64,000 nt of DNA, taken from assembly GCA_016125355.1 (NCBI GenBank), contig WGLX01000006.1, positions 109,047-173,046 of the forward strand. Direction: 5' to 3'. The translations under genes and the position numbers were made by a program. The notes beneath the pieces were generated by a model. It saw only the letters and a list, made by a program, of their open reading frames with translations, did no database searches and was not told the DNA's origin. Below, piece after piece: positions 1-64,000 of the stretch (within the stretch, counting starts at the first letter, position 1; every line of letters starts with the position of its first letter). The DNA comes from Actinomycetales bacterium (lineage in GTDB: Bacteria; Actinomycetota; Actinomycetes; S36-B12).

Positions 1-184
1 TGCGCATCAGGTCGGCGACATCCCAGGCGTACGACCGGATGATGCGCCGCCCAGTGGGGTCGTCCTCATTGGCGACCTCGGTACCGGTGATGCGGGCGAC
101 GAAGTGCGGTGTCTGCCACGTCCACAGCAGGATCCCGGGCTGGTCGGAGTACGTCCAGGGGATGGGCTCGGCGAGTTGAGTCAC
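1..184 (-). CDS. hypothetical protein, N-terminal part only (gene runs off the left edge)
   Basis: Not in the ORF track because it is truncated. GTG at 184-182 overlaps the TGA of the upstream gene (GTGA at 181-184). The frame VTQLAEPIPWTYSDQPGILLWTWQTPHFVARITGTEVANEDDPTGRRIIRSYAWDVADLMR stays open to position 1 with GC-rich third positions. No family recognised. Confidence 0.4.
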   Translation of the reverse strand, partial: MTQLAEPIPWTYSDQPGILLWTWQTPHFVARITGTEVANEDDPTGRRIIRSYAWDVADLMR

Positions 185-1341
185 TGCAGGCCCTGCGCGG
201 CGACCGAGTCCAGCACGCGGCTGACCGCGGCAGCCGCCGTCTTCGGCAGCACGTCCAGCTCGCGGGCGACCTCAGGGCGGCTGAGGTCCTCCCAGAAGGA
301 GAGGTACACGGCAGCCAAGGCTAGAGGATCCTGGGCCCGACGACCGGTGGACTCGGGGTTGTTCACCGCGGCCATGATGGCCCGGGTCAGCTGCGCGTTG
401 CGCTCGTGAGCGGTGGCGTCGAACTCGACGTCGACATCGTCGGCCACCTGCACCGTGTCGGTGAGCTCGCTGTCGGTCGAATCGCTCACCAGCGAGTGGT
501 AGTTGCGCATGCCCGACAGGGCGCGGATCGCCTGCTCGCGGCGACGCAGGTCGGTGACACTCGTCTTCAGGGCAGCGGCGAGCTCCGCCTCCGTGGCAGG
601 CCGCTGCTCCAGAGCCGCAATCTCGTCCGCCGCGCGGGTCAGGGCGATGCGGTCGCTGACCACTCCCCTGCCGTAGGCCGACCGCGCTGCGTCCTGGGGC
701 CAGGTGCGCAGCTTGCCGATCATGAACGCCAGGAAGTTCAGCATGCCGTTGCGCCCCTCGCGGCCCGCGTCGTACCGGTCTGCGTGGTCCGACACGAACA
801 GGTACATCATCGAGTGGACGTCCTGGTCGTCGACCAGATCGAGGTCGGCCACCAGCTTGCGCCGGATGGCGTAGAGCCTGGGGTAGAGCCAGTCCACCGC
901 CGCGGCGAGGAGATCCGGAAGGAGGGTGCCGGGGATGCGGTCGAGGTCGCGGAACGGCACGCCTGCCTCGACCCGGATGTTGACCGCCTCGACCTCGTGA
1001 TCCACGCACCACGCGCGGATCAGGTCACGTGCCTCGTGACCGAGTCCCTGCGGCACCCAGACACGGTGCTGCCCATCGCTCCACTGGCGCGTCCACGCGT
1101 CCATCGGCAGGTCGGCCAGCACCTGGCGGGCATCGAAGTCCCCGACCGCGTCCCAGTGGACGCGGTCGCACACCATCGGCGGCGCGAAGGCCAGGATCTC
1201 GGTCTCGTCCAGGCCTCCCACCGTGAGGTTGGGGACGCGCCGGCCCACCCGGTGCGTGGCCGTGATGATCGTGTCGTCGGGCCGTCCGGGCTCGTCATCA
1301 TTCAGGTCGATGCCCACGTCATCGACCTCGGGATCAGGCAC
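181..1341 (-). CDS. sigma-70-like protein with a long N-terminal extension (function unknown)
   Basis: 386-aa ORF. The C-terminus DPLALAAVYLSFWEDLSRPEVARELDVLPKTAAAAVSRVLDSV resembles a sigma region-4 HTH. The middle (MLNFLAFMIGKLRTW...ELAAALKTSVTDLRRREQAIRAL) resembles regions 2-3. The first ~170 aa are unrecognised. Confidence 0.45.
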   Translation of the reverse strand: MPDPEVDDVGIDLNDDEPGRPDDTIITATHRVGRRVPNLTVGGLDETEILAFAPPMVCDRVHWDAVGDFDARQVLADLPMDAWTRQWSDGQHRVWVPQGLGHEARDLIRAWCVDHEVEAVNIRVEAGVPFRDLDRIPGTLLPDLLAAAVDWLYPRLYAIRRKLVADLDLVDDQDVHSMMYLFVSDHADRYDAGREGRNGMLNFLAFMIGKLRTWPQDAARSAYGRGVVSDRIALTRAADEIAALEQRPATEAELAAALKTSVTDLRRREQAIRALSGMRNYHSLVSDSTDSELTDTVQVADDVDVEFDATAHERNAQLTRAIMAAVNNPESTGRRAQDPLALAAVYLSFWEDLSRPEVARELDVLPKTAAAAVSRVLDSVAAQGLQ

Positions 1342-1344
1342 CGC

Positions 1345-1782
1345 TCAGCCGACTCCGGCCAGGCGCTGGACCGCGAGCGCCATGGACATCTGCTCCGGGT
1401 GCGCCATCACGTGGGCTGCCAGCCGCGCCTCTGCGGAACTGGGGCGGGGCAGCGTCGCGAATGCCGGGTCGTAGCAGGCGAGCTCGTCGACGATCCGCTG
1501 GATGAGCTCAAGAGCGGCCCGCGCCTCCGGCGCGGCGACCTTGATGTCGTCGATGTCGCCCATGGTGACGGCGAGTGTGATGAGGACACGCGAATCGTCC
1601 GCCGCGAGCCCGGCGATGCGCACGGGAACAGCGGGCTCGGCGTCCAGGAACGCCGACAGCGCCTTCGCCGCAGCCGTCGCCGTCTGCCGCGTCGGCGCGA
1701 TTCGTACTCCGACGTCGAGTACCCGCCGGAGCCCGGCATAGGTATCGACGCTCTCCCTGATGGGTTGCGCAGTGCTAGCCAT
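1345..1782 (-). CDS. hypothetical protein
   Basis: 145-aa ORF with good GC3 bias. It ends 3 nt before the start of the sigma-like gene, so they are probably one operon. No motif recognised. Confidence 0.4.
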   Translation of the reverse strand: MASTAQPIRESVDTYAGLRRVLDVGVRIAPTRQTATAAAKALSAFLDAEPAVPVRIAGLAADDSRVLITLAVTMGDIDDIKVAAPEARAALELIQRIVDELACYDPAFATLPRPSSAEARLAAHVMAHPEQMSMALAVQRLAGVG

Positions 1783-1920
1783 CGGACAGCCACCTCCCCT
1801 TCAAGGTGCCTTTCCTACGTGGCCGACGGTAGGGGATCCGCAAGGGCTCCGAAAGAGGTCAGCGGGCCCGGAAGGGGATAGAGCCGGCTACATCTCCGCG
1901 CAGCGGGCCCGGACGTGCGA

Positions 1921-1951
1921 GGAGGGCGCGGTGCTGAGCACCGCGCCCTCC
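1921..1951 (-). terminator. stem-loop downstream of pilA (tail-less intrinsic terminator candidate)
   Basis: Perfect 14-bp inverted repeat GGAGGGCGCGGTGC-tga-GCACCGCGCCCTCC, 27 nt after the pilA stop. No U-tract follows on the minus strand. Confidence 0.5.
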
Positions 1952-1977
1952 CTCAGACCGTGTCTGACCTCAGATCA

Positions 1978-2460
1978 TCACCCGAAGCTGATGCCTGGCG
2001 CCGTCGCGGCGCACATGTCGGGATCGGTGGTCTGCAGCGTCACCGTCACGTCAGGGACGGAACCGAGGAAGCCGCCCTGTGCCGAGGAGTACACGTACTC
2101 CGGGCCGCCGGACTCGAGGTTGCAGCCGTAGATCTCGTAGGCGTTGTCCACCGTGGCGCCGTTCTCGGCGTACAGGTTGACGCTGATCGCGTTGTTGGGC
2201 GAGAGCACCGGGTTGGCCGGGTCGAGCGCGGAGACGTCGGCCGGGTAGGCGCCGTCCGTCGTGTACGCGGTCTCCATGACCGTGGCGAGGTTGCGGATGT
2301 CGGACTCCGCCGACGCGTTGCGCGCGGAGTTGCGCTGGTTGAGGAACACCGGAATGGCGATGGCGGCGAGGATGCCGATGATCACGACGACGACCAGCAA
2401 CTCGATGAGGGTGAAACCCGCCTCGCGGTCGTCACGTGGCTTCATGATGCGAGTGAGCAT
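1978..2460 (-). CDS. pilA: type IV major pilin (prepilin)
   Basis: ORF 1978..2553 trimmed to the ATG at 2460, which has AGGAGA 5-6 nt upstream. The N-terminus MLTRIMKPRDDREAG|FTLIELLVVVVIIGILAAIAIP is a class III signal (G-1, F+1, E+5) followed by a hydrophobic alpha-1 helix. Two C-terminal Cys (CNLESGG...DPDMC) could form a disulfide loop. Confidence 0.9.
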   Translation of the reverse strand: MLTRIMKPRDDREAGFTLIELLVVVVIIGILAAIAIPVFLNQRNSARNASAESDIRNLATVMETAYTTDGAYPADVSALDPANPVLSPNNAISVNLYAENGATVDNAYEIYGCNLESGGPEYVYSSAQGGFLGSVPDVTVTLQTTDPDMCAATAPGISFG

Positions 2461-2560
2461 GTCATTCTCCTGCTCGTTGGACCCCTCATGTGCTGCGGGG
2501 TGTCGTACCCGGATGGTTCCGACAACGAGGGTTTCGGACGGGAAGCCACCCACCTGAACC

Positions 2561-4600
2561 TCAGCGGGGAAGGAATTCGGCTATATCCGGGAGTGACGGA
2601 TCGGGAGCGCCGCCGGTCGCCTCCCACGCCGTGTCGACCCACCACTCCGGCGGCGTGATGACGACCTCCCAGCGTTGGGGTTGAACGACATCGGGCGGGC
2701 AGCCGCGCTCAACGAGCTCAGCATCGCCGCGCCGCGGACCCGTGATGCGGATCGCATCGGGATGCGCACGAAGCCAGTCACAGGCGGCATCGGCGTTGCG
2801 CCCCAACAGGATCTGTGCACCAGGCACGGGGGTGCCCCGGGCGCGCAGGAGTTGAGCGGCATGGGCGTCGTCATAGCGGAGCCACAGCTGCCAGCCCTGT
2901 GGGTTGATGAGGTACGGGATCGTGGGCACGTCCGGGTTGGCCCGAACGTCCGCCACGTCCAGGACGGCGAGCGGCACCTGGGGGGTGGGGCCGCCCGGGT
3001 CGAAGGCCCCTCGGATGTTCTGCCACAGGCTGTCCGACAGCACCCCCAACATCACGGCCGCCACGACGGCGACCGGCAGGATGCCCGCCGCCAGCCGCAC
3101 CGGCGAGGACGCGATCGCGGCTCGCGCCTGGGAGGTCCACCATGCTCGAACCGCGATCACGGTGGCCGCGGCGGCGGCCGGGAGAGCGACCACCTCGAGA
3201 TGCCACAGCGTCTTCGAGGCGTAGTAGGGCAGCGTCGTCAGCGATCCGCCGCCGAGCACGATCAGGGCGCCGGCGACCGCAACGAGTGCACCGATGAGGA
3301 CCGTGGTCGAGCAGGCGAGTGCGCTGGTTCGCATACGGGTGACCCACAACCCGATCAACGCCACCGCGATTAGGGCCACGACCCACGCCATCGATGCGGC
3401 AGGGACGACAGCGGCAGCACCTGCCTGTGCCCGTCCCTCCTCCCCGAAGGTGGTCGCGGCCAAGGGCGCCACGAGGATCATCGCGGCCACCACGGTCGCC
3501 ACCACGGGCCAGGGGTGACGGTGACCGCTGCGCAGCCACCGGACCATCCAGAAGGCCGTGACGGCTGCGGCGGCGAGGGCAAGCGGCTGCCAGAGGTAGA
3601 ACAGCACCAGCACGGCCGCGATCCCGGCCAGGAGCCGGCGCAGGTCCGCCGCAGGCCCGGAGGCGGCGTCACCGACGAGCAGCAGCACGGCCATGGTCGT
3701 GCAGGCCGCACTCGTGGTCAGGAAGCCGCTGCTCGGGAGGTTGTAGAGACCCTGGTCGGTCAGCAGGAATGCACCTGCGACCAGCGCGGCGACCGCGGCG
3801 GCCGACCCCGAGGCCCCGCCTCGCACCGCATAGCGGGTGGCGAGCAGGGAGACCGCCGCGACGCTCGCGACGGCGCTGACCGCCAGCGCCACCATGACCG
3901 CCGTGATGGCCGGCACCCACGCGTCCGCCGGGTCGCTCACCGGCCCGACCGTGCCGAGGATCGTGGCCAGCAGGGCGTGCGGGCCCCGCGGGTAGATCGT
4001 CAGCTGATCCGGCGCCGAGACGGAAGCCGGGTCGTAGGAGAGCCGTCCCGCCCGAAGGGCGTCCACGACCATGGCAGCGTGGTTGAGCGGGTCCGTGAGC
4101 CGCCATGTGGGCCGGCTCCAGTACGCCATGGGATGCGCGAACCGGAACACCTGGCCGGCCGCCAGCACGAGCGCGGGAGCCCAGGCCAGCAGTGACAGTC
4201 GTGACCACGTGGCGACCTCTCCGCCGCGTCGCCATGCGACGGAGCCCAGGATGACGGCCACCGCCACCAACGCCCAGAGGCCGTCGAACGGCCGCAGGCC
4301 CAGCGCGCTGGCGGGGACGACCACGATGATGCCCGCGAGCAGCGTCGCGACGAGGGACGAGGGAAGCCACGCCAGCGCATCCGTGAACCCACCCCGATGC
4401 CCGGCTGGCTGCGGGGCGACGGCGAGCAGGCCGAGGCCGCAGAGCAATAGCGCGACGACGGGCGTGAGCCCGAGGACGACGGCGATGAGCATGACCGCTG
4501 CGACACCGGCCGTGACCGGTCGACGCGGGATCCGCGCGTGCGGTGCGACCCAGTGCGGCTCCAGCCCGCGGCCCGCAAGCGCCTCCGCGCCCTCGGCCAT
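2561..4600 (-). CDS. large polytopic membrane protein with a C-terminal soluble domain (candidate GT-C-like pilin-modifying enzyme; function unproven)
   Basis: ORF 2561..5110 trimmed to the ATG at 4600 (MAEGAEALAG...), which overlaps the pilC stop as TAATG. It is 679 aa, with many hydrophobic segments over ~480 aa and then a ~190-aa hydrophilic tail. It sits between pilC and pilA. Confidence 0.7.
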   Translation of the reverse strand: MAEGAEALAGRGLEPHWVAPHARIPRRPVTAGVAAVMLIAVVLGLTPVVALLLCGLGLLAVAPQPAGHRGGFTDALAWLPSSLVATLLAGIIVVVPASALGLRPFDGLWALVAVAVILGSVAWRRGGEVATWSRLSLLAWAPALVLAAGQVFRFAHPMAYWSRPTWRLTDPLNHAAMVVDALRAGRLSYDPASVSAPDQLTIYPRGPHALLATILGTVGPVSDPADAWVPAITAVMVALAVSAVASVAAVSLLATRYAVRGGASGSAAAVAALVAGAFLLTDQGLYNLPSSGFLTTSAACTTMAVLLLVGDAASGPAADLRRLLAGIAAVLVLFYLWQPLALAAAAVTAFWMVRWLRSGHRHPWPVVATVVAAMILVAPLAATTFGEEGRAQAGAAAVVPAASMAWVVALIAVALIGLWVTRMRTSALACSTTVLIGALVAVAGALIVLGGGSLTTLPYYASKTLWHLEVVALPAAAAATVIAVRAWWTSQARAAIASSPVRLAAGILPVAVVAAVMLGVLSDSLWQNIRGAFDPGGPTPQVPLAVLDVADVRANPDVPTIPYLINPQGWQLWLRYDDAHAAQLLRARGTPVPGAQILLGRNADAACDWLRAHPDAIRITGPRRGDAELVERGCPPDVVQPQRWEVVITPPEWWVDTAWEATGGAPDPSLPDIAEFLPR

Positions 4601-5817
4601 TACTTGATCAGGTCGAAGATCATGAAGATCGGCATGTACATGGCGATGATCATGGCGCCGACGACCCCGCCGAGGACCATGATCATGATCGGCTCGAGGA
4701 GGGCCATCAGCGACTCCGTCGTGGCCTCGACCTCCTGGTCGTAGAAGTCCGCGATCTTGCTCAGCATCGCGTCGAGGGCACCGGTGTCCTCGCCGACCGC
4801 GATCATCTGAACGACCATCTCCGGGAAGATCGAGTGCTCGGTGAGCGGCTTCGCGATGCCCGTGCCGTCCCGCACGCTGTCCTTCACCTCGGCGACCGCG
4901 TCCATGATGATGACGTTGCCGGATGTCTCGCCGACGATGTCGAGGGTGGTGAGGATCGGCACCCCGGCCTTGAGCAGCGTCGAGAAGTTGCGGGTGAACC
5001 GCGCGAGCGCGACCTTCTGGAAGAGCTTCCCGAAGACGGGGATCCGGAAGCGCAGGGGGTCCATGACGCGCTTGACCCGAGGCTTGTTCTTGTTCTTCCG
5101 GTACCACCACGTGGCGCCGATGACGATGGTCAGGAACGGCACGAAGAACATCGGGTTCGTCACCAGGTGCGACGCCCCCACGAGGATCCGGGTCGGCAGG
5201 GGCAGCTCGCCGCCGAACTCGGCGAACAGGCCGGCGAAGACGGGGACGATGAAGATCAGCATGCCCGTGACGATGAGCACGGCGAGCACGGCGACCGCGA
5301 TCGGGTAGGTGAGCGCGGCCTTGATCTTGCCGCGCAGCTTGACGTCCGCCTCGATGGACTCGGCGATCTGCAGCATCGTCGAGTCGAGGAACCCGCCGAG
5401 CTCGCCGGCGCGGACCATGGCCACCATGAGCGGCGGGAAGTCCTCGTGGTCCGCCAGCGCACCCGAGAGCGAGTCGCCCTTCTCCACCTGGTCCCGCACC
5501 TCGAGCAGCAGGTCGCGGAGGCGGTCGCTCTCGGTCTGCTCCGACAGGATCGACAGGCAGCGCAGGATCGGCAGGCCCGATGCGAGCATCGTGGCGAACT
5601 GGCGAGTGAAGATCGCCATGTCCTTGAGCTTGACCCGCGGCTTGCGCAGGTGGAGCTCCTTGTTCATGCCGCGCCCGCTGACCTCCACGGCGATGGGGGT
5701 CATGCCCTGCTGGCGCACCCGGGCCAGGGCCTCAGCCTCGCTGATGACCTTCATCTTCGACTCGACCAGGGAGCCGTTGCGGGCCCTCGCCTTGACGAGG
5801 TACTCAGTCAGTGGCAT
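4600..5817 (-). CDS. pilC: type IV pilus platform protein PilC (GspF family)
   Basis: 405 aa with the duplicated GspF architecture, e.g. FTRQFATMLASGLPILRCL and FTRNFSTLLKAGVPILTTL, and three TM segments. It overlaps the pilT stop. Confidence 0.93.
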   Translation of the reverse strand: MPLTEYLVKARARNGSLVESKMKVISEAEALARVRQQGMTPIAVEVSGRGMNKELHLRKPRVKLKDMAIFTRQFATMLASGLPILRCLSILSEQTESDRLRDLLLEVRDQVEKGDSLSGALADHEDFPPLMVAMVRAGELGGFLDSTMLQIAESIEADVKLRGKIKAALTYPIAVAVLAVLIVTGMLIFIVPVFAGLFAEFGGELPLPTRILVGASHLVTNPMFFVPFLTIVIGATWWYRKNKNKPRVKRVMDPLRFRIPVFGKLFQKVALARFTRNFSTLLKAGVPILTTLDIVGETSGNVIIMDAVAEVKDSVRDGTGIAKPLTEHSIFPEMVVQMIAVGEDTGALDAMLSKIADFYDQEVEATTESLMALLEPIMIMVLGGVVGAMIIAMYMPIFMIFDLIK

Positions 5818-7207
5818 CGGCGCTCCTGCCCAGCAGCTGGTTCAGCTCGGAGAGGTCGGAGCACTTCTCGCGGGCCGTGTCCCAGGTGATGGTGCCCTCC
5901 TGGACGCGCTTCGCGAGGTCCTGGTTGAGGGTGTGCATGCCGAAGCGGGCGCCGGTCTGGAGGGCGGACGGGATGGACTGCAGCTTGCCCTCGCGGATCA
6001 GGTTGCGCACCGCCGGCGTGGCGATCATGACCTCCGTGGCCGCGACGCGCCCCTTGCCGTCGGCGGTCTTGCAGAGCGTCTGGCAGACCACGGCCTGGAT
6101 CGACGCCGCGAGCTGCGTGCGGATCTGGGACTGCTGCTCGGGCGGGAAAACGTCGATCACGCGGTCGATCGTCGTGGCGGCGGAGCTCGTGTGCAGCGTG
6201 CCGAAGACGAGGTGGCCGGTCTCCGCCGCGGTGAGGGCGATGGCGATCGTCTCGAGATCGCGCATCTCGCCGACGAGGATGATGTCGGGATCCTGGCGCA
6301 GGGCGTGCTTGAGCGCGTTCTGGAAGGACAGCGTGTCCTGCCCGACCTCGCGCTGGTTGACGACGCACTTCCGGTGCTGGTGCACGAACTCGATCGGGTC
6401 CTCGATGGTGATGATGTGCCCCTTGCGGGTGCGGTTCGCCTTGTCGATGATGGCGGCAAGGGTCGTGGACTTGCCGGAGCCGGTCGGCCCGGTCACCAGG
6501 ACGAGGCCACGCGGCAGGTCGGCGAAGTCGCCGAGCTCCATCGGCATGCGCAGCGCCTCGAGCGGCAGGATCTCCCAGGGGATCGCGCGGAGGACAGCAC
6601 CCATGTTGTTCTGCTGCTGCAGGATGTTGACGCGGAAGCGGGCGGCACCGGGCAGCTGGTAGGCGAGATCGAGCTCCTTGGTCTCCTCGAAGCGCTGCTT
6701 CTGCCGGTCCGTGAGGATGGCGTAGATGGACTCCTGCACCTGGTGTGCGGAGAGCGGACGGTAGCCCGGCACCGGTTCCAGGTCACCGTGCACCCGGATC
6801 ATGGGCGGCGAGTGGACCGACAGGTGCAGGTCCGATCCGCCCTGCTCGAGCAGGTACAGCAGGATCTCGTCGAGGGAGATCTCCGCCTCGGTCGCTCCTA
6901 CCGTCTGGCGCTCGATGGCGACGATGCCCTCGTCGGATGCCGACGGAGGCGCCGCCGGGATCAGGTCCTCCTCCGAGGCACGTGCCTGCCCGCCCAAGGA
7001 CGACGCGCGGCTGACCGCGATCGGGGGCGGCGGCGCCACGGGGATCGTGGCCGGGGCGGCCACCGGGATGGTCGCAGGCCGGGGCTCCGAGTCCGCTGCC
7101 GCGACCATCGCGGCGAAGGGGGGTCGCTCCGCGCTCCGGTCCGGCCCCCCGGCCGGCGGGCGGCCGTTCATCAGCGGGAGGGTGAACTCCTCGTCAGGCG
7201 ATGACAC
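5804..7207 (-). CDS. pilT: PilT-family retraction ATPase with a Pro/Ala-rich N-terminal extension
   Basis: Walker A VTGPTGSGKSTTLAA, the Asp box IITIEDPIEF, the His box HLVFGTLHT and the sequence GGSDLHL. The ~110-aa N-terminal extension contains PATIPVAAPATIPVAPPPP. Confidence 0.9.
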   Translation of the reverse strand: MSSPDEEFTLPLMNGRPPAGGPDRSAERPPFAAMVAAADSEPRPATIPVAAPATIPVAPPPPIAVSRASSLGGQARASEEDLIPAAPPSASDEGIVAIERQTVGATEAEISLDEILLYLLEQGGSDLHLSVHSPPMIRVHGDLEPVPGYRPLSAHQVQESIYAILTDRQKQRFEETKELDLAYQLPGAARFRVNILQQQNNMGAVLRAIPWEILPLEALRMPMELGDFADLPRGLVLVTGPTGSGKSTTLAAIIDKANRTRKGHIITIEDPIEFVHQHRKCVVNQREVGQDTLSFQNALKHALRQDPDIILVGEMRDLETIAIALTAAETGHLVFGTLHTSSAATTIDRVIDVFPPEQQSQIRTQLAASIQAVVCQTLCKTADGKGRVAATEVMIATPAVRNLIREGKLQSIPSALQTGARFGMHTLNQDLAKRVQEGTITWDTAREKCSDLSELNQLLGRSADATD

Positions 7208-8864
7208 GGAGCACCTCCCCGATCGTCGTCACGCCCTGCGCCACCTTGAGCCAGCCGTCCTGGCGCAGCGTGCGCATCCCCTGCTCGACGGCCACGGCAC
7301 GCACCTCCTCTGATGATGCGTTTCGGACCGCCAGCTTGCCGAGGTCCTCGGACATGGTCATGACCTCGTGCATCGCGAGGCGTCCTCGGTAGCCGGTGTT
7401 GGCGCAGCTGGTGCAGCCCACCGGCTCGAAGAAGGTCGGGGTGATGCCGGGTGGTGACTCGAACTGCACCGCCGCGAGCTCGGCGGCCGACTTCTCGACG
7501 GGCGCCTTGCACTTGGTGCACAGGCGTCGGGCGAGTCGCTGACCGGTGGCGCACTCGAGCGCGGAAGCGACCAGGAACGGCTCGATGCCCATCTCGGTGA
7601 GTCGGGTGATGACGCTGGGCGCGTCGTTGGTGTGGAGGGTCGTCAGCACGAGGTGGCCGGTGAGCGCCGACTCGATGGCGATCTGCGCCGTCTCGTGGTC
7701 GCGGATCTCGCCGATCAGGATGATGTCGGGGTCGGCACGCAGGATGGACCGCAGGGCGGCCGCGAACGTCAGGCCGGCCTTGGCGTGGGTCTGCACCTGG
7801 TTGATGCCGGGGATCCGGTACTCGACCGGGTCCTCGACCGTGACGATGTTGACCTCCGACCGCGCGACGGCGTTCAGAGTCGCGTACAGCGACGTCGACT
7901 TGCCCGATCCGGTCGGCCCGCTGACGATCAGCATGCCGTAGGGACGCTCGTAGGCAGTGCGCCACTTGCGCAGGTTCTCCGGCGAGTACCCCAGGTCCGG
8001 AAGCGCCATCTGCGCTGCCGAGTTGTCCAGGATGCGCATGACGATCTTCTCGCCCCACACGGTGGGCAGGCAGTTCACGCGGAGGTCGATCTTGCGCCCA
8101 CGGGAGACGACCGTGAGGCGCCCGTCCTGCGGCAGCCGGCGCTCCGCGATGTCCATGTCGCTCATGATCTTCAGCCGGGAGATGATCGCCGCCTGGATCT
8201 CCTTCGGCGCCGGGGCCATCTCCTTGAGGACGCCGTCGATGCGGAACCGGATGCGGATATTGCTCTCACTCGGCTCGACGTGGATGTCGGAGGCGTTGTC
8301 CGAGATCGCCTGGTTGAGCAGCAGGTTCACGTAGCGGACCAGGGGGGCGTCGGAGGTCGAGGCCACCGGCGCGAGGATGTCGATCGCCTGCTCGTCCTCG
8401 AGCATGTCGCGCACCAGCTCGCCGAGCTCGGCCTCCGCGCGGTACAGCAGGTTCAGCCGGGTCTGGATCTCCGTCTTCATGGCGCACGCGAAGCGCACCG
8501 GATGACGGGTGATCGCCTGGAGATCGTCGCGGACCTGCCAGTTCATCGCGGTCTGGGAGTCGGCCACCACCACGAGGACGTCGCCGTCGAATGCCATGGG
8601 GATGACGCCGTACTTGCGGGCCTGGTCGCCGGTGAGCAGCGTCATGGCCCCAGGGTCGACCGGCACGTCCATGATCTCGACGAAGTCGAGGCCGGCGGCC
8701 TGCACTGTGCAGCGGACGACGTCCTTCTTCGTGACGGCGCCCTGCTGCACCAGCACGTTGAGGACCGGCTCCCCCATGGCTCCGGCGGTGGCCTCGGCCG
8801 CGGCGAGCTGGTCCCCCGTGATCAGGCCCTCCGAGACCAGGACTCCGGCGACAGACGTGCTCAT
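7194..8864 (-). CDS. pilB: type IV pilus assembly ATPase PilB (GspE family)
   Basis: 556 aa with an N-terminal MshEN-like domain, Walker A SGPTGSGKSTSLYA and the tetracysteine motif CTKCK...CTSC. ATGA overlap with the upstream small ORF. Confidence 0.93.
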   Translation of the reverse strand: MSTSVAGVLVSEGLITGDQLAAAEATAGAMGEPVLNVLVQQGAVTKKDVVRCTVQAAGLDFVEIMDVPVDPGAMTLLTGDQARKYGVIPMAFDGDVLVVVADSQTAMNWQVRDDLQAITRHPVRFACAMKTEIQTRLNLLYRAEAELGELVRDMLEDEQAIDILAPVASTSDAPLVRYVNLLLNQAISDNASDIHVEPSESNIRIRFRIDGVLKEMAPAPKEIQAAIISRLKIMSDMDIAERRLPQDGRLTVVSRGRKIDLRVNCLPTVWGEKIVMRILDNSAAQMALPDLGYSPENLRKWRTAYERPYGMLIVSGPTGSGKSTSLYATLNAVARSEVNIVTVEDPVEYRIPGINQVQTHAKAGLTFAAALRSILRADPDIILIGEIRDHETAQIAIESALTGHLVLTTLHTNDAPSVITRLTEMGIEPFLVASALECATGQRLARRLCTKCKAPVEKSAAELAAVQFESPPGITPTFFEPVGCTSCANTGYRGRLAMHEVMTMSEDLGKLAVRNASSEEVRAVAVEQGMRTLRQDGWLKVAQGVTTIGEVLRVIA

Positions 8865-9136
8865 GGGGTACCCCTCCCCTCCACAGTCGCAGGATAGGTC
8901 GGATCGAGCAGGGAGTCGACGAGGGACAGATCCGCGCGATAGAGCCCGATCAACTCCTCCGTGAGCCGGGAGAGCTCGGATTCCGCGTCCGCGAGCCCCT
9001 CGGACAGGCCGCCCTGCTGGGCGCGCAGTCGTCGCACCTCGACCGAGCGGCGCATCTCGGCGCGGCGGGTCCGCACGCGACGCAGGTCCTCGACCCTGGT
9101 CGCATGCTGGTCCTCGACACGCTCAGCCATGGTCAC
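8861..9136 (-). CDS. small Arg-rich coiled-coil protein (unknown)
   Basis: 91-aa ORF wedged between the second PilT-like gene and pilB with 4-nt overlaps at both ends. Charged heptad-like sequence (RVEDLRRVRTRRAEMRRSVEVRRLRAQQ). Confidence 0.5.
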   Translation of the reverse strand: MTMAERVEDQHATRVEDLRRVRTRRAEMRRSVEVRRLRAQQGGLSEGLADAESELSRLTEELIGLYRADLSLVDSLLDPTYPATVEGRGTP

Positions 9137-10305
9137 GCCTGGTCGGGCTCGCGGTAGCCCGCGCGTCGGAGCGCGACGTGCAGGTCGGCCGCCCGCGGAA
9201 CGACCTTCTCGGCCTCGTGGATGGTGATCTGTCCCGACATGACCAGCCGGACCGCATCCTGCTCGAAGGTCCGCATGCCGTAGAACTGGCCCTCGCTGAC
9301 GATGTCCTGCAGCCGCCCGGTCTTCTCCGGATCGCCGATCGCCTCACGCACCCGCGGGGTCGCGACCCCCACCTCGAGGACGAGCGTGCGCCCCGAGCCG
9401 TCGGCGGACTTCACCAGGTGCTGGCACATGACGCCCTGCAGCGACTCGGCGATCGACAGGCGCGCCTGACGCTGCTCGTCGACGGGAAAGATGTCGATGA
9501 CGCGGTTGACCGCGTCCACGACCGTGCGCGCGTGGAGCGTGGCGAGCACGAGGTGGCCGGTCTCGGCCGCCTGCAGGGCCGTGCGGAGGGTGTCCACGTC
9601 GCGGATCTCGCCGACGAGGATCACGTCGGGGTCCTGGCGCATGCCCGAGCGCAGAGCACGGGAGAAGTCCTTGGTGTCGGTGTGCAGCTCGCGCTGGCTG
9701 ATGGTGGCGGCCTTGTTCGCGTGGAGGAACTCGATGGGGTCCTCGATAGTGAGGATGTGGCACCGACGCTCGGTGTTGACCGCGTCGATCATGGCAGCGA
9801 GCGTGGTGGTCTTGCCGGAGCCGGTCGGCCCGCAGACGAGGACCAGCCCGCTCGGCAGCAGCGCCATGTCATGCGCGACTCGGGGCAGACCCAGCTCCTC
9901 GAAGGTCGGGATCACCTCCTTGACGTGCCTGAGCACCATGGCCGCACCCCCGCGCGACCGGTAGGCGTTGGCGCGGAAGCGGCCGATGCCCGGGGCGAAG
10001 TAGGCGAAGTCGCACTCGAGGTCGTGGAGGAACTCCTCCCGCTCACGATCGGTGGCCATGGCGCTCAGCACGAGGGCCTGCGCCTGCTGCTCCGTCAGGG
10101 GCGGGATGTCGAGCGGCCAGAGGTCCCCCGCCACGCGGATGATCGGCGGGGCCCCCGCCCGGATGTGCACGTCCGAGGCGCCGTGCGTGATGGCGGTGTG
10201 CACGATGTCCCTCAGGCTCGGGACGTCGACGACTGCAGCGTCCGCTGAGGAATCCGGACCGTGGTCGGCCCCGGGGTCTCGTGGCGGCAGGGTGGGCAGT
10301 GCCAT
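9133..10305 (-). CDS. second PilT/PilU-family ATPase
   Basis: 390 aa with Walker [36 protein letters not shown] and GASDVHI. Paralogue of 5804..7207. Confidence 0.9.
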   Translation of the reverse strand: MALPTLPPRDPGADHGPDSSADAAVVDVPSLRDIVHTAITHGASDVHIRAGAPPIIRVAGDLWPLDIPPLTEQQAQALVLSAMATDREREEFLHDLECDFAYFAPGIGRFRANAYRSRGGAAMVLRHVKEVIPTFEELGLPRVAHDMALLPSGLVLVCGPTGSGKTTTLAAMIDAVNTERRCHILTIEDPIEFLHANKAATISQRELHTDTKDFSRALRSGMRQDPDVILVGEIRDVDTLRTALQAAETGHLVLATLHARTVVDAVNRVIDIFPVDEQRQARLSIAESLQGVMCQHLVKSADGSGRTLVLEVGVATPRVREAIGDPEKTGRLQDIVSEGQFYGMRTFEQDAVRLVMSGQITIHEAEKVVPRAADLHVALRRAGYREPDQA

Positions 10306-10409
10306 ATATCCAGTTTCGGCTCATCGTGGTGCTTTCACCCCAGGAAGGGACGAATTGACCGGACCCGGTCCGATATTCCCGACAGTCCGTGTGGGAGGGG
10401 AGGCGACAG

Positions 10410-11546
10410 ATGAGCGGTGGCGCGGGACTCGTGGGTCTCGACATCGGCACCAGCGGCATCCGCGCCGTCCAGGTAAGGCGCAAGGGCGACCGCACCGAGA
10501 TCGTCAAGGCCGCGTCCGTCGAACTGCCAAGGGGTGCGATCCGCAATGGTGCCGTGATCGACCAGAAGGCCGTCGTGAAGGCGTTGAAGCAGCTGTGGAA
10601 GCGGGGCCGCTTCAGCAGTCGCAAGGTCGTCTTCGGGCTCGCCGACAGCGGAGTGCTCACCCGTCAGGTCGAGCTTCCGTGGATGCCGCCGAAGGATTTC
10701 CGTGCAGCCCTGCGCTACCAGATCGGCGATGCCCTCCCGGTGGATCTCGACTCCGTGGAGATCGACTACCACCTCCTGGCCGAGGTGGACCGCGCCGACG
10801 ATCACGGGCAGACGAGCGAGTTCAATCGCATCCTCATCGTCGCGGCGAACAAGGAGGCGATCGCGACCGAGGCGACCCTGATGCGCAAGGCCGGACTGAC
10901 ACCCCTCGTAGCGGACTCGGCGGCCTTCGCCCTCATCCGCGCGGCCTGCCGAGGCATCGTCCCCGAGAACACCGGAAGTCACGCCATCGCCGACATCGGC
11001 GCCGAGCAGGTGACCGTAGTCATCCACGAGGACGGCCAGCCCCGATTCATCCGCACGATCGCCAATCTCGGTGGCGATACAGCGACGTTGGCCGTGGCCG
11101 AGCGGCTCGGCGTGGACCCCGAGAGCGCCGAGGGCATCAAGCGCGAGACCGGCCTCAACGGCCCCGTCCCGGTTATCGCGCCGATCGCAGAGTCGTCCGT
11201 CTTCGTGAGTGCCTCCGTCGAGGAGGTGGTTCCTCTGGATCCGCGCTCCGGCGCGACTGTCGACGTGCTCAATCCGTGGGCAGTGACGGTCATCTCCGAG
11301 ATCCGCAACTCCTTGGACTACTTCCAGGCCTCCTCTCCGGACACACCGGTCCAGACGCTCACCCTCGTGGGCCGCACATCCCAGCTCGATGGACTGCAGG
11401 AGCGGATTTCGACCCAGATCCCCGTCGCGGTGCACACCATGGACCCGCTCGTCGGCCTGACCGCCAGCAAGAAGGTCATGAAGGCACAGGTTCCGGACAC
11501 CCGGCTGGCCGTAGCGACCGGCCTGGCGCTGGGCAGTGCCTCATGA
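10410..11546 (+). CDS. pilM: type IV pilus assembly protein PilM (actin-like ATPase fold)
   Basis: ORF 10389..11546 trimmed to the ATG at 10410, which follows GGGAGGGGAGG. Has LVGLDIGTSGIRAVQV and PKDFRAALRYQIGDALP, typical of PilM. ATGA overlap with pilN. Confidence 0.88.
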   Translation: MSGGAGLVGLDIGTSGIRAVQVRRKGDRTEIVKAASVELPRGAIRNGAVIDQKAVVKALKQLWKRGRFSSRKVVFGLADSGVLTRQVELPWMPPKDFRAALRYQIGDALPVDLDSVEIDYHLLAEVDRADDHGQTSEFNRILIVAANKEAIATEATLMRKAGLTPLVADSAAFALIRAACRGIVPENTGSHAIADIGAEQVTVVIHEDGQPRFIRTIANLGGDTATLAVAERLGVDPESAEGIKRETGLNGPVPVIAPIAESSVFVSASVEEVVPLDPRSGATVDVLNPWAVTVISEIRNSLDYFQASSPDTPVQTLTLVGRTSQLDGLQERISTQIPVAVHTMDPLVGLTASKKVMKAQVPDTRLAVATGLALGSAS

Positions 11547-12445
11547 GCACGGAGAACCCCACCCCCGTCGCCCCGAGCCGACGTCGCCAGCGCAAGCAGG
11601 AGAAGAAGAGCCTCTGGCAGATGGACATCTCGTCCCTCGGCAAGAAGGACCAGGCCACCGGAGACGAGCGGCTCGACCGACCCGCGTTCCAGCCCACCCT
11701 GCCCCAGGTCAACCTGCTGCCCAAGAGCGTCATGGAGTCCATGGCCATGGCGCGGGTGCGGAAGTGGACCATCGTCGCAGTCCTCCTCGTCCTCGTCGCC
11801 GCGGGCGGGATCTGGTGGCTCCAGGGCAGCGCCATCGACCAGGCCCAGTCGGACCTGACCGCCGCTCAGGCCGAGAACACGAAGCTGCGCGCGCAGGTCA
11901 ACGCCCTGGCGCCGGTCAACCAGATGTACGAGCAGATCACCCGGCTGCAGGGAGTGGTCACCACCACCCTCGCCGCCCAGCCCCAGGCATCCGTCGTGAT
12001 GGATCGCCTCGTGCAGGCCGGACGGCAGGTCGATGGCAGCCCGATCGCCCTCACGAACATGGACATCACCTACACGGGCATCCCCCAGCCGGGCGGGCCG
12101 TTGAGCTCGTGCCCGAACCCGGATCCGTTCGGCAGCCAGATCACCATCGGGTGCCTCACCTTCACGGCCAACGCAACCAGCCGCGATCAGGTCTCGCAGC
12201 TCCTGCGGATCCTCGAGCAGGACCCGCTCTTCATCGGCCCCTACGTCACGAGCACGACCGCCAGCGAGGTGCAGGCCGGGGCGAATGGCAACCGCACCCA
12301 GTCGATCGTCGCCTTCTCCGGATCCGCTGGCGTGTCCCTTGACGGCCTGAAGACCCTGCTGACCCAAGAGCAGATCGACGCGATCCTCGCACCGCCGAAG
12401 CCCCAGCCGAGTCCGTCGGCGTCCGAGGGGGCGGTGGCGGAATGA
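11543..12445 (+). CDS. pilN: PilN-like bitopic pilus alignment protein
   Basis: The last 300 aa of ORF 10052..12445, starting at the ATG at 11543. Has the LPQVNLLPKSV motif, a single TM (WTIVAVLLVLVAAGGIWW) and then a coiled coil. Lies between pilM and pilO. Confidence 0.7.
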   Translation: MSTENPTPVAPSRRRQRKQEKKSLWQMDISSLGKKDQATGDERLDRPAFQPTLPQVNLLPKSVMESMAMARVRKWTIVAVLLVLVAAGGIWWLQGSAIDQAQSDLTAAQAENTKLRAQVNALAPVNQMYEQITRLQGVVTTTLAAQPQASVVMDRLVQAGRQVDGSPIALTNMDITYTGIPQPGGPLSSCPNPDPFGSQITIGCLTFTANATSRDQVSQLLRILEQDPLFIGPYVTSTTASEVQAGANGNRTQSIVAFSGSAGVSLDGLKTLLTQEQIDAILAPPKPQPSPSASEGAVAE

Positions 12446-13158
12446 GCCGGGTGAGACTGTCGATCATCGGAGGCGCGTTCGTCGTCCTTGTCATCGGCGC
12501 GGCCCTGTGGCTGCTCCTGCTGTCACCGCGCCTGTCGGAGGCGAACAAGCTGAGCACGCAGGCGGAGCAGCTGCAGAACGCGAACCTGCAGCTCCAGCAC
12601 GAGTACAAGGTCGCGGTCGATCAGGCCGCCGCGGCTCCGCAGGCCGCCGCAGAGGCGCAGGCGCTATTCGCCAGGATGCCGCAGACCGCAGAGCTCCCCG
12701 CCGTCCTCGACCAGATCACGCGCGCGGCGGTGGATGCCGGCATCAGCGCCGGATCGGTCTCGTCGCTGACCACCGGGATCCCGACACCAGTCTCCGGTAC
12801 GAAGAATGCGACGACCACGGAGAAGTCGGCCACCGGCGTCCAGCTCGCCCGCATGGAGATCGGCGTGACTGCCGAGGGCCAGTACCCGTCGGTCCTGGGC
12901 TTCCTCGACAACCTGCAGGGCCTCGACCGCGCCATGCTCGTGACGTCTACCCAGACGTCCCAGGTGAGCACGGCCGGAACGAGCACAGGGCCGGACCTGC
13001 AGAACGTCCAGGTCAACGGCTCGATGTTCGTCCTGCAGTCGCAGCTGCCGGATCTCGTGGCCGAGGTGGAGGCGCTCATCGCGAAGGCGGAACAGGATCA
13101 GGCAGCCCTGCCGGGCGCTGAGACGTCCGGCGACGCGACGACGGGGGCCTCGAGCTAG
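12442..13158 (+). CDS. pilO: PilO-like pilus assembly protein
   Basis: 238 aa with an N-terminal TM (LSIIGGAFVVLVIGAALWLLLL), a coiled coil and then a ferredoxin-like C-terminus. ATGA overlap with pilN. Confidence 0.7.
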   Translation: MSRVRLSIIGGAFVVLVIGAALWLLLLSPRLSEANKLSTQAEQLQNANLQLQHEYKVAVDQAAAAPQAAAEAQALFARMPQTAELPAVLDQITRAAVDAGISAGSVSSLTTGIPTPVSGTKNATTTEKSATGVQLARMEIGVTAEGQYPSVLGFLDNLQGLDRAMLVTSTQTSQVSTAGTSTGPDLQNVQVNGSMFVLQSQLPDLVAEVEALIAKAEQDQAALPGAETSGDATTGASS

Positions 13159-13940
13159 ATCGTCGAGAGGGTGGCCTGAAGGCGCGCACCTTCGGCGTCG
13201 CCGAGTCCCGCGGCCAGCGCCTCGCGGATGCGGGTGACGGCGGCCACGAACCCATCCGGGAGCCCCGGAAGCGCTGCCACCGCGGCCGTTGCGAGCTCCC
13301 AGCGGACCATGACCGTGAACAGCGCGTTGTCGCTCAGCGCCAGCGCCGACTCGACGAGGTAGGCCTCGAGCGCAAGCAGGTCGGCCTCGTACGCCCCCTG
13401 GATGGCCGCCACGGTGTCGCCCTTCACACGAACCGCCTGGGCGCCGGCCATGGCGTCGCTGGACTCCTTGCGGCGCTGCATCGCAAACGCCTCGGGACCG
13501 AGTCCTCCGGTCCTGGCGGCGATGCTGGCCACGAGGTCCTCGGTCGTCGGCGCCGGAAGGGCGTCGAGGTAGCTCGCATCGGCCCAGGCCGCCTGGACGT
13601 CGGCACGAAGGGAGGGCTCACACGCGTCAAGCATCCCGGCCCGCGTGGCTGCCAGTGCGTCGCTGGCCGACGTCGGCTCGTGGTCGGCCGGGAGGGCCGC
13701 CGCCAGGGCGCCCACGAGCGCCTCGGCCACCCGGAAGAACTGCCGCTGGGGGTAGCTCGACGCCACCAGGATGCGTTCCCACACGATCGCCTGCAGGGCG
13801 TAGGTGTCCGCTCCCCACGCAGCGGCCAGCGCACCGACGGCGTCGCCATCGTCGGCGAAGCGGCGCGCGGCATCGGTCAGCACAGAGACATTGCCGAGGC
13901 AGCGGCTGTAGAACTCCTCAGCTGTAGCGCGAGCTGCCAC
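13155..13940 (-). CDS. hypothetical Ala-rich helical protein
   Basis: 261-aa ORF with good coding bias, lying after the minor-pilin operon. Its stop shares the CTAG tetranucleotide with the pilO stop. Family not recognised with confidence. Confidence 0.5.
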   Translation of the reverse strand: MAARATAEEFYSRCLGNVSVLTDAARRFADDGDAVGALAAAWGADTYALQAIVWERILVASSYPQRQFFRVAEALVGALAAALPADHEPTSASDALAATRAGMLDACEPSLRADVQAAWADASYLDALPAPTTEDLVASIAARTGGLGPEAFAMQRRKESSDAMAGAQAVRVKGDTVAAIQGAYEADLLALEAYLVESALALSDNALFTVMVRWELATAAVAALPGLPDGFVAAVTRIREALAAGLGDAEGARLQATLSTI

Positions 13941-14048
13941 GTAGCTCGTTCCGCCTTCCCTAGTTCCCAGACCCGGTCCCCCGACCCGCGCACAGGATAG
14001 CCGCAGCGTGCTCCCATCGACCCGGCCAGCAGCTGCGAGGTCGCGGGA

Positions 14049-16253
14049 TCAGTTGACGAGGACCGCGACACGACGGACATCGCGCCAATCGGGCGTCTGC
14101 ACCTCGTAGACGACCACCACCAGCCCGGGACTCTGCGCCGTGATGGAGACCGTCGTACCGGTGCTGGTGACCGCCGTCGTCGCCGCTTCGGCCGCGGCCG
14201 CCAGGCGGACGTTCCGCACGACTGCCGTCCCCGGGTCCTGCGGGGAGAGGAGCGGGTAGGAGACCGTGTCGCCGACCGATTGGGTCGTGGAAGGGCGCTC
14301 CCCTGTGCGCTCGTCTCCCCACGGCTCATCCGACAGCTCCAGCATGTACGGAGGCGTGCGGAGCGTGAGCCGGTCGTCGTACTTGTAGACCTTGCCGTAC
14401 GCCGAGCCGCCCGAGATGCCGACGGCGCAGCGGAACTTCTGCGCGATCGAGCCCCAGAGGTAGATGTTGCCGTTGTCCATGGCCTTGTCGTAGTCCTGCG
14501 ACCCGAAGCAATGCTGGATGGCCAGCAGCGCGAAGTCGTAGATCGGGTCCGTCGCGTTCGACGATCGCCAGTCCCCTACCCACGACCCCGAGGACGTCAC
14601 CGGACGGTAGGGGTACGCGAACCGGGCGGCGGCGATGCCGAGCACACTCTGCGAGTTCGGGTCGGGCTTGCCGTAGTTGGCCGAACCGGCGACGGCGGAC
14701 GGGTCGTACAGGCGTGAGTCGCGCAGGCTGCTGGTGAGGATCACGTTGTTGTCCGACGTCAGCATGAGCGCTCCCTTGTAGGCACCCTGCGTGTACAGGT
14801 CTCCGCTGCCGCACGCGGTGCCGTACCACGGGGAGTTGGGATCGGCCTGCTCCGACGGGAAGCCCTTGTAGGTGCTTCCGGAGGCGAAGTACGACTGGTC
14901 CACCGGATCACTGGGGATGACGAACGGGTAGGTCTTGCCGGAGGGCTTGACCTCGCAGGTCGGCTCGGTGCCGAGCGGCCAGCGGTTCGCCTTCTCCCAG
15001 TAGTACTCCTGCAGCGGATCCGTGTAGTCGGCGAACGGCACATCCGCCTCGGTGGCCGACCGCACGTCCTGGACGTAGATGACCAGGTCGCTGAAGTTGT
15101 CCAGGTTGACCCGGCGGGTCACCTGCGACGTGGCCGCGCTCTGCAGCTGCGTCCCGTCGCCGCCATCGCCGTCGCAGCCGGCGCGGGTGAGCTTGGTGTC
15201 CGGGCTGGTCACGTACATGTAGCCCACACCGCCCTCCTCGGCGAAGCGGATCCGGGTCGGCCCGGTGTAGATGCAGCCGAACTCCGCGGCGCGCTGCTTG
15301 AGCAGGTCCGGGTTCTGCGGAAGGTCGAGCACGGTGTCATAGAGCGGATCGCGCTGCGTGACGTTGCTGCCGCTGGGCCGCCAGGAGTCTCCCTGGTAGC
15401 GATCAGGTGTGCTGGACGACGACACGGAACTGGCCGCTATGAACCTGTGGCCGGTGGGACAGCCGACCTCGCTGGCGCCCAAGCCCTCGACGGAGGTGCG
15501 GCAGGATGACGAGATCGCTCCTTCCTGCAGGGTGTTCGACAGGTTGGTGTTCTGCAGCCACCAGACGTCGTTGGTGTGCACGCGGCCCACGAGCTTCTCA
15601 CTGCTGAAGATGCCCGCCCACTTGCAGAACCTCAGGTTGCGCTGATTGCCGTTCGTCACGGTGCCCGAGCTGCTGATGGAGACGGGACCGGGTTCGACCC
15701 AGCGACGGGCGCACAGGAGCCGAGCGGCCTCCTGGTAGGTGTAGCCGGAGGACGAGTAGTTGCTCGTGCTGTACACGCCTGGCGTGTCCGGCGATGGGGT
15801 CTCGATATCGCTCATGTACACGTAGTCCAAGGTGGACCGCTTGGAGAGCACCGCCTCGAGGATGCGGACGACGTCTCCCGACCGCCCGGCGGAGTAGGCC
15901 CGAACCTCGCCTACGGCGCCGGACTTCGTCGCGTCGATCGCGTACGTGAATTCCGAGTCGGTGTTGCCACCGGGGACCGGCACCCAGCCGTTCAGCGCCG
16001 CGTTGGTCTCATCACCGACGACGGAGCTGATCGTGCCGACCTGCAGGCGCGCCTCGAGATCCGCAAGCCCCGCCTCTGCGGCACTGAGCGCGGCGAACGA
16101 GTGCTCGCTGCGATCCGACGGCTTGATCTGGCGTACGGCGGCCGTGGCGACGACCGCCACGAGACCCATCATCAGGGCCGCCCAGCCGATCACGAGGATG
16201 AGGGCGAATCCCTCGTCGTCGGCACGGCGGCATCGCAGGGCAATGGACTTCAT
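14049..16253 (-). CDS. large pilus-associated protein with a pilin-like hydrophobic N-terminus (PilX/PilY1-position, possible tip or adhesin component)
   Basis: 734 aa. The N-terminus RADDEGFALILVIGWAALMMGLVAVVATAAV resembles a pseudopilin anchor but lacks E+5. It overlaps the stop of the upstream minor pilin gene by 4 nt. Confidence 0.6.
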   Translation of the reverse strand: MKSIALRCRRADDEGFALILVIGWAALMMGLVAVVATAAVRQIKPSDRSEHSFAALSAAEAGLADLEARLQVGTISSVVGDETNAALNGWVPVPGGNTDSEFTYAIDATKSGAVGEVRAYSAGRSGDVVRILEAVLSKRSTLDYVYMSDIETPSPDTPGVYSTSNYSSSGYTYQEAARLLCARRWVEPGPVSISSSGTVTNGNQRNLRFCKWAGIFSSEKLVGRVHTNDVWWLQNTNLSNTLQEGAISSSCRTSVEGLGASEVGCPTGHRFIAASSVSSSSTPDRYQGDSWRPSGSNVTQRDPLYDTVLDLPQNPDLLKQRAAEFGCIYTGPTRIRFAEEGGVGYMYVTSPDTKLTRAGCDGDGGDGTQLQSAATSQVTRRVNLDNFSDLVIYVQDVRSATEADVPFADYTDPLQEYYWEKANRWPLGTEPTCEVKPSGKTYPFVIPSDPVDQSYFASGSTYKGFPSEQADPNSPWYGTACGSGDLYTQGAYKGALMLTSDNNVILTSSLRDSRLYDPSAVAGSANYGKPDPNSQSVLGIAAARFAYPYRPVTSSGSWVGDWRSSNATDPIYDFALLAIQHCFGSQDYDKAMDNGNIYLWGSIAQKFRCAVGISGGSAYGKVYKYDDRLTLRTPPYMLELSDEPWGDERTGERPSTTQSVGDTVSYPLLSPQDPGTAVVRNVRLAAAAEAATTAVTSTGTTVSITAQSPGLVVVVYEVQTPDWRDVRRVAVLVN

Positions 16254-16927
16254 GCCTCATTCACCAGCCTTATCGACTGGACCACGCGACTGGTCGGATA
16301 GTTGGGGTCCCCGAGTGTCACGAGAATCGCGGCAGGAACCTGGAGAGCGCCGATCGGCAGGGGGCCCGATGCGTTCGGCTGGACCTCCTGCGGGGAGTCG
16401 CACCCGACACTGGGCGTGCAGGCGAAGTACCGAAGCGACAGCGGAGCACCAGAGACGTCTGGCGCGATCGTGAGAAGCGTTCGTCGAGCAGGGACGCTGT
16501 TCCACGTCCAACTGCTGCCGGAGCGCACAGGGGCCCACACCTCGCTGAGGACCGACGTGCCCGCACTCGTGGTCTCGGTCCAGATCCGTACCTTCGATGG
16601 CTCGTCCACCTGTGCCCCGAGACCGGGATACGCGTAAAGGGTCAGCGACGTCGCGGTTGCCTCCGGCATGACGTTGGTCGAAACGTCCGGAGCGTCCGCA
16701 TGCTGTACGAGCCGGGCGATCCATTCCATGGCATTCTGCGTCTCGGTCTGCGCCTGCGAGCGCGCGTTCGCCTCTTGGATTGCCGAGAACAGCGTGAGGG
16801 TCGCGGTTCCGACGATTGCCATGAGCACGCTGAAGATGCCGATGCCCACGAGCAGCTCCACAAGGGTGGTGCCCTCGTCTCTCGACTCGGTTCGATGGGT
16901 GCACCGACCGGTCAGCCGCCGGATCAT
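16250..16927 (-). CDS. minor pilin (PilW-like, prepilin-type N-terminal cleavage/methylation domain)
   Basis: ORF 16250..16951 trimmed to the ATG at 16927 (ATGA overlap with the upstream gene). Class III signal SRDEG|TTLVELLVGIGIFSVLMAIV. Confidence 0.8.
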   Translation of the reverse strand: MIRRLTGRCTHRTESRDEGTTLVELLVGIGIFSVLMAIVGTATLTLFSAIQEANARSQAQTETQNAMEWIARLVQHADAPDVSTNVMPEATATSLTLYAYPGLGAQVDEPSKVRIWTETTSAGTSVLSEVWAPVRSGSSWTWNSVPARRTLLTIAPDVSGAPLSLRYFACTPSVGCDSPQEVQPNASGPLPIGALQVPAAILVTLGDPNYPTSRVVQSIRLVNEA

Positions 16928-18303
16928 GGCGGGAACACCGCGTCGTAGCACGTGGACTCGTCCAGGAGCGGGTCGTAGGGGTGGTCAAGTTGGATCTCCG
17001 GATGGTCCGAGTCGGCAGGGCAGAAGTTCAGGGCCCATGCAGTGAACTCGACCGGCACGACCGTGATGGGGTCCCCCGGTCCGGGAGGGAGGAGTTGGAG
17101 AGGCTGGAGTGTCTCCGTGGTGGTGCCGTCCGTCGCGGTGAACTCCCACGAGCCGAACGGCAGTGCGCCCCGCAGGATCCCCTTCGCGTTCGCCGTGCCG
17201 AGCGAGAACGGCCCCACCGTGCATCCGTTGCCGGCATGTCGAACCGACACGGAGACGCCCTGCTCGAGCCCGATGAACTCCACCGGCTGGGCATTGAGCC
17301 CGGCGCGCGTGACCTCGCCTGGATTGAGGTCGAACACCTGGCGCTGTCCACCGTTCGCCTGCGGATCCGCGTCGGTGCAGTCGCCCAGCCAGGCAGTGAA
17401 GCCGGCGGTGGACGGCCACAGGTCGGGGACTCGAGTACCGATGGCACCCACGTCGACGACCGCACCGGTCTCATTGACCTGCCACGTCACCGGCATGCCG
17501 TCCGGGAGCGGGAAGTCGGGCAACCCCGCTTCGAAGTCAATGGCCGCCGCTGCCGCAAGGTGGAAGGTGACTCGTGACAGGTTGTCTGCGTCCAGTTGGA
17601 CGGACTCCTGCGTTCCCGTGGGCGTCGACGGGACGAAGCCTGACCTGTCGGCGGTCAGCTGCACCATGGCGGGGGCCGTGAGCCCCGGAACGAACAGGCA
17701 GCCATCCGCCCCCGTGGTGTAGATGAAGCGGTTCTCGGGGTGGGACGAATCGGCCGCCGTGACCTGCACGCCGCTGACCGGCTCGCCGTTCTGGTCGATC
17801 ACCTCGATCGTGACGGCCCCGGTGCCCGGGTCGGATGGGGTGTTCCGCGGGGTCAGGATCGTGTCGATCTTCGAGGTCGTCGCGAAGTCCTTGCCGGATG
17901 CCTCCACATGGACCCGCAGGTAGGCCTGACCAGGTGAGGCGTCGCGGCACGAACTGGCCGCCTGCCCCAACCCGACCCACTCGGCGGACACCTCGAGCGT
18001 GGTACCTGCGGGCACACCCTCCGGGACGGCCGCCGCCGTCGATAGGCCGAGGGGAATGTCGCCGACGTCCATGCCGCGCAGGGCCTGCACCTCAGTACGA
18101 GCCACGTTGGCGGACTGGACGCGCTGGTTGTTCTCGTGGATGGTCTGCAGCGACGTGATCATGAGCGAGACCGTGGCGGTGGAGATCCCGGCGAACAGGA
18201 AGATGGCGACGAGGAGTTCGACCAGGCTGAAGCCATCGTCATCAACCGACGGCTCGGTGTGGCGCCATACCGGTACGGACCGCGTCCCGGTTCGCCTGGT
18301 CAT
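16924..18303 (-). CDS. minor pilin (PilV-like) with extended beta-rich C-terminal domains
   Basis: 459 aa with the class III signal VDDDG|FSLVELLVAIFLFAGIS. A carboxypeptidase-regulatory-like segment (VTIEVIDQNGEPVSGVQVTAADS...TTGADGCLFVPGL) follows. Confidence 0.8.
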   Translation of the reverse strand: MTRRTGTRSVPVWRHTEPSVDDDGFSLVELLVAIFLFAGISTATVSLMITSLQTIHENNQRVQSANVARTEVQALRGMDVGDIPLGLSTAAAVPEGVPAGTTLEVSAEWVGLGQAASSCRDASPGQAYLRVHVEASGKDFATTSKIDTILTPRNTPSDPGTGAVTIEVIDQNGEPVSGVQVTAADSSHPENRFIYTTGADGCLFVPGLTAPAMVQLTADRSGFVPSTPTGTQESVQLDADNLSRVTFHLAAAAAIDFEAGLPDFPLPDGMPVTWQVNETGAVVDVGAIGTRVPDLWPSTAGFTAWLGDCTDADPQANGGQRQVFDLNPGEVTRAGLNAQPVEFIGLEQGVSVSVRHAGNGCTVGPFSLGTANAKGILRGALPFGSWEFTATDGTTTETLQPLQLLPPGPGDPITVVPVEFTAWALNFCPADSDHPEIQLDHPYDPLLDESTCYDAVFPP

Positions 18304-18451
18304 GACGCTCTCCTAGGAAGGCGCGACCGCTGACCGGCTCGTGCCGATCAGTCCTGGTGAGGTGCCTCGCCACACCACACTTGTATTTTCGGCCCGTCCG
18401 CGCCTGTCGCAGCGGCTATGTCCGGCTCGATCCTCGGGAGGAGGGACCCGG

Positions 18452-20074
18452 TCAGGACGTCCGGGGGCGCCCCGTCTTCGACGTCTTCGCCTTCTTCTTC
18501 GCGACCTCGGCCGGGCTCTCGAAGGCGCCCTTCCTCGCGATGATCTTCTCGCCCAGGGCGGGGATGACGCGCCGCACGCCAAGGAAGTTCGCCACGTCCG
18601 TGCCGGTGAACGCCTCGACGTGCGCGACGTCGCCGCACGCGTTCGTGTGCGCCATGAGCGGCACCCCTCCCGGCTCCGCGGGTCCGAGGTACATGACCAC
18701 GTGCCGGTAGGGGCAGCTCTCCCCTGCCGGGCAGGTGTCGTACAGGACGAGGTCGCCCGGGCGGATCTTCTTCGGTGGGATCACCGCATAGTGCGGGTCG
18801 AGCGCGGCGCCATCCCACGGGACCATGTTGCGGGTCGACGGCGCCCAGCCGTCACCCGCCGTCTTCAGTCCCGCGCCCTCCGCGTAGGCGCGCGACACAT
18901 AGGAGGAGCAGTCGTAGCGCCAGGGGTCGAGGCGTCCGATTCCCTCGCAGGCGTACGGCGCTCCCAGCCGCACGAGGGCCCACTTGATCGCGAACGCCGC
19001 CTGGGGCGAGGCCGCGGTGCGCACCGCGAGATTGCACAGCTGCTTGACCTTGACGCCCTCGGGCACGGTGCCCTCGAGGACCGCCTTCGGGCAGCCATTG
19101 CCGCCCACCACGGTCTGCGGTGCGGCCGCCGCGATGAGTCGCTGCAGCTCCTTCTGGTCCTTCTTCAGCTGCTTCTTCGTCTTCGCAAGCGTCTTGCGGA
19201 TGATGTCGAGCCGGTTGCGGTCCTCGTCCACCTTCATCATCGTCGAGGACGCGGCGGAGTCCGCCACGAGCGCCGCGCGCTGAGCGAACTCGTAGTCCAC
19301 CTGCTCCATCCCGGTGGCCGACCGCAGGTAGACCAGCGAGTCGATGGTCCGCAGGAGGTCATCCGGCTTGCTGCCGAGGACGCCGAGGATGACGCCCACA
19401 TCCGTGCTGCCGGTGACGTACATGTCGCGCACGGCGAGCTCGAACTGCGCACCCGCATCGCTCAGCTGGAAGCTCGCACGGTTGCGCACACGCAGGGCGA
19501 GTGCGAGGTCGCTGTTCGTCGAGGAGAGGACGGTGCCAGCCGCGGCGAGGTCCTCACTGAGATTGCGGACCTTGAGCTTGCCGCGCTGCACCTTCTTCCA
19601 CAGCCGCGTGTAGTTGTCGACGAAGTTGGGATCGACGGGTGGCGCCGCGTCGGTGTAGGCGCTGGTCCCCGTGTCCTCGCCGGGCGCTGGCGGACGCTCC
19701 CCCGGCCGCGCTCCCCCGCCCGCGGCCGAGGGGCCCTGCGGCCGGCCGTCGGACGCGCCCGCGGTGCCGGGCCGGCCGTCGCTCTTGCCGGAACCGGTGT
19801 CCGGCCGGCCGTCGGGCTGCGGAGCCGGAACGCCGTAGGCCGGTGGCGGCACGACCGCGTCCGGAGCCGCCGGCCCGGGGTCGACGGGCGGCACCGCGGG
19901 CTCGGCCGGCTGGCCCTGCCCGGCCGGTTCGGCCGGCGCCACTGGTGCATCGTCGGCGGATGCGGGGCCCACCGCCCCGAGAAGGGCAGCACTCAGCGCG
20001 ACCGCGAGGGCGAACGGCACAAGCCGACCCCTCCGCGGCCCTGCGGCCGAGGCTCCTATGGACATCGCGCTCAT
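18452..20074 (-). CDS. secreted NlpC/P60 peptidoglycan endopeptidase with an N-terminal Pro-rich and coiled-coil region (RipA-like architecture)
   Basis: ORF 18452..20110 trimmed to MSAMSIGASAAGPRRGRLVPFALAVALSAALLGAVGPASA (signal peptide). The C-terminal domain has the catalytic Cys context WRYDCSSYVSRAY and the His context RHVVMYLG. Confidence 0.85.
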   Translation of the reverse strand: MSAMSIGASAAGPRRGRLVPFALAVALSAALLGAVGPASADDAPVAPAEPAGQGQPAEPAVPPVDPGPAAPDAVVPPPAYGVPAPQPDGRPDTGSGKSDGRPGTAGASDGRPQGPSAAGGGARPGERPPAPGEDTGTSAYTDAAPPVDPNFVDNYTRLWKKVQRGKLKVRNLSEDLAAAGTVLSSTNSDLALALRVRNRASFQLSDAGAQFELAVRDMYVTGSTDVGVILGVLGSKPDDLLRTIDSLVYLRSATGMEQVDYEFAQRAALVADSAASSTMMKVDEDRNRLDIIRKTLAKTKKQLKKDQKELQRLIAAAAPQTVVGGNGCPKAVLEGTVPEGVKVKQLCNLAVRTAASPQAAFAIKWALVRLGAPYACEGIGRLDPWRYDCSSYVSRAYAEGAGLKTAGDGWAPSTRNMVPWDGAALDPHYAVIPPKKIRPGDLVLYDTCPAGESCPYRHVVMYLGPAEPGGVPLMAHTNACGDVAHVEAFTGTDVANFLGVRRVIPALGEKIIARKGAFESPAEVAKKKAKTSKTGRPRTS

Positions 20075-20128
20075 TATGAGGCTCGCGTTGGTCCACGGTG
20101 ACCACGACATCCGGCGCTAGCATGAATC

Positions 20129-22843
20129 GTGGCCCGCTTCCCCGGCGAACACTCTCTCGTCCGCGCCTCCACCCAAGCGCTGGGCGCCTGGCTGCATCCT
20201 GTCTCCCCCTACCGTCGGCACAGCGAACCCGAGCGCCAGATCCAGCGCCGCGCCGGGGCGTTCGGGCTGGTCTGCCTGGTCACTGGCGCGATCGCGGTCG
20301 TCTGGGCGGTCGTCGTGGTCATCGTGAACGGCGGGGACCCCAGCGTCGTCGACCCGGCCTTCGGGCCCGCCACCCTGCAGGGCGCGGTCATCCTCGTGAC
20401 CATCAGCGTGTTCGCCCCGCAGGCCGTGTTCCGCACGCGCAACGCGGCGCTCACCCGCGAGGTGCTGAGCAACCCGTCCGCCCCGATCCGTCCCTGGCAG
20501 TCGACGACGATCACCTTCGACGCCGTGCTCGTCGGCGCGCTGCTCGCGGGCCTGTACTTCGAGGCGGCCCTGACCCTCGCGTTCTTCGGGATGGCATTCG
20601 GTCTGCGCATCCTGCTGCAGAGTCGTCGCGAGATCGCCATCGACCCGAACGCACGTTTCCACAGCCTCGTCATGGCGTGGACCACGGGAGCCACCGGCGC
20701 GGCGGCCTTCGTGATCGTCAAGCCGCTGTCCAAGTCCGTGGAGATCGGCGGGTCCATCCTCCCCCTGCTCTTCGCCGCGCTCGTCGCCATGTACGTCGGG
20801 CTGGTCTTCAACGCCCTCGAGCGCTGGGTGGCCGGCGATCGCAGCCGCTGGGCGTTCGCGCGCGATGCCGTCGACTCGCGCCGCATCATCGTGGCCCTCG
20901 TCAGCGCGGTGATCGCGTGGCTCGTCTCGGTCGTGGGCGTGCGCGTGGGCGACGCGTACGGCGACCAGGCCCTCCTCGCCGGCTCGCTTGCCGGCCTGGC
21001 GATCTTCCTCGCGGCGTGGCTGATCCTCTGGTACGCGTCGATCCGCATGTGGCACCGCGACGCCATCCGCACCCTGGCGCTCTGGTCCCGTCACCAGGCC
21101 GAGGTCGTCGGCCGGCTCGCGGACGGCTCCCTCAGCGCCGAGCTGGCGGCGCGGGCCGCCCTGCCGGTCACCGCTCGAATGGCGGTCTCCGTCTTCGGCG
21201 CCACGCGCGCCATGGCCATCCTCGACGACGGCCGCGGCCACGTCACCAGCCACCTCGCCGCGGTGGACCGGTTCGCCAATGCGCCGACTCCCGATCCCGC
21301 ATCGCTGGCCACGCTCCCCCACCTGCGCCTCCCGCTGTTCCCGGTGCCCGGCCACGCCAACACCAGCAGCATCACCGTGGCCGGGTGGCTGTGGCCCGGC
21401 TGGTTCCTCACCCGGTCGAACACGCTGATCCAGCGGTTCACCGACCTCGCCACGGAAACGCTTCTGACGCCGGTCGTGTCCGCCGACGACGACCGCATCG
21501 CGCGCGCCTTCGACACGATGTTCGACGACGTGAACCGCTGGCCGACGCTGACGGCCTTCGAGGAGGTCGTGGCGCGGATGCGGTCGCGCGCCGACGCGAA
21601 CCCGCACTCCGACTCCCTGCTCGTGGCCGTCTACGCCATCGATGAGTTCGGTGCCCTGGCGGGCGGGCGCTTCGAGCGGGCGGCCGTCGCCCAGGTGATG
21701 CGCCTGGCCGTGGGCAATCCCGACTTCGCGGGGCACGACGTGTTCGTCGCCTACGAGGATCCCGGGCGGCTCTGGGTCGCACTGGCCGGCGGGCCGATCA
21801 TCCGCAACGGCATCGCCCTGCTGCGCACCCTGCAGCAGTACATCAACGACCACGGGGCCGTGCCGAGTGCGCGCCTGGACGTCGACGTGCACGTGAGCGT
21901 CTCCTTCGGGTACGCCGCCCACCAGGTCGACGACTTCACCTTCGACGGACTCATGGCCATGGCCCGGCAGCGCCTCGCCGACGACCAGGGCGCTCGCGAT
22001 CCGTTCAACGTCGACAGCCTCATGACCTACGACATCCGGCCGGAGGACATCATCGGTGCGCCCGACGCGCCCGTGACGGCCGTGGACGTGCTCAACCTGA
22101 TGCGGGCCGACCGCAGCGAGATCGCGAGCGACGCCTTCACCACGCACTTCCGGCCGGTGATGAGCCTCGACTCCGGCGGAACCGTCGCCCTGGTCACGTC
22201 CGTCGCGTGGCACCGCACCTTCGGCACCCTCGACCTGGCCGACGAACGGCACCTGCACGCCCTGGTCAACCGGCAGGCCGAGCTGGCCGCCGAGACCGTC
22301 ACCATCACGCTGGAGCGGCTGAAGCCGGTCTTCGCCGAGGCCGACGCCCTCGGCCACCACGACCTGCCCGTCCTGGCATGGATGCCGTCCATCCTGCTGG
22401 CGCCCGAGGCCGGCGAGCTCGCACTGCCCAACCTGGTGCCGCCGGCTCTCGATCGCGCTGAGTGTGGCCGGTTGGTGATCCTCGTCGACGCCATCCCGAT
22501 GGGCTCGGGCCAGGCGCTGCGGCTGCTGGCCGACCGCGGCGTCCGGCTCGCCGTCACGGCGGGGGCGGCTACCGCGGCCGATCCCACCGACCTCTACGGC
22601 TGGCAGCGCTGGGCGATCGTGTTCCCGCAGCATGTCGTGCAGGGCCCAGCGGGCGTGGACGGCCTGACCATCCAGCAGACCGCCAGCGCGATCGCCACCC
22701 ACGACACCGTGCTCATCGCGGTGGCGGATGACGTCGCCGACGCGCGAGGGCTCGCCACCAACAACGTGCGCTGGGCCATCGACCCGCGTCATCAGCACGA
22801 GTCGGTGCGGGAGTCGGTGGGCACCGCACGCGAGCTGTCGTAG
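20129..22843 (+). CDS. polytopic membrane protein with degenerate GGDEF-like and EAL-like domains
   Basis: 904 aa. The N-terminal ~330 aa carry many TM helices. The GGDEF-like fold has AYEDPGRL in place of GGDEF, and the EAL-like fold (FRPVMSLDSGGTVALVTSVAW...) lacks the EAL triplet. The exact start is uncertain. Confidence 0.7.
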   Translation: MARFPGEHSLVRASTQALGAWLHPVSPYRRHSEPERQIQRRAGAFGLVCLVTGAIAVVWAVVVVIVNGGDPSVVDPAFGPATLQGAVILVTISVFAPQAVFRTRNAALTREVLSNPSAPIRPWQSTTITFDAVLVGALLAGLYFEAALTLAFFGMAFGLRILLQSRREIAIDPNARFHSLVMAWTTGATGAAAFVIVKPLSKSVEIGGSILPLLFAALVAMYVGLVFNALERWVAGDRSRWAFARDAVDSRRIIVALVSAVIAWLVSVVGVRVGDAYGDQALLAGSLAGLAIFLAAWLILWYASIRMWHRDAIRTLALWSRHQAEVVGRLADGSLSAELAARAALPVTARMAVSVFGATRAMAILDDGRGHVTSHLAAVDRFANAPTPDPASLATLPHLRLPLFPVPGHANTSSITVAGWLWPGWFLTRSNTLIQRFTDLATETLLTPVVSADDDRIARAFDTMFDDVNRWPTLTAFEEVVARMRSRADANPHSDSLLVAVYAIDEFGALAGGRFERAAVAQVMRLAVGNPDFAGHDVFVAYEDPGRLWVALAGGPIIRNGIALLRTLQQYINDHGAVPSARLDVDVHVSVSFGYAAHQVDDFTFDGLMAMARQRLADDQGARDPFNVDSLMTYDIRPEDIIGAPDAPVTAVDVLNLMRADRSEIASDAFTTHFRPVMSLDSGGTVALVTSVAWHRTFGTLDLADERHLHALVNRQAELAAETVTITLERLKPVFAEADALGHHDLPVLAWMPSILLAPEAGELALPNLVPPALDRAECGRLVILVDAIPMGSGQALRLLADRGVRLAVTAGAATAADPTDLYGWQRWAIVFPQHVVQGPAGVDGLTIQQTASAIATHDTVLIAVADDVADARGLATNNVRWAIDPRHQHESVRESVGTARELS

Positions 22844-22903
22844 ACAGGCGCGCGCAAGGCTCGGGTAGCCGTCGGTAACCGGGTGGGTGGCTCAACCAGG
22901 AGC

Positions 22904-22939
22904 GTCCGTGAGGCAGTTCAGGGATGCTGCCTCACGGAC
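22904..22939 (+). terminator. intrinsic terminator candidate after the GGDEF-EAL gene
   Basis: Perfect 13-bp stem GTCCGTGAGGCAG / CTGCCTCACGGAC with a 10-nt loop, followed by TCTTCTC. It lies 60 nt after the stop at 22843. Confidence 0.6.
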
Positions 22940-23060
22940 TCTTCTCGCTGGTAGTGGCCCGGAGGCCGCTCTGTGCCGGCTCGGTGGACTAGCCCCTCAG
23001 CAGCCCACCACGATCAACCGGCATCCGAACCAACACTCGAAGGATAGGTCCGAGGCGTGA

Positions 23061-23098
23061 CCGCAAATATCCGCAAAAGTGGATATACACGGATATAC
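23061..23098. promoter_or_regulatory. helically phased repeat block upstream of the GAF-LuxR gene (putative operator/promoter)
   Basis: CCGCAAATAT CCGCAAAAGT GGATATACAC GGATATAC. That is two CCGCAAA repeats followed by two GGATATAC repeats, all at 10-bp spacing, with ATATCC-N8-GGATAT dyad symmetry. It is an AT-rich island in GC-rich DNA, 50 nt before the ATG at 23148. Confidence 0.35.
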
Positions 23099-23147
23099 CT
23101 TTGGTCAAAGATCGGGGGTGCCACGGTCCTGAGAGAGAGTCACGCAC

Positions 23148-23924
23148 ATGGAGTTGGACCGCACGACAGGGCTCACGTACTTCCTGCGCTTCCTGGCCGG
23201 CAATCCGGACGGCGATGCGGCGGCCCGCGCCATGGTGCTCGGGGCTCTCGCGCCCCTCGAGATCGTCGCGGGCCACGTCTACGCGAGCGAGAAGCCGGAG
23301 ACCTTGGAGCTGGTCGGCAACTACGGCATGACCGATGAGGCGATGACCAGCTACCGGGTCATCACGACGACGATGCCCATGCCGGTGTGCGAGGCGTTCT
23401 CGACTCTCTCGCCCGTGACCGTGGCGGAGGCGGAGCTCGTCACGACCTACCCGATCCTCCAGGCCGACCCGGCGCTGGCGGACGGCAGTGCACGCGGCAA
23501 CGACAACAAGGGCCAGCTCGTGTACGCCCCGATGCTGAACTCCGGCGTCGCGATCGGCGTCGTGGGGCTGGTGCAGAAGGACCGCCGCGACTGGTCGGCC
23601 GCCGACTGGCAGTACCTCGACGGCGTGACCGCGGCGCTGTCCATGTGGCTGAACAACCAGCGCGACCTCCTCGTCGACCGCTGGCGTCGCGCGGCTCCCA
23701 CGCCGCAGCGCGAGGTGCGCATCTCCGAGCGGCAGCGCGAGATCCTCGAGCTCATCGGCCTCGACCGCACGAACGGCGAGATCGCCAAGTCGCTCGGCTA
23801 CTCGGTGCCGACGATCAAGAAGGACCTGCAGCACCTGATGAAGCTGCTCGGCACCCACGATCGTCGCTCCACCGCCGGCCGGGCCCGCGAGATCGGCCTG
23901 CTGCCGGAGCGCCGCCACACCTGA
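23148..23924 (+). CDS. GAF-domain LuxR-family transcriptional regulator
   Basis: 258 aa. The C-terminal HTH is ISERQREILELIGLDRTNGEIAKSLGYSVPTIKKDLQHLMKLLG (LuxR/GerE type). The N-terminal ~170 aa are GAF-like. Confidence 0.85.
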   Translation: MELDRTTGLTYFLRFLAGNPDGDAAARAMVLGALAPLEIVAGHVYASEKPETLELVGNYGMTDEAMTSYRVITTTMPMPVCEAFSTLSPVTVAEAELVTTYPILQADPALADGSARGNDNKGQLVYAPMLNSGVAIGVVGLVQKDRRDWSAADWQYLDGVTAALSMWLNNQRDLLVDRWRRAAPTPQREVRISERQREILELIGLDRTNGEIAKSLGYSVPTIKKDLQHLMKLLGTHDRRSTAGRAREIGLLPERRHT

Positions 23925-24019
23925 CCACTCAGCCGAGTGGCGGGTTGTGCAGCACTCGGAGCCCCGAACAGCCCGCACAAGTCGCCACTCGGCGGGCAGA
24001 CGGGGGGATGTACCCGGTA

Positions 24020-25327
<1,308 letters not shown>

Positions 25328-25567
25328 TCGCGTTCCTCTCGTGACCGGCCTGGCCTCTCGCCACACCGAGCCCGGCCCCTGACAGGGACGGACTACGCCG
25401 ACCGTACATCGGCTACCGGGCAGATGCAGCCTCACGGCGCGCCGGATCCACCACGGCGTGTCCAGTGACCGGTCAGCCACATGGTCAGGGATGCCCGGAC
25501 CAGCCGACCTGCCCGTGCGTCTGGCCGCGGGCCCGAATCTCGACCGCCCCACCCCTAGACTCCGGCC

Positions 25568-25843
25568 GTGGACGACAACCGACGGATTGCGCGCACGCCC
25601 GGCGTGCTGGAGGCCGAGGTCGACGGCGACCGAGTCCTCATGCATCCAGACGACTACACCTACTACGGCCTGACCGAGACCGGGGCCGCCGTGTGGAGCC
25701 TGATCGACGGCACGCGCTCCGTGGCCGACGTGGTCGCCGCACTGGCCGAGGAGTACGACGCGACGCCCGCGGTCATCCGAACGGACGTCGAGAGCTTCCT
25801 CAGCGGCATGGAGGCGGCCAAGCTGGTCACCTACGGGACCTGA
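25568..25843 (+). CDS. PqqD-family RiPP recognition element (lasso B1-type peptide chaperone)
   Basis: 91 aa with the typical PqqD pattern: [75 protein letters not shown]. It ends 4 nt before the ABC transporter start. Confidence 0.8.
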
Positions 25844-25847
25844 CCGC

Positions 25848-27632
25848 GTGGATCCGTCCGGGTCAGCGAACCAGACCGTGCCCTCGACGAGCACGGCAAC
25901 CCGCGATGCCCGAGAGCTCCTTGGCTTCGCATGGCGTTCGGAGCCCCGACGGCTGGCGTCTCAGTCCGTCCTCCTCGTGGCCACCGGCCTCACCGGAGGA
26001 ATCAGCATGCTCATGCTGGTGCCGGTCGTGAACTCCGTCGCCGGATCGTCCGGGGGAATGACGATCGACATCCCGATCCTGTCCAGCCTGGATCTGTCGG
26101 GGATCCCCCTCCCCGTCCTCCTCCTCATCGTGGTCGCACTGGTCGCCCTGCAGTCCGCACTGTCCTATGCATCGTCGGTGAGCGCCGTCCGGCTGCAGCA
26201 GCTCGTGGTCGACCGGCTCCGGTCGCGCGCCTTCGTGGCGATCCTGGCCGCCCGCTGGGAGTTCGTCCTGGACTCCCGCCGCAGCGACATCGCCGAGATC
26301 GCGACCACCGGCGCTAATCGATGCGGACAGGCCATGAGCGGACTGCTGCGAGCGGCCGTCGCCGCCGTCCTGTCGATCGCCACGGCCGTGGTGGCCCTCA
26401 TCGTGGCGCCCCTCCTCGCCGGGCTGACCATCGTGGCAGTGCTGGCCTTCTCGATCGGACTCATGCGGAGCCTGCGGCCCGCACACGAGATGGGGCAGGC
26501 GTACGGCCTCCGCAATCGAGTCCTGCAGTCCGTCATGCTGAACTCGCTGGACTCCCTCCGGCTGGTCCGGGCGCACGGGGCGGCCGACGTCTGGACGGAT
26601 CAACTGACGGTCGCCTTCGGGGACACCCGCGCCATCCAGCTGGCGAACGTGCGACGCACATCCCGCGTCGCGGCGGTCGCCGCGATCGGTCTGGCGGCGA
26701 GCGCTGCCCTCCTCGTCTTCGTCGCCGTCCAGCTGGACGTGCCGGCCGCGACGATCGTCGTGGTCCTCGTGCTCGCGGCCAGGCTCTCGGCGTCAGTACG
26801 CGGCGTACTGAGCAGCCTGCAGCAGGCGGCGAATGCGCTGCCCGCAGTCGCCGACGTGCGCGAACTGACCGAGCGTGCCGTGGCGGCCGCGGAGAACGGT
26901 GGCGGCCTGGCCGCCCTCCCCCCGCCCGATCCGTCACGCCCGACCGTCGCGCTGCGGAGAGTGACGTACCGCTACCCGGACAGCGATGAGGGCGTCCTCG
27001 ATCTCACTTTCGACATCCCGCGCGGTCGCATCACTGCCCTCGTGGGCCCCTCGGGCGCTGGCAAGTCGACCACCGCCGACATCGTCCTCGGACTCCTGCA
27101 CCCGCGGGAGGGCACCATCGAGGTCGATGGCACGCCGCTCACCCCAGAGCTGCTCGAGTCGTGGCGTCGGCGCGTTGCCTACGTTCCGCAGGACACGCTC
27201 CTGCTCCCGGGCACCCTGCGCTGGAACCTCGTCTGGTCCAGTGCTCGCGAGTCGGTGTCCGACGAGGAGTGCTGGGCGGCCCTCGATGCCGCCGCCGCAG
27301 GCTTCGTGCGCGCCCTTCCCCAAGGACTCGACACCGACCTCGGCGACCGGGGCGTACGGCTCAGCGGGGGCCAGCGGCAACGCCTGGCGATCGCCCGGGC
27401 GCTCGTCCGACGGCCCGAGGTGCTCGTGCTCGACGAGGCGACCAGCGCCCTCGACGACGCCACCGAGGCAGCCGTCCTGTCCGTGCTCTCCTCCCTGACA
27501 CCAGCGCTCACCGTGCTCGTGATCGCCCACCGCAGCACGACGATCGACGTGGCCGACACGGTCGTGACCCTCGAGAGCGGACGGGTGACGGGGATCGCCG
27601 CACGCACGGGTGCCCGCGGAGGCACTCCGTGA
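25848..27632 (+). CDS. ABC transporter, fused permease/ATPase (RiPP exporter or immunity type)
   Basis: 594 aa with an N-terminal 6-TM-like domain, Walker [10 protein letters not shown], the signature [15 protein letters not shown] and Walker [13 protein letters not shown]. Confidence 0.9.
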
Positions 27633-28420
27633 TCGCCCCCGCGGATCCGGGGCTCGCCACCCTCGACCGCTCCGGCGAGCCATGGCTGGGTCACGCACAC
27701 GGTCTGGGGACGGTCCGGGTGTATGCCGATGGCCGGTACGACGTGGAACCGGCCGAAGGCGCCGACGCACGCGCTGCAGAGACACTCGAGCACGGCTGGG
27801 CCGAGCTGCTCGGGCACATCCGTCTCGGCCGCCGGATCGTCGGCGGGACGGTCATGCTGGCACCGGACGCAGCGGATTCCCTGCTCGTGTCCGGCGGGAT
27901 GACGGAGCAGTCACAGGCATGCGTCCTGCTCGCCGAGCGCGGATGGCGCCGGGTGTCGGACGGCTTCACGCCGATCGACACCACCACTCCCCTGCGCGCC
28001 TACCGTCGGGGCGGACCGTGGCTGGTCCCACGGCGGCTGGGCCTGGACTCCGATCTCCTCGACGGCCGCCGGATCCGACCGGGTGCCACCGCACAGGAGG
28101 TCCCGACCCCACCGGTGCCGGAGTCGGTGCCGCTGCGGGCCCGCGTCCTCGTCTCCGAGCACGAGGCGACGACGGGCGAGCCGGTGCCCGTGCTTGCCGA
28201 GGTGTCCGGCCGCCGCCGTATGGGCGTCCAGTTCCAGGCATTCGCCGACCGGTTCGTGGGGGGCGCTGCGGATCCGGCACGCGTCATGGCCGACGACCTG
28301 GCCATCAGCAGTCTCCCCTTGTCGACCCTGCAATGGCCGGCGCTCTACCTCGCGCCGCGAGACGAGCGACTCGCCGCGGTCGACGCCCTGGTGGACTGGT
28401 GGAGGGGCCTCAACCCATGA
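27629..28420 (+). CDS. HPr-kinase-like protein with a degenerate P-loop (possible pseudokinase or scaffold)
   Basis: GTG at 27629 (GTGA overlap with the ABC stop), 263 aa. It aligns by eye to the other HprK-like proteins here (LLVSGGMTEQSQACVLLAERGWRRVSDGFTPID versus [32 protein letters not shown]), but GxGKST is replaced. Confidence 0.55.
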   Translation: MIAPADPGLATLDRSGEPWLGHAHGLGTVRVYADGRYDVEPAEGADARAAETLEHGWAELLGHIRLGRRIVGGTVMLAPDAADSLLVSGGMTEQSQACVLLAERGWRRVSDGFTPIDTTTPLRAYRRGGPWLVPRRLGLDSDLLDGRRIRPGATAQEVPTPPVPESVPLRARVLVSEHEATTGEPVPVLAEVSGRRRMGVQFQAFADRFVGGAADPARVMADDLAISSLPLSTLQWPALYLAPRDERLAAVDALVDWWRGLNP

Positions 28421-30198
28421 ACGATCCCACCGGCCCGATCGTCTGGCTCGCCTCGTACCCGAAGTCCGGCAATACCTGGTTCCGTGCGATCCTGTCGGCC
28501 GTCAAGCGCGGTACCGAGCTGTTCACCCTCGACGTACTCGCCTCGGGCGGCCAGCCGTTCGGTCTGGCCACCAGCGTCGACGTACTGGGGCTCGATCCCC
28601 GGTGGCTGACCCGCAGCGAGGCCGAGCGGTTGCGGTACACGTTGGTGTCGGGGGCCACCGGCGACGAGCCGCGATTCCGCAAGACCCACGAGCGCTACCG
28701 CACCACGCCGATCGAGTGGCCCGAGGCCGAAGGCGACCCGCCGCCACCATTTCCGGTCGAGGCGACGCGGGCGGCCGTGACGATCGTTCGGGATCCGCGA
28801 GCGGTCGCGGTGTCGCTCGCGCACCACTTCGGCAAGTCGCTCGAGGACTCCGTGGACCGGATGGCCCGTGACGACACCCAGCGCGCCGACCCCGCACGGC
28901 TCATCGGTGAGCAGCCCTGGGGGTCATGGTCCGGTCACGCCAGGGCGTGGCACCCGGCCCATCTGCCCTTCCCCGCCTACCGGATCCGCTACGAGGACAT
29001 GCTCGAGCGGCCGATCGAGACGCTCGTTCCGGTTCTGACCGGCGTGGGGATCGAGGTCGACGAGGCGACCCTCGTCGCGGCGCTGGAACGGGTCCGCATC
29101 GATCGTCTTCAGCAGGACGAGGCCGAGCAGGGCTTCCGTGAGACCCATGCCCGAGCACAGCGCTTCTTCCGATCAGGCTCGGCGGACGCGTGGCGCACGG
29201 AGTTGCCGGCCCACCTGATCCGAGCGATCGAGGCCGACCACCAGGACGTCATGGCGGAGTTGGACTACCCGCTCACCAGCGACGCGCCGACCCGCAGGGC
29301 GACGCTGCGCGCCCGCACATCGGCGCGGCGTCATCGCGTCATTCCGTGGAACCGCCTGCCCGACCACCTCGCCTTGGAGGTGAACGAGGGCGCTGTGCCC
29401 GACACCCTCGACGGCGCCCGCAGCGTCCGGCCCTGGCTCGACGTGGCACCGGGCCGGGCCCTCGTCAGGCTGACCGGCGGGACGCGCGTTCTCGTTGCCG
29501 ACGGCTGCCGAGCGACCGTCCACATCGACGCGGACCAGCGAACCAGCGGCGACTGGGCATGGCCGGTGCAGGGCTGGACGGTCGCTCTGGCGATGCTGCA
29601 GCGCGGTCATCTCGTGCTGCACGCGGCAGCTCTCGAACGCGACGGGCGGGCGGTGTGCGTGGCCGGCGCGACCCGAGCCGGGAAGTCGACGACCGCGGTC
29701 GGACTACTCGATCGCGGCTTCCGGCTGCTCGTGGACGACGTGGCCGTCATGGACCCCGAGGGGGATGGGTCGACCGTCCTCCCGTACCTCAGGGGCGTGC
29801 ATCTGACCCGCTCGGCAGCGGAGCGATTGGGCCTCGACTACGACAACCTGCCCGCCTTGTCCGCTGGCCGCGGCAAGGCGGTCTTCCTCGGCGATGACCC
29901 GGGCGGGATCCCGGTGCCGTTGGGAACGGTCGTCGTCCTTCGGCGCTCGGCGGCGATCGGGGCGGTCACCTCGCGTTGGCTGACCGGGACCGAGAAGCTC
30001 GCCGCCCTCCGGCAGCAGACAGACCGAGACGGTGCTGCGGCCGCGATCCTCGGGCAGGCACCGTACTTCGAGCGCCTGGCGAGGTTGGCCGCGTCGACGC
30101 CCGTCCTCGAACTGACCCGTCCGCCGCGAACGTGGTCACTGCAGGAGGTCGTGGAGGGCGTCATGGCGGCCGAGTCCCAGGTCCTTTCCTCTTCCTGA
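28417..30198 (+). CDS. sulfotransferase fused to an HPr-kinase-like domain
   Basis: ATG at 28417 (ATGA overlap), 593 aa. The N-terminal half has the PAPS 5'-PSB motif SYPKSGNTWFRAIL and the 3'-PB-like TIVRDPRAVAVSLAHH. The C-terminal half has LHAAALERDGRAVCVAGATRAGKSTTAVGLLDRGFRLLVDDVAVMD. There is no in-frame stop between the halves, but an internal start cannot be excluded. Confidence 0.8.
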   Translation: MNDPTGPIVWLASYPKSGNTWFRAILSAVKRGTELFTLDVLASGGQPFGLATSVDVLGLDPRWLTRSEAERLRYTLVSGATGDEPRFRKTHERYRTTPIEWPEAEGDPPPPFPVEATRAAVTIVRDPRAVAVSLAHHFGKSLEDSVDRMARDDTQRADPARLIGEQPWGSWSGHARAWHPAHLPFPAYRIRYEDMLERPIETLVPVLTGVGIEVDEATLVAALERVRIDRLQQDEAEQGFRETHARAQRFFRSGSADAWRTELPAHLIRAIEADHQDVMAELDYPLTSDAPTRRATLRARTSARRHRVIPWNRLPDHLALEVNEGAVPDTLDGARSVRPWLDVAPGRALVRLTGGTRVLVADGCRATVHIDADQRTSGDWAWPVQGWTVALAMLQRGHLVLHAAALERDGRAVCVAGATRAGKSTTAVGLLDRGFRLLVDDVAVMDPEGDGSTVLPYLRGVHLTRSAAERLGLDYDNLPALSAGRGKAVFLGDDPGGIPVPLGTVVVLRRSAAIGAVTSRWLTGTEKLAALRQQTDRDGAAAAILGQAPYFERLARLAASTPVLELTRPPRTWSLQEVVEGVMAAESQVLSSS

Positions 30199-30249
30199 CG
30201 CCATTCGCGGGGCCTTGAAGGCCGAATGGGGACCTGCTTCACTTTGCGG

Positions 30250-30378
30250 ATGAATCGATCATTTCGCCCATGGACGCCGCCGCGGATCGAGATGCTGAGG
30301 AGCGCGGCCTCGGCCGAGAGCGGCAACTCCTCCAGCTCGACGGAGAACACGACGTCCAACCCGTCGGCACCCCGGTAG
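30250..30378 (+). CDS. lasso-type RiPP precursor peptide A-a (42 aa)
   Basis: Not in the ORF track (<60 aa). MNRSFRPWTPPRIEMLRSAASAES|GNSSSSTENTTSNPSAPR. It shares W-x-x-P-x-(I/L/V/M)...A-E-S-G with four other small ORFs. The predicted core is Gly1...Glu8. Confidence 0.75.
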   Translation: MNRSFRPWTPPRIEMLRSAASAESGNSSSSTENTTSNPSAPR

Positions 30379-30448
30379 TCCTTACCGCAGGCCCGCGCAC
30401 CGGCAGAGAACCGTTGCGCGGCATGCGAGGACGTGCTTGACTCCAGGG

Positions 30449-30577
30449 ATGAATACGACAAATCGCCCGTGGTCAGCTCCGCAGATGGAGGTCCTGAGCC
30501 ACGTCCTGTCGGCGGAGAGCGGCAACACCTCATTGATCAGCGAGTCGTCCGTTTCCGGCCCTTCGTCACCGAACTAG
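30449..30577 (+). CDS. lasso-type RiPP precursor peptide A-b (42 aa)
   Basis: Not in the ORF track. MNTTNRPWSAPQMEVLSHVLSAES|GNTSLISESSVSGPSSPN. It has the same length and register as A-a, and conserved codons (ATGAAT...CGCCC(A/G)TGG, GAGAGCGGCAAC). Confidence 0.75.
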   Translation: MNTTNRPWSAPQMEVLSHVLSAESGNTSLISESSVSGPSSPN

Positions 30578-30630
30578 GTCCGAGCTCCGGGGGCTTGTCC
30601 CTTCTGCCCCCCCTGTGCTTCGCTCAGCCC

Positions 30631-30768
30631 ATGACAAACTCATTGCGGATCTGGTCCACCCCTCAGATCCTCGTCCTGCGCTCGACCGCCTCGGCCGAGT
30701 CCGGCACGCACACCACCATCACCGAGGCGACCGCAACCACGTACAGCTCCCCGTCCGGCGGCCGCTAG
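30631..30768 (+). CDS. lasso-type RiPP precursor peptide A-c (45 aa)
   Basis: C-terminal part of track ORF 30433..30768, starting at the ATG at 30631. MTNSLRIWSTPQILVLRSTASAES|GTHTTITEATATTYSSPSGGR. Core Gly1...Glu8. Confidence 0.75.
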   Translation: MTNSLRIWSTPQILVLRSTASAESGTHTTITEATATTYSSPSGGR

Positions 30769-30774
30769 GCCGAT

Positions 30775-30795
30775 ACCGGGTGTCCCGGGCGGTTT
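30775..30795 (+). terminator. weak hairpin plus T-run after the third tandem precursor gene
   Basis: CCGGG-tgt-CCCGG followed by GCGGTTTT, in the 43-nt gap between the convergent A-c and A-PCP-TE genes. The stem is short, so support is weak. Confidence 0.3.
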
Positions 30796-30811
30796 TCCGC
30801 GACCTGTCCGA

Positions 30812-33358
30812 TCAGCCCGTGACGTCGTCCATCGCGTCGAGGGCCTCGCGAATCGCGGTCGCCGTGTGCAGCCCTGCGGAGCCCGCGATCATCCCGTTGT
30901 GGGTCGCCTCGACGACCACCTGCGTCAGACGGACGCCGGGAATCGCGCTCCAGCCGAGGTCCGAGCGGTCCTGACGACCGCCACCAGCGCCCACCGCCCT
31001 CACGAGAACCACATCCCCCTCATAAGGACCGTCCTCGTGGTTCCTGCTGGCCACCTTGGCGAGGGCTTCGAAAGCCGCATGCTGACGTTCTCCGCGACGG
31101 GCCACGACCCCTGCGGTGAGGGCAAGCCATCGGCGACGAGCCCGACGCATCGGCAGCCGGGCCGCCCAGAACGCCTTGCGGGTGAGCGACGATGCCTTCC
31201 CCTGCGCGGCGCGCACCGCCTCCGCCTGCCGGAGCGCAGGACGTAGATCCGATCGCAGCCGTCGGGCCCGGTTCACCTGCTCCGTGACGGCCAGCGTGTC
31301 CAGCAGCACCACGAGGGGCACCGTCACCCCACGGGTGGTGAGCACGCGCGCGGTCTGCATGGCCACCGTGCCCCCGATGGAGTGGCCGATCAGCACGACC
31401 GGCCCGGTGCCCGCCACCTCGACGATGTCCGACGCGGCCGTCGTCGCCATGGCCTCGATGGTGCGGTCAGGGCGCTCGCGTCGGTCGAAGCCGCGTGGCA
31501 CAGCGACCCAGGCGGTACGGCCGCCGATCGTCCGTGCCAGCGTGGCCATCCCGGAGGTGTGGCCACCGCCACCGCCCGGGAAGAGCACCATCGGCACCGC
31601 ATCGCTCGGACCGGTCGCCGCGCGCACGAGGCGCTGCCGGTCCGGGGCGGCCGACACCCAGGCCTCGGCGAGGAGGGCGGGCGTTGGGTGGCGAAGGAGC
31701 AACCCCTCGGACACCGGACGTCCCCATACCGCCTCCAGTCGGGCGCAGACCTCCGACAGCGCGAGCGAGTCCGCGCCCAGGGCCAGCAGGTCGTCGTCGC
31801 GGCCGATGGCCGGATCACCGAGCACGGACCCGAACACCTCGGCAGCCTGCTGCTCGAAGGGGGATCGCGGTGGTGAGAACGCCGGCCTTCCGGTCGCCGA
31901 AGCCATGGCGGTGAGCGCCGCTCGGTCCACCTTGCCCCGGTCCGTGGAGGGCAGCGCGTCCAGCACCTCAACGCGGGCGGGAACATGCGTTCGGGGCAGG
32001 CGATCCGCGAGTGCCGCGCGCACCTGCCACCCGCGGAGGTCCTGGCCCACGACGAACGCCACAGGACGGGGGCGACCTGCCTGGTCGACGGCGATCACCA
32101 CGGCCGCCTCGTCCACGCCAGGCACGCGGCGCACGACGGCCTCGACCTGAACCGGGTCCACGAGCGCTCCCGAGACCTTGACGACATCGTCGGAGCGTCC
32201 CCGCAGGATCAGGGCGCCTGAGACGTCCCACGTGGCCCGGTCGCCGGTCCGGTACGACCGCCCTGTCGGGAGGTCGAGAAACCTCTCGGCGGTTCGCTCG
32301 GGGTCGTCGAGGTAGCCCAAGGCCAGCCATTCGCTCGACACGACAACCTCGCCGACGTCCTCCGGCCCGACGTCCCCACCATCCGGCCCGACCACCCGCA
32401 CCGTGAGCCACGGCACGACCTCGGTCAGCGGAATGGGATCGGTCGGGACGGGCTCCCCCGGGGGGATGCGAACGCCGGCGATCCAGTTGGTCTCGGAGGT
32501 GCTGTACCGGTGGAGCAGGGTTGCCTCGGGGAACAGCGCCCGTGCGCGATCGATCTGGGCAGCGGTCAGCCGGTCGCCGCCGAGGCTGACCAGGCGGACC
32601 CCCGGCAGGGGCGGCATGTCAGCGGACGCCAGCGCAGTGAGGGCTGCCGGCGCCAGGTGCGCGACGGTGACGCCCTCATCGGCGAGGCGATCGAGCACCG
32701 TGTGCGGACCCTCGGCGCTCAGGTCGGCCGTGATCAGGCGTGCGCCGTGCACCAGTGCGGTCCACGTGGGCGTGCCCGCCGCCACGGCGGAGAACGGGCT
32801 GGACACGAGCACCACGTCGTCTTCCGTGATCCCGACGGAACGGCCGTACGACTCGGCGTTGTGCACGATGCTCCGATGGGCGTGCACAACCGCCTTCGGG
32901 CGGCCCGCGGTCCCCGATGTCATCGAGACGGACGCAGGCAGCCCAGCCGCGGGCCAGCTCGGCGAAGTGATGGTCCGCGGGGGCGCTTCGACAGGAATCA
33001 CCTGCGGCCCCAGATCCAGAGCGGCTCGGCGGTGCAGGATGTCGGCAACCACCGCGCCCACGGAGTGCCGCGCCAGGACCTCCGCGTGGAACGCCGGCGG
33101 AGCATGGGGATCGAGCACGAGGTAGGCACGTCCCGACCAGGCGACACCGAGCATGGCCGCAACCATGTCGAGCCCGTCAGTGCACAGCACCGCCACGGGC
33201 CGGTCGGGCAGGGGGGCATCGCCCACCGCGGCGGCGAGCGCGGCGGATCGGACCGCGAGCTCGCGATAGGACAGAGCGCCGTGACGGGACAGGACGGCGA
33301 CCTTGTCGCAGTCCTCGCGGCCGGCGAGGACAGACTCGGGGAGGCTGCGGTCAGCCAT
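30812..33358 (-). CDS. stand-alone NRPS-like protein: adenylation - PCP - thioesterase
   Basis: 848 aa. A-domain cores: SMTSGTAGRPKAV, YSTSET, YRTGD, GRSDDVVKVSG and PSTDRGKVDR. PCP: LGADSLALSE. TE: GHSIGG. Its start overlaps the cyclase stop by 8 nt. Confidence 0.88.
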   Translation of the reverse strand: MADRSLPESVLAGREDCDKVAVLSRHGALSYRELAVRSAALAAAVGDAPLPDRPVAVLCTDGLDMVAAMLGVAWSGRAYLVLDPHAPPAFHAEVLARHSVGAVVADILHRRAALDLGPQVIPVEAPPRTITSPSWPAAGLPASVSMTSGTAGRPKAVVHAHRSIVHNAESYGRSVGITEDDVVLVSSPFSAVAAGTPTWTALVHGARLITADLSAEGPHTVLDRLADEGVTVAHLAPAALTALASADMPPLPGVRLVSLGGDRLTAAQIDRARALFPEATLLHRYSTSETNWIAGVRIPPGEPVPTDPIPLTEVVPWLTVRVVGPDGGDVGPEDVGEVVVSSEWLALGYLDDPERTAERFLDLPTGRSYRTGDRATWDVSGALILRGRSDDVVKVSGALVDPVQVEAVVRRVPGVDEAAVVIAVDQAGRPRPVAFVVGQDLRGWQVRAALADRLPRTHVPARVEVLDALPSTDRGKVDRAALTAMASATGRPAFSPPRSPFEQQAAEVFGSVLGDPAIGRDDDLLALGADSLALSEVCARLEAVWGRPVSEGLLLRHPTPALLAEAWVSAAPDRQRLVRAATGPSDAVPMVLFPGGGGGHTSGMATLARTIGGRTAWVAVPRGFDRRERPDRTIEAMATTAASDIVEVAGTGPVVLIGHSIGGTVAMQTARVLTTRGVTVPLVVLLDTLAVTEQVNRARRLRSDLRPALRQAEAVRAAQGKASSLTRKAFWAARLPMRRARRRWLALTAGVVARRGERQHAAFEALAKVASRNHEDGPYEGDVVLVRAVGAGGGRQDRSDLGWSAIPGVRLTQVVVEATHNGMIAGSAGLHTATAIREALDAMDDVTG

Positions 33359-34940
33359 CGCCCGTGCCGTCCCGGTCTGCTCGGGTCCGGCGGACGAGCT
33401 CCAGCAGCACGGGGTCGTCCTTCGACGTCATGCGGATGTGGTCGGGCACGAGGCCGTCCAGGGCCTTGCGGAACACCAGGCGAGTGTGCCCGCCCAGGCG
33501 GAACACCTCCGGCGGCATGGCCAGCGCCCACTCGACGAGCCGCACGTCCAGTAGGGGGTAGCGGTACTCGACCCCGAAGAGGAGCCCGGCCTCCCGCCAC
33601 GACTCGATCCGGCGCGCCAGGTGGTCGTTGGCGATGAGCGCCTCCTGCACGCCGCGGGGCGAACCCGCCGACCGCAGCCGCACCCGGTGCGCGCGCTGCG
33701 CAGCCACCAGCTCGGGGTGCTCGTGGCCGGTGCTCGCCATGAACTTCTCGCTCGTGCGGGGCTCTTGACGCCTCCCGCCGCGAAGTCGATCCCAGGGATC
33801 CCCGCCCGGCAGCGCCTCCAGCGCCAAGTCCGAGGCCGCCTGTGCACGGGACCGCCCGCGCGACCGGAGTTCCCGATAAGCGGCGCGAACCGGACCGACC
33901 TTGATGGAGCGCACCAGGGCCCGATTCGTCATGCGTCCGTTGAAGCTGGCGAACTCATCGCCGCCCCACCCGCTGAAGATCTGGCGGACGCCGAACTCCG
34001 CATACCGCGGGAGGATCGTGGACTCCCGATTGAGGGTGGAACGAGGCAGCCGGACCGGATCGATCCGCGCCAGCCACTCGGCTTCTCCCAGTTCGTGATG
34101 CCCGAAGATGACCGGCAGGTCGTGCTCAGCGGCCAGCTCCTGGACCAGGGCCCGTTCGTCATAGGCGATGTCGGCACTGTCGAGCGAAGGCAGCGATACC
34201 GGATCGGGGGACCAGGACACGACGGCCGCCAGCGTGCGCCCGCGGGAAGCCAGCTCGCGTTGGACGAGCAGTGCCACGGCCGTGGAATCGAGGCCGCCGG
34301 ACAGGTGTGCGGCGATCGCGTTGACGTCGTCGTGAGGTTCGCCGCGGAGCGCCGCCTCGACGTGGTCTGCCACGACGCCGAGCAGCAGCGCGCGCAGGCA
34401 GTCGGCGGCCTGGTCCACGGAGATGCCGCGCGCCTTCGGCACCTTCTCGGGGAGCCACCACCGGGTGACCGCTGCCTCGCGTCCTTGAATGCGCACCGCA
34501 CAGCCGGGAGGCACGCGATGGACGCCTGCCGCAGGCGTGCGGGTCGGCACCGTCGCGAGCGCGCGGGCCTTGGTCGCCCATGCGAATTCGGCGTCCGCTG
34601 CGATGCCTCCCGGCCGCGCAGCGAGAACCTCGGCGAGGGAGTCGGCGACCACCACGCCGTCGTCCGTTCGGGACCAGTACACGGGCATCAGGCCGAGTTG
34701 GTCCCGGACGATGAGGAGCCCGTCGCCGTCATCGACGGCGTATCCCCACGCACCGCGGAGGCGGGGGCCGGCGGCCCCTCCCCACCGCGTGGCGGCGGCT
34801 GACACGACCTCGCCATCCGAGGCAGAGGCGGATAGCCCCAACCCCGTCTCGAGCTCGGCCCGGTTCGTCAGCCAGCCAGCACTCCACACCACCTCGGCAG
34901 CGGGAGGGTCGGCCAGCACGTGGACATTGTGCCGCGTCAT
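33351..34940 (-). CDS. asparagine-synthetase-like lasso peptide cyclase (C protein)
   Basis: 529 aa. An N-terminal Ntn-like region is followed by the PP-loop AHLSGGLDSTAVA and the AsnB-type C-terminus (GVEYRYPLLDVRLVEWAL). It is divergent from precursor A-d, 54 nt away. Confidence 0.85.
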   Translation of the reverse strand: MTRHNVHVLADPPAAEVVWSAGWLTNRAELETGLGLSASASDGEVVSAAATRWGGAAGPRLRGAWGYAVDDGDGLLIVRDQLGLMPVYWSRTDDGVVVADSLAEVLAARPGGIAADAEFAWATKARALATVPTRTPAAGVHRVPPGCAVRIQGREAAVTRWWLPEKVPKARGISVDQAADCLRALLLGVVADHVEAALRGEPHDDVNAIAAHLSGGLDSTAVALLVQRELASRGRTLAAVVSWSPDPVSLPSLDSADIAYDERALVQELAAEHDLPVIFGHHELGEAEWLARIDPVRLPRSTLNRESTILPRYAEFGVRQIFSGWGGDEFASFNGRMTNRALVRSIKVGPVRAAYRELRSRGRSRAQAASDLALEALPGGDPWDRLRGGRRQEPRTSEKFMASTGHEHPELVAAQRAHRVRLRSAGSPRGVQEALIANDHLARRIESWREAGLLFGVEYRYPLLDVRLVEWALAMPPEVFRLGGHTRLVFRKALDGLVPDHIRMTSKDDPVLLELVRRTRADRDGTGDG

Positions 34941-34959
34941 GGTCCCCGTGAAATGGCTC

Positions 34960-34973
34960 TATCCGAGCGGATA
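34960..34973. promoter_or_regulatory. perfect 14-bp palindrome in the cyclase / precursor A-d divergent promoter (putative operator)
   Basis: TATCCGAGCGGATA lies centrally in the 54-nt intergenic region 34941-34994. The half-site TATCC/GGATA recurs in the repeat block upstream of the GAF-LuxR gene (23061-23098). Confidence 0.4.
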
Positions 34974-34994
34974 CGGAGTCGCTAGCATCCGGCC

Positions 34995-35132
34995 ATGACT
35001 TCGAAGATGCCATGGGGGACCCCCGAGCTGACCCTCCTGCGTTCCGCGGTGGACGCAGAGTCGGGCACGAGGTACTCCGACAGTTCCGAGGGCCAGAGCC
35101 AGTTGACCTTCGTGCCGTCCGGCCAGGCCTAA
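34995..35132 (+). CDS. lasso-type RiPP precursor peptide A-d (45 aa)
   Basis: Not in the ORF track. MTSKMPWGTPELTLLRSAVDAES|GTRYSDSSEGQSQLTFVPSGQA. Core Gly1...Glu9, with Asp6 too close to close a ring. Confidence 0.78.
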   Translation: MTSKMPWGTPELTLLRSAVDAESGTRYSDSSEGQSQLTFVPSGQA

Positions 35133-35147
35133 CGCCGGTCCTCGACC

Positions 35148-35172
35148 GACAGCCGAGGGCCGCTCGGCCGTC
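35148..35172 (+). other. stem-loop between precursor A-d and the downstream kinase-like gene (possible attenuator or RNA-stability element)
   Basis: GACAGCCGAG-ggccg-CTCGGCCGTC, a 10-bp stem with one mismatch. It lies 16 nt after the A-d stop and 35 nt before the ATG at 35207. Confidence 0.35.
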
Positions 35173-35206
35173 CTCATGCAGGGGCGACTGCCGACCCGCT
35201 GATCTC

Positions 35207-36049
35207 ATGACGACGCGTGTGCACTCTCTGCCTGCCCACCTCGGCATCGCTGTCCGCCGCGGCGTCGTACCGACGTCGCTCTCGGGTGGCCGACGCCTCC
35301 CGGGCGGCGTCACTGTCGCCGACGGCACCACCCTGGTGCGGTTTCCCCAAGGTGCCCTCCTCGTCGAGGACGGCACCACAGCCACGGTCGACTGGCCCGG
35401 CGGCAGCGACGTCCCGTCCTGGGTCATCGAGTCTTGGGCCGTGAGCCTGGCCATGGTGCAGCGCGGGAACCTCTGTCTGCACGCGTCCGTGGTTGCCGTG
35501 GGCGACCGGGTCGTCGCCATCGCCGGTGACTCGGGGGCCGGCAAGTCGACCACGGTGCTGGCCCTCGAGGCGCGGGGCCACCGCCTCCTGACCGACGACG
35601 TGGCCATCGTCGACCTGCGACCCGATGGACCGTGGGTGCTGCCGTACCAGCGCAGCGTCCATCTGCTCCCGGACGCGGCGGCCGCGCTCGACGTTGACTT
35701 CGCGGATCTGGCTCCCCTCGCCGACTTCCCCGAAAAGTCCGCCTACCATCCCGCGGCACCGCCGACCGATCCTCTGCCGATCCACGCCGTGGTGCTGCTC
35801 GTGCCGAATGAGGGCATTGAGATGCCCCGCGTGAGGGAACTGCGGGGCGTCGAGAAGGTGCAGTCGACGATGGTCCACGCGGGCCGACCGGTCACGTCTC
35901 CCGCGATCATGGGCGAGGAACGCTACTTCGCGGCCCTGACCGAGCTGGCCGCGCGGACCCCGGTCTACCTCCTCGAGCGGCCGGAAGGCGCGTGGACCCT
36001 CGACGAGGTCTGCACGGCCATCGAGTCGGTGGCCGCCGAGAAACGCTGA
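35207..36049 (+). CDS. HPr-kinase-like protein (candidate RiPP Ser/Thr kinase)
   Basis: ORF 35012..36049 trimmed to the ATG at 35207, giving 280 aa. [46 protein letters not shown] has an intact P-loop. Confidence 0.8.
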   Translation: MTTRVHSLPAHLGIAVRRGVVPTSLSGGRRLPGGVTVADGTTLVRFPQGALLVEDGTTATVDWPGGSDVPSWVIESWAVSLAMVQRGNLCLHASVVAVGDRVVAIAGDSGAGKSTTVLALEARGHRLLTDDVAIVDLRPDGPWVLPYQRSVHLLPDAAAALDVDFADLAPLADFPEKSAYHPAAPPTDPLPIHAVVLLVPNEGIEMPRVRELRGVEKVQSTMVHAGRPVTSPAIMGEERYFAALTELAARTPVYLLERPEGAWTLDEVCTAIESVAAEKR

Positions 36050-36092
36050 CGAGACGATGTACTTCGGCGTGGATGACCACTACCGTCCTCCC

Positions 36093-36233
36093 ATGCGCAC
36101 ACAGAAGCCCTGGGCCGCGCCCGAGGTAGCACTCCTGCGCGCAGCAGGGGACGCCCAAGGCGGTACTTACTCGTGGTCGACGGAGAACTCCGAGACGGCC
36201 ACCGGGTGCGTCGTTCCCTCAGGCAACGTCTGA
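36093..36233 (+). CDS. lasso-type RiPP precursor peptide A-e (46 aa; possible longer form from the ATG at 36057)
   Basis: Not in the ORF track. MRTQKPWAAPEVALLRAAGDAQG|GTYSWSTENSETATGCVVPSGNV. Core Gly1...Glu8. It ends 10 nt from the convergent A-PCP-TE stop. Confidence 0.75.
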   Translation: MRTQKPWAAPEVALLRAAGDAQGGTYSWSTENSETATGCVVPSGNV

Positions 36234-36243
36234 GCCCGATCCC

Positions 36244-38862
36244 CTAGGCCGACACTCGATTCAAGGCCTCCCGAACGAGACGTGCGGTCTCCGCCACGTA
36301 CGGTTCGTCCACCAACGTCTCGTGCGTGCTCGGGACCGTGCGGATCTGCACGGATCCCCGAACGAAATCTCCCCAGCGCAGGTCCGGCGGAGCGGATCCC
36401 AGATTGCGCGGATCCGACACGGCGGCGCAGATGAGCAGCAGGTCGCCCTCGAACGGCTTCTCCCGGTAGCGGGCCAGCGCGACCGCGACCACGGACTGGA
36501 ATGCCGCATCCCGGCGCTCGCTTCCGACGGGCAGCCAGCGGGCTGACGCCGCTCGGGCCCGGATGGCGACCCGCTCCCCCACGACGCGTCCCGACCAGAA
36601 GGCTCGCCGGGCCCAGCCCGTCCGCTGACCCCGTCGGGCACGCTCCGCCTCGCCGACGCGCACGTGCCGCGGGATGGCTGCACGTAGGGATCGCGACAGG
36701 CGCAGCTGCGGCGATCGCGGTGGCGAGTCCAGGACGACGACGAGCGGGACCTCGACGCCCGCGGCCCGCAGCTGGCGTGCGGCCTCCACCGCGATGTTCC
36801 CTCCCGAGGACATGCCGACCAAGGCGACCGGGCCGGGGGTGCCCTCGGCCAGCCAGTCCGACACGGCGGATCCCGCGATGCCCGTCACCGACCGATCGAT
36901 CCGCCCCCGGTACTGGTACCCCCGGGGGACCACGAGGAAGCACGGCCGACCCGCGACATGTCGAGCCAGCCGGGCGATGCCGGCCAGGCGCGTTCCGCCG
37001 CCGCCACCGAACAGGAGCAGCGGAACCCCTGTCCCGTCCACCGACGACAGCCGGATCAGGCGCGAGTCCCGCGAGGACCCCGGGCGGGCAGGCGCCCTCA
37101 GCGACTCGGCCAGACGGGCCGCCGTCGAGTGCCGAAGGAGCGTCGCCGCCGGCACGTCCCGCCCCAGCCTGGCCGACAGCGCCGATGCCGCCTCCTCGAG
37201 TCCCAGCGAGTCGGCGCCGAGGGCGAGGATGTCGTCGTCCCGGCCAAGGTCGTCCCGCCCGACCACCATGCCGAACTCCGCGAGGATCACAGCCTCGAGG
37301 TCGTCCCGGGCCGGAGCGAACTCCGGTCTCCCGGCGGCCACGGCACGGGTCGCGAGGGCATCGGCGTCCACCTTCCCCATGGGAGTGAGCGGCAGCTCGT
37401 CGACGATCTCGACCACGGCAGGCACCATCGCCGCAGGCAGGGCCGCGGCCACGGCACCGCGCAGGTCGACGGCCCGCACGCCGTCGGCGACGGCGAAAGC
37501 CGCGAGCCGCCGCTCTCCTGACTCGGTGTCGAAGGGCACGACCGCAGCGGCCTCGACACCCTCGACTGTTTCGAGCACGGCCTCGATGCGCACCGGGTCG
37601 ACGAGCACGTCGTGGATCTTCACGGTGGCATCGGCACGACCCGCGAACTCGAGCATCCCGTCCGGGCCACGTCGCATGCGATCGAGGGTCCGGTACCGCT
37701 GCTCGGCTCCGGCAGCCGAGAAGCGCGTGTCGGTGAGCTCCGCATCGTCGAGGTAGCCCAGGGCGAGATGGTCGCCGCGCACCTCCGCCTCGCCCTCACC
37801 CTCGCCGACGGCGACGGCACCATCGGGACCGACCAGGTCGAGGGCCAGCCACGGCACCGGCCAGCCGATGGGCACCGTACCTGTGCCGGGAAGCACAGCC
37901 ACATCGATCTCGAGCCCAGCGGTCCAGTTCGTCTCCGAGGTGTTGTAGCGGTGCAGGAGCCGCGCCTCGGGGAACATCCGATGCGCGGTGCGCACCTGGT
38001 CGACCGTGAGGCGATCGCCGCCCGTCAGGACCCAGCGGACGGTGTCGCAGGTGCGTGAGCCAGCACGCGACCCCAGCGCGGTGAGCAGGCCGGCCGTCAG
38101 GAACACCACCGAGCCGCGACGCTCGTCGAGCGTCGCCACCAGGTCGTCGACACCGGACGACAGGTCGTGGACGAGAGCGGTCGCTCCGCTCAGCAGCGCC
38201 GTGAACACCGGGGTGGCTCCGGCGACGAACGGGAACGGCAGGGTGGCCGCCAGGACGTCGCCGTCGCCCACTTCGAGTGCGCGAGAGACGCGCAGGGCGT
38301 TGTGCACGACGGACCGGTGGGCATGGACCACGGCCTTCGGCCGTCCGGACGTGCCCGAGGTGGACGAGACCGCCACCGGCGCGCCCGGATCGACGGCACG
38401 GTCAAGGGCCGCGCGGCCAGCCGGGGCGTCGAAGGACACGACGGGCGCTCCGCCGGACAGGCGCTCCGCCAGCACCGACTGGCCGGTGTCTCCGATCACC
38501 GCCGAGAGCCGGTGCCGGGAGCTGACCCGCTCGAGGTGCGCCACGGGTGCCTTCGCGTCGAGCACGAGGTACGCCCCGCCGGCGCGCGCCACAGCCAGCA
38601 TGGCCACGACCGCGCGGACATCGTGCCCGGCAAGTACTCCGACCGGGCGCCAGGGGTCCAGTCCCTCCGGCAGTGCCGCAGCGAGGGCTTCGGCTCGGTC
38701 ATCCAGTTCCGCATAGGTGAGGGACTGCTGCCGATCGACCACCGCCGTGCGCCCCGGCCAGCTCCGGACGGCCTCACGGAACGCCACGTCGAGTGTCCGC
38801 TCAGCCCTGTCGGGGTCGTCCAGATCGGCGGCCGGCGGCAGCAGCCACGGTCCGCTGTTCAC
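36244..38862 (-). CDS. second stand-alone NRPS-like protein: adenylation - PCP - thioesterase
   Basis: 872 aa and a paralogue of 30812..33358. Motifs: SSTSGTSGRPKAV, YNTSET, GRADATVKIHD, PLTPMGKVD, the PCP LGADSLGLEE and the TE GMSSGG. Confidence 0.88.
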   Translation of the reverse strand: MNSGPWLLPPAADLDDPDRAERTLDVAFREAVRSWPGRTAVVDRQQSLTYAELDDRAEALAAALPEGLDPWRPVGVLAGHDVRAVVAMLAVARAGGAYLVLDAKAPVAHLERVSSRHRLSAVIGDTGQSVLAERLSGGAPVVSFDAPAGRAALDRAVDPGAPVAVSSTSGTSGRPKAVVHAHRSVVHNALRVSRALEVGDGDVLAATLPFPFVAGATPVFTALLSGATALVHDLSSGVDDLVATLDERRGSVVFLTAGLLTALGSRAGSRTCDTVRWVLTGGDRLTVDQVRTAHRMFPEARLLHRYNTSETNWTAGLEIDVAVLPGTGTVPIGWPVPWLALDLVGPDGAVAVGEGEGEAEVRGDHLALGYLDDAELTDTRFSAAGAEQRYRTLDRMRRGPDGMLEFAGRADATVKIHDVLVDPVRIEAVLETVEGVEAAAVVPFDTESGERRLAAFAVADGVRAVDLRGAVAAALPAAMVPAVVEIVDELPLTPMGKVDADALATRAVAAGRPEFAPARDDLEAVILAEFGMVVGRDDLGRDDDILALGADSLGLEEAASALSARLGRDVPAATLLRHSTAARLAESLRAPARPGSSRDSRLIRLSSVDGTGVPLLLFGGGGGTRLAGIARLARHVAGRPCFLVVPRGYQYRGRIDRSVTGIAGSAVSDWLAEGTPGPVALVGMSSGGNIAVEAARQLRAAGVEVPLVVVLDSPPRSPQLRLSRSLRAAIPRHVRVGEAERARRGQRTGWARRAFWSGRVVGERVAIRARAASARWLPVGSERRDAAFQSVVAVALARYREKPFEGDLLLICAAVSDPRNLGSAPPDLRWGDFVRGSVQIRTVPSTHETLVDEPYVAETARLVREALNRVSA

Positions 38863-39815
38863 GCGGGTTCCCGGGATTCACGACTCACCCCGTGCGTGGA
38901 TCCGGCGGCCAGCACGCGCTCGGATCCACCCTCCGCAGCGCCCCAGGAACGCATGCGAAGCGCGTGGTCCGCATCGTCCGCTGAGCGCCACTCCCAGCTG
39001 ATGTGCCAGAGGCGCGCCTTTGCGGTCGCGCGCGCCCCGAGCGCCTCGATGGCCTCGGCGAGCCTCCGGCGCTCGTCGCCGTCGAGGTACATCAGCAGGG
39101 CGCTGTGCCAGATCACCGTGTCCGTGCCGGGTTGCAGCGTGAGGGACGCGGCGTAGTCCGCGGCCGAGCGCCGCACCACCGCCGCCGGCATGTCCGCCGC
39201 CCACGCGAGCGCACGATCCAGGGCCTCGCGTCGCCGCGGGTTGTCGATCCACACATAGCTGCGGAGCAGGGCCACGTCGTCGGGGTCCCTCGGGTCCAGC
39301 GGGTCGAGGTCGCACCCACCGCGCTCGACGATCTCCGGCAGGCGTGCGGCGTCGTGCGCATCAGTCCACTGCTCCGGATGCAGGTTGAGACCCGCGGACG
39401 CCCCGAGCTCGAACAGGCGGACCGGCCCGGGGATCTCGGCCAGGGCCCGACGCAGCTGCCGACCCCGTCCGATCTCGTTCGTCTGCGGCACCCGGGCGAG
39501 ATAGTGCGCGAGCACCTCGGGATGCTGCCGGAGGGCGTCCGCCACGGCGGACCTCTGCGCGGGGCCGGGCTCCCGGGGCAGGTCGGCATCGCCGTCGAGA
39601 ATGAGCCGGTGCAGTGCCGCGAGGATGCGCAGCCCCACCCGGTCCCCCGAGCGCACCCGGGGCGGAAGGAGCGTAGACGTGGGGCCGGTCAGGCCGTCGA
39701 CCACGGCACCGAGCAGGGCGGCGGAGACCGGCGCGTCCATCGCGAGGCAGAACTCCTGCTGCCAGCGAAGCGCATCCACCAGGTCGACGATCGCATCGTC
39801 AGGGGGTCGGTGCAC
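38859..39815 (-). CDS. DUF2332-like protein
   Basis: 318 aa. YLARVPQTNEIGRGRQLRRALAEIPGPVRLFELGASAGLNLHPEQW matches my recollection of the DUF2332 signature (QTNE..R ... E.GaSAGLNL). It overlaps the downstream A-PCP-TE start by 4 nt. Confidence 0.6.
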   Translation of the reverse strand: MHRPPDDAIVDLVDALRWQQEFCLAMDAPVSAALLGAVVDGLTGPTSTLLPPRVRSGDRVGLRILAALHRLILDGDADLPREPGPAQRSAVADALRQHPEVLAHYLARVPQTNEIGRGRQLRRALAEIPGPVRLFELGASAGLNLHPEQWTDAHDAARLPEIVERGGCDLDPLDPRDPDDVALLRSYVWIDNPRRREALDRALAWAADMPAAVVRRSAADYAASLTLQPGTDTVIWHSALLMYLDGDERRRLAEAIEALGARATAKARLWHISWEWRSADDADHALRMRSWGAAEGGSERVLAAGSTHGVSRESREPA

Positions 39816-39877
39816 CCCGTCAGTATCGTCGCCCCGCGCGGCACGCGGGACGGGTCCCTCGCGGTACGTTACGGAGC

Positions 39878-40993
39878 GTGACTGCCGGGGTGCCGCCGCT
39901 GCGAGACATCGTGCCGGGCTGGCGTCCCCCCGCCCCCGGGCGCGCGATCGCCGTGGTCGAGGGCGAGGGCATCGGGGCCGAGGTCGTGGGCGCGGCCCTC
40001 ACGGTGCTGTCGGCCGCCTGCGATGCCTGGCAGACCGAGGTCCTCGTCGACCGGTCGGGCCCGATCGGCAGCGTCGGTCCGGCCGGTTTCGGCCTCGACC
40101 AGGCCGCGGTCGACTTCTACGATTCCGCCTTCGAGCGTGGGCTGCCGGTGCTCACCGGGCCGGCCGGTGGGCGCTTCGTCTATGAGCTGCGGGCCCGCTA
40201 CGAACTGTTCGTCAAACTCGTCCCGACCCGGCCGGACGCCGGCCTCGCCGACGCCTCGGTCATCCGCCCCGAGCGGCTGCGCGAGGTGGATGTGCTCATC
40301 GTGCGGGACAACATCGGCGGGCTCTACCAGGGTGCCTTCAGCGTGTCCGCGGATGGGCGGTCGGCGTTCCAGGAGGCCCGCTACGACCTCGACACCGTCG
40401 AGGTGCTCATGCAGGTCGCGGTCGCCGCGGCTCGCGCACGCGGCGGCCGTCTCGCCGTGGTCACCAAGCCCGGTGGCATCCCGACCATCAGCGCGCTGTG
40501 GCGTCGAGTGGCCGAGGAGCACGCCGGCGATGACGTGGTGATCGACGTCATCGAGGTGGACAACGCGTGCTTCCAGCTGGTCGCCGACCCCCATCGCTTC
40601 GACGTTGTCGCTGCTCCGAACATGCTCGGCGACGTCGTGGCGGACACCGCCGCCCTCGTGCTCGGCTCGCGCGGGCTGTCCTACTCGGCGAACTTCGGTC
40701 TCCCAGGACGGGCGGTCTACCAGACCGGCCACGGAGCGGCACACGATCTGGCCGGACTCGACCGCGCCAATCCCATTGCCCAGATCAGGTCCCTGGCATG
40801 GCTGATCCGAGAGAGCCTGGAGCTGCCGCACATGGCGGAGTCCATCGAGATGGCGGTGGACTCGGTCCTGGCCGATGGTTTCCGCACCGCCGACATCGCC
40901 AGCCCAGGGTCCACCGTGCTGGGCACCCGGGGGCTCGCGACGCGCATCGCCGAGCGTGTCAAGCAGGCCGCGCTGGACCGCGCTTCACCGTGA
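39878..40993 (+). CDS. isocitrate/isopropylmalate dehydrogenase-family oxidoreductase
   Basis: 371 aa. IAVVEGEGIGAEVV, LIVRDNIGGLY and NMLGDVVADTAA (the NxxGD(I/V)xSD-type motif) are typical of beta-decarboxylating dehydrogenases. Confidence 0.75.
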   Translation: MTAGVPPLRDIVPGWRPPAPGRAIAVVEGEGIGAEVVGAALTVLSAACDAWQTEVLVDRSGPIGSVGPAGFGLDQAAVDFYDSAFERGLPVLTGPAGGRFVYELRARYELFVKLVPTRPDAGLADASVIRPERLREVDVLIVRDNIGGLYQGAFSVSADGRSAFQEARYDLDTVEVLMQVAVAAARARGGRLAVVTKPGGIPTISALWRRVAEEHAGDDVVIDVIEVDNACFQLVADPHRFDVVAAPNMLGDVVADTAALVLGSRGLSYSANFGLPGRAVYQTGHGAAHDLAGLDRANPIAQIRSLAWLIRESLELPHMAESIEMAVDSVLADGFRTADIASPGSTVLGTRGLATRIAERVKQAALDRASP

Positions 40994-42891
40994 CGCCGGT
41001 CCCCACCGCCCTGCTGGTGGTCGACATGCAGGCCGACTACCTCGCGCGGCCCGGCCTTCAGCCGTCTCCCGACCTCCTCGTGGCATCCGTGTCCGAGCTG
41101 CTGGCCGCGTTCCGGTTGGCAGGCGCACCCATCGCCCACGTACGCACGCTCGTGCGCCCGGACGGTTCCGATGCCATGCCGCATTGGCGGGCATCGGGTG
41201 AGCTGGCCTGCATCGCCGGAACGCCGGGGGCACGTCCTCCGGAGATGCTCGTCGAACGTCCGGGCGAACTCATCGCCGCCAAGCAGCACTACCGCGGCTT
41301 CGCCGACCCTCGTCTCGAGCCGTGGCTGCGACAGCGCGGCGTCGAACGCGTCGTGATCGCGGGCCTGTACCTCCACGCGTGCGTGCGCGAGACCGCCCTC
41401 GACGCCTACGAGCGGGGCTTCGCGGTGGTCATTGCCGAGGACGCGGTCGGGATGGCCGATCCCGATCACGGCCGACTCACGCGCGAGTGGCTCGCCGACC
41501 GGGCGGCCGCGTTCCGGTCGACGGCCGACATCCTCGCGGAGCTCCCCCAGGCCACCGCGTTGAGCGGGGACGCCGTCGACGCCGCCATCACCCGGGTCGC
41601 CGCGGCCCAGCCGGACTGGGCGACCGCCGACCCGTCGATGCGGGCTGACGTCCTCGCACGCTGCGCCGACGTTCTCGAGCGTTCCCCGGACGTGGTCCGG
41701 ACGATCGTGGCCGAGGTCGGGAAGCCGGTGGCAGCGGCCCGGGAGGAAGTCTCACGGGCCGTGGGACACCTCCGGACCTCCGCTCGTCTGGCCCGAGAGG
41801 AGGGCCGGGACACGGTGATCGCGGACGGCGTCGAGGTGCGTCGCGTGCCGCTGGGCGTGGTGGCGGCGATCATGCCGTGGAACAACCCGATCGCCCTCCC
41901 CTGCGGCAAGATCGGCCCAGCCCTCGCCCTCGGTAACGGCGTGGTCCTCAAGCCGGCGCCCGAGGCCCAAGGCTGCGCCGAACTCCTTCTGACGATCCTC
42001 CGCTCCGCCGGGCTTCCCGAGGGGCTTGTGGAGGTGGTCCCCGGAGGCGCCACGGTGGGCGCTGCCGTCGCAGCACATCCCGGAATCGACGCCGTCACCC
42101 TGACCGGGTCGATCGCCGCGGGCCGAGCCGTCGCCGACATCTGCGGCCGCCGAGCAGTCCCGCTGCAGGCGGAACTGGGGGGCAACAATGCAGCGGTCGT
42201 CCTGGCCGATGCCGATCTCACCCGTGATGTACCCGACCTGCTGCGCAATGCGTTCGCGTTCGCGGGACAACGGTGCACCGCGGTGCGTCGATTCGTCGTG
42301 CTCGAGGAGGGCCTCAGGGAGTTCGAGGACGCCGTCATCCGCCTCCTGGATGGCGTGCGCGTCGGCGATCCCGCTGACGAGGGCGTCCTAGCCGGGCCCA
42401 TGATCACGCCCGAAGCGCGGACCCGGGTCGAGGACGCGGTGGCGGAGGCGGTCGCCGCGGGGGCGCAGGTCGTCGCGCGAGCAGCCATCGGCCCCGATCA
42501 CGACCCCCGCTACCTGGCTCCCGTCGTGCTGCGGACGGAGGACCCGTCCAGCGCGATCGTCCAGCAGGAGACGTTCGGACCCGTGGCGGTGATCCAGCCG
42601 GCGCGGGACGTCGACGAGGCGATCGCGCTGGCGAACGGAGTCGAACAGGGCCTCGTGCAGTTCGTCTGCACGCGCGACCCGCAGCTCGCACAGGCAGTGA
42701 TGCACCGGGCCGAGGCCGGCATCGTGCAGTGGGGTGGCGGGTCCGTTCCCGTCCATGCCGAGGCGCCCTTCGGCGGCTGGAAGGCCTCGGGGTTCGGACC
42801 GCCCGAGCACGGTCGGTGGGACGCGGAGTTCTACACGCGCCCGCAGGCGGTCTACGCCCCGTCGGACGGCCCACGCGGGTCCGACAGCTAG
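40990..42891 (+). CDS. fusion protein: isochorismatase-family (cysteine hydrolase) domain + aldehyde dehydrogenase domain
   Basis: GTG at 40990 (GTGA overlap), 633 aa. N-terminal domain: ALLVVDMQADY ... VVIAGLYLHACVRETALDA. C-terminal domain: IMPWNNP, ELGGNNA, FAFAGQRCTA and QETFGPV. Confidence 0.8.
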   Translation: MTPVPTALLVVDMQADYLARPGLQPSPDLLVASVSELLAAFRLAGAPIAHVRTLVRPDGSDAMPHWRASGELACIAGTPGARPPEMLVERPGELIAAKQHYRGFADPRLEPWLRQRGVERVVIAGLYLHACVRETALDAYERGFAVVIAEDAVGMADPDHGRLTREWLADRAAAFRSTADILAELPQATALSGDAVDAAITRVAAAQPDWATADPSMRADVLARCADVLERSPDVVRTIVAEVGKPVAAAREEVSRAVGHLRTSARLAREEGRDTVIADGVEVRRVPLGVVAAIMPWNNPIALPCGKIGPALALGNGVVLKPAPEAQGCAELLLTILRSAGLPEGLVEVVPGGATVGAAVAAHPGIDAVTLTGSIAAGRAVADICGRRAVPLQAELGGNNAAVVLADADLTRDVPDLLRNAFAFAGQRCTAVRRFVVLEEGLREFEDAVIRLLDGVRVGDPADEGVLAGPMITPEARTRVEDAVAEAVAAGAQVVARAAIGPDHDPRYLAPVVLRTEDPSSAIVQQETFGPVAVIQPARDVDEAIALANGVEQGLVQFVCTRDPQLAQAVMHRAEAGIVQWGGGSVPVHAEAPFGGWKASGFGPPEHGRWDAEFYTRPQAVYAPSDGPRGSDS

Positions 42892-43337
42892 CCCACCAGG
42901 CCGGAGGCGGCGATCTGCTCGCCCGTGACGGCGCCCGGAACCTCGAACACTCCGGTCGCGGTGAATCCCCGCGCCGCCGGGCCACCCGTCAGTACCCCGG
43001 AAGGCACCATCAGCCAGGCGTGCGCGGCCCAGTCTCCGCCCGTATCCGGACGTCGCAACCCGATCACCACGACCCCGGCGCTGTGCCGGCGCCGCAGCAT
43101 CGCCTGCGCCGCGATCGCCTGGGCCAGGCAGCTGGGCGTCCACGGCAGGTGCCGCGAACCCGACTCGATGGCCGCCTTCACCTGCGTGTCCACCGGCCGT
43201 GGCTGCGTGCGCACCATCCGCTGGACGGCGGTGCCTCGCCACGGCTGTGGCACGGGCACGGACTCGCCGAGCCAACTGGCCCAGTGACGGATCGGCACCC
43301 ACCGCTGCACCGCGGAGCCGACCGTGAGAAGAGCCAT
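42888..43337 (-). CDS. transglutaminase-like lasso leader peptidase (B2 protein)
   Basis: ORF 42888..43703 trimmed to the ATG at 43337, giving 149 aa. TPSCLAQAIAAQAMLRRRHSAGVVVIGLRRPDTGGDWAAHAWLMV carries the Cys...His pattern of lasso B2 proteins. Confidence 0.8.
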   Translation of the reverse strand: MALLTVGSAVQRWVPIRHWASWLGESVPVPQPWRGTAVQRMVRTQPRPVDTQVKAAIESGSRHLPWTPSCLAQAIAAQAMLRRRHSAGVVVIGLRRPDTGGDWAAHAWLMVPSGVLTGGPAARGFTATGVFEVPGAVTGEQIAASGLVG

Positions 43338-43448
43338 CGCCTCCGACGTGCGCGCCCAGCCGGCCACGCGTGCCCGGGGCGATGTCGTCACGAGGCCGAG
43401 TGTAGGCGCGGGCCCCACCGCCGCGCGGCTCTCGGCTACCGTCGACGC

Positions 43449-44576
43449 GTGCCGGTCGACCGCGTCGTGGTGATCACCACGAACCCGGCTGCACTCGCCC
43501 GCCTGGCGGGTCCCCTGTCGCAGGCGGGGCTCAGGATCGTGGACTGGTCGCCTCGGGGCAGCTGCACCGGCTACAGCCGCCACGTCGACGAGCACCACGA
43601 CCTCGCCGATGATCCCGCGGCCCGCGGCAGGCAGCTCGCCGCCATCGCCCGGTCGATCAGTCCCTCGGACTGGGTGGTCCTCGGCACGGATGCCGACATC
43701 CACGACGTGATGGATCGACGGCGAGCAGACTCATCCCTGACCCGACTGCTCCCCACGGCGCGGCACCACAAGACGCTCGGCTCCAAGATCGCCATGGCCG
43801 CCGCGCTCGCCGACCTCGGGGTCGAGCAGCCGGCGTGGACGAGCGCGAGCACGGCCGAGGCCGTGCCGGCCGCCGTCGCCGAACTGGGTGGGGAGGTCGC
43901 GGTGAAGGGTGACCGCGGGTGGGGCGGCCTCGCCGTGACTCGGGTTCCCGCAGGTTCCGCGCCGACCGGTCTCGCGGGGGATGCTCCGTTCCTCGTGCAG
44001 CGTTGGGAGCCGGGAACCCTCGTCTCGATCGACCTGCTCGTCGTACGCGGCGAGGTCGCCCTGGCCCCCTACTCAGTCGTGCTCGGCGAGATCAGGGAGC
44101 GGGGAGCCAGCTACCACCGCGTGTACCTCCCGATTCCCGATGACGGCCTGCGCGAATCCCTGCGGCGCCTGGCCTCAGGGCTGGGCGGGACCTGGTTCGG
44201 CAACGTCTCAGCGATCGCGCGACCGGACGGATCGCACGCCATCATCGAGCTCGACCCACGGCCGAATGCCTGGCATGCCTATCTGGGACGACTCGGGTAC
44301 CCGCTCGTGGCCGCACTCCGGTCGGTGGCGACCGGCACCGATGTCCCCGCGGAGGCCGCCTTGCCCCGCTCCGGCCGGCCCGTCGTCAACCTCACCCGAG
44401 TCGTCCAGGGGAGCCTTGCCGGGAACTCGGTGCGTGCGCGCGCCCTCTTCTATCCCCGGGCGACATGGCGCCATGTGCACCGGGGGGACCTGGCGCTGAC
44501 CTACCGCGAGGCCAGGGACCTCGCGAGGTGGGTTGTCCTGACGCGGGCCGGGCGTCGACGGGTCGAGGACACCTGA
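43449..44576 (+). CDS. ATP-grasp domain protein
   Basis: C-terminal ~375 aa of ORF 42729..44576, with a provisional GTG start at 43449. KTLGSKIAMAAALADLGVEQPAW...GGEVAVKGDRGWGGLAV...FLVQRWEPGTLVSIDLLVVRGEV follows the ATP-grasp pattern. Confidence 0.6.
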   Translation: MPVDRVVVITTNPAALARLAGPLSQAGLRIVDWSPRGSCTGYSRHVDEHHDLADDPAARGRQLAAIARSISPSDWVVLGTDADIHDVMDRRRADSSLTRLLPTARHHKTLGSKIAMAAALADLGVEQPAWTSASTAEAVPAAVAELGGEVAVKGDRGWGGLAVTRVPAGSAPTGLAGDAPFLVQRWEPGTLVSIDLLVVRGEVALAPYSVVLGEIRERGASYHRVYLPIPDDGLRESLRRLASGLGGTWFGNVSAIARPDGSHAIIELDPRPNAWHAYLGRLGYPLVAALRSVATGTDVPAEAALPRSGRPVVNLTRVVQGSLAGNSVRARALFYPRATWRHVHRGDLALTYREARDLARWVVLTRAGRRRVEDT

Positions 44577-44601
44577 TGGTCTGCGCCGAGCGGCGGCCGG
44601 G

Positions 44602-44694
44602 CTAGACCTGCGAGATGGCCCGGGCGTCCTCGACGAGGGCGACTTCATCCACGGTCGGCGGCTGCCAGGGCTCGAGGGGGGTGTGCTCCATCAT
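44602..44694 (-). CDS. 30-aa leader-like small peptide (type II, possibly truncated or a decoy)
   Basis: Not in the ORF track. MMEHTPLEPWQPPTVDEVALVEDARA|ISQV. It begins 9 nt after the dioxygenase stop, and has the W-x-x-P-x-V motif and Ala at W+14 like the other seven peptides. Only 4 residues follow the shared register point. Confidence 0.35.
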   Translation of the reverse strand: MMEHTPLEPWQPPTVDEVALVEDARAISQV

Positions 44695-44703
44695 GATGCC
44701 ACC

Positions 44704-45723
44704 CTAGCCGCGAACGGCGTCACGATCGCGGAAGAACATCAGCTCCGGTGTCTGCATCTCCAGGTCACGCACGAATCCCGGGTGCCGCGGTCGCACGGCG
44801 CGGGGGCGCAGCTGGTAGCCGGCGAAGCCCGATGCCTGGATCGGCATGACGAGGAAGAGTCGGTCACGGTTGACCGCATCCGTCCCGGAATGCAGCCCCT
44901 GCGAGTCGCTGACGAACATCGTGCCCGCCGGTCCGGTGATCGTGCGCACCGCACTCCTCGGGAAGGCCGACCACAGGGCGTCGTCGGGCACACCCATATC
45001 GCCGGCGCGCAGGGCACTCGACCCGAGCGACCCCACGCGGTGACTGCCCGAGACGTAGGACATCGGCGCCGCGCCCGCATCGACGTCGGTGAGGTAGACG
45101 TGGACGCGCAGCCCGCCGAGCCCGTCATAGTCCCAGTGGAACTGGCGCGCGCCGCGGCGCCGCTCATCATCCGTCACCTGTGCGCCCGCACATGTCCAGT
45201 ACAGGCTCGGCGGGTGGATGACCGGGCGCGCGGAGAAATGGGCCGCGGCGAGGCGCCGGAGGTCATGATCGGCGATGAGGCCCTGGATGTCGGGCTGGTC
45301 CAGGACGAACGACTCGACCACGTGCACCGCGGCCGTGTGCTCGTCGCGGTCCTGCAGCGTGCCACGCCCCGAGCTGCCGGTTACGGATCGCAGTACCGCT
45401 GGCGCGGTGGCGGCGAACTCCCGGATTCGGGCGACGGCGTCGGCGTCCAGTGCGGGGGGAACGATGGCGATGCCGTCAGCATCGAGCTCGGCGAGAGCCT
45501 GCGCCCATGACGGTTGCAGATCGGCCGCCGTCAACCGAGGAGCCCGCTCCCGCAACGTCGTGACCATGCGCAAGCCCACGCGGCTGGACAGCCCCGCGGT
45601 ACGGCCGTGCAGGGTGCGCGCGACCCGGTAGGTGTTCTCTCTCGTCGGCTGACCGGGCGTCCACGTGACCGCGTCGACGGCGACGTCCCGGGCCGCCTCG
45701 AGATAGCGGCGGACGGTCGGCAT
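44704..45723 (-). CDS. PhyH-family Fe(II)/2-oxoglutarate dioxygenase
   Basis: 339 aa with the facial-triad-like HWDYD ... GLHSG and a double-stranded beta-helix-type sequence. It is divergent from peptides 45796 and 45958. Confidence 0.7.
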   Translation of the reverse strand: MPTVRRYLEAARDVAVDAVTWTPGQPTRENTYRVARTLHGRTAGLSSRVGLRMVTTLRERAPRLTAADLQPSWAQALAELDADGIAIVPPALDADAVARIREFAATAPAVLRSVTGSSGRGTLQDRDEHTAAVHVVESFVLDQPDIQGLIADHDLRRLAAAHFSARPVIHPPSLYWTCAGAQVTDDERRRGARQFHWDYDGLGGLRVHVYLTDVDAGAAPMSYVSGSHRVGSLGSSALRAGDMGVPDDALWSAFPRSAVRTITGPAGTMFVSDSQGLHSGTDAVNRDRLFLVMPIQASGFAGYQLRPRAVRPRHPGFVRDLEMQTPELMFFRDRDAVRG

Positions 45724-45795
45724 GCGGCGACCCTAGCGCCGCGGCGCCCGGCGGCGGGCCTTGATCCCGCCCACCGATGGCCCTACCCTCACCCC

Positions 45796-45912
45796 ATGGC
45801 TGACGACATGAACACGTGGCAGGCCCCCGAGGTCACGCAGATCACCGACGCTGGCGGCGCCACCCCCGACGCCACGGCGAACATCCGCAACGGGACCTCG
45901 CAGCAGGTCTGA
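45796..45912 (+). CDS. type II RiPP precursor-like peptide (38 aa)
   Basis: C-terminal part of track ORF 45514..45912. MADDMNTWQAPEVTQITDAGGATP|DATANIRNGTSQQV. It has the leader motif W-Q-A-P-E-V, and Thr at position -2 as in canonical lasso leaders. Confidence 0.6.
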   Translation: MADDMNTWQAPEVTQITDAGGATPDATANIRNGTSQQV

Positions 45913-45957
45913 CGCGAATCCGCCCCCTCTCGGCGACGCACGCCGTACGCTCTGCGC

Positions 45958-46080
45958 ATGCCAGAGAGCCCTGACGACTGGCAGGCGCCAGAGGTCACAC
46001 CGCTGACCGACCCGGACGGCGCCTCCCAGTATCCGCACGCCCGAATCCGCAACCTCGAGTCCCCCAGCCCGCCGCCCTGA
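45958..46080 (+). CDS. type II RiPP precursor-like peptide (40 aa)
   Basis: Not in the ORF track. MPESPDDWQAPEVTPLTDPDGASQ|YPHARIRNLESPSPPP. It shares WQAPEVT and A-x-I-R-N with the preceding peptide. Confidence 0.6.
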   Translation: MPESPDDWQAPEVTPLTDPDGASQYPHARIRNLESPSPPP

Positions 46081-46097
46081 CCACCGAGATCTCCGAG

Positions 46098-46958
46098 ATG
46101 CCGAACGCCCTGTCCTCGTCGATCGCCTTCCTCGAGGACCGCTGGGGCGTCGAGGTCGTCGTGGGGAACGCGCCACGCGCGCTGGCGAAGCCCACCCGCG
46201 ACGAGGGCTTCATGCAGATGGCACCCGGTGAGTTCCTCGCCCTCATTGACGACCTCGGGCGCATGCACGTGACCACCGACCGCGTCGTCCTCGACCCCGA
46301 CCCGGGCGTCGACCTGGCCGACATGGACTACCTCGTCTACGGCTGGGCACCACGGTGGATCCGGGTCCTGCGCAGCCAGTTCACGCTCCACGCCTCGGCC
46401 GTCCTCCATCGCGGACGGGCTATCGCCGTCATGGGATTCTCGGGCGCCGGCAAGTCCACCACGGTCACGGCACTCGACCGTCGCGGCTACCCGCTGGTCA
46501 TCGACGATGTACTGCCGGTCGACATCGACGGTGAGGTGCCGTCGGTGCACGGCTGGGAACGACCGGTCCACCTGACCGATGAGGCCGCCGCCCACCTCCG
46601 TGTGGATGAGACCGCCCGCGTCGGCACGGGCGAGCTGAGCAAGATCGCCGCCACCGTCCCTTCCGTGGAGGGGTCATGGCCGCTGGCCATCGCGATCGAG
46701 CTGCGACCCGACGAGTCGGCATCGGCCGTTCAGGTCACCCGGCTGACCGCAGCGACCAAGCTCCAGGCGGTGGTGAACCACTCGAACGGGGCAGGCTTCT
46801 CGGCGGCCGACGGCCGAGCCCACGACTTCTTCGCCTGGGCGACCCGCGTGACGCGGGCCATCGATGTCGTCCGGGTGGTCCGACCCACGGAGGGGTGGCA
46901 CCTCGAGGGCGTTGTCGACGCGATCGTGTCCACCATCGAATCAGAAGGGAACCCATGA
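46098..46958 (+). CDS. HPr-kinase-like protein
   Basis: 286 aa. [46 protein letters not shown]. It lies 17 nt after the second type II peptide gene. Confidence 0.8.
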   Translation: MPNALSSSIAFLEDRWGVEVVVGNAPRALAKPTRDEGFMQMAPGEFLALIDDLGRMHVTTDRVVLDPDPGVDLADMDYLVYGWAPRWIRVLRSQFTLHASAVLHRGRAIAVMGFSGAGKSTTVTALDRRGYPLVIDDVLPVDIDGEVPSVHGWERPVHLTDEAAAHLRVDETARVGTGELSKIAATVPSVEGSWPLAIAIELRPDESASAVQVTRLTAATKLQAVVNHSNGAGFSAADGRAHDFFAWATRVTRAIDVVRVVRPTEGWHLEGVVDAIVSTIESEGNP

Positions 46959-47230
46959 CCGACGCGCTCTACCGCCGGGCCCCCGGCGCCGTCGACGCGG
47001 TGGTCGACGGACAGGTGGTCCTGCTCGCCCCGGTGGACTTCAGCTACCAGTCCCTCGACCGGGTCGGCGGCCGGGTCTGGGAGCTCCTCGCCGAGCCGAG
47101 GACCGTGGACGATCTCGTCGGCATGCTGCGATCGCAGTTCGACGTCGACGAGGCCCGCTGCCGCGCCGACCTGCTGCCGTTCCTCGACCGCATGACGTCG
47201 CTCGGCATCCTCGAGCGGGACGCGTCCTAG
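46955..47230 (+). CDS. PqqD-family RiPP recognition element (second copy)
   Basis: ATG at 46955 (ATGA overlap), 91 aa. AVDAVVDGQVVLLAPVDFSYQSLDRVGGRVWELLAEPRTVDDLVGMLRSQFDVDEARCRADLLPFLDRMTSLGIL. Confidence 0.8.
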   Translation: MTDALYRRAPGAVDAVVDGQVVLLAPVDFSYQSLDRVGGRVWELLAEPRTVDDLVGMLRSQFDVDEARCRADLLPFLDRMTSLGILERDAS

Positions 47231-48405
47231 TCGGATTCAGACGGACGGACGAGCACGCGGCGCCGGAACAGGTCCCCCAGCTCACCGCCCATGGCCGCCA
47301 CGGTGCCCGCGAACCCGGTTCCCGGGGGCAGCCGCTCCGGGGGGAACAGGCCGTCCACCACGGCCATGCCGATCGCCGCCGGTGCACCGGCGTACCGACC
47401 GGACTCCCGGTAGATCCCGACGATCTCCCCGAGCGGGATGTCGTCGTCGATCCACGGGCGCCGCACACTGGCATGGGCGTACGTGCTCCGCAGCCGGTCG
47501 AGGTCGACGCTGCCCTCCGGCACGAAGGCACGCCGCCGCTCCTCTGGGATACCGCCCAGCAGGTCGTCCGCGAGGGCGACCGCCTCGCCAATGACCCTCC
47601 TCAGCCGCCAGTGCGCATCCACGGGCAGTCGGACGTCGTCACGTCGCGCGAGACGGACGATGTCCACGATGCTGCGGAGCCGGTTGTAGCGGTCGATGGC
47701 GGCGCTGTAGCAGACCACCGCGAAGGCATCGGGCAGCGACAGCGTTGGGACCTCGGCATCGGCGATCCGCACGCTGGCCGGACGCGCGAGCAGCACCTCC
47801 GCGCCGGGCAGGGGTCGCTCGTGCCAGCCGATCCGCCAGTGCAGGTCGATGGCGCTGTCGGCGCCGACGTACGACCGTTCCCGTCGCACGCGCAGGTAAT
47901 GACCCCACCAGCGCGGCGCATCCGGGATGGCCTCACCGGCCCACCCCGCCGATTCGAGGGCCTCGTGGGCGCGCGGCACGTCCGCCGGCCGCACGAGGAT
48001 GTCGATGTCGCCGAACCCGCGGGCGGCGAGTCCGCCGGTGGTCTGCAGGCTCAGGGCGATGCCCTTGTAGACCAGTGCTGGGACGTCGGCGTCGGCAAGG
48101 ACCTGCAGCGCACGACTCGTCTCCACGGACAGGCGCAGCGCCCGGACGGCATCCCCGCGGGCGCGGGCGCGGAGCGCGCTCGCGATGGGGTCGGGCGCGG
48201 CCAGGGCCGTCAACTGCGAGGTGAGCAGCGGGGCGACGCGGTGCAGGGTCACGGCGTGCAGCAATCCGCTGGGGTGCACGGCACTCCAGTCGACGGACGG
48301 GACGCCGTCCAGGCGACTTCCGCCGGCGACTTCGGCGGCTAGGGCCACCCGGCAGGCGCGCTGGACCTGGGCGACGTCCCCGGCGTCGATGATGGGATCG
48401 GTCAC
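47227..48405 (-). CDS. uncharacterised nucleotidyltransferase-family protein (PF14907-like)
   Basis: 392 aa. LVYKGIALSLQTTGGLAARGFGDIDILVRPADVPRAHEALESAGW is the typical signature of this family, which commonly neighbours PqqD/HprK-like genes. Confidence 0.7.
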   Translation of the reverse strand: MTDPIIDAGDVAQVQRACRVALAAEVAGGSRLDGVPSVDWSAVHPSGLLHAVTLHRVAPLLTSQLTALAAPDPIASALRARARGDAVRALRLSVETSRALQVLADADVPALVYKGIALSLQTTGGLAARGFGDIDILVRPADVPRAHEALESAGWAGEAIPDAPRWWGHYLRVRRERSYVGADSAIDLHWRIGWHERPLPGAEVLLARPASVRIADAEVPTLSLPDAFAVVCYSAAIDRYNRLRSIVDIVRLARRDDVRLPVDAHWRLRRVIGEAVALADDLLGGIPEERRRAFVPEGSVDLDRLRSTYAHASVRRPWIDDDIPLGEIVGIYRESGRYAGAPAAIGMAVVDGLFPPERLPPGTGFAGTVAAMGGELGDLFRRRVLVRPSESD

Positions 48406-48423
48406 GGCAGGAGCGGGTCGGCG

Positions 48424-48777
48424 TCAGCGCGGCGAGCCCGCGGCCTCCCACGCCTTGCGCACATCGGGCGCGACGCGACCACGTTCGGTGACCGGCATCC
48501 CGACCGACCGCGCCCAGGCGCGGATGATCGCGGCCTCCGTCGGACCCTTGCTGCGGCTGCGCGACGGAGTCGAGGAGCGGGCGCGACGCGAGCCGGCGAC
48601 GACCGGGCCACCGACCTGGCGGGCCGCGCGAAGGTACGGCTTGAGGGCGGCCTTGAGCTCGGCGTACGAGGCGTCCGTCAGGTCGATCTCGTAGTCGACG
48701 CCGTCGACGCGGAACGTGCGCGTCTTGGCCCCCGTGTCGCCGGTGAGGTCATCGATGATCAGCGTCTTCTTGGCCAT
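48424..48777 (-). CDS. lsr2: Lsr2-family nucleoid-associated protein
   Basis: ORF 48424..49029 trimmed to the ATG at 48777, giving 117 aa. Lsr2 dimerisation N-terminus MAKKTLIIDDLTGDTGAKTRTFRVDGVDYEIDLTDASYAELKAALKPYL. C-terminal DNA-binding domain IRAWARSVGMPVTERGRVAPDVRKAWEAA (RGR clamp). Confidence 0.85.
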   Translation of the reverse strand: MAKKTLIIDDLTGDTGAKTRTFRVDGVDYEIDLTDASYAELKAALKPYLRAARQVGGPVVAGSRRARSSTPSRSRSKGPTEAAIIRAWARSVGMPVTERGRVAPDVRKAWEAAGSPR

Positions 48778-48784
48778 GCGCTGA

Positions 48785-49687
48785 TCATGCCGGATCCGGT
48801 GCGCTCCCACCCCGTCTGTGGCGGAGCCGGTGACCAGTCTGCTTGGCGCGTTCGATGAGCGGGTCCTGCACCATCGGTGGCACCGACGGCGCCACGCCTG
48901 CGCGGTGGGCCGCTCGCCAGGAGTCGGCGATTGACTGCGAGCGCACCAGGTCGCGCGCCCGCGCCGGCACCTGCTCCCACACCGAAGGATGGGCCGACGC
49001 CACGAGGGAGAGGTCGAGCAGCCAGCCATCGGTGCCCGGCGCCCCGCGCGAGGCGAGGATCCGAGCCGCCTCCCAGTCGGCCCTCATCACGACCAGGCTG
49101 CCACCTTCTCGGGACACCTCCGCCCTGCCCGGTACCAGCGCTCGACGGAGCGATCCGCTCTCCCAGTGCGTCCAGCCCCTCACCAGCCGGACGGTCGTCG
49201 CCTCGCTCGACGCGGCCACGGCGATGCCCTCATCCCGCCACGCCGCACGTGGGATTGCGGTCGCGAGCGCGTCCACCAGGTCGTCGCGGCTCTTTGCCGG
49301 GTCGACCCAGATCCGCACGGCACTGACGGGCACGGTGCCCGCGTCGGCCTCGTAGGTCACGGCGAGCGTCAGCTCACCGGTGACCGCGTGGTCGATGCCC
49401 CCGGACGACAGCAGCGCGCTCACCTCCGACCCCCGCCGGACCGCGAGTTCGGTGGCGTAGTGGTTGCGCCGCCTCAGGCCCTGAACCCGGGCATGCCACG
49501 GCGAGTCCTCCCGCAGCTCGGCCTGGAGCATCGTCAGGCCCCGCCAGCACACGAGCGGCGTCGTGTCGGGATCCAACGACGCCAGCACCGCGGCGATCCG
49601 ATCCCGCAGGTCCGCTGGCCGGCTCTCCACCGGCATCGCCGCCCACGCGATGATCGGCCACCACGACGGGGATCGCTCCGCCGTCAC
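48785..49687 (-). CDS. hypothetical protein
   Basis: 300-aa ORF with good coding bias, overlapping the upstream gene's stop (49684) by 4 nt and ending 7 nt before lsr2. No motif recognised. Confidence 0.5.
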   Translation of the reverse strand: MTAERSPSWWPIIAWAAMPVESRPADLRDRIAAVLASLDPDTTPLVCWRGLTMLQAELREDSPWHARVQGLRRRNHYATELAVRRGSEVSALLSSGGIDHAVTGELTLAVTYEADAGTVPVSAVRIWVDPAKSRDDLVDALATAIPRAAWRDEGIAVAASSEATTVRLVRGWTHWESGSLRRALVPGRAEVSREGGSLVVMRADWEAARILASRGAPGTDGWLLDLSLVASAHPSVWEQVPARARDLVRSQSIADSWRAAHRAGVAPSVPPMVQDPLIERAKQTGHRLRHRRGGSAPDPA

Positions 49688-52095
49688 TGCGACCGGTTCC
49701 GCTGCCGGGCTCGCGCGACCACCTGGAGGTAGTCCAAGCGGGACTCGCCCATCTCAGCCGTCATGTTGCGGCCATGCGCCCGTCGCAGGAGCACCACGTC
49801 GTCGACGGCCCGCTCCGCGATCCCCAGGGCGCGGGCCCGCTCCACCCAGTCGATGCCCTCCCCGACGCGCAGGTCCTCCTCGAAAGGCCCGACCACCTTG
49901 AAGGCCCGACGCGTCACGAGCAGTGCCCCCGGCAGCGGGACCGGCGGCGACGGATCGACGGGCCATGGTTGGTCCTCGTCCGGAACCTCGGCACCGGCGA
50001 ACCGCACCTGGCGGCCGTACGCGATGCCGCGCTCGATCCCGTCCAAGGCTTCGATGAGCGCCCGGCTGCGTCCGCGGGGCCAGGCGTCGTCCGCGTCGAG
50101 GAAGGCCACCCACGCAGCGGACCCGACGGCGACTCCGGAGTTCCGGGCCGCCCCGGCGCCCCGCCGCTCCCCATGCTCGACGATCCGGACGCGATCGATG
50201 TGCCCGGAGGGCACGTGGGCGACAAGGTCCTCGTCCAGGCCGTCGTTCACGAGGATGACCTGAACGTCCACACCCTCCTGCGCCAGGGCGGACTCGACCG
50301 CGGTGCGGAGATAGGCGGTCTCGCCGCCGACCGGGATGACGACGTCCAGCCTCGGCCGGGCCTGCGACCCCACGCGAGCGTGGTGGGCGCGCACGATGGC
50401 GAGCAGCCTGCTGGCCATGCCGACCGATGTCTTGGACTGGTTCGCATCGTGCATCTGCCGCACGAGCACGACGTCGTCGACCTCGCAGCAGGGCTGCCCG
50501 GAGTCGCGCAGGCGCATGAGCCAGTCGACGTCGTCGGTACCGGAGCCGTCGTCCTCGTCGAAAGGCCCCACGTCGGTGAACAGGGCTCGCGAGAACAGCC
50601 CGGCACCGACCACGCGACCCGGGTGGGAGCCCTCGAACCACTCACGGCGCATCCATGCCTGTGCGCTCTCGGGCACGATCGCGACGAACTCCATGCGCCC
50701 GAAGGCAGCGGCGGCGCGCTCCCGTCGCACAGCCGCAAGGAGCACCTCGACGTGGTCGACTGACCACAGGTCGTCCTGGTCCACGAAGGCGATGAACTCC
50801 GACGTCGCGGCCGCGATGCCGCTGTTGCGAGCCGCAGCAACCCCGCGGTTCCCGTCGTGCTCGACGATGCGCAGGTCGTGACCGCGCTTCCGGGCCTCGT
50901 CGACCAGCCCGTGAAGGACCTCGCGGGAGTCATCAGTGGACCCATCGTCGACGGCGACGATCTCGAGGCGACCGGAGGTCTGCTGCAGGACGGCTGCGAT
51001 CGTGCGGGCGAGGAAGCGCGCCCCGTTGTAGACCGGCAGGATCACGCTGACTCGGGGGCGCACGTCGTCGACGATCTCGCCCAGGTCGCGCAGGGTGTCG
51101 TCCAGGCTCTGCCGACGCGGCAGCACCCGGGCCGGCAGCTCGCTGCACGCCTGCCCGAACCGGGAGAGAACGGCGGCGCGGTCGAACGGCAGCGGCATGA
51201 CGGTGTTGGGAGCCCCCACCCGCCGGGCAGCCGCCGGATCGATCGTGGCCCACGGACGATCGGCCGGTGCCCAGGGATCGAGGGCCAGCAGTCCGTCGAT
51301 CCGCATGCTCGGGGTGAGCAGCCGATCGTCCGTAGCCGTCAGCAGGTGCGCCCGCTTGTGCCCGTGGATGTCCCACGTGACGACGTCCGGTCCCGCGGGA
51401 GCCTCCTGTCCCGGCTGCAGCTTCGTCTTGACCGCCGCGTAGACGGCGTACGCGGCCCACCCCCGCGCATCGGGCCGAACGAGGACGGCGTCGTCCCCGC
51501 AGGTGACCCACCCGTGGTTCAGCGCGGCGAGCGTCGTCGTCGACTTGCCGTATCCCGCATCGCCGAGGAGCAGCAGGCCACGGGGCTCCTCGCCGTGCCC
51601 CCCGCGCCCGACGGTGGCGGCGTGGGCGAGGAAGCCGCCCGAGGCGGCGGCCGTCCAGTGCACGAGGAAGCGGAGGGGGCTGACCTGGTCGTACCCGCTC
51701 GGCTCGGCGGCGGTGAGGAGCACGGCCTGGCCGGTCGCCGGGTCCCATCCGAGCACATGGCCCGCAGCCTCCTGCCAGACGAGACGCACGTCCGTCTCCT
51801 CGAGCCCGACGACCTCACCGCGCGGGCCCAGGTCCCCACGGCGCAGCGGCGGTGGGGACACGGATGAGGGCAGGTCGGCGAACGAGGCGGACACCAGGGA
51901 GACGTCCGGGTCGGAGCCCTGCCACGGACGCGCCCACGCGCGGTCGAAGGAAGAGAACCACTCCGGTCGCGCCGTCGCGTGCGCCATCGTGACCGGCCCC
52001 CACTGGGCGCCCGACAATGGGCGGGACACCGGTCGCAGGGCCTCATGGACCTCGTCGATCCAGGCGGCCACCAGCGTCGAGACGTCGGCAACCAT
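49684..52095 (-). CDS. tri-domain protein: HPr-kinase-like domain + two family-2 glycosyltransferase domains
   Basis: 803 aa. N-terminal LLLLGDAGYGKSTTTLAALNHGWVTCGDDAVLV. GT2 number 1: VSVILPVYNGARFLARTIAAVLQQ...VAVDDGSTDDS...FVDQDDLW. GT2 number 2: LDVVIPVGGETAYLRTAVESALAQ...ILVNDG...FLDADDAW. Confidence 0.85.
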   Translation of the reverse strand: MVADVSTLVAAWIDEVHEALRPVSRPLSGAQWGPVTMAHATARPEWFSSFDRAWARPWQGSDPDVSLVSASFADLPSSVSPPPLRRGDLGPRGEVVGLEETDVRLVWQEAAGHVLGWDPATGQAVLLTAAEPSGYDQVSPLRFLVHWTAAASGGFLAHAATVGRGGHGEEPRGLLLLGDAGYGKSTTTLAALNHGWVTCGDDAVLVRPDARGWAAYAVYAAVKTKLQPGQEAPAGPDVVTWDIHGHKRAHLLTATDDRLLTPSMRIDGLLALDPWAPADRPWATIDPAAARRVGAPNTVMPLPFDRAAVLSRFGQACSELPARVLPRRQSLDDTLRDLGEIVDDVRPRVSVILPVYNGARFLARTIAAVLQQTSGRLEIVAVDDGSTDDSREVLHGLVDEARKRGHDLRIVEHDGNRGVAAARNSGIAAATSEFIAFVDQDDLWSVDHVEVLLAAVRRERAAAAFGRMEFVAIVPESAQAWMRREWFEGSHPGRVVGAGLFSRALFTDVGPFDEDDGSGTDDVDWLMRLRDSGQPCCEVDDVVLVRQMHDANQSKTSVGMASRLLAIVRAHHARVGSQARPRLDVVIPVGGETAYLRTAVESALAQEGVDVQVILVNDGLDEDLVAHVPSGHIDRVRIVEHGERRGAGAARNSGVAVGSAAWVAFLDADDAWPRGRSRALIEALDGIERGIAYGRQVRFAGAEVPDEDQPWPVDPSPPVPLPGALLVTRRAFKVVGPFEEDLRVGEGIDWVERARALGIAERAVDDVVLLRRAHGRNMTAEMGESRLDYLQVVARARQRNRSQ

Positions 52096-52106
52096 GGCCG
52101 GTCCGG

Positions 52107-52514
52107 CTACGAGGCGTCCGGGCGCACCGGCCAGCCCACGGCTTCATCCACGTCGTGGATCGGGTCCAGGCCGAGGAGGTCAGCCATGTCGGTGTGCTCG
52201 GAGATCGCCAGGTCGGCGGCCGTCCAGGCCTCCGCGTCGACGGGCGCCGGCTTCGCCATCGTCGCCTCGCGCACGAGGCCGGCCTCCTGCAGCGACGTCA
52301 CGTACTGTGCCAGCGCGGCCTCGCGGTCGTCTTCGCCGGACAGCAGGGCTCGTCCGGGCACTCCGGCGGTGACGGCGCGCCACACCCACAGGCTCTCGGG
52401 AGGCACGACGTAGTAGGCACCGGTGTTCAGATTGATGGCAAGCGTCTCTCCCCCGACCTCGTCGCTGATGACCGAGGGCGAGTCGAGTTCGAAGGGCTTG
52501 TCGAGGATCGACAT
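52107..52514 (-). CDS. PqqD-like protein with a C-terminal extension (third RRE candidate)
   Basis: 135 aa. VISDEVGGETLAINLNTGAYYVVPPESLWVWRAVTAG follows the PqqD beta-strand/helix pattern. It is first in the operon with the HprK-GT2-GT2 gene. Confidence 0.6.
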   Translation of the reverse strand: MSILDKPFELDSPSVISDEVGGETLAINLNTGAYYVVPPESLWVWRAVTAGVPGRALLSGEDDREAALAQYVTSLQEAGLVREATMAKPAPVDAEAWTAADLAISEHTDMADLLGLDPIHDVDEAVGWPVRPDAS

Positions 52515-52554
52515 GCAGGCTCCCTGAGCGCCGAGGACAGTTGGTCGATGCTAC

Positions 52555-53727
52555 TCAGGAGGGTCGATGCCGGTGCGCGGCGAGGGACAGCGTGGACCGG
52601 ACCGCATCGACGAACTCCGCGCGCCCGTAGACATCGCGCGCCGCCGACGCCACTCGCGCTGACGCGGTCCCCCACCGGGCATCGTCCCGGATCAGTCGGA
52701 GGGCCTCCGCGGCGAACTCCTCCGCCTCGTCGGCGATGGCCAGACCGTCCTGCCAGCCGCGGCCGTCGCGAACCAGGACGCCTTCCTGCCCCTCGTGGGT
52801 CGTGACGACCGGAAGCCCCAGAGCCATGGCGGCGACGAGCTTGCGCCGGGCACCGGAGCCGAACCGCAGCGGCGCCACCAGCGCCACGGAGCGGTGGTGC
52901 AGTGCGATCAGTTCGGACTCCGAGACACGGCCGGCGAAGCGCAGCCCGGGCCGCTCGAGGGTGCGGACCAGCTCGGCCGGCCACTCTCCGACGACGGTCA
53001 CCTCCAGGGAGGCGTCCTTCCGGAGCAGCTCCGGGAGGATCGCCGCCGCCAGCCACTCCACCGCATCTCGGTTGGGCGCGTGGGCTGCTCCCCCGACCAT
53101 GAGCAGGCCGCGGCGGCCGGACCGAGGCGGGATCTCGCCTGGGAGCTCGGGGCCGTCGAGGAGGTAGTAGGGAATCCCCACCGCCCGCGCTCCGGGCAGC
53201 GCCGCGTCGACTGCGGTCGCCTCGTGCTCCGTCGGGTAGACGGTCAGGTCGAAGGCCGACCAGCACCGTCGCTCCGCCAACGTGGCCACGCGGGCGTCGC
53301 CTGAGAGCCGCCCGCCCAGGCGGGCCTCGGCGGCGAGGCGCCGCGCGTAGATGTCGTGGCCCCAGTAGATGCCGACCACGTCGGGGGCCTCCTCGAGCGC
53401 GGCCGCGGCGATGGCACCGGGTCCGGGGCGATGCGCGATGACCGTGGAGAACTCCCCCGACCGGAGCAACGCGGGCAGCGCCACGGTCCCCGCGCGGTGC
53501 GCCCGGACGCCCATGCGGCGAAGGGCCTCCAGCTCAGCATCGTCCGCCGGACCCTTGACGCCGAGGGGGAGGAACTCCACGTCCCTGCCGAGGTCCAGGA
53601 GCGCGACGAGCAGGTCGTAGGTGGCGCGCGCGCCCGCGCTGGTCCCGGGGTCGAAGGCAGCACCGTCGACGACGAGCACGCGACCCGGACGGGCGTCAGC
53701 AGACAACGGGCGCTCCACGGGAACCAT
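52555..53727 (-). CDS. GT-B (family 4-like) glycosyltransferase
   Basis: 390 aa. LLMVGGAAHAPNRDAVEWL...LRFAGRVSESELIALHHRSVALVAPLRFGSGARRKLVAAMALGLPVVTTHEG. Confidence 0.75.
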   Translation of the reverse strand: MVPVERPLSADARPGRVLVVDGAAFDPGTSAGARATYDLLVALLDLGRDVEFLPLGVKGPADDAELEALRRMGVRAHRAGTVALPALLRSGEFSTVIAHRPGPGAIAAAALEEAPDVVGIYWGHDIYARRLAAEARLGGRLSGDARVATLAERRCWSAFDLTVYPTEHEATAVDAALPGARAVGIPYYLLDGPELPGEIPPRSGRRGLLMVGGAAHAPNRDAVEWLAAAILPELLRKDASLEVTVVGEWPAELVRTLERPGLRFAGRVSESELIALHHRSVALVAPLRFGSGARRKLVAAMALGLPVVTTHEGQEGVLVRDGRGWQDGLAIADEAEEFAAEALRLIRDDARWGTASARVASAARDVYGRAEFVDAVRSTLSLAAHRHRPS

Positions 53728-53738
53728 GGCGTCAGAGC

Positions 53739-54772
53739 CTAGGTGGCCATCTCGCCGAGGACTTCCCGGCAGGCCTCCACCGCGTCCTTCAGACCTGCGG
53801 CATCCAGGCCGATGACGTGGGTCAGGGGGCTGCTCCCGCGCACCATGACGGCCAGCCGTTCGCGCGCAGCGGCTACGGCAGCGCTCTGGACGGAATCGAG
53901 GGGGAAGGCCTCATCCACCGCGGCGGCGACATCCGCGCGCAGAGCGAAGGCGGCTCGCGACCACTCCCGAGCCGGTGCCGAGAAGGCGATCTCCGAGATC
54001 TCGCGGATGTGGCGGGAGCGCTTGGGACCCCACCCCCGTTCGCGGCGCCACTGCTGCCAGGCGAGCACCCATGCGGCCGGGACGCGCCGGTTGGCCTGCG
54101 GCAGGAGGGGCGGGGCCAGCACCCCGTCGAGATCGAGTGCGCGCAGGATGCGCTCGTCCATGCTGCCCGCCTCGACGCTACCCATGCGGACCTCTCGGCG
54201 GTCCCGCACCGAGGACCAGGCCGACCGCAGCCAGCCGGCGTCCAGCCAGAGCGAGTCTCCGCGCGTGGCGTCGGGATGCAGGAGCACCCACAGCCGGAGC
54301 CGGACCCACGTCTCGAAGGCGGCAGGGGGTCGGCAAGCGCCGCTTGGGAGTAGTCCGACGGGAGGTGCTCGGAGACCCGGCGAAGGACCATCAACACCGC
54401 CGCATCGTCAGGTCGTCCGTCCGTGAGCGAGTCGATCGCGGAGGCGGCCAGGCCGGGCCCCAGCCCCGACAGCAGCTCGGAGGAGATGATCACGCGATCT
54501 GCCGATGTCACGGCAGCGAGCAGCTCCCGCCAGGCCCCGGGCTCCCCGCGACGCTCCCGCGTGGGGTCGGCCGCTGACGTGCGCGTCGGGGCTGGCGTCG
54601 CGCCCGACTCGACGATGAAGTCGGCCACGGCGGCGTTGTGGTCGGGGCGCCCACGGATGATCGGGTAGACGATGCCTGCCTCGCCGAGCTGATCCGCCGC
54701 CTGCGCGAGCGCCTGCTGGAGGGAGGTGCTCATGGCCTTCGGCTGGCCCACGTGCACGACGATGCGCGGCAC
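53739..54772 (-). pseudogene. sulfotransferase-like gene interrupted by a frameshift (or a sequencing error)
   Basis: Track ORFs 53873..54772 and 53739..54287 lie in different frames. The N-terminus (VPRIVVHVGQPKAMSTSLQQAL, P-loop-like) reads sensibly up to ...HLPSDYSQAALADP and then turns into R/S/P/C-rich nonsense. Meaningful sequence resumes in the other frame (FETWVRLRLWVLLHPDATRGDSLWLDAGWL...). A G5/C5 run lies at 54325-54329. Confidence 0.5.
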
Positions 54773-54846
54773 CCGTCACCTCTCCTTCCCTGCCACAGTC
54801 GCCCAGCGCCCGCCGCTTCGGCCGGCGCCAGCACTAGCCTGACGAC

Positions 54847-55641
54847 GTGCCGCCGACCCTGCTTCCCGGCCCCGGCCATGGATCGGTGGAGCACTTCTAC
54901 CACTTCCTCATCGGCTACTTCGCGCCCGTGGCCTGCTGGCTGGCGGATCACCATGAGCCCGAGGTGATCGTCCGCGAGTGCGGTCCGCTGTCGCCCTGGT
55001 TCTCGCTGCTCGAGCCGCTCGCCACGGTCACCGTCCGCTCGGTCGAGGAGGTCGATCGGGCGGACGACCCGGTGGTGCTGCCGCGGACCGACCGGGCCTC
55101 CGAGTTCCCCGGCGCGGTGGTCCAGCGCTTCGCCCGCCTCGTGCTCGACGTTCGTCACCAGCGTTCCGCTGGGGGGCCGGGCGCGTCCGAGCCTCAGATC
55201 ACCGTGGTGGATCGCGGCGCGCCGGATCCGTTCTATGCGTCGGGCGCTGCAGAGATCGCGACGGCGGCGGCGGAACGGCGCTCGATCCCGAACATCGTCG
55301 ACGTCGCTGAGCCGCTCAAGGAGCTCGGCACCCTCGATGTCGTCGACTTCGGGGCGCTGCCCCCGACTGACCAGGTCGACCTCGCCGCACGCACGACAGT
55401 GCTGGTCGGCCAGCACGGTGCAGGCCTGGCGAACATGGTCTGGATGCCGGCGGGGAGCGCGGTCATCGAGATCCTCCCGCCCGTCGGGACCCGCAGCATC
55501 CCGCTGTTCCGGGCCCTGAGCCTTGCCCTGGGTCTCGAGCATCGCGCCGTGCTCCAGGCCGGACCCCATGCCCCGGTAGACCCCGCCCGGGTGCGCTCCG
55601 CGGTCGAGGATGCGCTCCCCGTCATCGGATCGACGGGCTAG
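54847..55641 (+). CDS. GT61/DUF563-like glycosyltransferase
   Basis: 264 aa from a GTG start. HFYHFLIGYF ... TTVLVGQHGAGLANMVWMPAGSAVIEI matches the DUF563 signature. Confidence 0.6.
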   Translation: MPPTLLPGPGHGSVEHFYHFLIGYFAPVACWLADHHEPEVIVRECGPLSPWFSLLEPLATVTVRSVEEVDRADDPVVLPRTDRASEFPGAVVQRFARLVLDVRHQRSAGGPGASEPQITVVDRGAPDPFYASGAAEIATAAAERRSIPNIVDVAEPLKELGTLDVVDFGALPPTDQVDLAARTTVLVGQHGAGLANMVWMPAGSAVIEILPPVGTRSIPLFRALSLALGLEHRAVLQAGPHAPVDPARVRSAVEDALPVIGSTG

Positions 55642-56276
55642 CGCCGGGTGGCGGTGACGTCGAACGACTCCGAGGGCCCGCGGTCGAGGCCGTTGACGGG
55701 GCTGTAGAACCACCGGTTCGACGTCCCGATGCAGGGGAGCTCGGCGGCCGTGGGCGAGCCCGTGCAGGTGAAGGACCACGGGTCCTCGAACGTGTAGCCG
55801 TCCTCCATGGTGAGGGTGCGGGCGAACGCGAGGGTGAGCGTGGTGCCGGACCACGCGTACGTCCCGGTCGCCGTGGCATCCTCGACGACCGTCAGCGGTC
55901 CGGTGGCGGCATCCCCCACCTCGATGGTGTACATCGCCGTGCCCCCCGAGGACAGCTGCCAGAGCACGGTTCCATCGCCCTGCGTCGCGGCCGTCTCCGG
56001 GGCGGAGGGATCGTTCAAGTTCGCGAAGAGGTCTTCCTCCGCGACGGCGTCCGGGGCTCCCGTCTCGCGGTCACGCACGCCACCGATCAGCCCGAACAGC
56101 CACCCGAACGCTGCGAAGAGGAGGAACAGGACCACGAAGGCGGCCGCGAGGATGAGCCAGCGCGCACGTCGCGGTGACCGACGCGCCCGGGTCGTCCCGT
56201 GTCGTGCGCTCCGGCCCAGCCACGCCTTCAGCGTAGAAGCGCGGGGACGGGGAGTCCTGCCGCGCGTGCCGCGCAT
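55638..56276 (-). CDS. membrane-anchored hypothetical protein
   Basis: 212 aa: an Arg-rich N-terminus, one TM (WLILAAAFVVLFLLFAAFGWLFGLIGG) and an extracytoplasmic domain with 2 Cys. Confidence 0.55.
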   Translation of the reverse strand: MRGTRGRTPRPRASTLKAWLGRSARHGTTRARRSPRRARWLILAAAFVVLFLLFAAFGWLFGLIGGVRDRETGAPDAVAEEDLFANLNDPSAPETAATQGDGTVLWQLSSGGTAMYTIEVGDAATGPLTVVEDATATGTYAWSGTTLTLAFARTLTMEDGYTFEDPWSFTCTGSPTAAELPCIGTSNRWFYSPVNGLDRGPSESFDVTATRR

Positions 56277-56338
56277 CCCGCGCCAGCGGTGGCTAGCGTG
56301 GCGGTGGAGCCGCGGTGTCGCGGCAGTTGGGGGTGGAG

Positions 56339-56785
56339 ATGAAGCGCATCATCGCCATGGCCGGGGCACTGGCCGTCGTCGCCGGGGGGATCGCCGGCTG
56401 CTCGAGCAGCTCGAGCTCGTCTGAGGCCGCCGCCAGCCCGGCCGCGTCGCCCGCGGAGTCGATGGTCGGCGGCATGGCCGCCTGCGACGAGGCCGCGTTC
56501 ACGAAGGCCGTCGAGGACCAGCTGGCCGCGGAGGGCAGTGGGGAGAAGCTGTTCTCCATCGACTCGTTCCAGTGCAAGGACGGCTGGGCGGTGGTATTCC
56601 CGACCGTCGGGGCGTCGGAGGAGAACGCGTACACGATCACGTCCGTCCTCCAGGCGGAGGGCCAGTTCTGGGTCCCGCAGGACCGCATGAAGGTCTGCGG
56701 CACGCAGGACGGCTCGTCGACGGCGCGGCCGAGCGATGCGCAGGTGCCCGAGTCGATCTACCAGCCGGCCTGCAACACCAACTGA
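56339..56785 (+). CDS. lipoprotein (unknown function)
   Basis: ORF 56315..56785 trimmed to the ATG at 56339, which follows GGGGGTGGAG. Signal peptide and lipobox MKRIIAMAGALAVVAGGIAG|CSSSSSSS. Four further Cys. Confidence 0.7.
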   Translation: MKRIIAMAGALAVVAGGIAGCSSSSSSSEAAASPAASPAESMVGGMAACDEAAFTKAVEDQLAAEGSGEKLFSIDSFQCKDGWAVVFPTVGASEENAYTITSVLQAEGQFWVPQDRMKVCGTQDGSSTARPSDAQVPESIYQPACNTN

Positions 56786-56865
56786 CCCGAGGCCTGTCGT
56801 TTCCATACGCCGGCGTCACACAACTGGCCGCGTGTGACGCCGACGCACGGAACTGAGCACATGGG

Positions 56866-57534
56866 CTAGAGGGTGACGGTGCAGGTCTCGCCGTTGTACG
56901 TGGCCGTGAACACCAGGTCGCCTCCGCCGGTGTTGGCGATCCAGGTGCGGAACTTGACCTCTCCGACGTGGTTGCTCGAGCTCGACGAGGACGACGATGA
57001 ACTGTCGTCGTTCGAGTCATCGTGCGAACTGTCGTGCGAGTCCTCCATGCCGTTCGAGTCGTCGTCGAACGCGTCGTGGTTCGGGCCGTCGTCGGCGGAG
57101 TCGTCCATCCCGGACGAGTCGTCCATCCCGGTGACTCGGTCGTCGGTCGAGTCGTGGTCCGGGCCGTCGTCCTCGCCGCGATCGCGGAAGGCAATCCGGG
57201 CGACGCTGGTGGATGTGCTCGACGAGTCGGAGGAACTGTCGTCCGACGCCACCGTCGCCTTGGTGTCCTCCGTGAGCAGCGTCTGGGTGCCGCCATCGTC
57301 ACGGACGAGACGGAAGTCCCACGTCTGGCCGACGCCATCGGTCTTGACCCAGAAATCGGTGCGCAGCTGTGCCTTCTTGTTCTTGACCTTGACGGTCCAC
57401 GTGGACGTCGACGGGGCGTCGCAGGCGCCGCTCATCCTGATCTGATCGTTCTTCGCCTGTGCGGCTGGGGCGCCGAGGACGATCCCAGCGAGCGCGAGGC
57501 TCGAGGCTGATGCGAGGGCGAGTGCCTTCTTCAT
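56866..57534 (-). CDS. secreted protein, paralogue of 57649..58020 carrying a ~100-aa Asp/Ser-rich insertion
   Basis: ORF 56866..57636 trimmed to the ATG at 57534. Signal peptide MKKALALASASSLALAGIVLGAPAAQA. It shares QLRTDFWV...WDF.L.R.DGG...FRTW...GG.LVF.AT.NGETCTVTL with its neighbour. Confidence 0.75.
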   Translation of the reverse strand: MKKALALASASSLALAGIVLGAPAAQAKNDQIRMSGACDAPSTSTWTVKVKNKKAQLRTDFWVKTDGVGQTWDFRLVRDDGGTQTLLTEDTKATVASDDSSSDSSSTSTSVARIAFRDRGEDDGPDHDSTDDRVTGMDDSSGMDDSADDGPNHDAFDDDSNGMEDSHDSSHDDSNDDSSSSSSSSSSNHVGEVKFRTWIANTGGGDLVFTATYNGETCTVTL

Positions 57535-57648
57535 GAGTGCTCCTTGGTCTGGCCTGGGTGGTGGAACCACCCTCGCGACCCCGGGGTAAAACCCACCACC
57601 CCGGTAGGTAAGGGCCCGGTAAGGGAGATCTGACATGGTCAGGGAGCA

Positions 57649-58020
57649 CTACAGGGTGACCGTGCAGGTCTCCCCGTTGTGGGTGGCCCGGAAGACGAGG
57701 CCGCCGACGTCGGTCGACGACACCCACGTGCGGAACCGCACCTGCGCCGCATCGTCCGCCTGCACCGTCGCGCCGAGCTGCTCGGCCAGCACCGTCTCCT
57801 GCCCGCCGTCGACGCGCAGCAGCGTGAAGTCCCACACCTGCCCCTCCGCCGCCGTCGTGACCCAGAAGTCGGTGCGCAGCTGCGAGTCCTTCGGCGTGAC
57901 CTTGACGCCCCACGCCGACGCGGACTCCGCATCGGTGCTGGCGTCGGCCGCGGGCGCACCGGCCAGCAGGCTGGCGACGGCGAGTCCGGATGCGGTCGTG
58001 AGCGCGAGGGTCTTCTTCAT
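57649..58020 (-). CDS. small secreted protein (unknown family)
   Basis: 123 aa. Signal peptide MKKTLALTTASGLAVASLLAGAPAADA. It is the compact paralogue of 56866..57534. Confidence 0.75.
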   Translation of the reverse strand: MKKTLALTTASGLAVASLLAGAPAADASTDAESASAWGVKVTPKDSQLRTDFWVTTAAEGQVWDFTLLRVDGGQETVLAEQLGATVQADDAAQVRFRTWVSSTDVGGLVFRATHNGETCTVTL

Positions 58021-58100
58021 GCCCCCAGCCTTTCCAGCCGGGATTCGGGGCGCACCCGCGCGCGGTAAGGGTCAGGTAATTCCGAGGCCCGGAGAAATCT

Positions 58101-58142
58101 GAGGGTGGTGGTCCCGGCTAGGGGTCCGGGGCCACCACCCTC
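58101..58142. terminator. stem-loop in the 58021-58285 intergenic region (terminator candidate for 58286..58627)
   Basis: GAGGGTGGTGG-N20-CCACCACCCTC, an 11-bp perfect stem whose loop has its own small CCGG-containing dyad. Confidence 0.35.
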
Positions 58143-58285
58143 AGCGCTGGCGGGAAGGGGGAATTCCACCAGCTGTCGCAGTCCGCGCGTCAGGGATTCG
58201 CGCTGACGGAGTCACCTTGGCCCAGATGGGGGAAAGTCCGCATCCCAATAAGGCAAAGGTCAGGTAAGGAGCGACGTGTGACCGG

Positions 58286-58627
58286 TCAACCGGACGCCGT
58301 CGGCGACGGCGAGACCGACGCCGCCTCCTCCCCCACCGCCGTGACCTGCCATCGGATGTCGCCCTCGGCGTCGGTCTGGGTCACGGTCACCGTCGCCTGG
58401 AACCCGTCGGCCGACGACAGCTCGCAGGTGAAGATGCCGCCCGCCTCCGCGGGGATGTCGGCCGGGCAGGTGGCTGTGTAGTCGCGCTTGGGGAACTGCG
58501 CCTTGAGCCCGGCGACGATCGCCGACTCCACCTCGTCCGAGCGCAGCGTGGCCGTCGACGAGCAGCCCGCCAACAGGCCGCTCACCAGCAGCAGCACGGC
58601 GACGACGGCACCTCCCCCAGCTCTCAC
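58286..58627 (-). CDS. DUF4333-like lipoprotein
   Basis: 113 aa. Lipobox LLVSGLLAG|CSS. SDEVESAIVAGLKAQFPKRDYTATCPADIPAEAGGIFTCEL matches the DUF4333 pattern. Confidence 0.7.
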   Translation of the reverse strand: MRAGGGAVVAVLLLVSGLLAGCSSTATLRSDEVESAIVAGLKAQFPKRDYTATCPADIPAEAGGIFTCELSSADGFQATVTVTQTDAEGDIRWQVTAVGEEAASVSPSPTASG

Positions 58628-58688
58628 CCGGCCAGTCTTCGTCGGCGCCGGGCGTAGGGCAAGGAGCCCCGCCGTCTACGGTTACGAC

Positions 58689-59264
58689 GTGAAGCGCCTT
58701 CCCCTCGCTGCCGCGTCGCTGCTGAGCGCCGCCGCCCTCATGTCCCTGTCCGCCTGCAGCTCGTCCAACTCGAGCTCGTCCAGCTCGAGCTCGGCCGACA
58801 CCCCCGCCGCCAGCGCCCCCGCTGCCAGTGCCCCCGCCGGCGATCCCTCCGCCTCCGCGTACGCCACTGCCATCACCAGCACCCTGCAGTGGTGCACCGA
58901 CTACCTGGCCATCACGGACGCCATCTCGGCGGCGAGCGTGGACCAGTCCGGCGCGCAGACCGCGATGGTCGCGCTGTCCAACTTCGACAAGCTGTGGACG
59001 TCGGCGGCCGACCTGGGCTTGCTGACCACAGACGAGGCCGACGCCAACCGCCGCGCCGTCGACCAGTACCTGGTGGTCACCAGGCTGATCGCCGAGGGCA
59101 AGGCCATCGACTCCCAGGAGGTCAAGGACGCCCAGCAGGCCCTGGTCACCACGACGAACGCGGACCAGGCCCTGCTGGACTCCTCGGTGGGCAAGGTGAG
59201 CGCAGCGTGCGCGCCCCTGTTCGCTCAGCGCCAGTCAGGCGCGCCGAGCCCCGCAGCGTCCTAG
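58689..59264 (+). CDS. lipoprotein (unknown function)
   Basis: ORF 58488..59264 trimmed to the GTG at 58689. VKRLPLAAASLLSAAALMSLSA|CSSSNSSSSSSSS is followed by a helical domain. Confidence 0.65.
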   Translation: MKRLPLAAASLLSAAALMSLSACSSSNSSSSSSSSADTPAASAPAASAPAGDPSASAYATAITSTLQWCTDYLAITDAISAASVDQSGAQTAMVALSNFDKLWTSAADLGLLTTDEADANRRAVDQYLVVTRLIAEGKAIDSQEVKDAQQALVTTTNADQALLDSSVGKVSAACAPLFAQRQSGAPSPAAS

Positions 59265-60784
59265 CGGACGACCTTGTACTTGTAGATCTTCTTGTAGCGC
59301 AGCCACTGGCCGGCGACCGGCGGCGAGTATGCGCGGACGCGGCACCAGCCAAGCCGCTTGGTGCGCAGGTAGGTGCTGCCGTCCGACGCGTTGATGATCG
59401 CGCAGCGCCAGCGGCCCTTCAGCACGCGCCACGTGACCGTGTTGCCGGACGTGGACTTCGTCCCGGGGTTGGCGAGCCGGTAGGTGCGGTACCTCTTCAG
59501 GTGCGACTTGGTGGTCGGCGCCACGACGGCCGCCGTCTGCCTGCCACGAGCCAGCACGATGGTGTTGACCTGCCGGTCGGCCTGGTACTGGGCCGTGGCC
59601 GGGGAGGTCGAGACCAGCGTGCAGGTGCCCGCGCCCGCGTTCGGCACGATGGTCGCGCCGTCGAGGTGGCAGGAGCCCGAGATCGCCAGATTGACCGGCG
59701 CCTTGGAGAGCGTCCCGCCGCCGAGCGGGATCGTCGACATGTAGCGCAGGGCGATGGTCTGCCCGTCCTTCCACGGCGTCTGGCCCACCGGCCCGATCGT
59801 CAGGGTGTTGACCGGCAGGTTCGCCGCGATGGTGATCTTCTGCGTGTCCGTGCCGAGCACCTTCGTGGACCCGGACGGGATGAAGGACGCGGTCAGGGTG
59901 ATGGCGCCACCGGCGGTCGGCTTCCACGCGAGCACGGCCTTGCCGTTCGAGACGCCCACCGCGCCGATGACGACGTTGTTGGCGCGGAAGGACACGGAGC
60001 CCTTCGAGCTCGACGGCGTGATGGCCGCGGTCAGGGTGATGGCCTTGCCGATCGCGTACGGGCCGGCGGAGAGGCTGAGCGCGATGACCGAGCCGCTCGT
60101 GGTGACCTGGATGGACTCCGTGCCGCTGGTGGAAGCCTTGGCGTTGTCGTCGCCGTTGTAGGTGGCCTTCACCTGGTAGTTCGTCGGGCTGGCAGGCATC
60201 TGCACGCTGAGCTTCGCGATGCCCTTGCTGTCGAGGTTCGCCGACGCCAGCACGGCGCCGTTGCTCAGCTGGAAGGTCACGGTGCCGGTCGGCACGTATG
60301 ACCCGTCCGAGGGCACGACCGTGGCCGTCAATGTCACCGCGGTGCTGATCTTGGCGGTGTTGGGAACAGCGAGGTCCGTCTTGGTGCTGACCTGCGCGAA
60401 CGTCACGGTCGTGACGGCGGACGTGGCGCTGATGGTGCCGTCGTCCGAGCGGAACTGCGCGAACATCGGCACGTCGCCGGCCTTCGTCGGTGTCCACTTC
60501 GCGGCCGCGACGGTGCCGACGTTGTCGACCGTCGCCGTGGCGATCTGCACGCCGTCCGCGTAGTAGGTGACGGTGCCGGTGGCGACGCCCGCCTCACCGC
60601 TGCTGACGCTCGAGCTGAGGTCCATGCTGACGCCGACCGTGCCGTTCTTCGGCGAGAACGTGACGGTGTAGGTGGCCGCCTGCGCGGGGAGTGCGCCCAC
60701 AAGCGTGGACATCAACACCGCCAGGGCAGCCAGGGCAACGGTCGCGAGCCGGGAGAGACGAGCAGGGGAAGACGTCGGATTCAT
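59261..60784 (-). CDS. secreted Ig-like domain repeat protein with a basic C-terminal domain
   Basis: 507 aa with the signal peptide ...LVGALPAQA. Repeated about 90-aa beta modules (GTVTYYADGVQIATATV..., GTVTFQLSNGAVLASANLDSKGIAKL..., GSVSFRANNVVIGAVGVSNGKAVL...). Confidence 0.75.
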   Translation of the reverse strand: MNPTSSPARLSRLATVALAALAVLMSTLVGALPAQAATYTVTFSPKNGTVGVSMDLSSSVSSGEAGVATGTVTYYADGVQIATATVDNVGTVAAAKWTPTKAGDVPMFAQFRSDDGTISATSAVTTVTFAQVSTKTDLAVPNTAKISTAVTLTATVVPSDGSYVPTGTVTFQLSNGAVLASANLDSKGIAKLSVQMPASPTNYQVKATYNGDDNAKASTSGTESIQVTTSGSVIALSLSAGPYAIGKAITLTAAITPSSSKGSVSFRANNVVIGAVGVSNGKAVLAWKPTAGGAITLTASFIPSGSTKVLGTDTQKITIAANLPVNTLTIGPVGQTPWKDGQTIALRYMSTIPLGGGTLSKAPVNLAISGSCHLDGATIVPNAGAGTCTLVSTSPATAQYQADRQVNTIVLARGRQTAAVVAPTTKSHLKRYRTYRLANPGTKSTSGNTVTWRVLKGRWRCAIINASDGSTYLRTKRLGWCRVRAYSPPVAGQWLRYKKIYKYKVVR

Positions 60785-60873
60785 GTAGTTACCTCCGTGC
60801 TCGACCGTACGTCAGCCCTTGCGCTGGTCTGTCCGGCCGACGCGCGAACCTTGGGGATCGACTACAGAGCCGG

Positions 60874-60900
60874 GACATTTCTGCGACATTTCTGCGACAT
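60874..60900. repeat. 11-bp tandem direct repeat (2.5 copies) upstream of 60982..61623
   Basis: GACATTTCTGC GACATTTCTGC GACAT, relatively AT-rich. It lies 82 nt before the ATG at 60982, in the divergent region shared with 59261..60784. Confidence 0.6.
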
Positions 60901-60981
60901 CAGAGCGCGTCGCCCGAGGGTGTCCCACCTGCCAACTTCCGGCAGCAACCGGCGGGGAGACTGCCGGATCAGGGAACGGGG

Positions 60982-61623
60982 ATGCGCATGCAGACGAGAC
61001 GTTGGGTCGCGGCCGCCGCGACGGCAGGGCTAGTGGTGGGGCTGGCCGTCGCCGGATCGGCCTCGGCGTCGGCCGACATCCTGATGGGGAACGTGGTCGA
61101 CGAGTTCAGCACCGACTACGGCAGTGGCTACCCCCTCGACAACTGCACCTGGGAAACCTTCGGGGACGGCCCCTTGGGCAATGCGGTCACCTACACCGCC
61201 CCATCGTCAGGCAACGTCACCTTCGCCCTGACGGCGCAGTCGTGGGACAACGGCTCCGTCGTGGCGGTCTTCGACACCTCCTACGCGCAGGCCAACTGCA
61301 TCACCTCGACGCTGGCCCTCGCGCCCAGCCTGCCGTCCGTCACCCTGCCCGTGACCGCGGGGCACGACTACGTCGTCCTGGTCTGGGGGTGCAGCGGGTC
61401 GTGCGCTGCCGCCACCGACAACTACGGCACCTACACGCTCGAGGCCACGGGCTTGGCCACGGGCGGCTCCCCCATGGACCTCACGCCGTGGCTGAAGGCC
61501 TATGCCCGCGGCGGCCAGGACGTGACGTGCGAGGACGGCTGGTCGCCGTCGTGGGCGCAGTGGCCCAACGACGGACAGGGCGGTTGGGTCTGCGAGAAGT
61601 CCGAGCGCGCCTACCTGTCGTAG
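60982..61623 (+). CDS. secreted Cys-containing protein (unknown)
   Basis: ORF 60691..61623 trimmed to the ATG at 60982. MRMQTRRWVAAAATAGLVVGLAVAGSASASA is a Tat/Sec-like signal. The mature part has 6 Cys. Confidence 0.65.
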   Translation: MRMQTRRWVAAAATAGLVVGLAVAGSASASADILMGNVVDEFSTDYGSGYPLDNCTWETFGDGPLGNAVTYTAPSSGNVTFALTAQSWDNGSVVAVFDTSYAQANCITSTLALAPSLPSVTLPVTAGHDYVVLVWGCSGSCAAATDNYGTYTLEATGLATGGSPMDLTPWLKAYARGGQDVTCEDGWSPSWAQWPNDGQGGWVCEKSERAYLS

Positions 61624-61651
61624 CGACCCGAGACCACCTCGCAGGCGGGCG

Positions 61652-61959
61652 TCAGGCGTCGGCGGGGTTCACCCAGGTGAGTTCGCGGAAGCGGGCGACG
61701 CCGCGGTCGAAGGACACCCACGTGGCGCCCAGGTCGAGCGCGGCTGGTACTGATCGGCCAGCACGCCCGACGGCTCGGCCGGGGCGGTGAAGATGCGGCG
61801 GTCGGTCATCACGCGCAGCAGTCCGGACACGACCTCCGGGAGCAGGAGGGTCAACTCCGAGGCGGAGCGCTGCCGTTCGAGGAGGTCACGGGCCTGCTCA
61901 TGACGACGCGAGGAGGCGTCGAGGCCGTAGACGAGGACGTTGACGTCAACGCAGAGCAT
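61652..61959 (-). pseudogene. vapC: decayed PIN-domain toxin gene (vapC remnant)
   Basis: The N-terminal frame reads MLCVDVNVLVYGLDASSRRHEQARDLLE...RIFTAPAEPSGVLADQ (PIN start). The typical C-terminus AALDLGATWVSFDRGVARFRELTWVNPADA* is in another frame and ends at 61652. The total length is about 40 aa short of a normal PIN domain. Confidence 0.55.
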
Positions 61960-62179
61960 CGACCGGCCGGCCCTCGTCGAGGACCTCGTACACCGCGGAC
62001 ATGTCGTCGAGGTCGATGCCGGGTCGCGTCCCCCCGGTGGAGATGGTCGGCAGGGCCGCCAGCGACGCCGCCCCGGTCGCGACGCTGCGCAACAGGTGCG
62101 CGCGCAGGGCCTCCTCGATCACCGAGCCCACGGATGCGCCGGTCTCGGCAGCCCGCACCTTGGCGCGCGCGTCGTGCAC
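61946..62179 (-). CDS. vapB: VapB-like antitoxin (possibly N-terminally damaged)
   Basis: 77 aa from a GTG start. DARAKVRAAETGASVGSVIEEALRAHLL is RHH/antitoxin-like. It overlaps the vapC start by 14 nt. Confidence 0.45.
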   Translation of the reverse strand: MHDARAKVRAAETGASVGSVIEEALRAHLLRSVATGAASLAALPTISTGGTRPGIDLDDMSAVYEVLDEGRPVDALR

Positions 62180-62308
62180 ACGCCTCTGCCGCCACCACCA
62201 TCACGCCCGAGCGCACCGACCCGGTGACCTTCAGCGGACCGATCGGCGCGGAGAACGAGGTTGACATCCGGACCGGCTTCACCAGCAGGCCAGGCCCATC
62301 CGCTGGCG

Positions 62309-63238
62309 CTACTCCGCCTCGTCGGCGTCCTCGTCCTCGTCGGTGCGACCGCGTCGACCGCCCCCACGGGAGTTGCGGCTCCACCACCAGCCGAGCCGGG
62401 CGCCTGCGGTGACGGTGGCGAGCAGCGCCTGCAGCCAGGCCAAGAGGATGAGCAGGCTGCTGGCATGACCCTGGTCGGACGTGAACCACAGCGGGCCGAC
62501 CACGCCGCCGAGCACCAGCAGGGCGAGGACGCCGAGCTCGGGCATGGGCAGCCGGTTGACGTAGGCGTCGCGCGCGTAGATCTGGTCGACGAACGCGTCC
62601 TTCGCCGCGTCCGACCGCGACGTCCGCCACGTGCGCGAGGCCTTCTCGAACCCGCGCTCGATGGTCACGCCCCGAGACCACCGGTGATAGCTGAGCCAGC
62701 CCGCTACCGCCATCACCACGACGACGCTCAGCGCCGAGGCGACGGGCAGGGCGATCATCAGGCTCACCGCGAATGCCGCCGAACGGGCCGCCGTCGCGAG
62801 GATGCCCAGGTACGTCTCGATGAGCTCCCGGTCGGCGACCAGGTTCCGCACCCTGCCCTGGTGGTCCCGCGCCCCCAGGGCTGCGAGGTACGAGCGGACC
62901 GACCTGACGACCACGAGATGGGACAACGACAGCAGCGCCAGCCACGCGCCGATGCTCAGGGCGAGCAGCCAGTAGCTCGGGCCCAGGATGCTCTCGGCCG
63001 TGTTGGCCGCGAGTGACGCGAACGGAAGCCCGGCAGCGCCGCCGCCCGCACCCATCGCCTGGTGCGCGAGGGCGAGCGCCATGACGGCGAGCACGCTGAG
63101 CATCAGCGAGAGCGCCGACACGCGGATCGCGAAGGTGCGGCTCTCCCGGGCCCACGCGAGGAACTCCCGTGCCGCCGCCCGCGTTCCGGGAGAGGCGTCA
63201 TCCCTGCCGGCCGGGGTGGCCCTGGGGTGACCCGTCAC
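62309..63238 (-). CDS. polytopic membrane protein with an acidic C-terminal tail (unknown)
   Basis: ORF 62309..63886 trimmed to the GTG at 63238 (GTGA overlap with the upstream glycosyltransferase stop), giving 309 aa and about 6 hydrophobic segments. It ends ...GRTDEDEDADEAE. Confidence 0.6.
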   Translation of the reverse strand: MTGHPRATPAGRDDASPGTRAAAREFLAWARESRTFAIRVSALSLMLSVLAVMALALAHQAMGAGGGAAGLPFASLAANTAESILGPSYWLLALSIGAWLALLSLSHLVVVRSVRSYLAALGARDHQGRVRNLVADRELIETYLGILATAARSAAFAVSLMIALPVASALSVVVVMAVAGWLSYHRWSRGVTIERGFEKASRTWRTSRSDAAKDAFVDQIYARDAYVNRLPMPELGVLALLVLGGVVGPLWFTSDQGHASSLLILLAWLQALLATVTAGARLGWWWSRNSRGGGRRGRTDEDEDADEAE

Positions 63239-64000
63239 TGGACCACGGCTCCCATCGCCTCGCGTGGCTGTGCGATGAGCAACGCCGCCTGCCGCTGCTG
63301 CCAGTCCTCCCGGCGGGCACGGGTGCGGCTGACGTCGATGCCGCGCGTCAGCTCGTCGTGGAACGCATCGTCGACGAGCACGCGCGTCAGGGCCTCGGCG
63401 AGCGCGAGCTCGTCCCGCGGATCGACCGCAACGCACCCGCCGAGGGGAAGGAACTCCGTGAGCGGCGGCACGTTGCTGAGGATCACCGGGCGTCCGACGG
63501 AGAGCGCCTCGATGACCGGGAGCCCGTATCCCTCGGCCAGCGACATGTAGACCACGCCGCGGCTGGCCCTGATGAGCCCCTCGAGCTCGGCGTCGGAGGG
63601 ACGGAAGCGCACGTCGATGTACGTTCCCGCCTTGGCCACCGCCCGGATCTCGTCGACCAGCTGCGGGTCGTCGCGCACGGACCCGATGACCATCACCAGT
63701 CCGAGGCCGGCGTCGTCGGAGAGGGCCCGGGCCGCGGCCCGGAGGACGATGCCGTTGTTCTTGCGCCGGTCGATGCCGCCCATCACGACGAGGTACCGCG
63801 CGGGAGCCGGGAGCTCGACGGTGGAGGTCGCCATCGCACCGAAGTCGGACGGCAGCGGGTCCACGACGATCAGCGGCTCCTCCCACTGCCGGAGCGCACA
63901 GTAGGCGCGGACGTCGGTCGCCACCGCCTGGGAGGCGGCGATCACCACGTCGGTCTCCGACAGCAGTGATCCGAAGCGCGCGTAGGTGGTCACCTCGTCA
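63235..64000 (-). CDS. GT-B glycosyltransferase, C-terminal part (gene continues past the right edge)
   Basis: YLVVMGGIDRRKNNGIVL...VYMSLAEGYGLPVIEALSVGRPVILSNVPPLTEF carries the E(x7)E-type GT4 motif. The frame is still open at 64000. Confidence 0.75.
   Translation of the reverse strand, partial: DEVTTYARFGSLLSETDVVIAASQAVATDVRAYCALRQWEEPLIVVDPLPSDFGAMATSTVELPAPARYLVVMGGIDRRKNNGIVLRAAARALSDDAGLGLVMVIGSVRDDPQLVDEIRAVAKAGTYIDVRFRPSDAELEGLIRASRGVVYMSLAEGYGLPVIEALSVGRPVILSNVPPLTEFLPLGGCVAVDPRDELALAEALTRVLVDDAFHDELTRGIDVSRTRARREDWQQRQAALLIAQPREAMGAVVQ

Follow-up and report, generated by a model that had tools for sequence, protein, structure and literature searches.

Short RRE-dependent peptides beside an actinobacterial lasso cluster, probably cousins of the linear phosphorylated peptides of Bacillota

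In the window, which here means the whole stretch of 64,000 nucleotides analysed from an Actinomycetales bacterium (contig WGLX01000006.1), a lasso peptide cluster with five precursors is adjoined by a module encoding two further small peptides, A and B, with a lasso-type leader motif. This arrangement raises the question of whether A and B are true precursors and, if so, what the adjacent enzymes may make of them. On balance, the favoured answer is that they are translated and serve as precursors in a conserved actinobacterial family of linear peptides whose modification is RRE-dependent, processed by the mechanism proposed below. The features of the module and its surroundings are as follows.

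42888..43337, minus strand: lasso-type B2 cysteine leader peptidase, 149 aa (NF033537 at 1e-14, above cut-off)
43449..44576, plus strand: ATP-grasp ligase, 375 aa, accessory (assigned from the fold model and homologue P0173)
44602..44694, minus strand: type-2 small peptide, 30 aa, MMEHTPLEPWQPPTVDEVALVEDARAISQV (GC3 0.94)
44704..45723, minus strand: PhyH-type Fe(II)/2-oxoglutarate oxygenase, 339 aa, which begins with a helical extension of ~80 aa
45796..45912, plus strand: type-1 precursor peptide A, 38 aa, MADDMNTWQAPEVTQITDAGGATPDATANIRNGTSQQV (ORF and ATG taken directly from the sequence)
45958..46080, plus strand: type-1 precursor peptide B, 40 aa, MPESPDDWQAPEVTPLTDPDGASQYPHARIRNLESPSPPP (register as in peptide A)
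46098..46958, plus strand: HprK-like P-loop kinase, 286 aa (weak PF07475 and TIGR04352/04355 matches over the Walker-A region)
46955..47230, plus strand: discrete RRE of the PqqD chaperone family, 91 aa (PF05402 at 9e-16)
47227..48405, minus strand: NTP_transf_5 nucleotidyltransferase, 392 aa (PF14907 at 2e-36)
49684..52095, minus strand: HprK-like-GT2-GT2 fusion, possible module extension (Pfam and NCBIfam results)
52107..52514, minus strand: possible RRE, 135 aa, possible module extension (hhalign against PqqD, 45% probability)
52555..53727, minus strand: GT4, possible module extension (Pfam and NCBIfam results)

Peptides A and B and their relatives

Both peptides are found in the window exactly as a previous sequence-only reading had given them, and both carry W-Q-A-P-E-V, in agreement with the W-x-x-P-x-V motif that it had described as common to them and five other peptides. 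Both also contain I-R-N, which places Arg and Asn at W+23 and W+24, respectively. The Ala noted at W+14 is indeed present in all eight small peptides of the window (the five lasso-type precursors, the 30-aa peptide at 44602..44694, A and B); it occurs in only 20 of 38 relatives and, judging by this alignment, is a lineage-specific trait and not a feature of the family. Moreover, the leader/core cut placed between W+16 and W+17 finds no support, as W+15 is variable and the conserved positions are Thr W+9 and Arg-Asn W+23/24.

A search with a loose leader pattern, which required W, P and a hydrophobic residue at W+5, yielded 51 unique relatives, which come from ~19 non-redundant metagenome or MAG loci of actinobacteria and have V at W+5 in 39 cases. 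The family pattern consists of W-x-x-P-x-V-x-x-L-T, a spacer of fixed length, R-N-(G) and a short hypervariable tail. Thr at W+9 is near-invariant and is followed by Asp, Glu or Gln (WxxPxVxxLT(D/E/Q)...RN(G)), while Asn is found at W+24 throughout the family, or at W+23 in one clade. Gly follows this Asn in 43 of the 51 peptides, and the other eight have Ala, Leu, Thr or Asp, including peptide B, which shares its Leu with some relatives. The tails are 2-16 residues long and every one of the 51 contains Ser or Thr; residue shuffling gave P ~0.001 for the Ser/Thr content of 38 tails, from peptides that are not phylogenetically independent, and Pro-Ser context showed no significant enrichment in the tails. 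The Ser/Thr position ranges from N+1 to N+6 and the C-terminal residues are diverse. Type-1 peptides occur in arrays of one to eight copies.

It is barely conceivable that the small ORFs are untranslated chance frames in GC-rich intergenic DNA. No obvious Shine-Dalgarno sequence or sigma-70 promoter was seen 5' of A and B, as would be expected of such frames, and peptide A and the type-2 peptide appear only as unnamed gene calls in Logan assemblies, without an NCBI record, peptide B being absent from the collection that yielded these calls. However, the frame is kept in the 51 conserved relatives, dN/dS in the family is well under 1 (0.08-0.48), homologues have been called as genes by independent pipelines, and GC3 carries a coding signature, its values for peptides A (0.92) and B (0.83) being in the range usual for coding DNA of this genome. 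The overlapping 132-aa ORF at 45514..45912, which could have competed with peptide A, is not a real protein: the part that precedes the ATG runs antisense to the oxygenase gene and shows GC1 0.88 and GC3 0.71, against GC3 0.92 from the ATG onward, so that a frame switch is visible at the ATG of peptide A, and many homologues have an in-frame stop one to three codons 5' of the Met. The conservation asked for by the sequence-only reading is also present, since small ORFs beside HprK-like/PqqD pairs occur in the ~19 non-redundant loci. From this comparative evidence, peptides A and B are real precursors that belong to a conserved, unnamed actinobacterial family.

The enzymes of the module and their distribution

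The HprK-like and PqqD genes lie directly downstream of the peptides, as had been described: the former starts 18 nt after peptide B and its stop codon overlaps the start codon of the latter in an ATGA junction, an arrangement of translational coupling. The HprK-like homologues P0030 and P0036 exceed the Pfam cut-off (PF07475), and the Walker-A segment and IDDV, the Asp-Asp catalytic motif, are invariant in 17 relatives of the 286-aa protein, whose invariants comprise GAGKSTT, DDV, R155 and H158. With a Walker-A loop and a downstream Asp-Asp motif, it is predicted to be an HPr kinase/phosphorylase-like protein, and it shares ~30% identity with the two HprK-like paralogues on the lasso side of the window. 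The closest solved relatives of the 91-aa RRE are the lasso RREs TbiB1 (9e-9) and PbaB1 (4e-8), closer than LppB (7e-4). Thus, it has the character of a discrete lasso B1 protein, predicted to bind a [Y/W]xxPx[L/V/I] leader. Three PqqD proteins had been counted in the window; two could be verified, whereas the third candidate, at 52107..52514, reached an hhalign probability of just 45%.

The oxygenase gene is transcribed divergently from peptide A, with a 72-bp gap between the gene and the peptide start. The presence of a divergent gene for a PhyH dioxygenase, as claimed earlier, holds, although the window protein itself falls under the Pfam PhyH cut-off (E 0.024); its assignment relies on homologues above the PF05721 cut-off and on a structural model that matches Fe/2OG hydroxylases. 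This AlphaFold model (pLDDT 95.4) has its best Foldseek matches in proline hydroxylase H11, EctD, AviO1, SnoN/K and GriE, with E 1e-10 against proline, ectoine and other hydroxylases. Conservation is complete at H196-x-D198 and R288 and almost complete at H278; the modelled protein therefore combines a double-stranded beta-helix with the HxD...H triad and the 2OG-binding Arg. The subfamily is part of a far larger family (845 representative clusters at E<=1e-30) that includes fusions to TPR, methyltransferase or GSCFA domains, and its substrate need not be the peptide.

Gene presence across the loci was taken from tblastn tables, with which the Pfam contexts agree. The constant set comprises the oxygenase (in nearly all related loci), the HprK-like kinase and the lasso-B1-type RRE, usually together with NTP_transf_5. 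The exceptions are L014, which has a peptide and the kinase and no oxygenase or PqqD within 8 kb, and L002, which lacks a recognisable PqqD beside the kinase. NTP_transf_5 adjoins the kinase gene in most related loci, the only loci without it being those of the L016-18/L022 clade and the L010/L024/L025 group, together with L013 and L014; the minimal loci L016-L018 hold just peptides, oxygenase, kinase and RRE. Moreover, a natural NTP_transf_5-PhyH fusion exists (P0176). In a subset of loci, the window among them, this set is enlarged by a B2 protease, an ATP-grasp ligase and another small peptide, of type 2.

Relation to lasso peptides and to linear phosphorylated peptides

The window is the sole case of the family beside a lasso cyclase (Asn-synthase-type, 33351..34940), and tblastn and the Pfam gene lists detect no such cyclase in any of the related loci. 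It is very improbable that A and B are atypical lasso precursors cyclised by this enzyme. Their WxxPxV leader does recur in the five lasso-type precursors, they lie ~11 kb from the cyclase, and a cut after W+10 would give peptide A an Ala1 and an Asp7. However, the same cut leaves peptide B with a Pro at its start, and among the 38-51 aligned peptides no register places an Asp/Glu acceptor at positions 7-9 after a plausible cut. In the register used by the sequence-only reading, the cores of A and B lack, as it had stated, both Gly1 and an Asp/Glu at 7-9. Its proposal of a distinct RRE-dependent, non-lasso family beside a lasso cluster is thus supported by comparative genomics, with ~19 loci and no cyclase in the related ones.

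The linear polyphosphorylated peptides (LPP) of Bacillota were described by Popov et al. (Nat Commun 2026, PMC13381572), who showed experimentally that an RRE, the HprK-like LppK and an NTP transferase, without a cyclase, yield linear peptides polyphosphorylated on one Ser. Judged by gene content, LPP is the closest known system to the family of A and B, which is probably its actinobacterial cousin, since it combines a lasso-type leader and chaperone with an oxygenase and kinase of its own and no ring-forming enzyme. Accordingly, the earlier proposal of a RiPP class of unknown chemistry stands as regards the class, but the chemistry can no longer be called wholly unknown now that a sister system has been characterised (PMC13381572). 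In both systems the lasso-like RRE is a discrete protein, accompanied by an HprK-like kinase and an NTP transferase, and a macrolactam cyclase is lacking; the short precursors, single or several, carry a [Y/W]xxPxV leader motif and vary at the C-terminus; and in both two leader types coexist in one cell. LPP clusters often stand beside lasso BGCs and in glycosyltransferase-rich loci (PMC13381572), and the present family shares this frequent co-location with phosphorylated-lasso clusters and glycosyltransferase-rich loci.

The two systems also differ. LPPs are reported as restricted to Bacillota (PMC13381572), whereas the hosts here are Actinomycetota. The LPP precursors, which are cleaved after Thr-1 and phosphorylated on Ser3, follow YxxPxVLxHQxIxFETxxS, so that only xxPxV is common with WxxPxVxxLT...RN(G); and both co-resident leader families of the window use Trp, so the Tyr/Trp discrimination rule of LPP cannot apply. 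The PhyH-type Fe/2OG oxygenase is a constant member only in the actinobacterial family, which may also add an ATP-grasp ligase and a second peptide type. No signal-peptidase domain (SpI/SipW-like, LppS) was detected in the Pfam results for the window genes or for the related loci; some loci have a lasso B2 in its place and most have none.

In the systems of phosphorylated or phosphoglycosylated lasso peptides, such as paeninodin and pseudomycoicidin, the lasso kinase phosphorylates Ser and PsmN places a hexose on the phosphate (PMC8498205). These share with the present family a B1 RRE, an HprK-like K, an NTP_transf_5-type N, an RRE-bound leader motif and, in some loci, a B2 protease, but the related type-1 loci lack a cyclase, their cores have no N-terminal Gly/Ala/Ser/Cys paired with Asp/Glu at 7-9, and most members end in a residue other than Ser. 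The variable Ser/Thr position of the tails thus offers no fixed phospho-site like Ser3 of LPP or the C-terminal Ser of paeninodin. CanE, an Fe/2OG enzyme, hydroxylates the linear precursor of canucin A at its C-terminal Asp (PMC8498205) and, by analogy of role, may serve as a precedent for an oxygenase performing Asp/Asn-type beta-hydroxylation beside an RRE-dependent precursor. Nevertheless, CanE is accessory, whereas the oxygenase here is a constant core member whose candidate site is an internal Arg-Asn. Haft's HPr-rel-A/SynChlorMet cassettes (TIGR04352, TIGR04355, TIGR04249) likewise pair HprK-related P-loop and PqqD-family proteins in uncharacterised peptide-modification cassettes, but the matches here reach 31-33 bits against an NCBIfam cut-off of 200, and no radical SAM gene, and thus no radical SAM/SPASM partner, was seen in any locus.

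Possible chemistry and accessory genes

The chemistry that these genes suggest would begin with the RRE, which could bind the WxxPxV leader motif like lasso and LPP RREs and present the peptide to the enzymes. The oxygenase, the one enzyme by which the family differs from lasso and LPP systems, would most likely hydroxylate its family-specific invariant site, at Asn W+24 or the neighbouring Arg. The HprK-like kinase would then phosphorylate a hydroxyl, which could belong to a Ser or Thr of the tail, in the manner of LppK and PadeK, or be the one newly formed at Arg-Asn. The phosphate might in turn receive sugars through NTP_transf_5 and glycosyltransferases encoded nearby, as happens in pseudomycoicidin. 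Where present, B2 would remove the leader, plausibly after the near-invariant Thr W+9, and the product would stay linear.

That phosphorylation depends on the hydroxylation, the kinase acting on the new hydroxyl of a beta-hydroxy-Asn or hydroxy-Arg before possible glycosylation or elimination, is a tentative possibility that would represent chemistry unseen in lasso systems or in LPP. Such an order fits a minimal conserved set made up of just the oxygenase, the kinase and the RRE, an Arg-Asn that alone is invariant beyond the RRE-binding motif, a tail Ser/Thr without a fixed position, and the NTP_transf_5-PhyH fusion, which ties the oxygenase to a phosphate-extending enzyme. Nevertheless, L014 retains R-N and the kinase without a nearby oxygenase, and the characterised HprK-like RiPP kinases all act on Ser (PMC13381572, PMC8498205).

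Alternatively, Asn-Gly could be a self-processing site at which a succinimide forms in R-N-G and leads to isoAsp by deamidation or to cleavage of the tail, with the enzymes acting elsewhere on the peptide. No other sequence forms a succinimide as readily as Asn-Gly, and Gly is the usual residue after Asn in the family. This idea is nonetheless quite improbable, since the eight peptides without Gly carry far less reactive residues there and both the invariant Arg and the dedicated oxygenase would be left unexplained.

It is also possible, if rather doubtful, that the peptides are not secreted natural products but carriers or primers for glycan building, or envelope-associated phosphoglycopeptides. 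Related loci are embedded among GT2/GT4, dTDP-sugar, glycerophosphotransferase and Wzt/ABC2 genes, the HprK-GT2-GT2 fusion and GT4 lie next door in the window, the shortest tails have two residues, and the LPP authors noted the same embedding in capsule loci and did not identify the final product (PMC13381572). However, L006 and L009 are minimal loci without adjacent glycosyltransferases, in L016-L018 the nearest one is ~3 kb off in a separate gene block, and multi-copy hypervariable tails fit the diversification of a RiPP product better. An ABC exporter gene (ABC_tran) adjoins the peptides in L001, which also speaks against a carrier; the only ABC exporter of the window (25848..27632) lies in the lasso part. 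In LPP, an MsbA-like exporter belongs to the core cluster.

Regarding leader removal, B2 at 42888..43337 is the only one in the window by tblastn and jackhmmer. B2 is present in the window, L001, L003/4/5, L013 and L021 and absent elsewhere, even in loci with 8-10 kb flanks; leader removal may therefore not belong to the core pathway. Homologues with 34-51% identity are encoded in the cyclase-less loci L001, L003, L013 and L021, so that by gene context the window B2 groups with the module of A and B. If it is shared, the lasso pathway would be the likelier borrower, given a single window B2 whose homologues stand beside type-1 peptides.

The ATP-grasp gene co-occurs with B2 and the type-2 peptide, whose relatives are conserved beside both genes in L001, L003/4, L013 and L021. 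The window protein has no Pfam match, its homologue P0173 lies above the PF02222 cut-off, and its model (pLDDT 76) matches RizA, PurK, PylC, BacD and ArgX. In graspetides, an ATP-grasp ligase closes side-chain ester or amide rings on a precursor in which motifs of Thr/Ser/Lys and Asp/Glu are repeated. The ATP-grasp fold is present here, with L-amino-acid ligases, PurK and PylC as its nearest structures, whereas the type-2 peptides contain acidic residues and one or two Ser, and neither Lys nor a repeated motif.

A bolder reading, some way short of probable, would make the family a RiPP class in its own right, widespread among uncultured Actinomycetota, the streamlined freshwater Nanopelagicales included, in which oxygenase-dependent hydroxylation of Arg-Asn is followed by HprK-type phosphorylation and glycosylation of the new hydroxyl, while B2, ATP-grasp and the type-2 peptide would form a second chemistry with an ATP-grasp ligase in place of the lasso cyclase. 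To our knowledge, no peptide natural product has been reported with an Arg-Asn site that is hydroxylated and whose new hydroxyl is then phosphorylated and glycosylated. Finally, the genes at 49684..53727 are a possible extension of the peptide module, and L014 holds GT2-GT2, the HprK-like gene, a type-1 peptide and GT4 in a single block.

Gene setting of peptides A and B

The window is high-GC DNA (~70-74% GC) from an uncultured actinobacterium. In it and in related loci, conserved peptides with a lasso-type leader lie beside a lasso-type RRE (a chaperone of the PqqD family), an Fe/2OG oxygenase and a P-loop protein that resembles kinases; the related loci have no cyclase, and the peptides have no ring-forming residues. 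Third-position GC, together with Pfam and NCBIfam, served to tell real genes from the many spurious ORFs of such GC-rich DNA. The two type-1 precursors, peptide A (45796..45912) and peptide B (45958..46080), have exactly the sequences proposed in the sequence-only reading and are followed, as it stated, by an HprK-like gene (46098..46958), whose product is 100% identical to GC156_03785, a protein of 'MAG: Actinomycetales bacterium', and by a PqqD gene (46955..47230), whose ATG overlaps the kinase stop codon. The divergent PhyH gene of that reading is a 339-aa gene (44704..45723) that does diverge from peptide A across a 72 bp gap, but its product falls below the Pfam PhyH cut-off (E 0.024), although homologues pass.

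Lasso cluster and other features of the window (strand where noted)
25.5-39 kb: lasso cluster, including an ABC exporter
25568..25843: PqqD/RRE gene of the lasso cluster
28417..30198, +: sulfotransferase-HprK fusion of the lasso cluster (Sulfotransfer_1 4e-19; weak Hpr_kinase_C match)
30250..30378, 30449..30577, 30631..30768, 34995..35132 and 36093..36233: five lasso-type precursors, each with Gly1 and Glu8 or Glu9
30812..33358 and 36244..38862, both -: two stand-alone adenylation-PCP-thioesterase (A-T-TE) proteins, either side of the lasso cyclase
33351..34940: Asn-synthase-type cyclase of the lasso cluster
35012..36049: second HprK-like gene of the lasso cluster
44602..44694, -: 30-aa ORF with W-x-x-P-x-V (type-2 peptide), directly downstream of the 339-aa gene
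49684..53727, -: HprK-like/GT2/GT2 fusion (803 aa), 135-aa protein and GT4, in that order

Ala is found at W+14, counted from the leader Trp, in all eight window peptides (the five lasso-type precursors, the 30-aa ORF, A and B). A 132-aa ORF (45514..45912) that ends with peptide A was rejected as a real protein, its first 94 codons being antisense to the 339-aa gene with a GC1 of 0.88 and a GC3 of only 0.71, whereas GC3 reaches 0.92 from the peptide A ATG onward; moreover, many homologues of the peptide A ORF carry an in-frame stop 1-3 codons ahead of the Met. The peptides matched no NCBIfam model and no Rfam family, and a promoter and terminator scan of the A/B region was empty. Three PqqD proteins had been counted in the window, of which two are demonstrable; the supposed third, the 135-aa protein (52107..52514), was negative with Pfam, tblastn and jackhmmer, and its N-terminus resembles PqqD weakly, with hhalign at only 45%. 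An ORF (59484..59744, +) ending in WQEPEIARLTG...PPSG, which would be a sixth leader, of WxxPxI type, is most likely spurious, since a real gene for a 507-aa Big_3_5 surface protein (59261..60784) runs antisense to it.

Within the lasso cluster, the second HprK-like gene and the sulfotransferase-HprK fusion share 40% identity, and the five precursors have Ser/Thr-rich cores, while their position -2, usually Thr, is Glu or Gln. For a lasso cluster the A-T-TE pair is an uncommon feature, and it suggests that the peptides are acylated or aminoacylated.

A conserved peptide family in related loci

Related loci were gathered by homology to two window proteins, the HprK-like protein (119 hits) and the 339-aa protein (50 hits), with homologues almost entirely from metagenomes and MAGs, and from a one-genome-per-species scan and a JGI metagenome scan. 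The peptide search of these loci was constrained only by a permissive leader pattern and by length, so that W+0 and W+3 were fixed by the search. Among the 56 unique short peptides found, 51 have [R/V]-N at a constant spacing from the Trp; these include the window's own two and come from ~19 non-redundant loci, the window counted, so that the small ORFs are indeed conserved beside HprK-like/PqqD pairs. The named sources are Candidatus Nanopelagicales and other Actinomycetota MAGs, and the precursor copy number per locus ranges from 1 to 8 (L010, L024).

Residues at fixed positions of the type-1 peptides (n=51)
W+0: W 51/51 (required by the search)
W+3: P 51/51 (required by the search)
W+5: V 39/51
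W+8: L 41/51
W+9: T 48, S 2, A 1
W+10: D, E or Q
W+13: G 36/51
W+23: R 49/51; V in the distant locus L009
W+24: N 51/51
W+25: G 43/51

The 12-residue stretch from T-D to R-N is variable in sequence and constant in length, as expected of a spacer that separates a docking site from an active site; in one clade (L016-18 and L022) the spacer is one residue shorter. The tail after R-N-(G) comprises 2-16 hypervariable residues and includes Ser or Thr in every one of the 51 peptides (P ~0.001 by residue shuffling of 38 tails). Codon comparison within and between loci gave a dN/dS of 0.08-0.48 for the conserved part. Pattern constraint and low dN/dS together indicate that the type-1 peptides are genuine, selected coding sequences. 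The observation is confirmed, and its interpretation as an RRE-dependent, non-lasso peptide family is essentially right.

Other readings of the sequence pattern were tried. Neither of two lasso registers, cutting after W+16, as first proposed, or after W+10, with Thr at -2, yields a consistent acceptor residue. An N-x-S/T N-glycosylation sequon suits peptide A and fails for peptide B and for most relatives, and a Pro-Ser or Pro-x-Ser kinase motif, common to the PSG of the lasso cores, is not enriched over within-tail shuffles.

Two apparently decayed type-1 copies were also seen, one in L013 (7780..7887, a long-read MAG) with a frame change after the spacer, and one in L022 (4994..4899) with R-D-G in place of R-N-G and no start codon. 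The contig of L010 (CALQEM020000125.1), with seven type-1 precursors, is filed as a 'Bifidobacterium breve' MAG; its 64% GC and near-identity to the freshwater metagenome contigs L024 and L025 suggest mis-binning.

Enzymes and layers of the gene neighbourhood

PDB sequence searches with the 339-aa protein and with a 375-aa protein were empty, and structure prediction was therefore used for both. The AlphaFold model of the 339-aa protein (43 sequences, pLDDT 95.4) matches PhyH-clan Fe(II)/2OG hydroxylases at E ~1e-10 (proline hydroxylase H11, EctD, AviO1, SnoN/K and GriE), and the protein has an invariant H196-x-D198 and R288 and a nearly invariant H278, which identifies it, as modelled, as a PhyH-type Fe(II)/2OG oxygenase. 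A profile search of 1.84 billion representatives placed it in a wider family of 845 clusters at E<=1e-30, only ~10 of them above 320 bits, with fusions to TPR, methyltransferase or GSCFA domains. The 375-aa protein is, on its model (resembling RizA, PurK, PylC, BacD and ArgX) and on homologues that match PF02222, a predicted ATP-grasp ligase. The HprK-like protein has an invariant GAGKSTT loop and DDV motif, and its homologues pass PF07475. The nearest solved relatives of the PqqD protein (46955..47230) are the lasso RREs TbiB1 and PbaB1, LppB being more distant.

Residues 1-83 of the oxygenase (45475..45723) form a conserved N-terminal four-helix extension, missing from the matched structures and retained by many top-scoring relatives within the 845 clusters, which might be a peptide- or partner-binding domain.

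A survey by tblastn of the window proteins against all loci, with pre-computed Pfam lists, revealed three layers. The 339-aa, HprK-like and PqqD proteins constitute a constant core, and L016-18 have nothing else beside the peptides. Most loci add an NTP_transf_5 nucleotidyltransferase (47227..48405 in the window), which a natural NTP_transf_5-PhyH fusion, P0176 (716 aa, from the representative library), links functionally to the oxygenase, the oxygenase part of the fusion being close to the window subfamily (E 8e-115). A subset (the window, L001, L003/4/5, L013 and L021) also has B2, the lasso-type cysteine leader peptidase, the 375-aa protein and a ~30-aa type-2 peptide, (E/Q)PW-x-x-P-x-V-(D/E/T)-(E/Q)-(V/I)-A-x-(V/T)... 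The window has only one B2 (NF033537), with 34-51% identity to those of cyclase-less loci, and its lasso part has none of its own. The same survey found no Asn-synthase-type cyclase in any related locus. Many of these loci are set among GT2/GT4, dTDP-sugar, glycerophosphotransferase and Wzt-type genes.

The ATP-grasp ligase, the convergent type-2 peptide and B2 recur as a trio (window 42888..44694; L001 91..1838; L003 5225..6450 and 10186..10551; L013 4763..6414; L021 9001..10706), the four related loci being without a cyclase. Its peptide reads ...PW-x-x-P-x-V-D/E-E-V-A-x-V-x-D-A..., with a Ser near the C-terminus; the ligase might do the work of the lasso cyclase; alternatively, the peptide might function as a free leader. 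In L014, GT2-GT2, an HprK-like gene, a type-1 peptide and GT4 are separate genes.

Possible chemistry and relation to known systems

The family is real, conserved and uncharacterised, and a pathway can be proposed from sequence. The RRE would bind WxxPxV and present the peptide, and the oxygenase would hydroxylate the invariant Arg-Asn site, since enzyme and motif are both unique to the family. The HprK-like kinase would phosphorylate a hydroxyl, either of a tail Ser/Thr or the newly made one, and NTP_transf_5 and nearby glycosyltransferases may attach sugars to the phosphate. Where present, B2 would remove the leader, plausibly after Thr(W+9)-x, a cut that would agree better with the classical Thr(-2) rule for leader cleavage than the one after W+16. 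Experiments on other systems lend support: lasso HprK homologues phosphorylate a Ser of the linear precursor, PsmN attaches a hexose to that phosphate and CanE hydroxylates a precursor Asp (PMC8498205), while in an RRE/kinase/NTP transferase cluster without a cyclase a linear peptide is polyphosphorylated at Ser3 by LppK (PMC13381572). There is a realistic chance that the defining chemistry at Arg-Asn is new.

The closest known system is that of the linear polyphosphorylated peptides (LPPs; Popov et al. 2026), which shares the RRE, the HprK-like kinase, the NTP transferase, the linear product, the [Y/W]xxPxV leader, co-location with lasso clusters and glycan-rich neighbourhoods. However, LPPs are stated to be restricted to Bacillota (PMC13381572), and the type-1 family is not an LPP member as defined, because it lacks the SpI peptidase, has another precursor motif and a constant oxygenase and belongs to another phylum. 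Nor is it a lasso family, as both the cyclase and the acceptor residue, which define that class, are missing; the window HprK-like protein scores far below the cut-offs of the HPr-rel-A and SynChlorMet models. Beyond the LPP and lasso papers, the full-text literature held no description of a PhyH, HprK and PqqD system. The family probably belongs with the linear, lasso-derived, kinase-modified peptides.

LPP-type phosphopeptides would thereby extend from Bacillota to Actinomycetota, where the peptidase question is solved differently and the oxygenase is a further constant enzyme, and the invariant Arg-Asn site offers a sharply defined target for mass spectrometry and mutagenesis. Leader discrimination also takes a new form, with two Trp-type leader families, two RREs and one B2 together in the one locus of the window. 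The rule that Tyr marks LPP leaders and Trp those of paeninodin-type lasso peptides (PMC13381572) is inapplicable in the window, because both co-resident families use Trp; they differ at W+8 to W+10, with L-T-D in type-1 and L-R or L-S in lasso-type leaders. The hosts of the family include abundant, uncultured actinobacteria of fresh water; a locus can hold up to eight tandem precursors, and many lie inside cell-envelope glycan loci. The products may therefore play a part in envelope biology or in interactions among the microbes of these communities.

ClpX marks the left edge of the window cluster (24020..25894, -), and the tig-clpP-clpP(-clpX) chromosomal region recurrently adjoins the peptide loci (also L016 3745..6812, L017 2438..5473 and L022 532..1923), which may reflect conserved synteny or a favoured site of insertion. 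A gene for Lsr2, a xenogeneic silencer, is found within the module in the window (48424..48777, -) and again in L021 (6907..7281), a hint that the island is silenced or was acquired horizontally.
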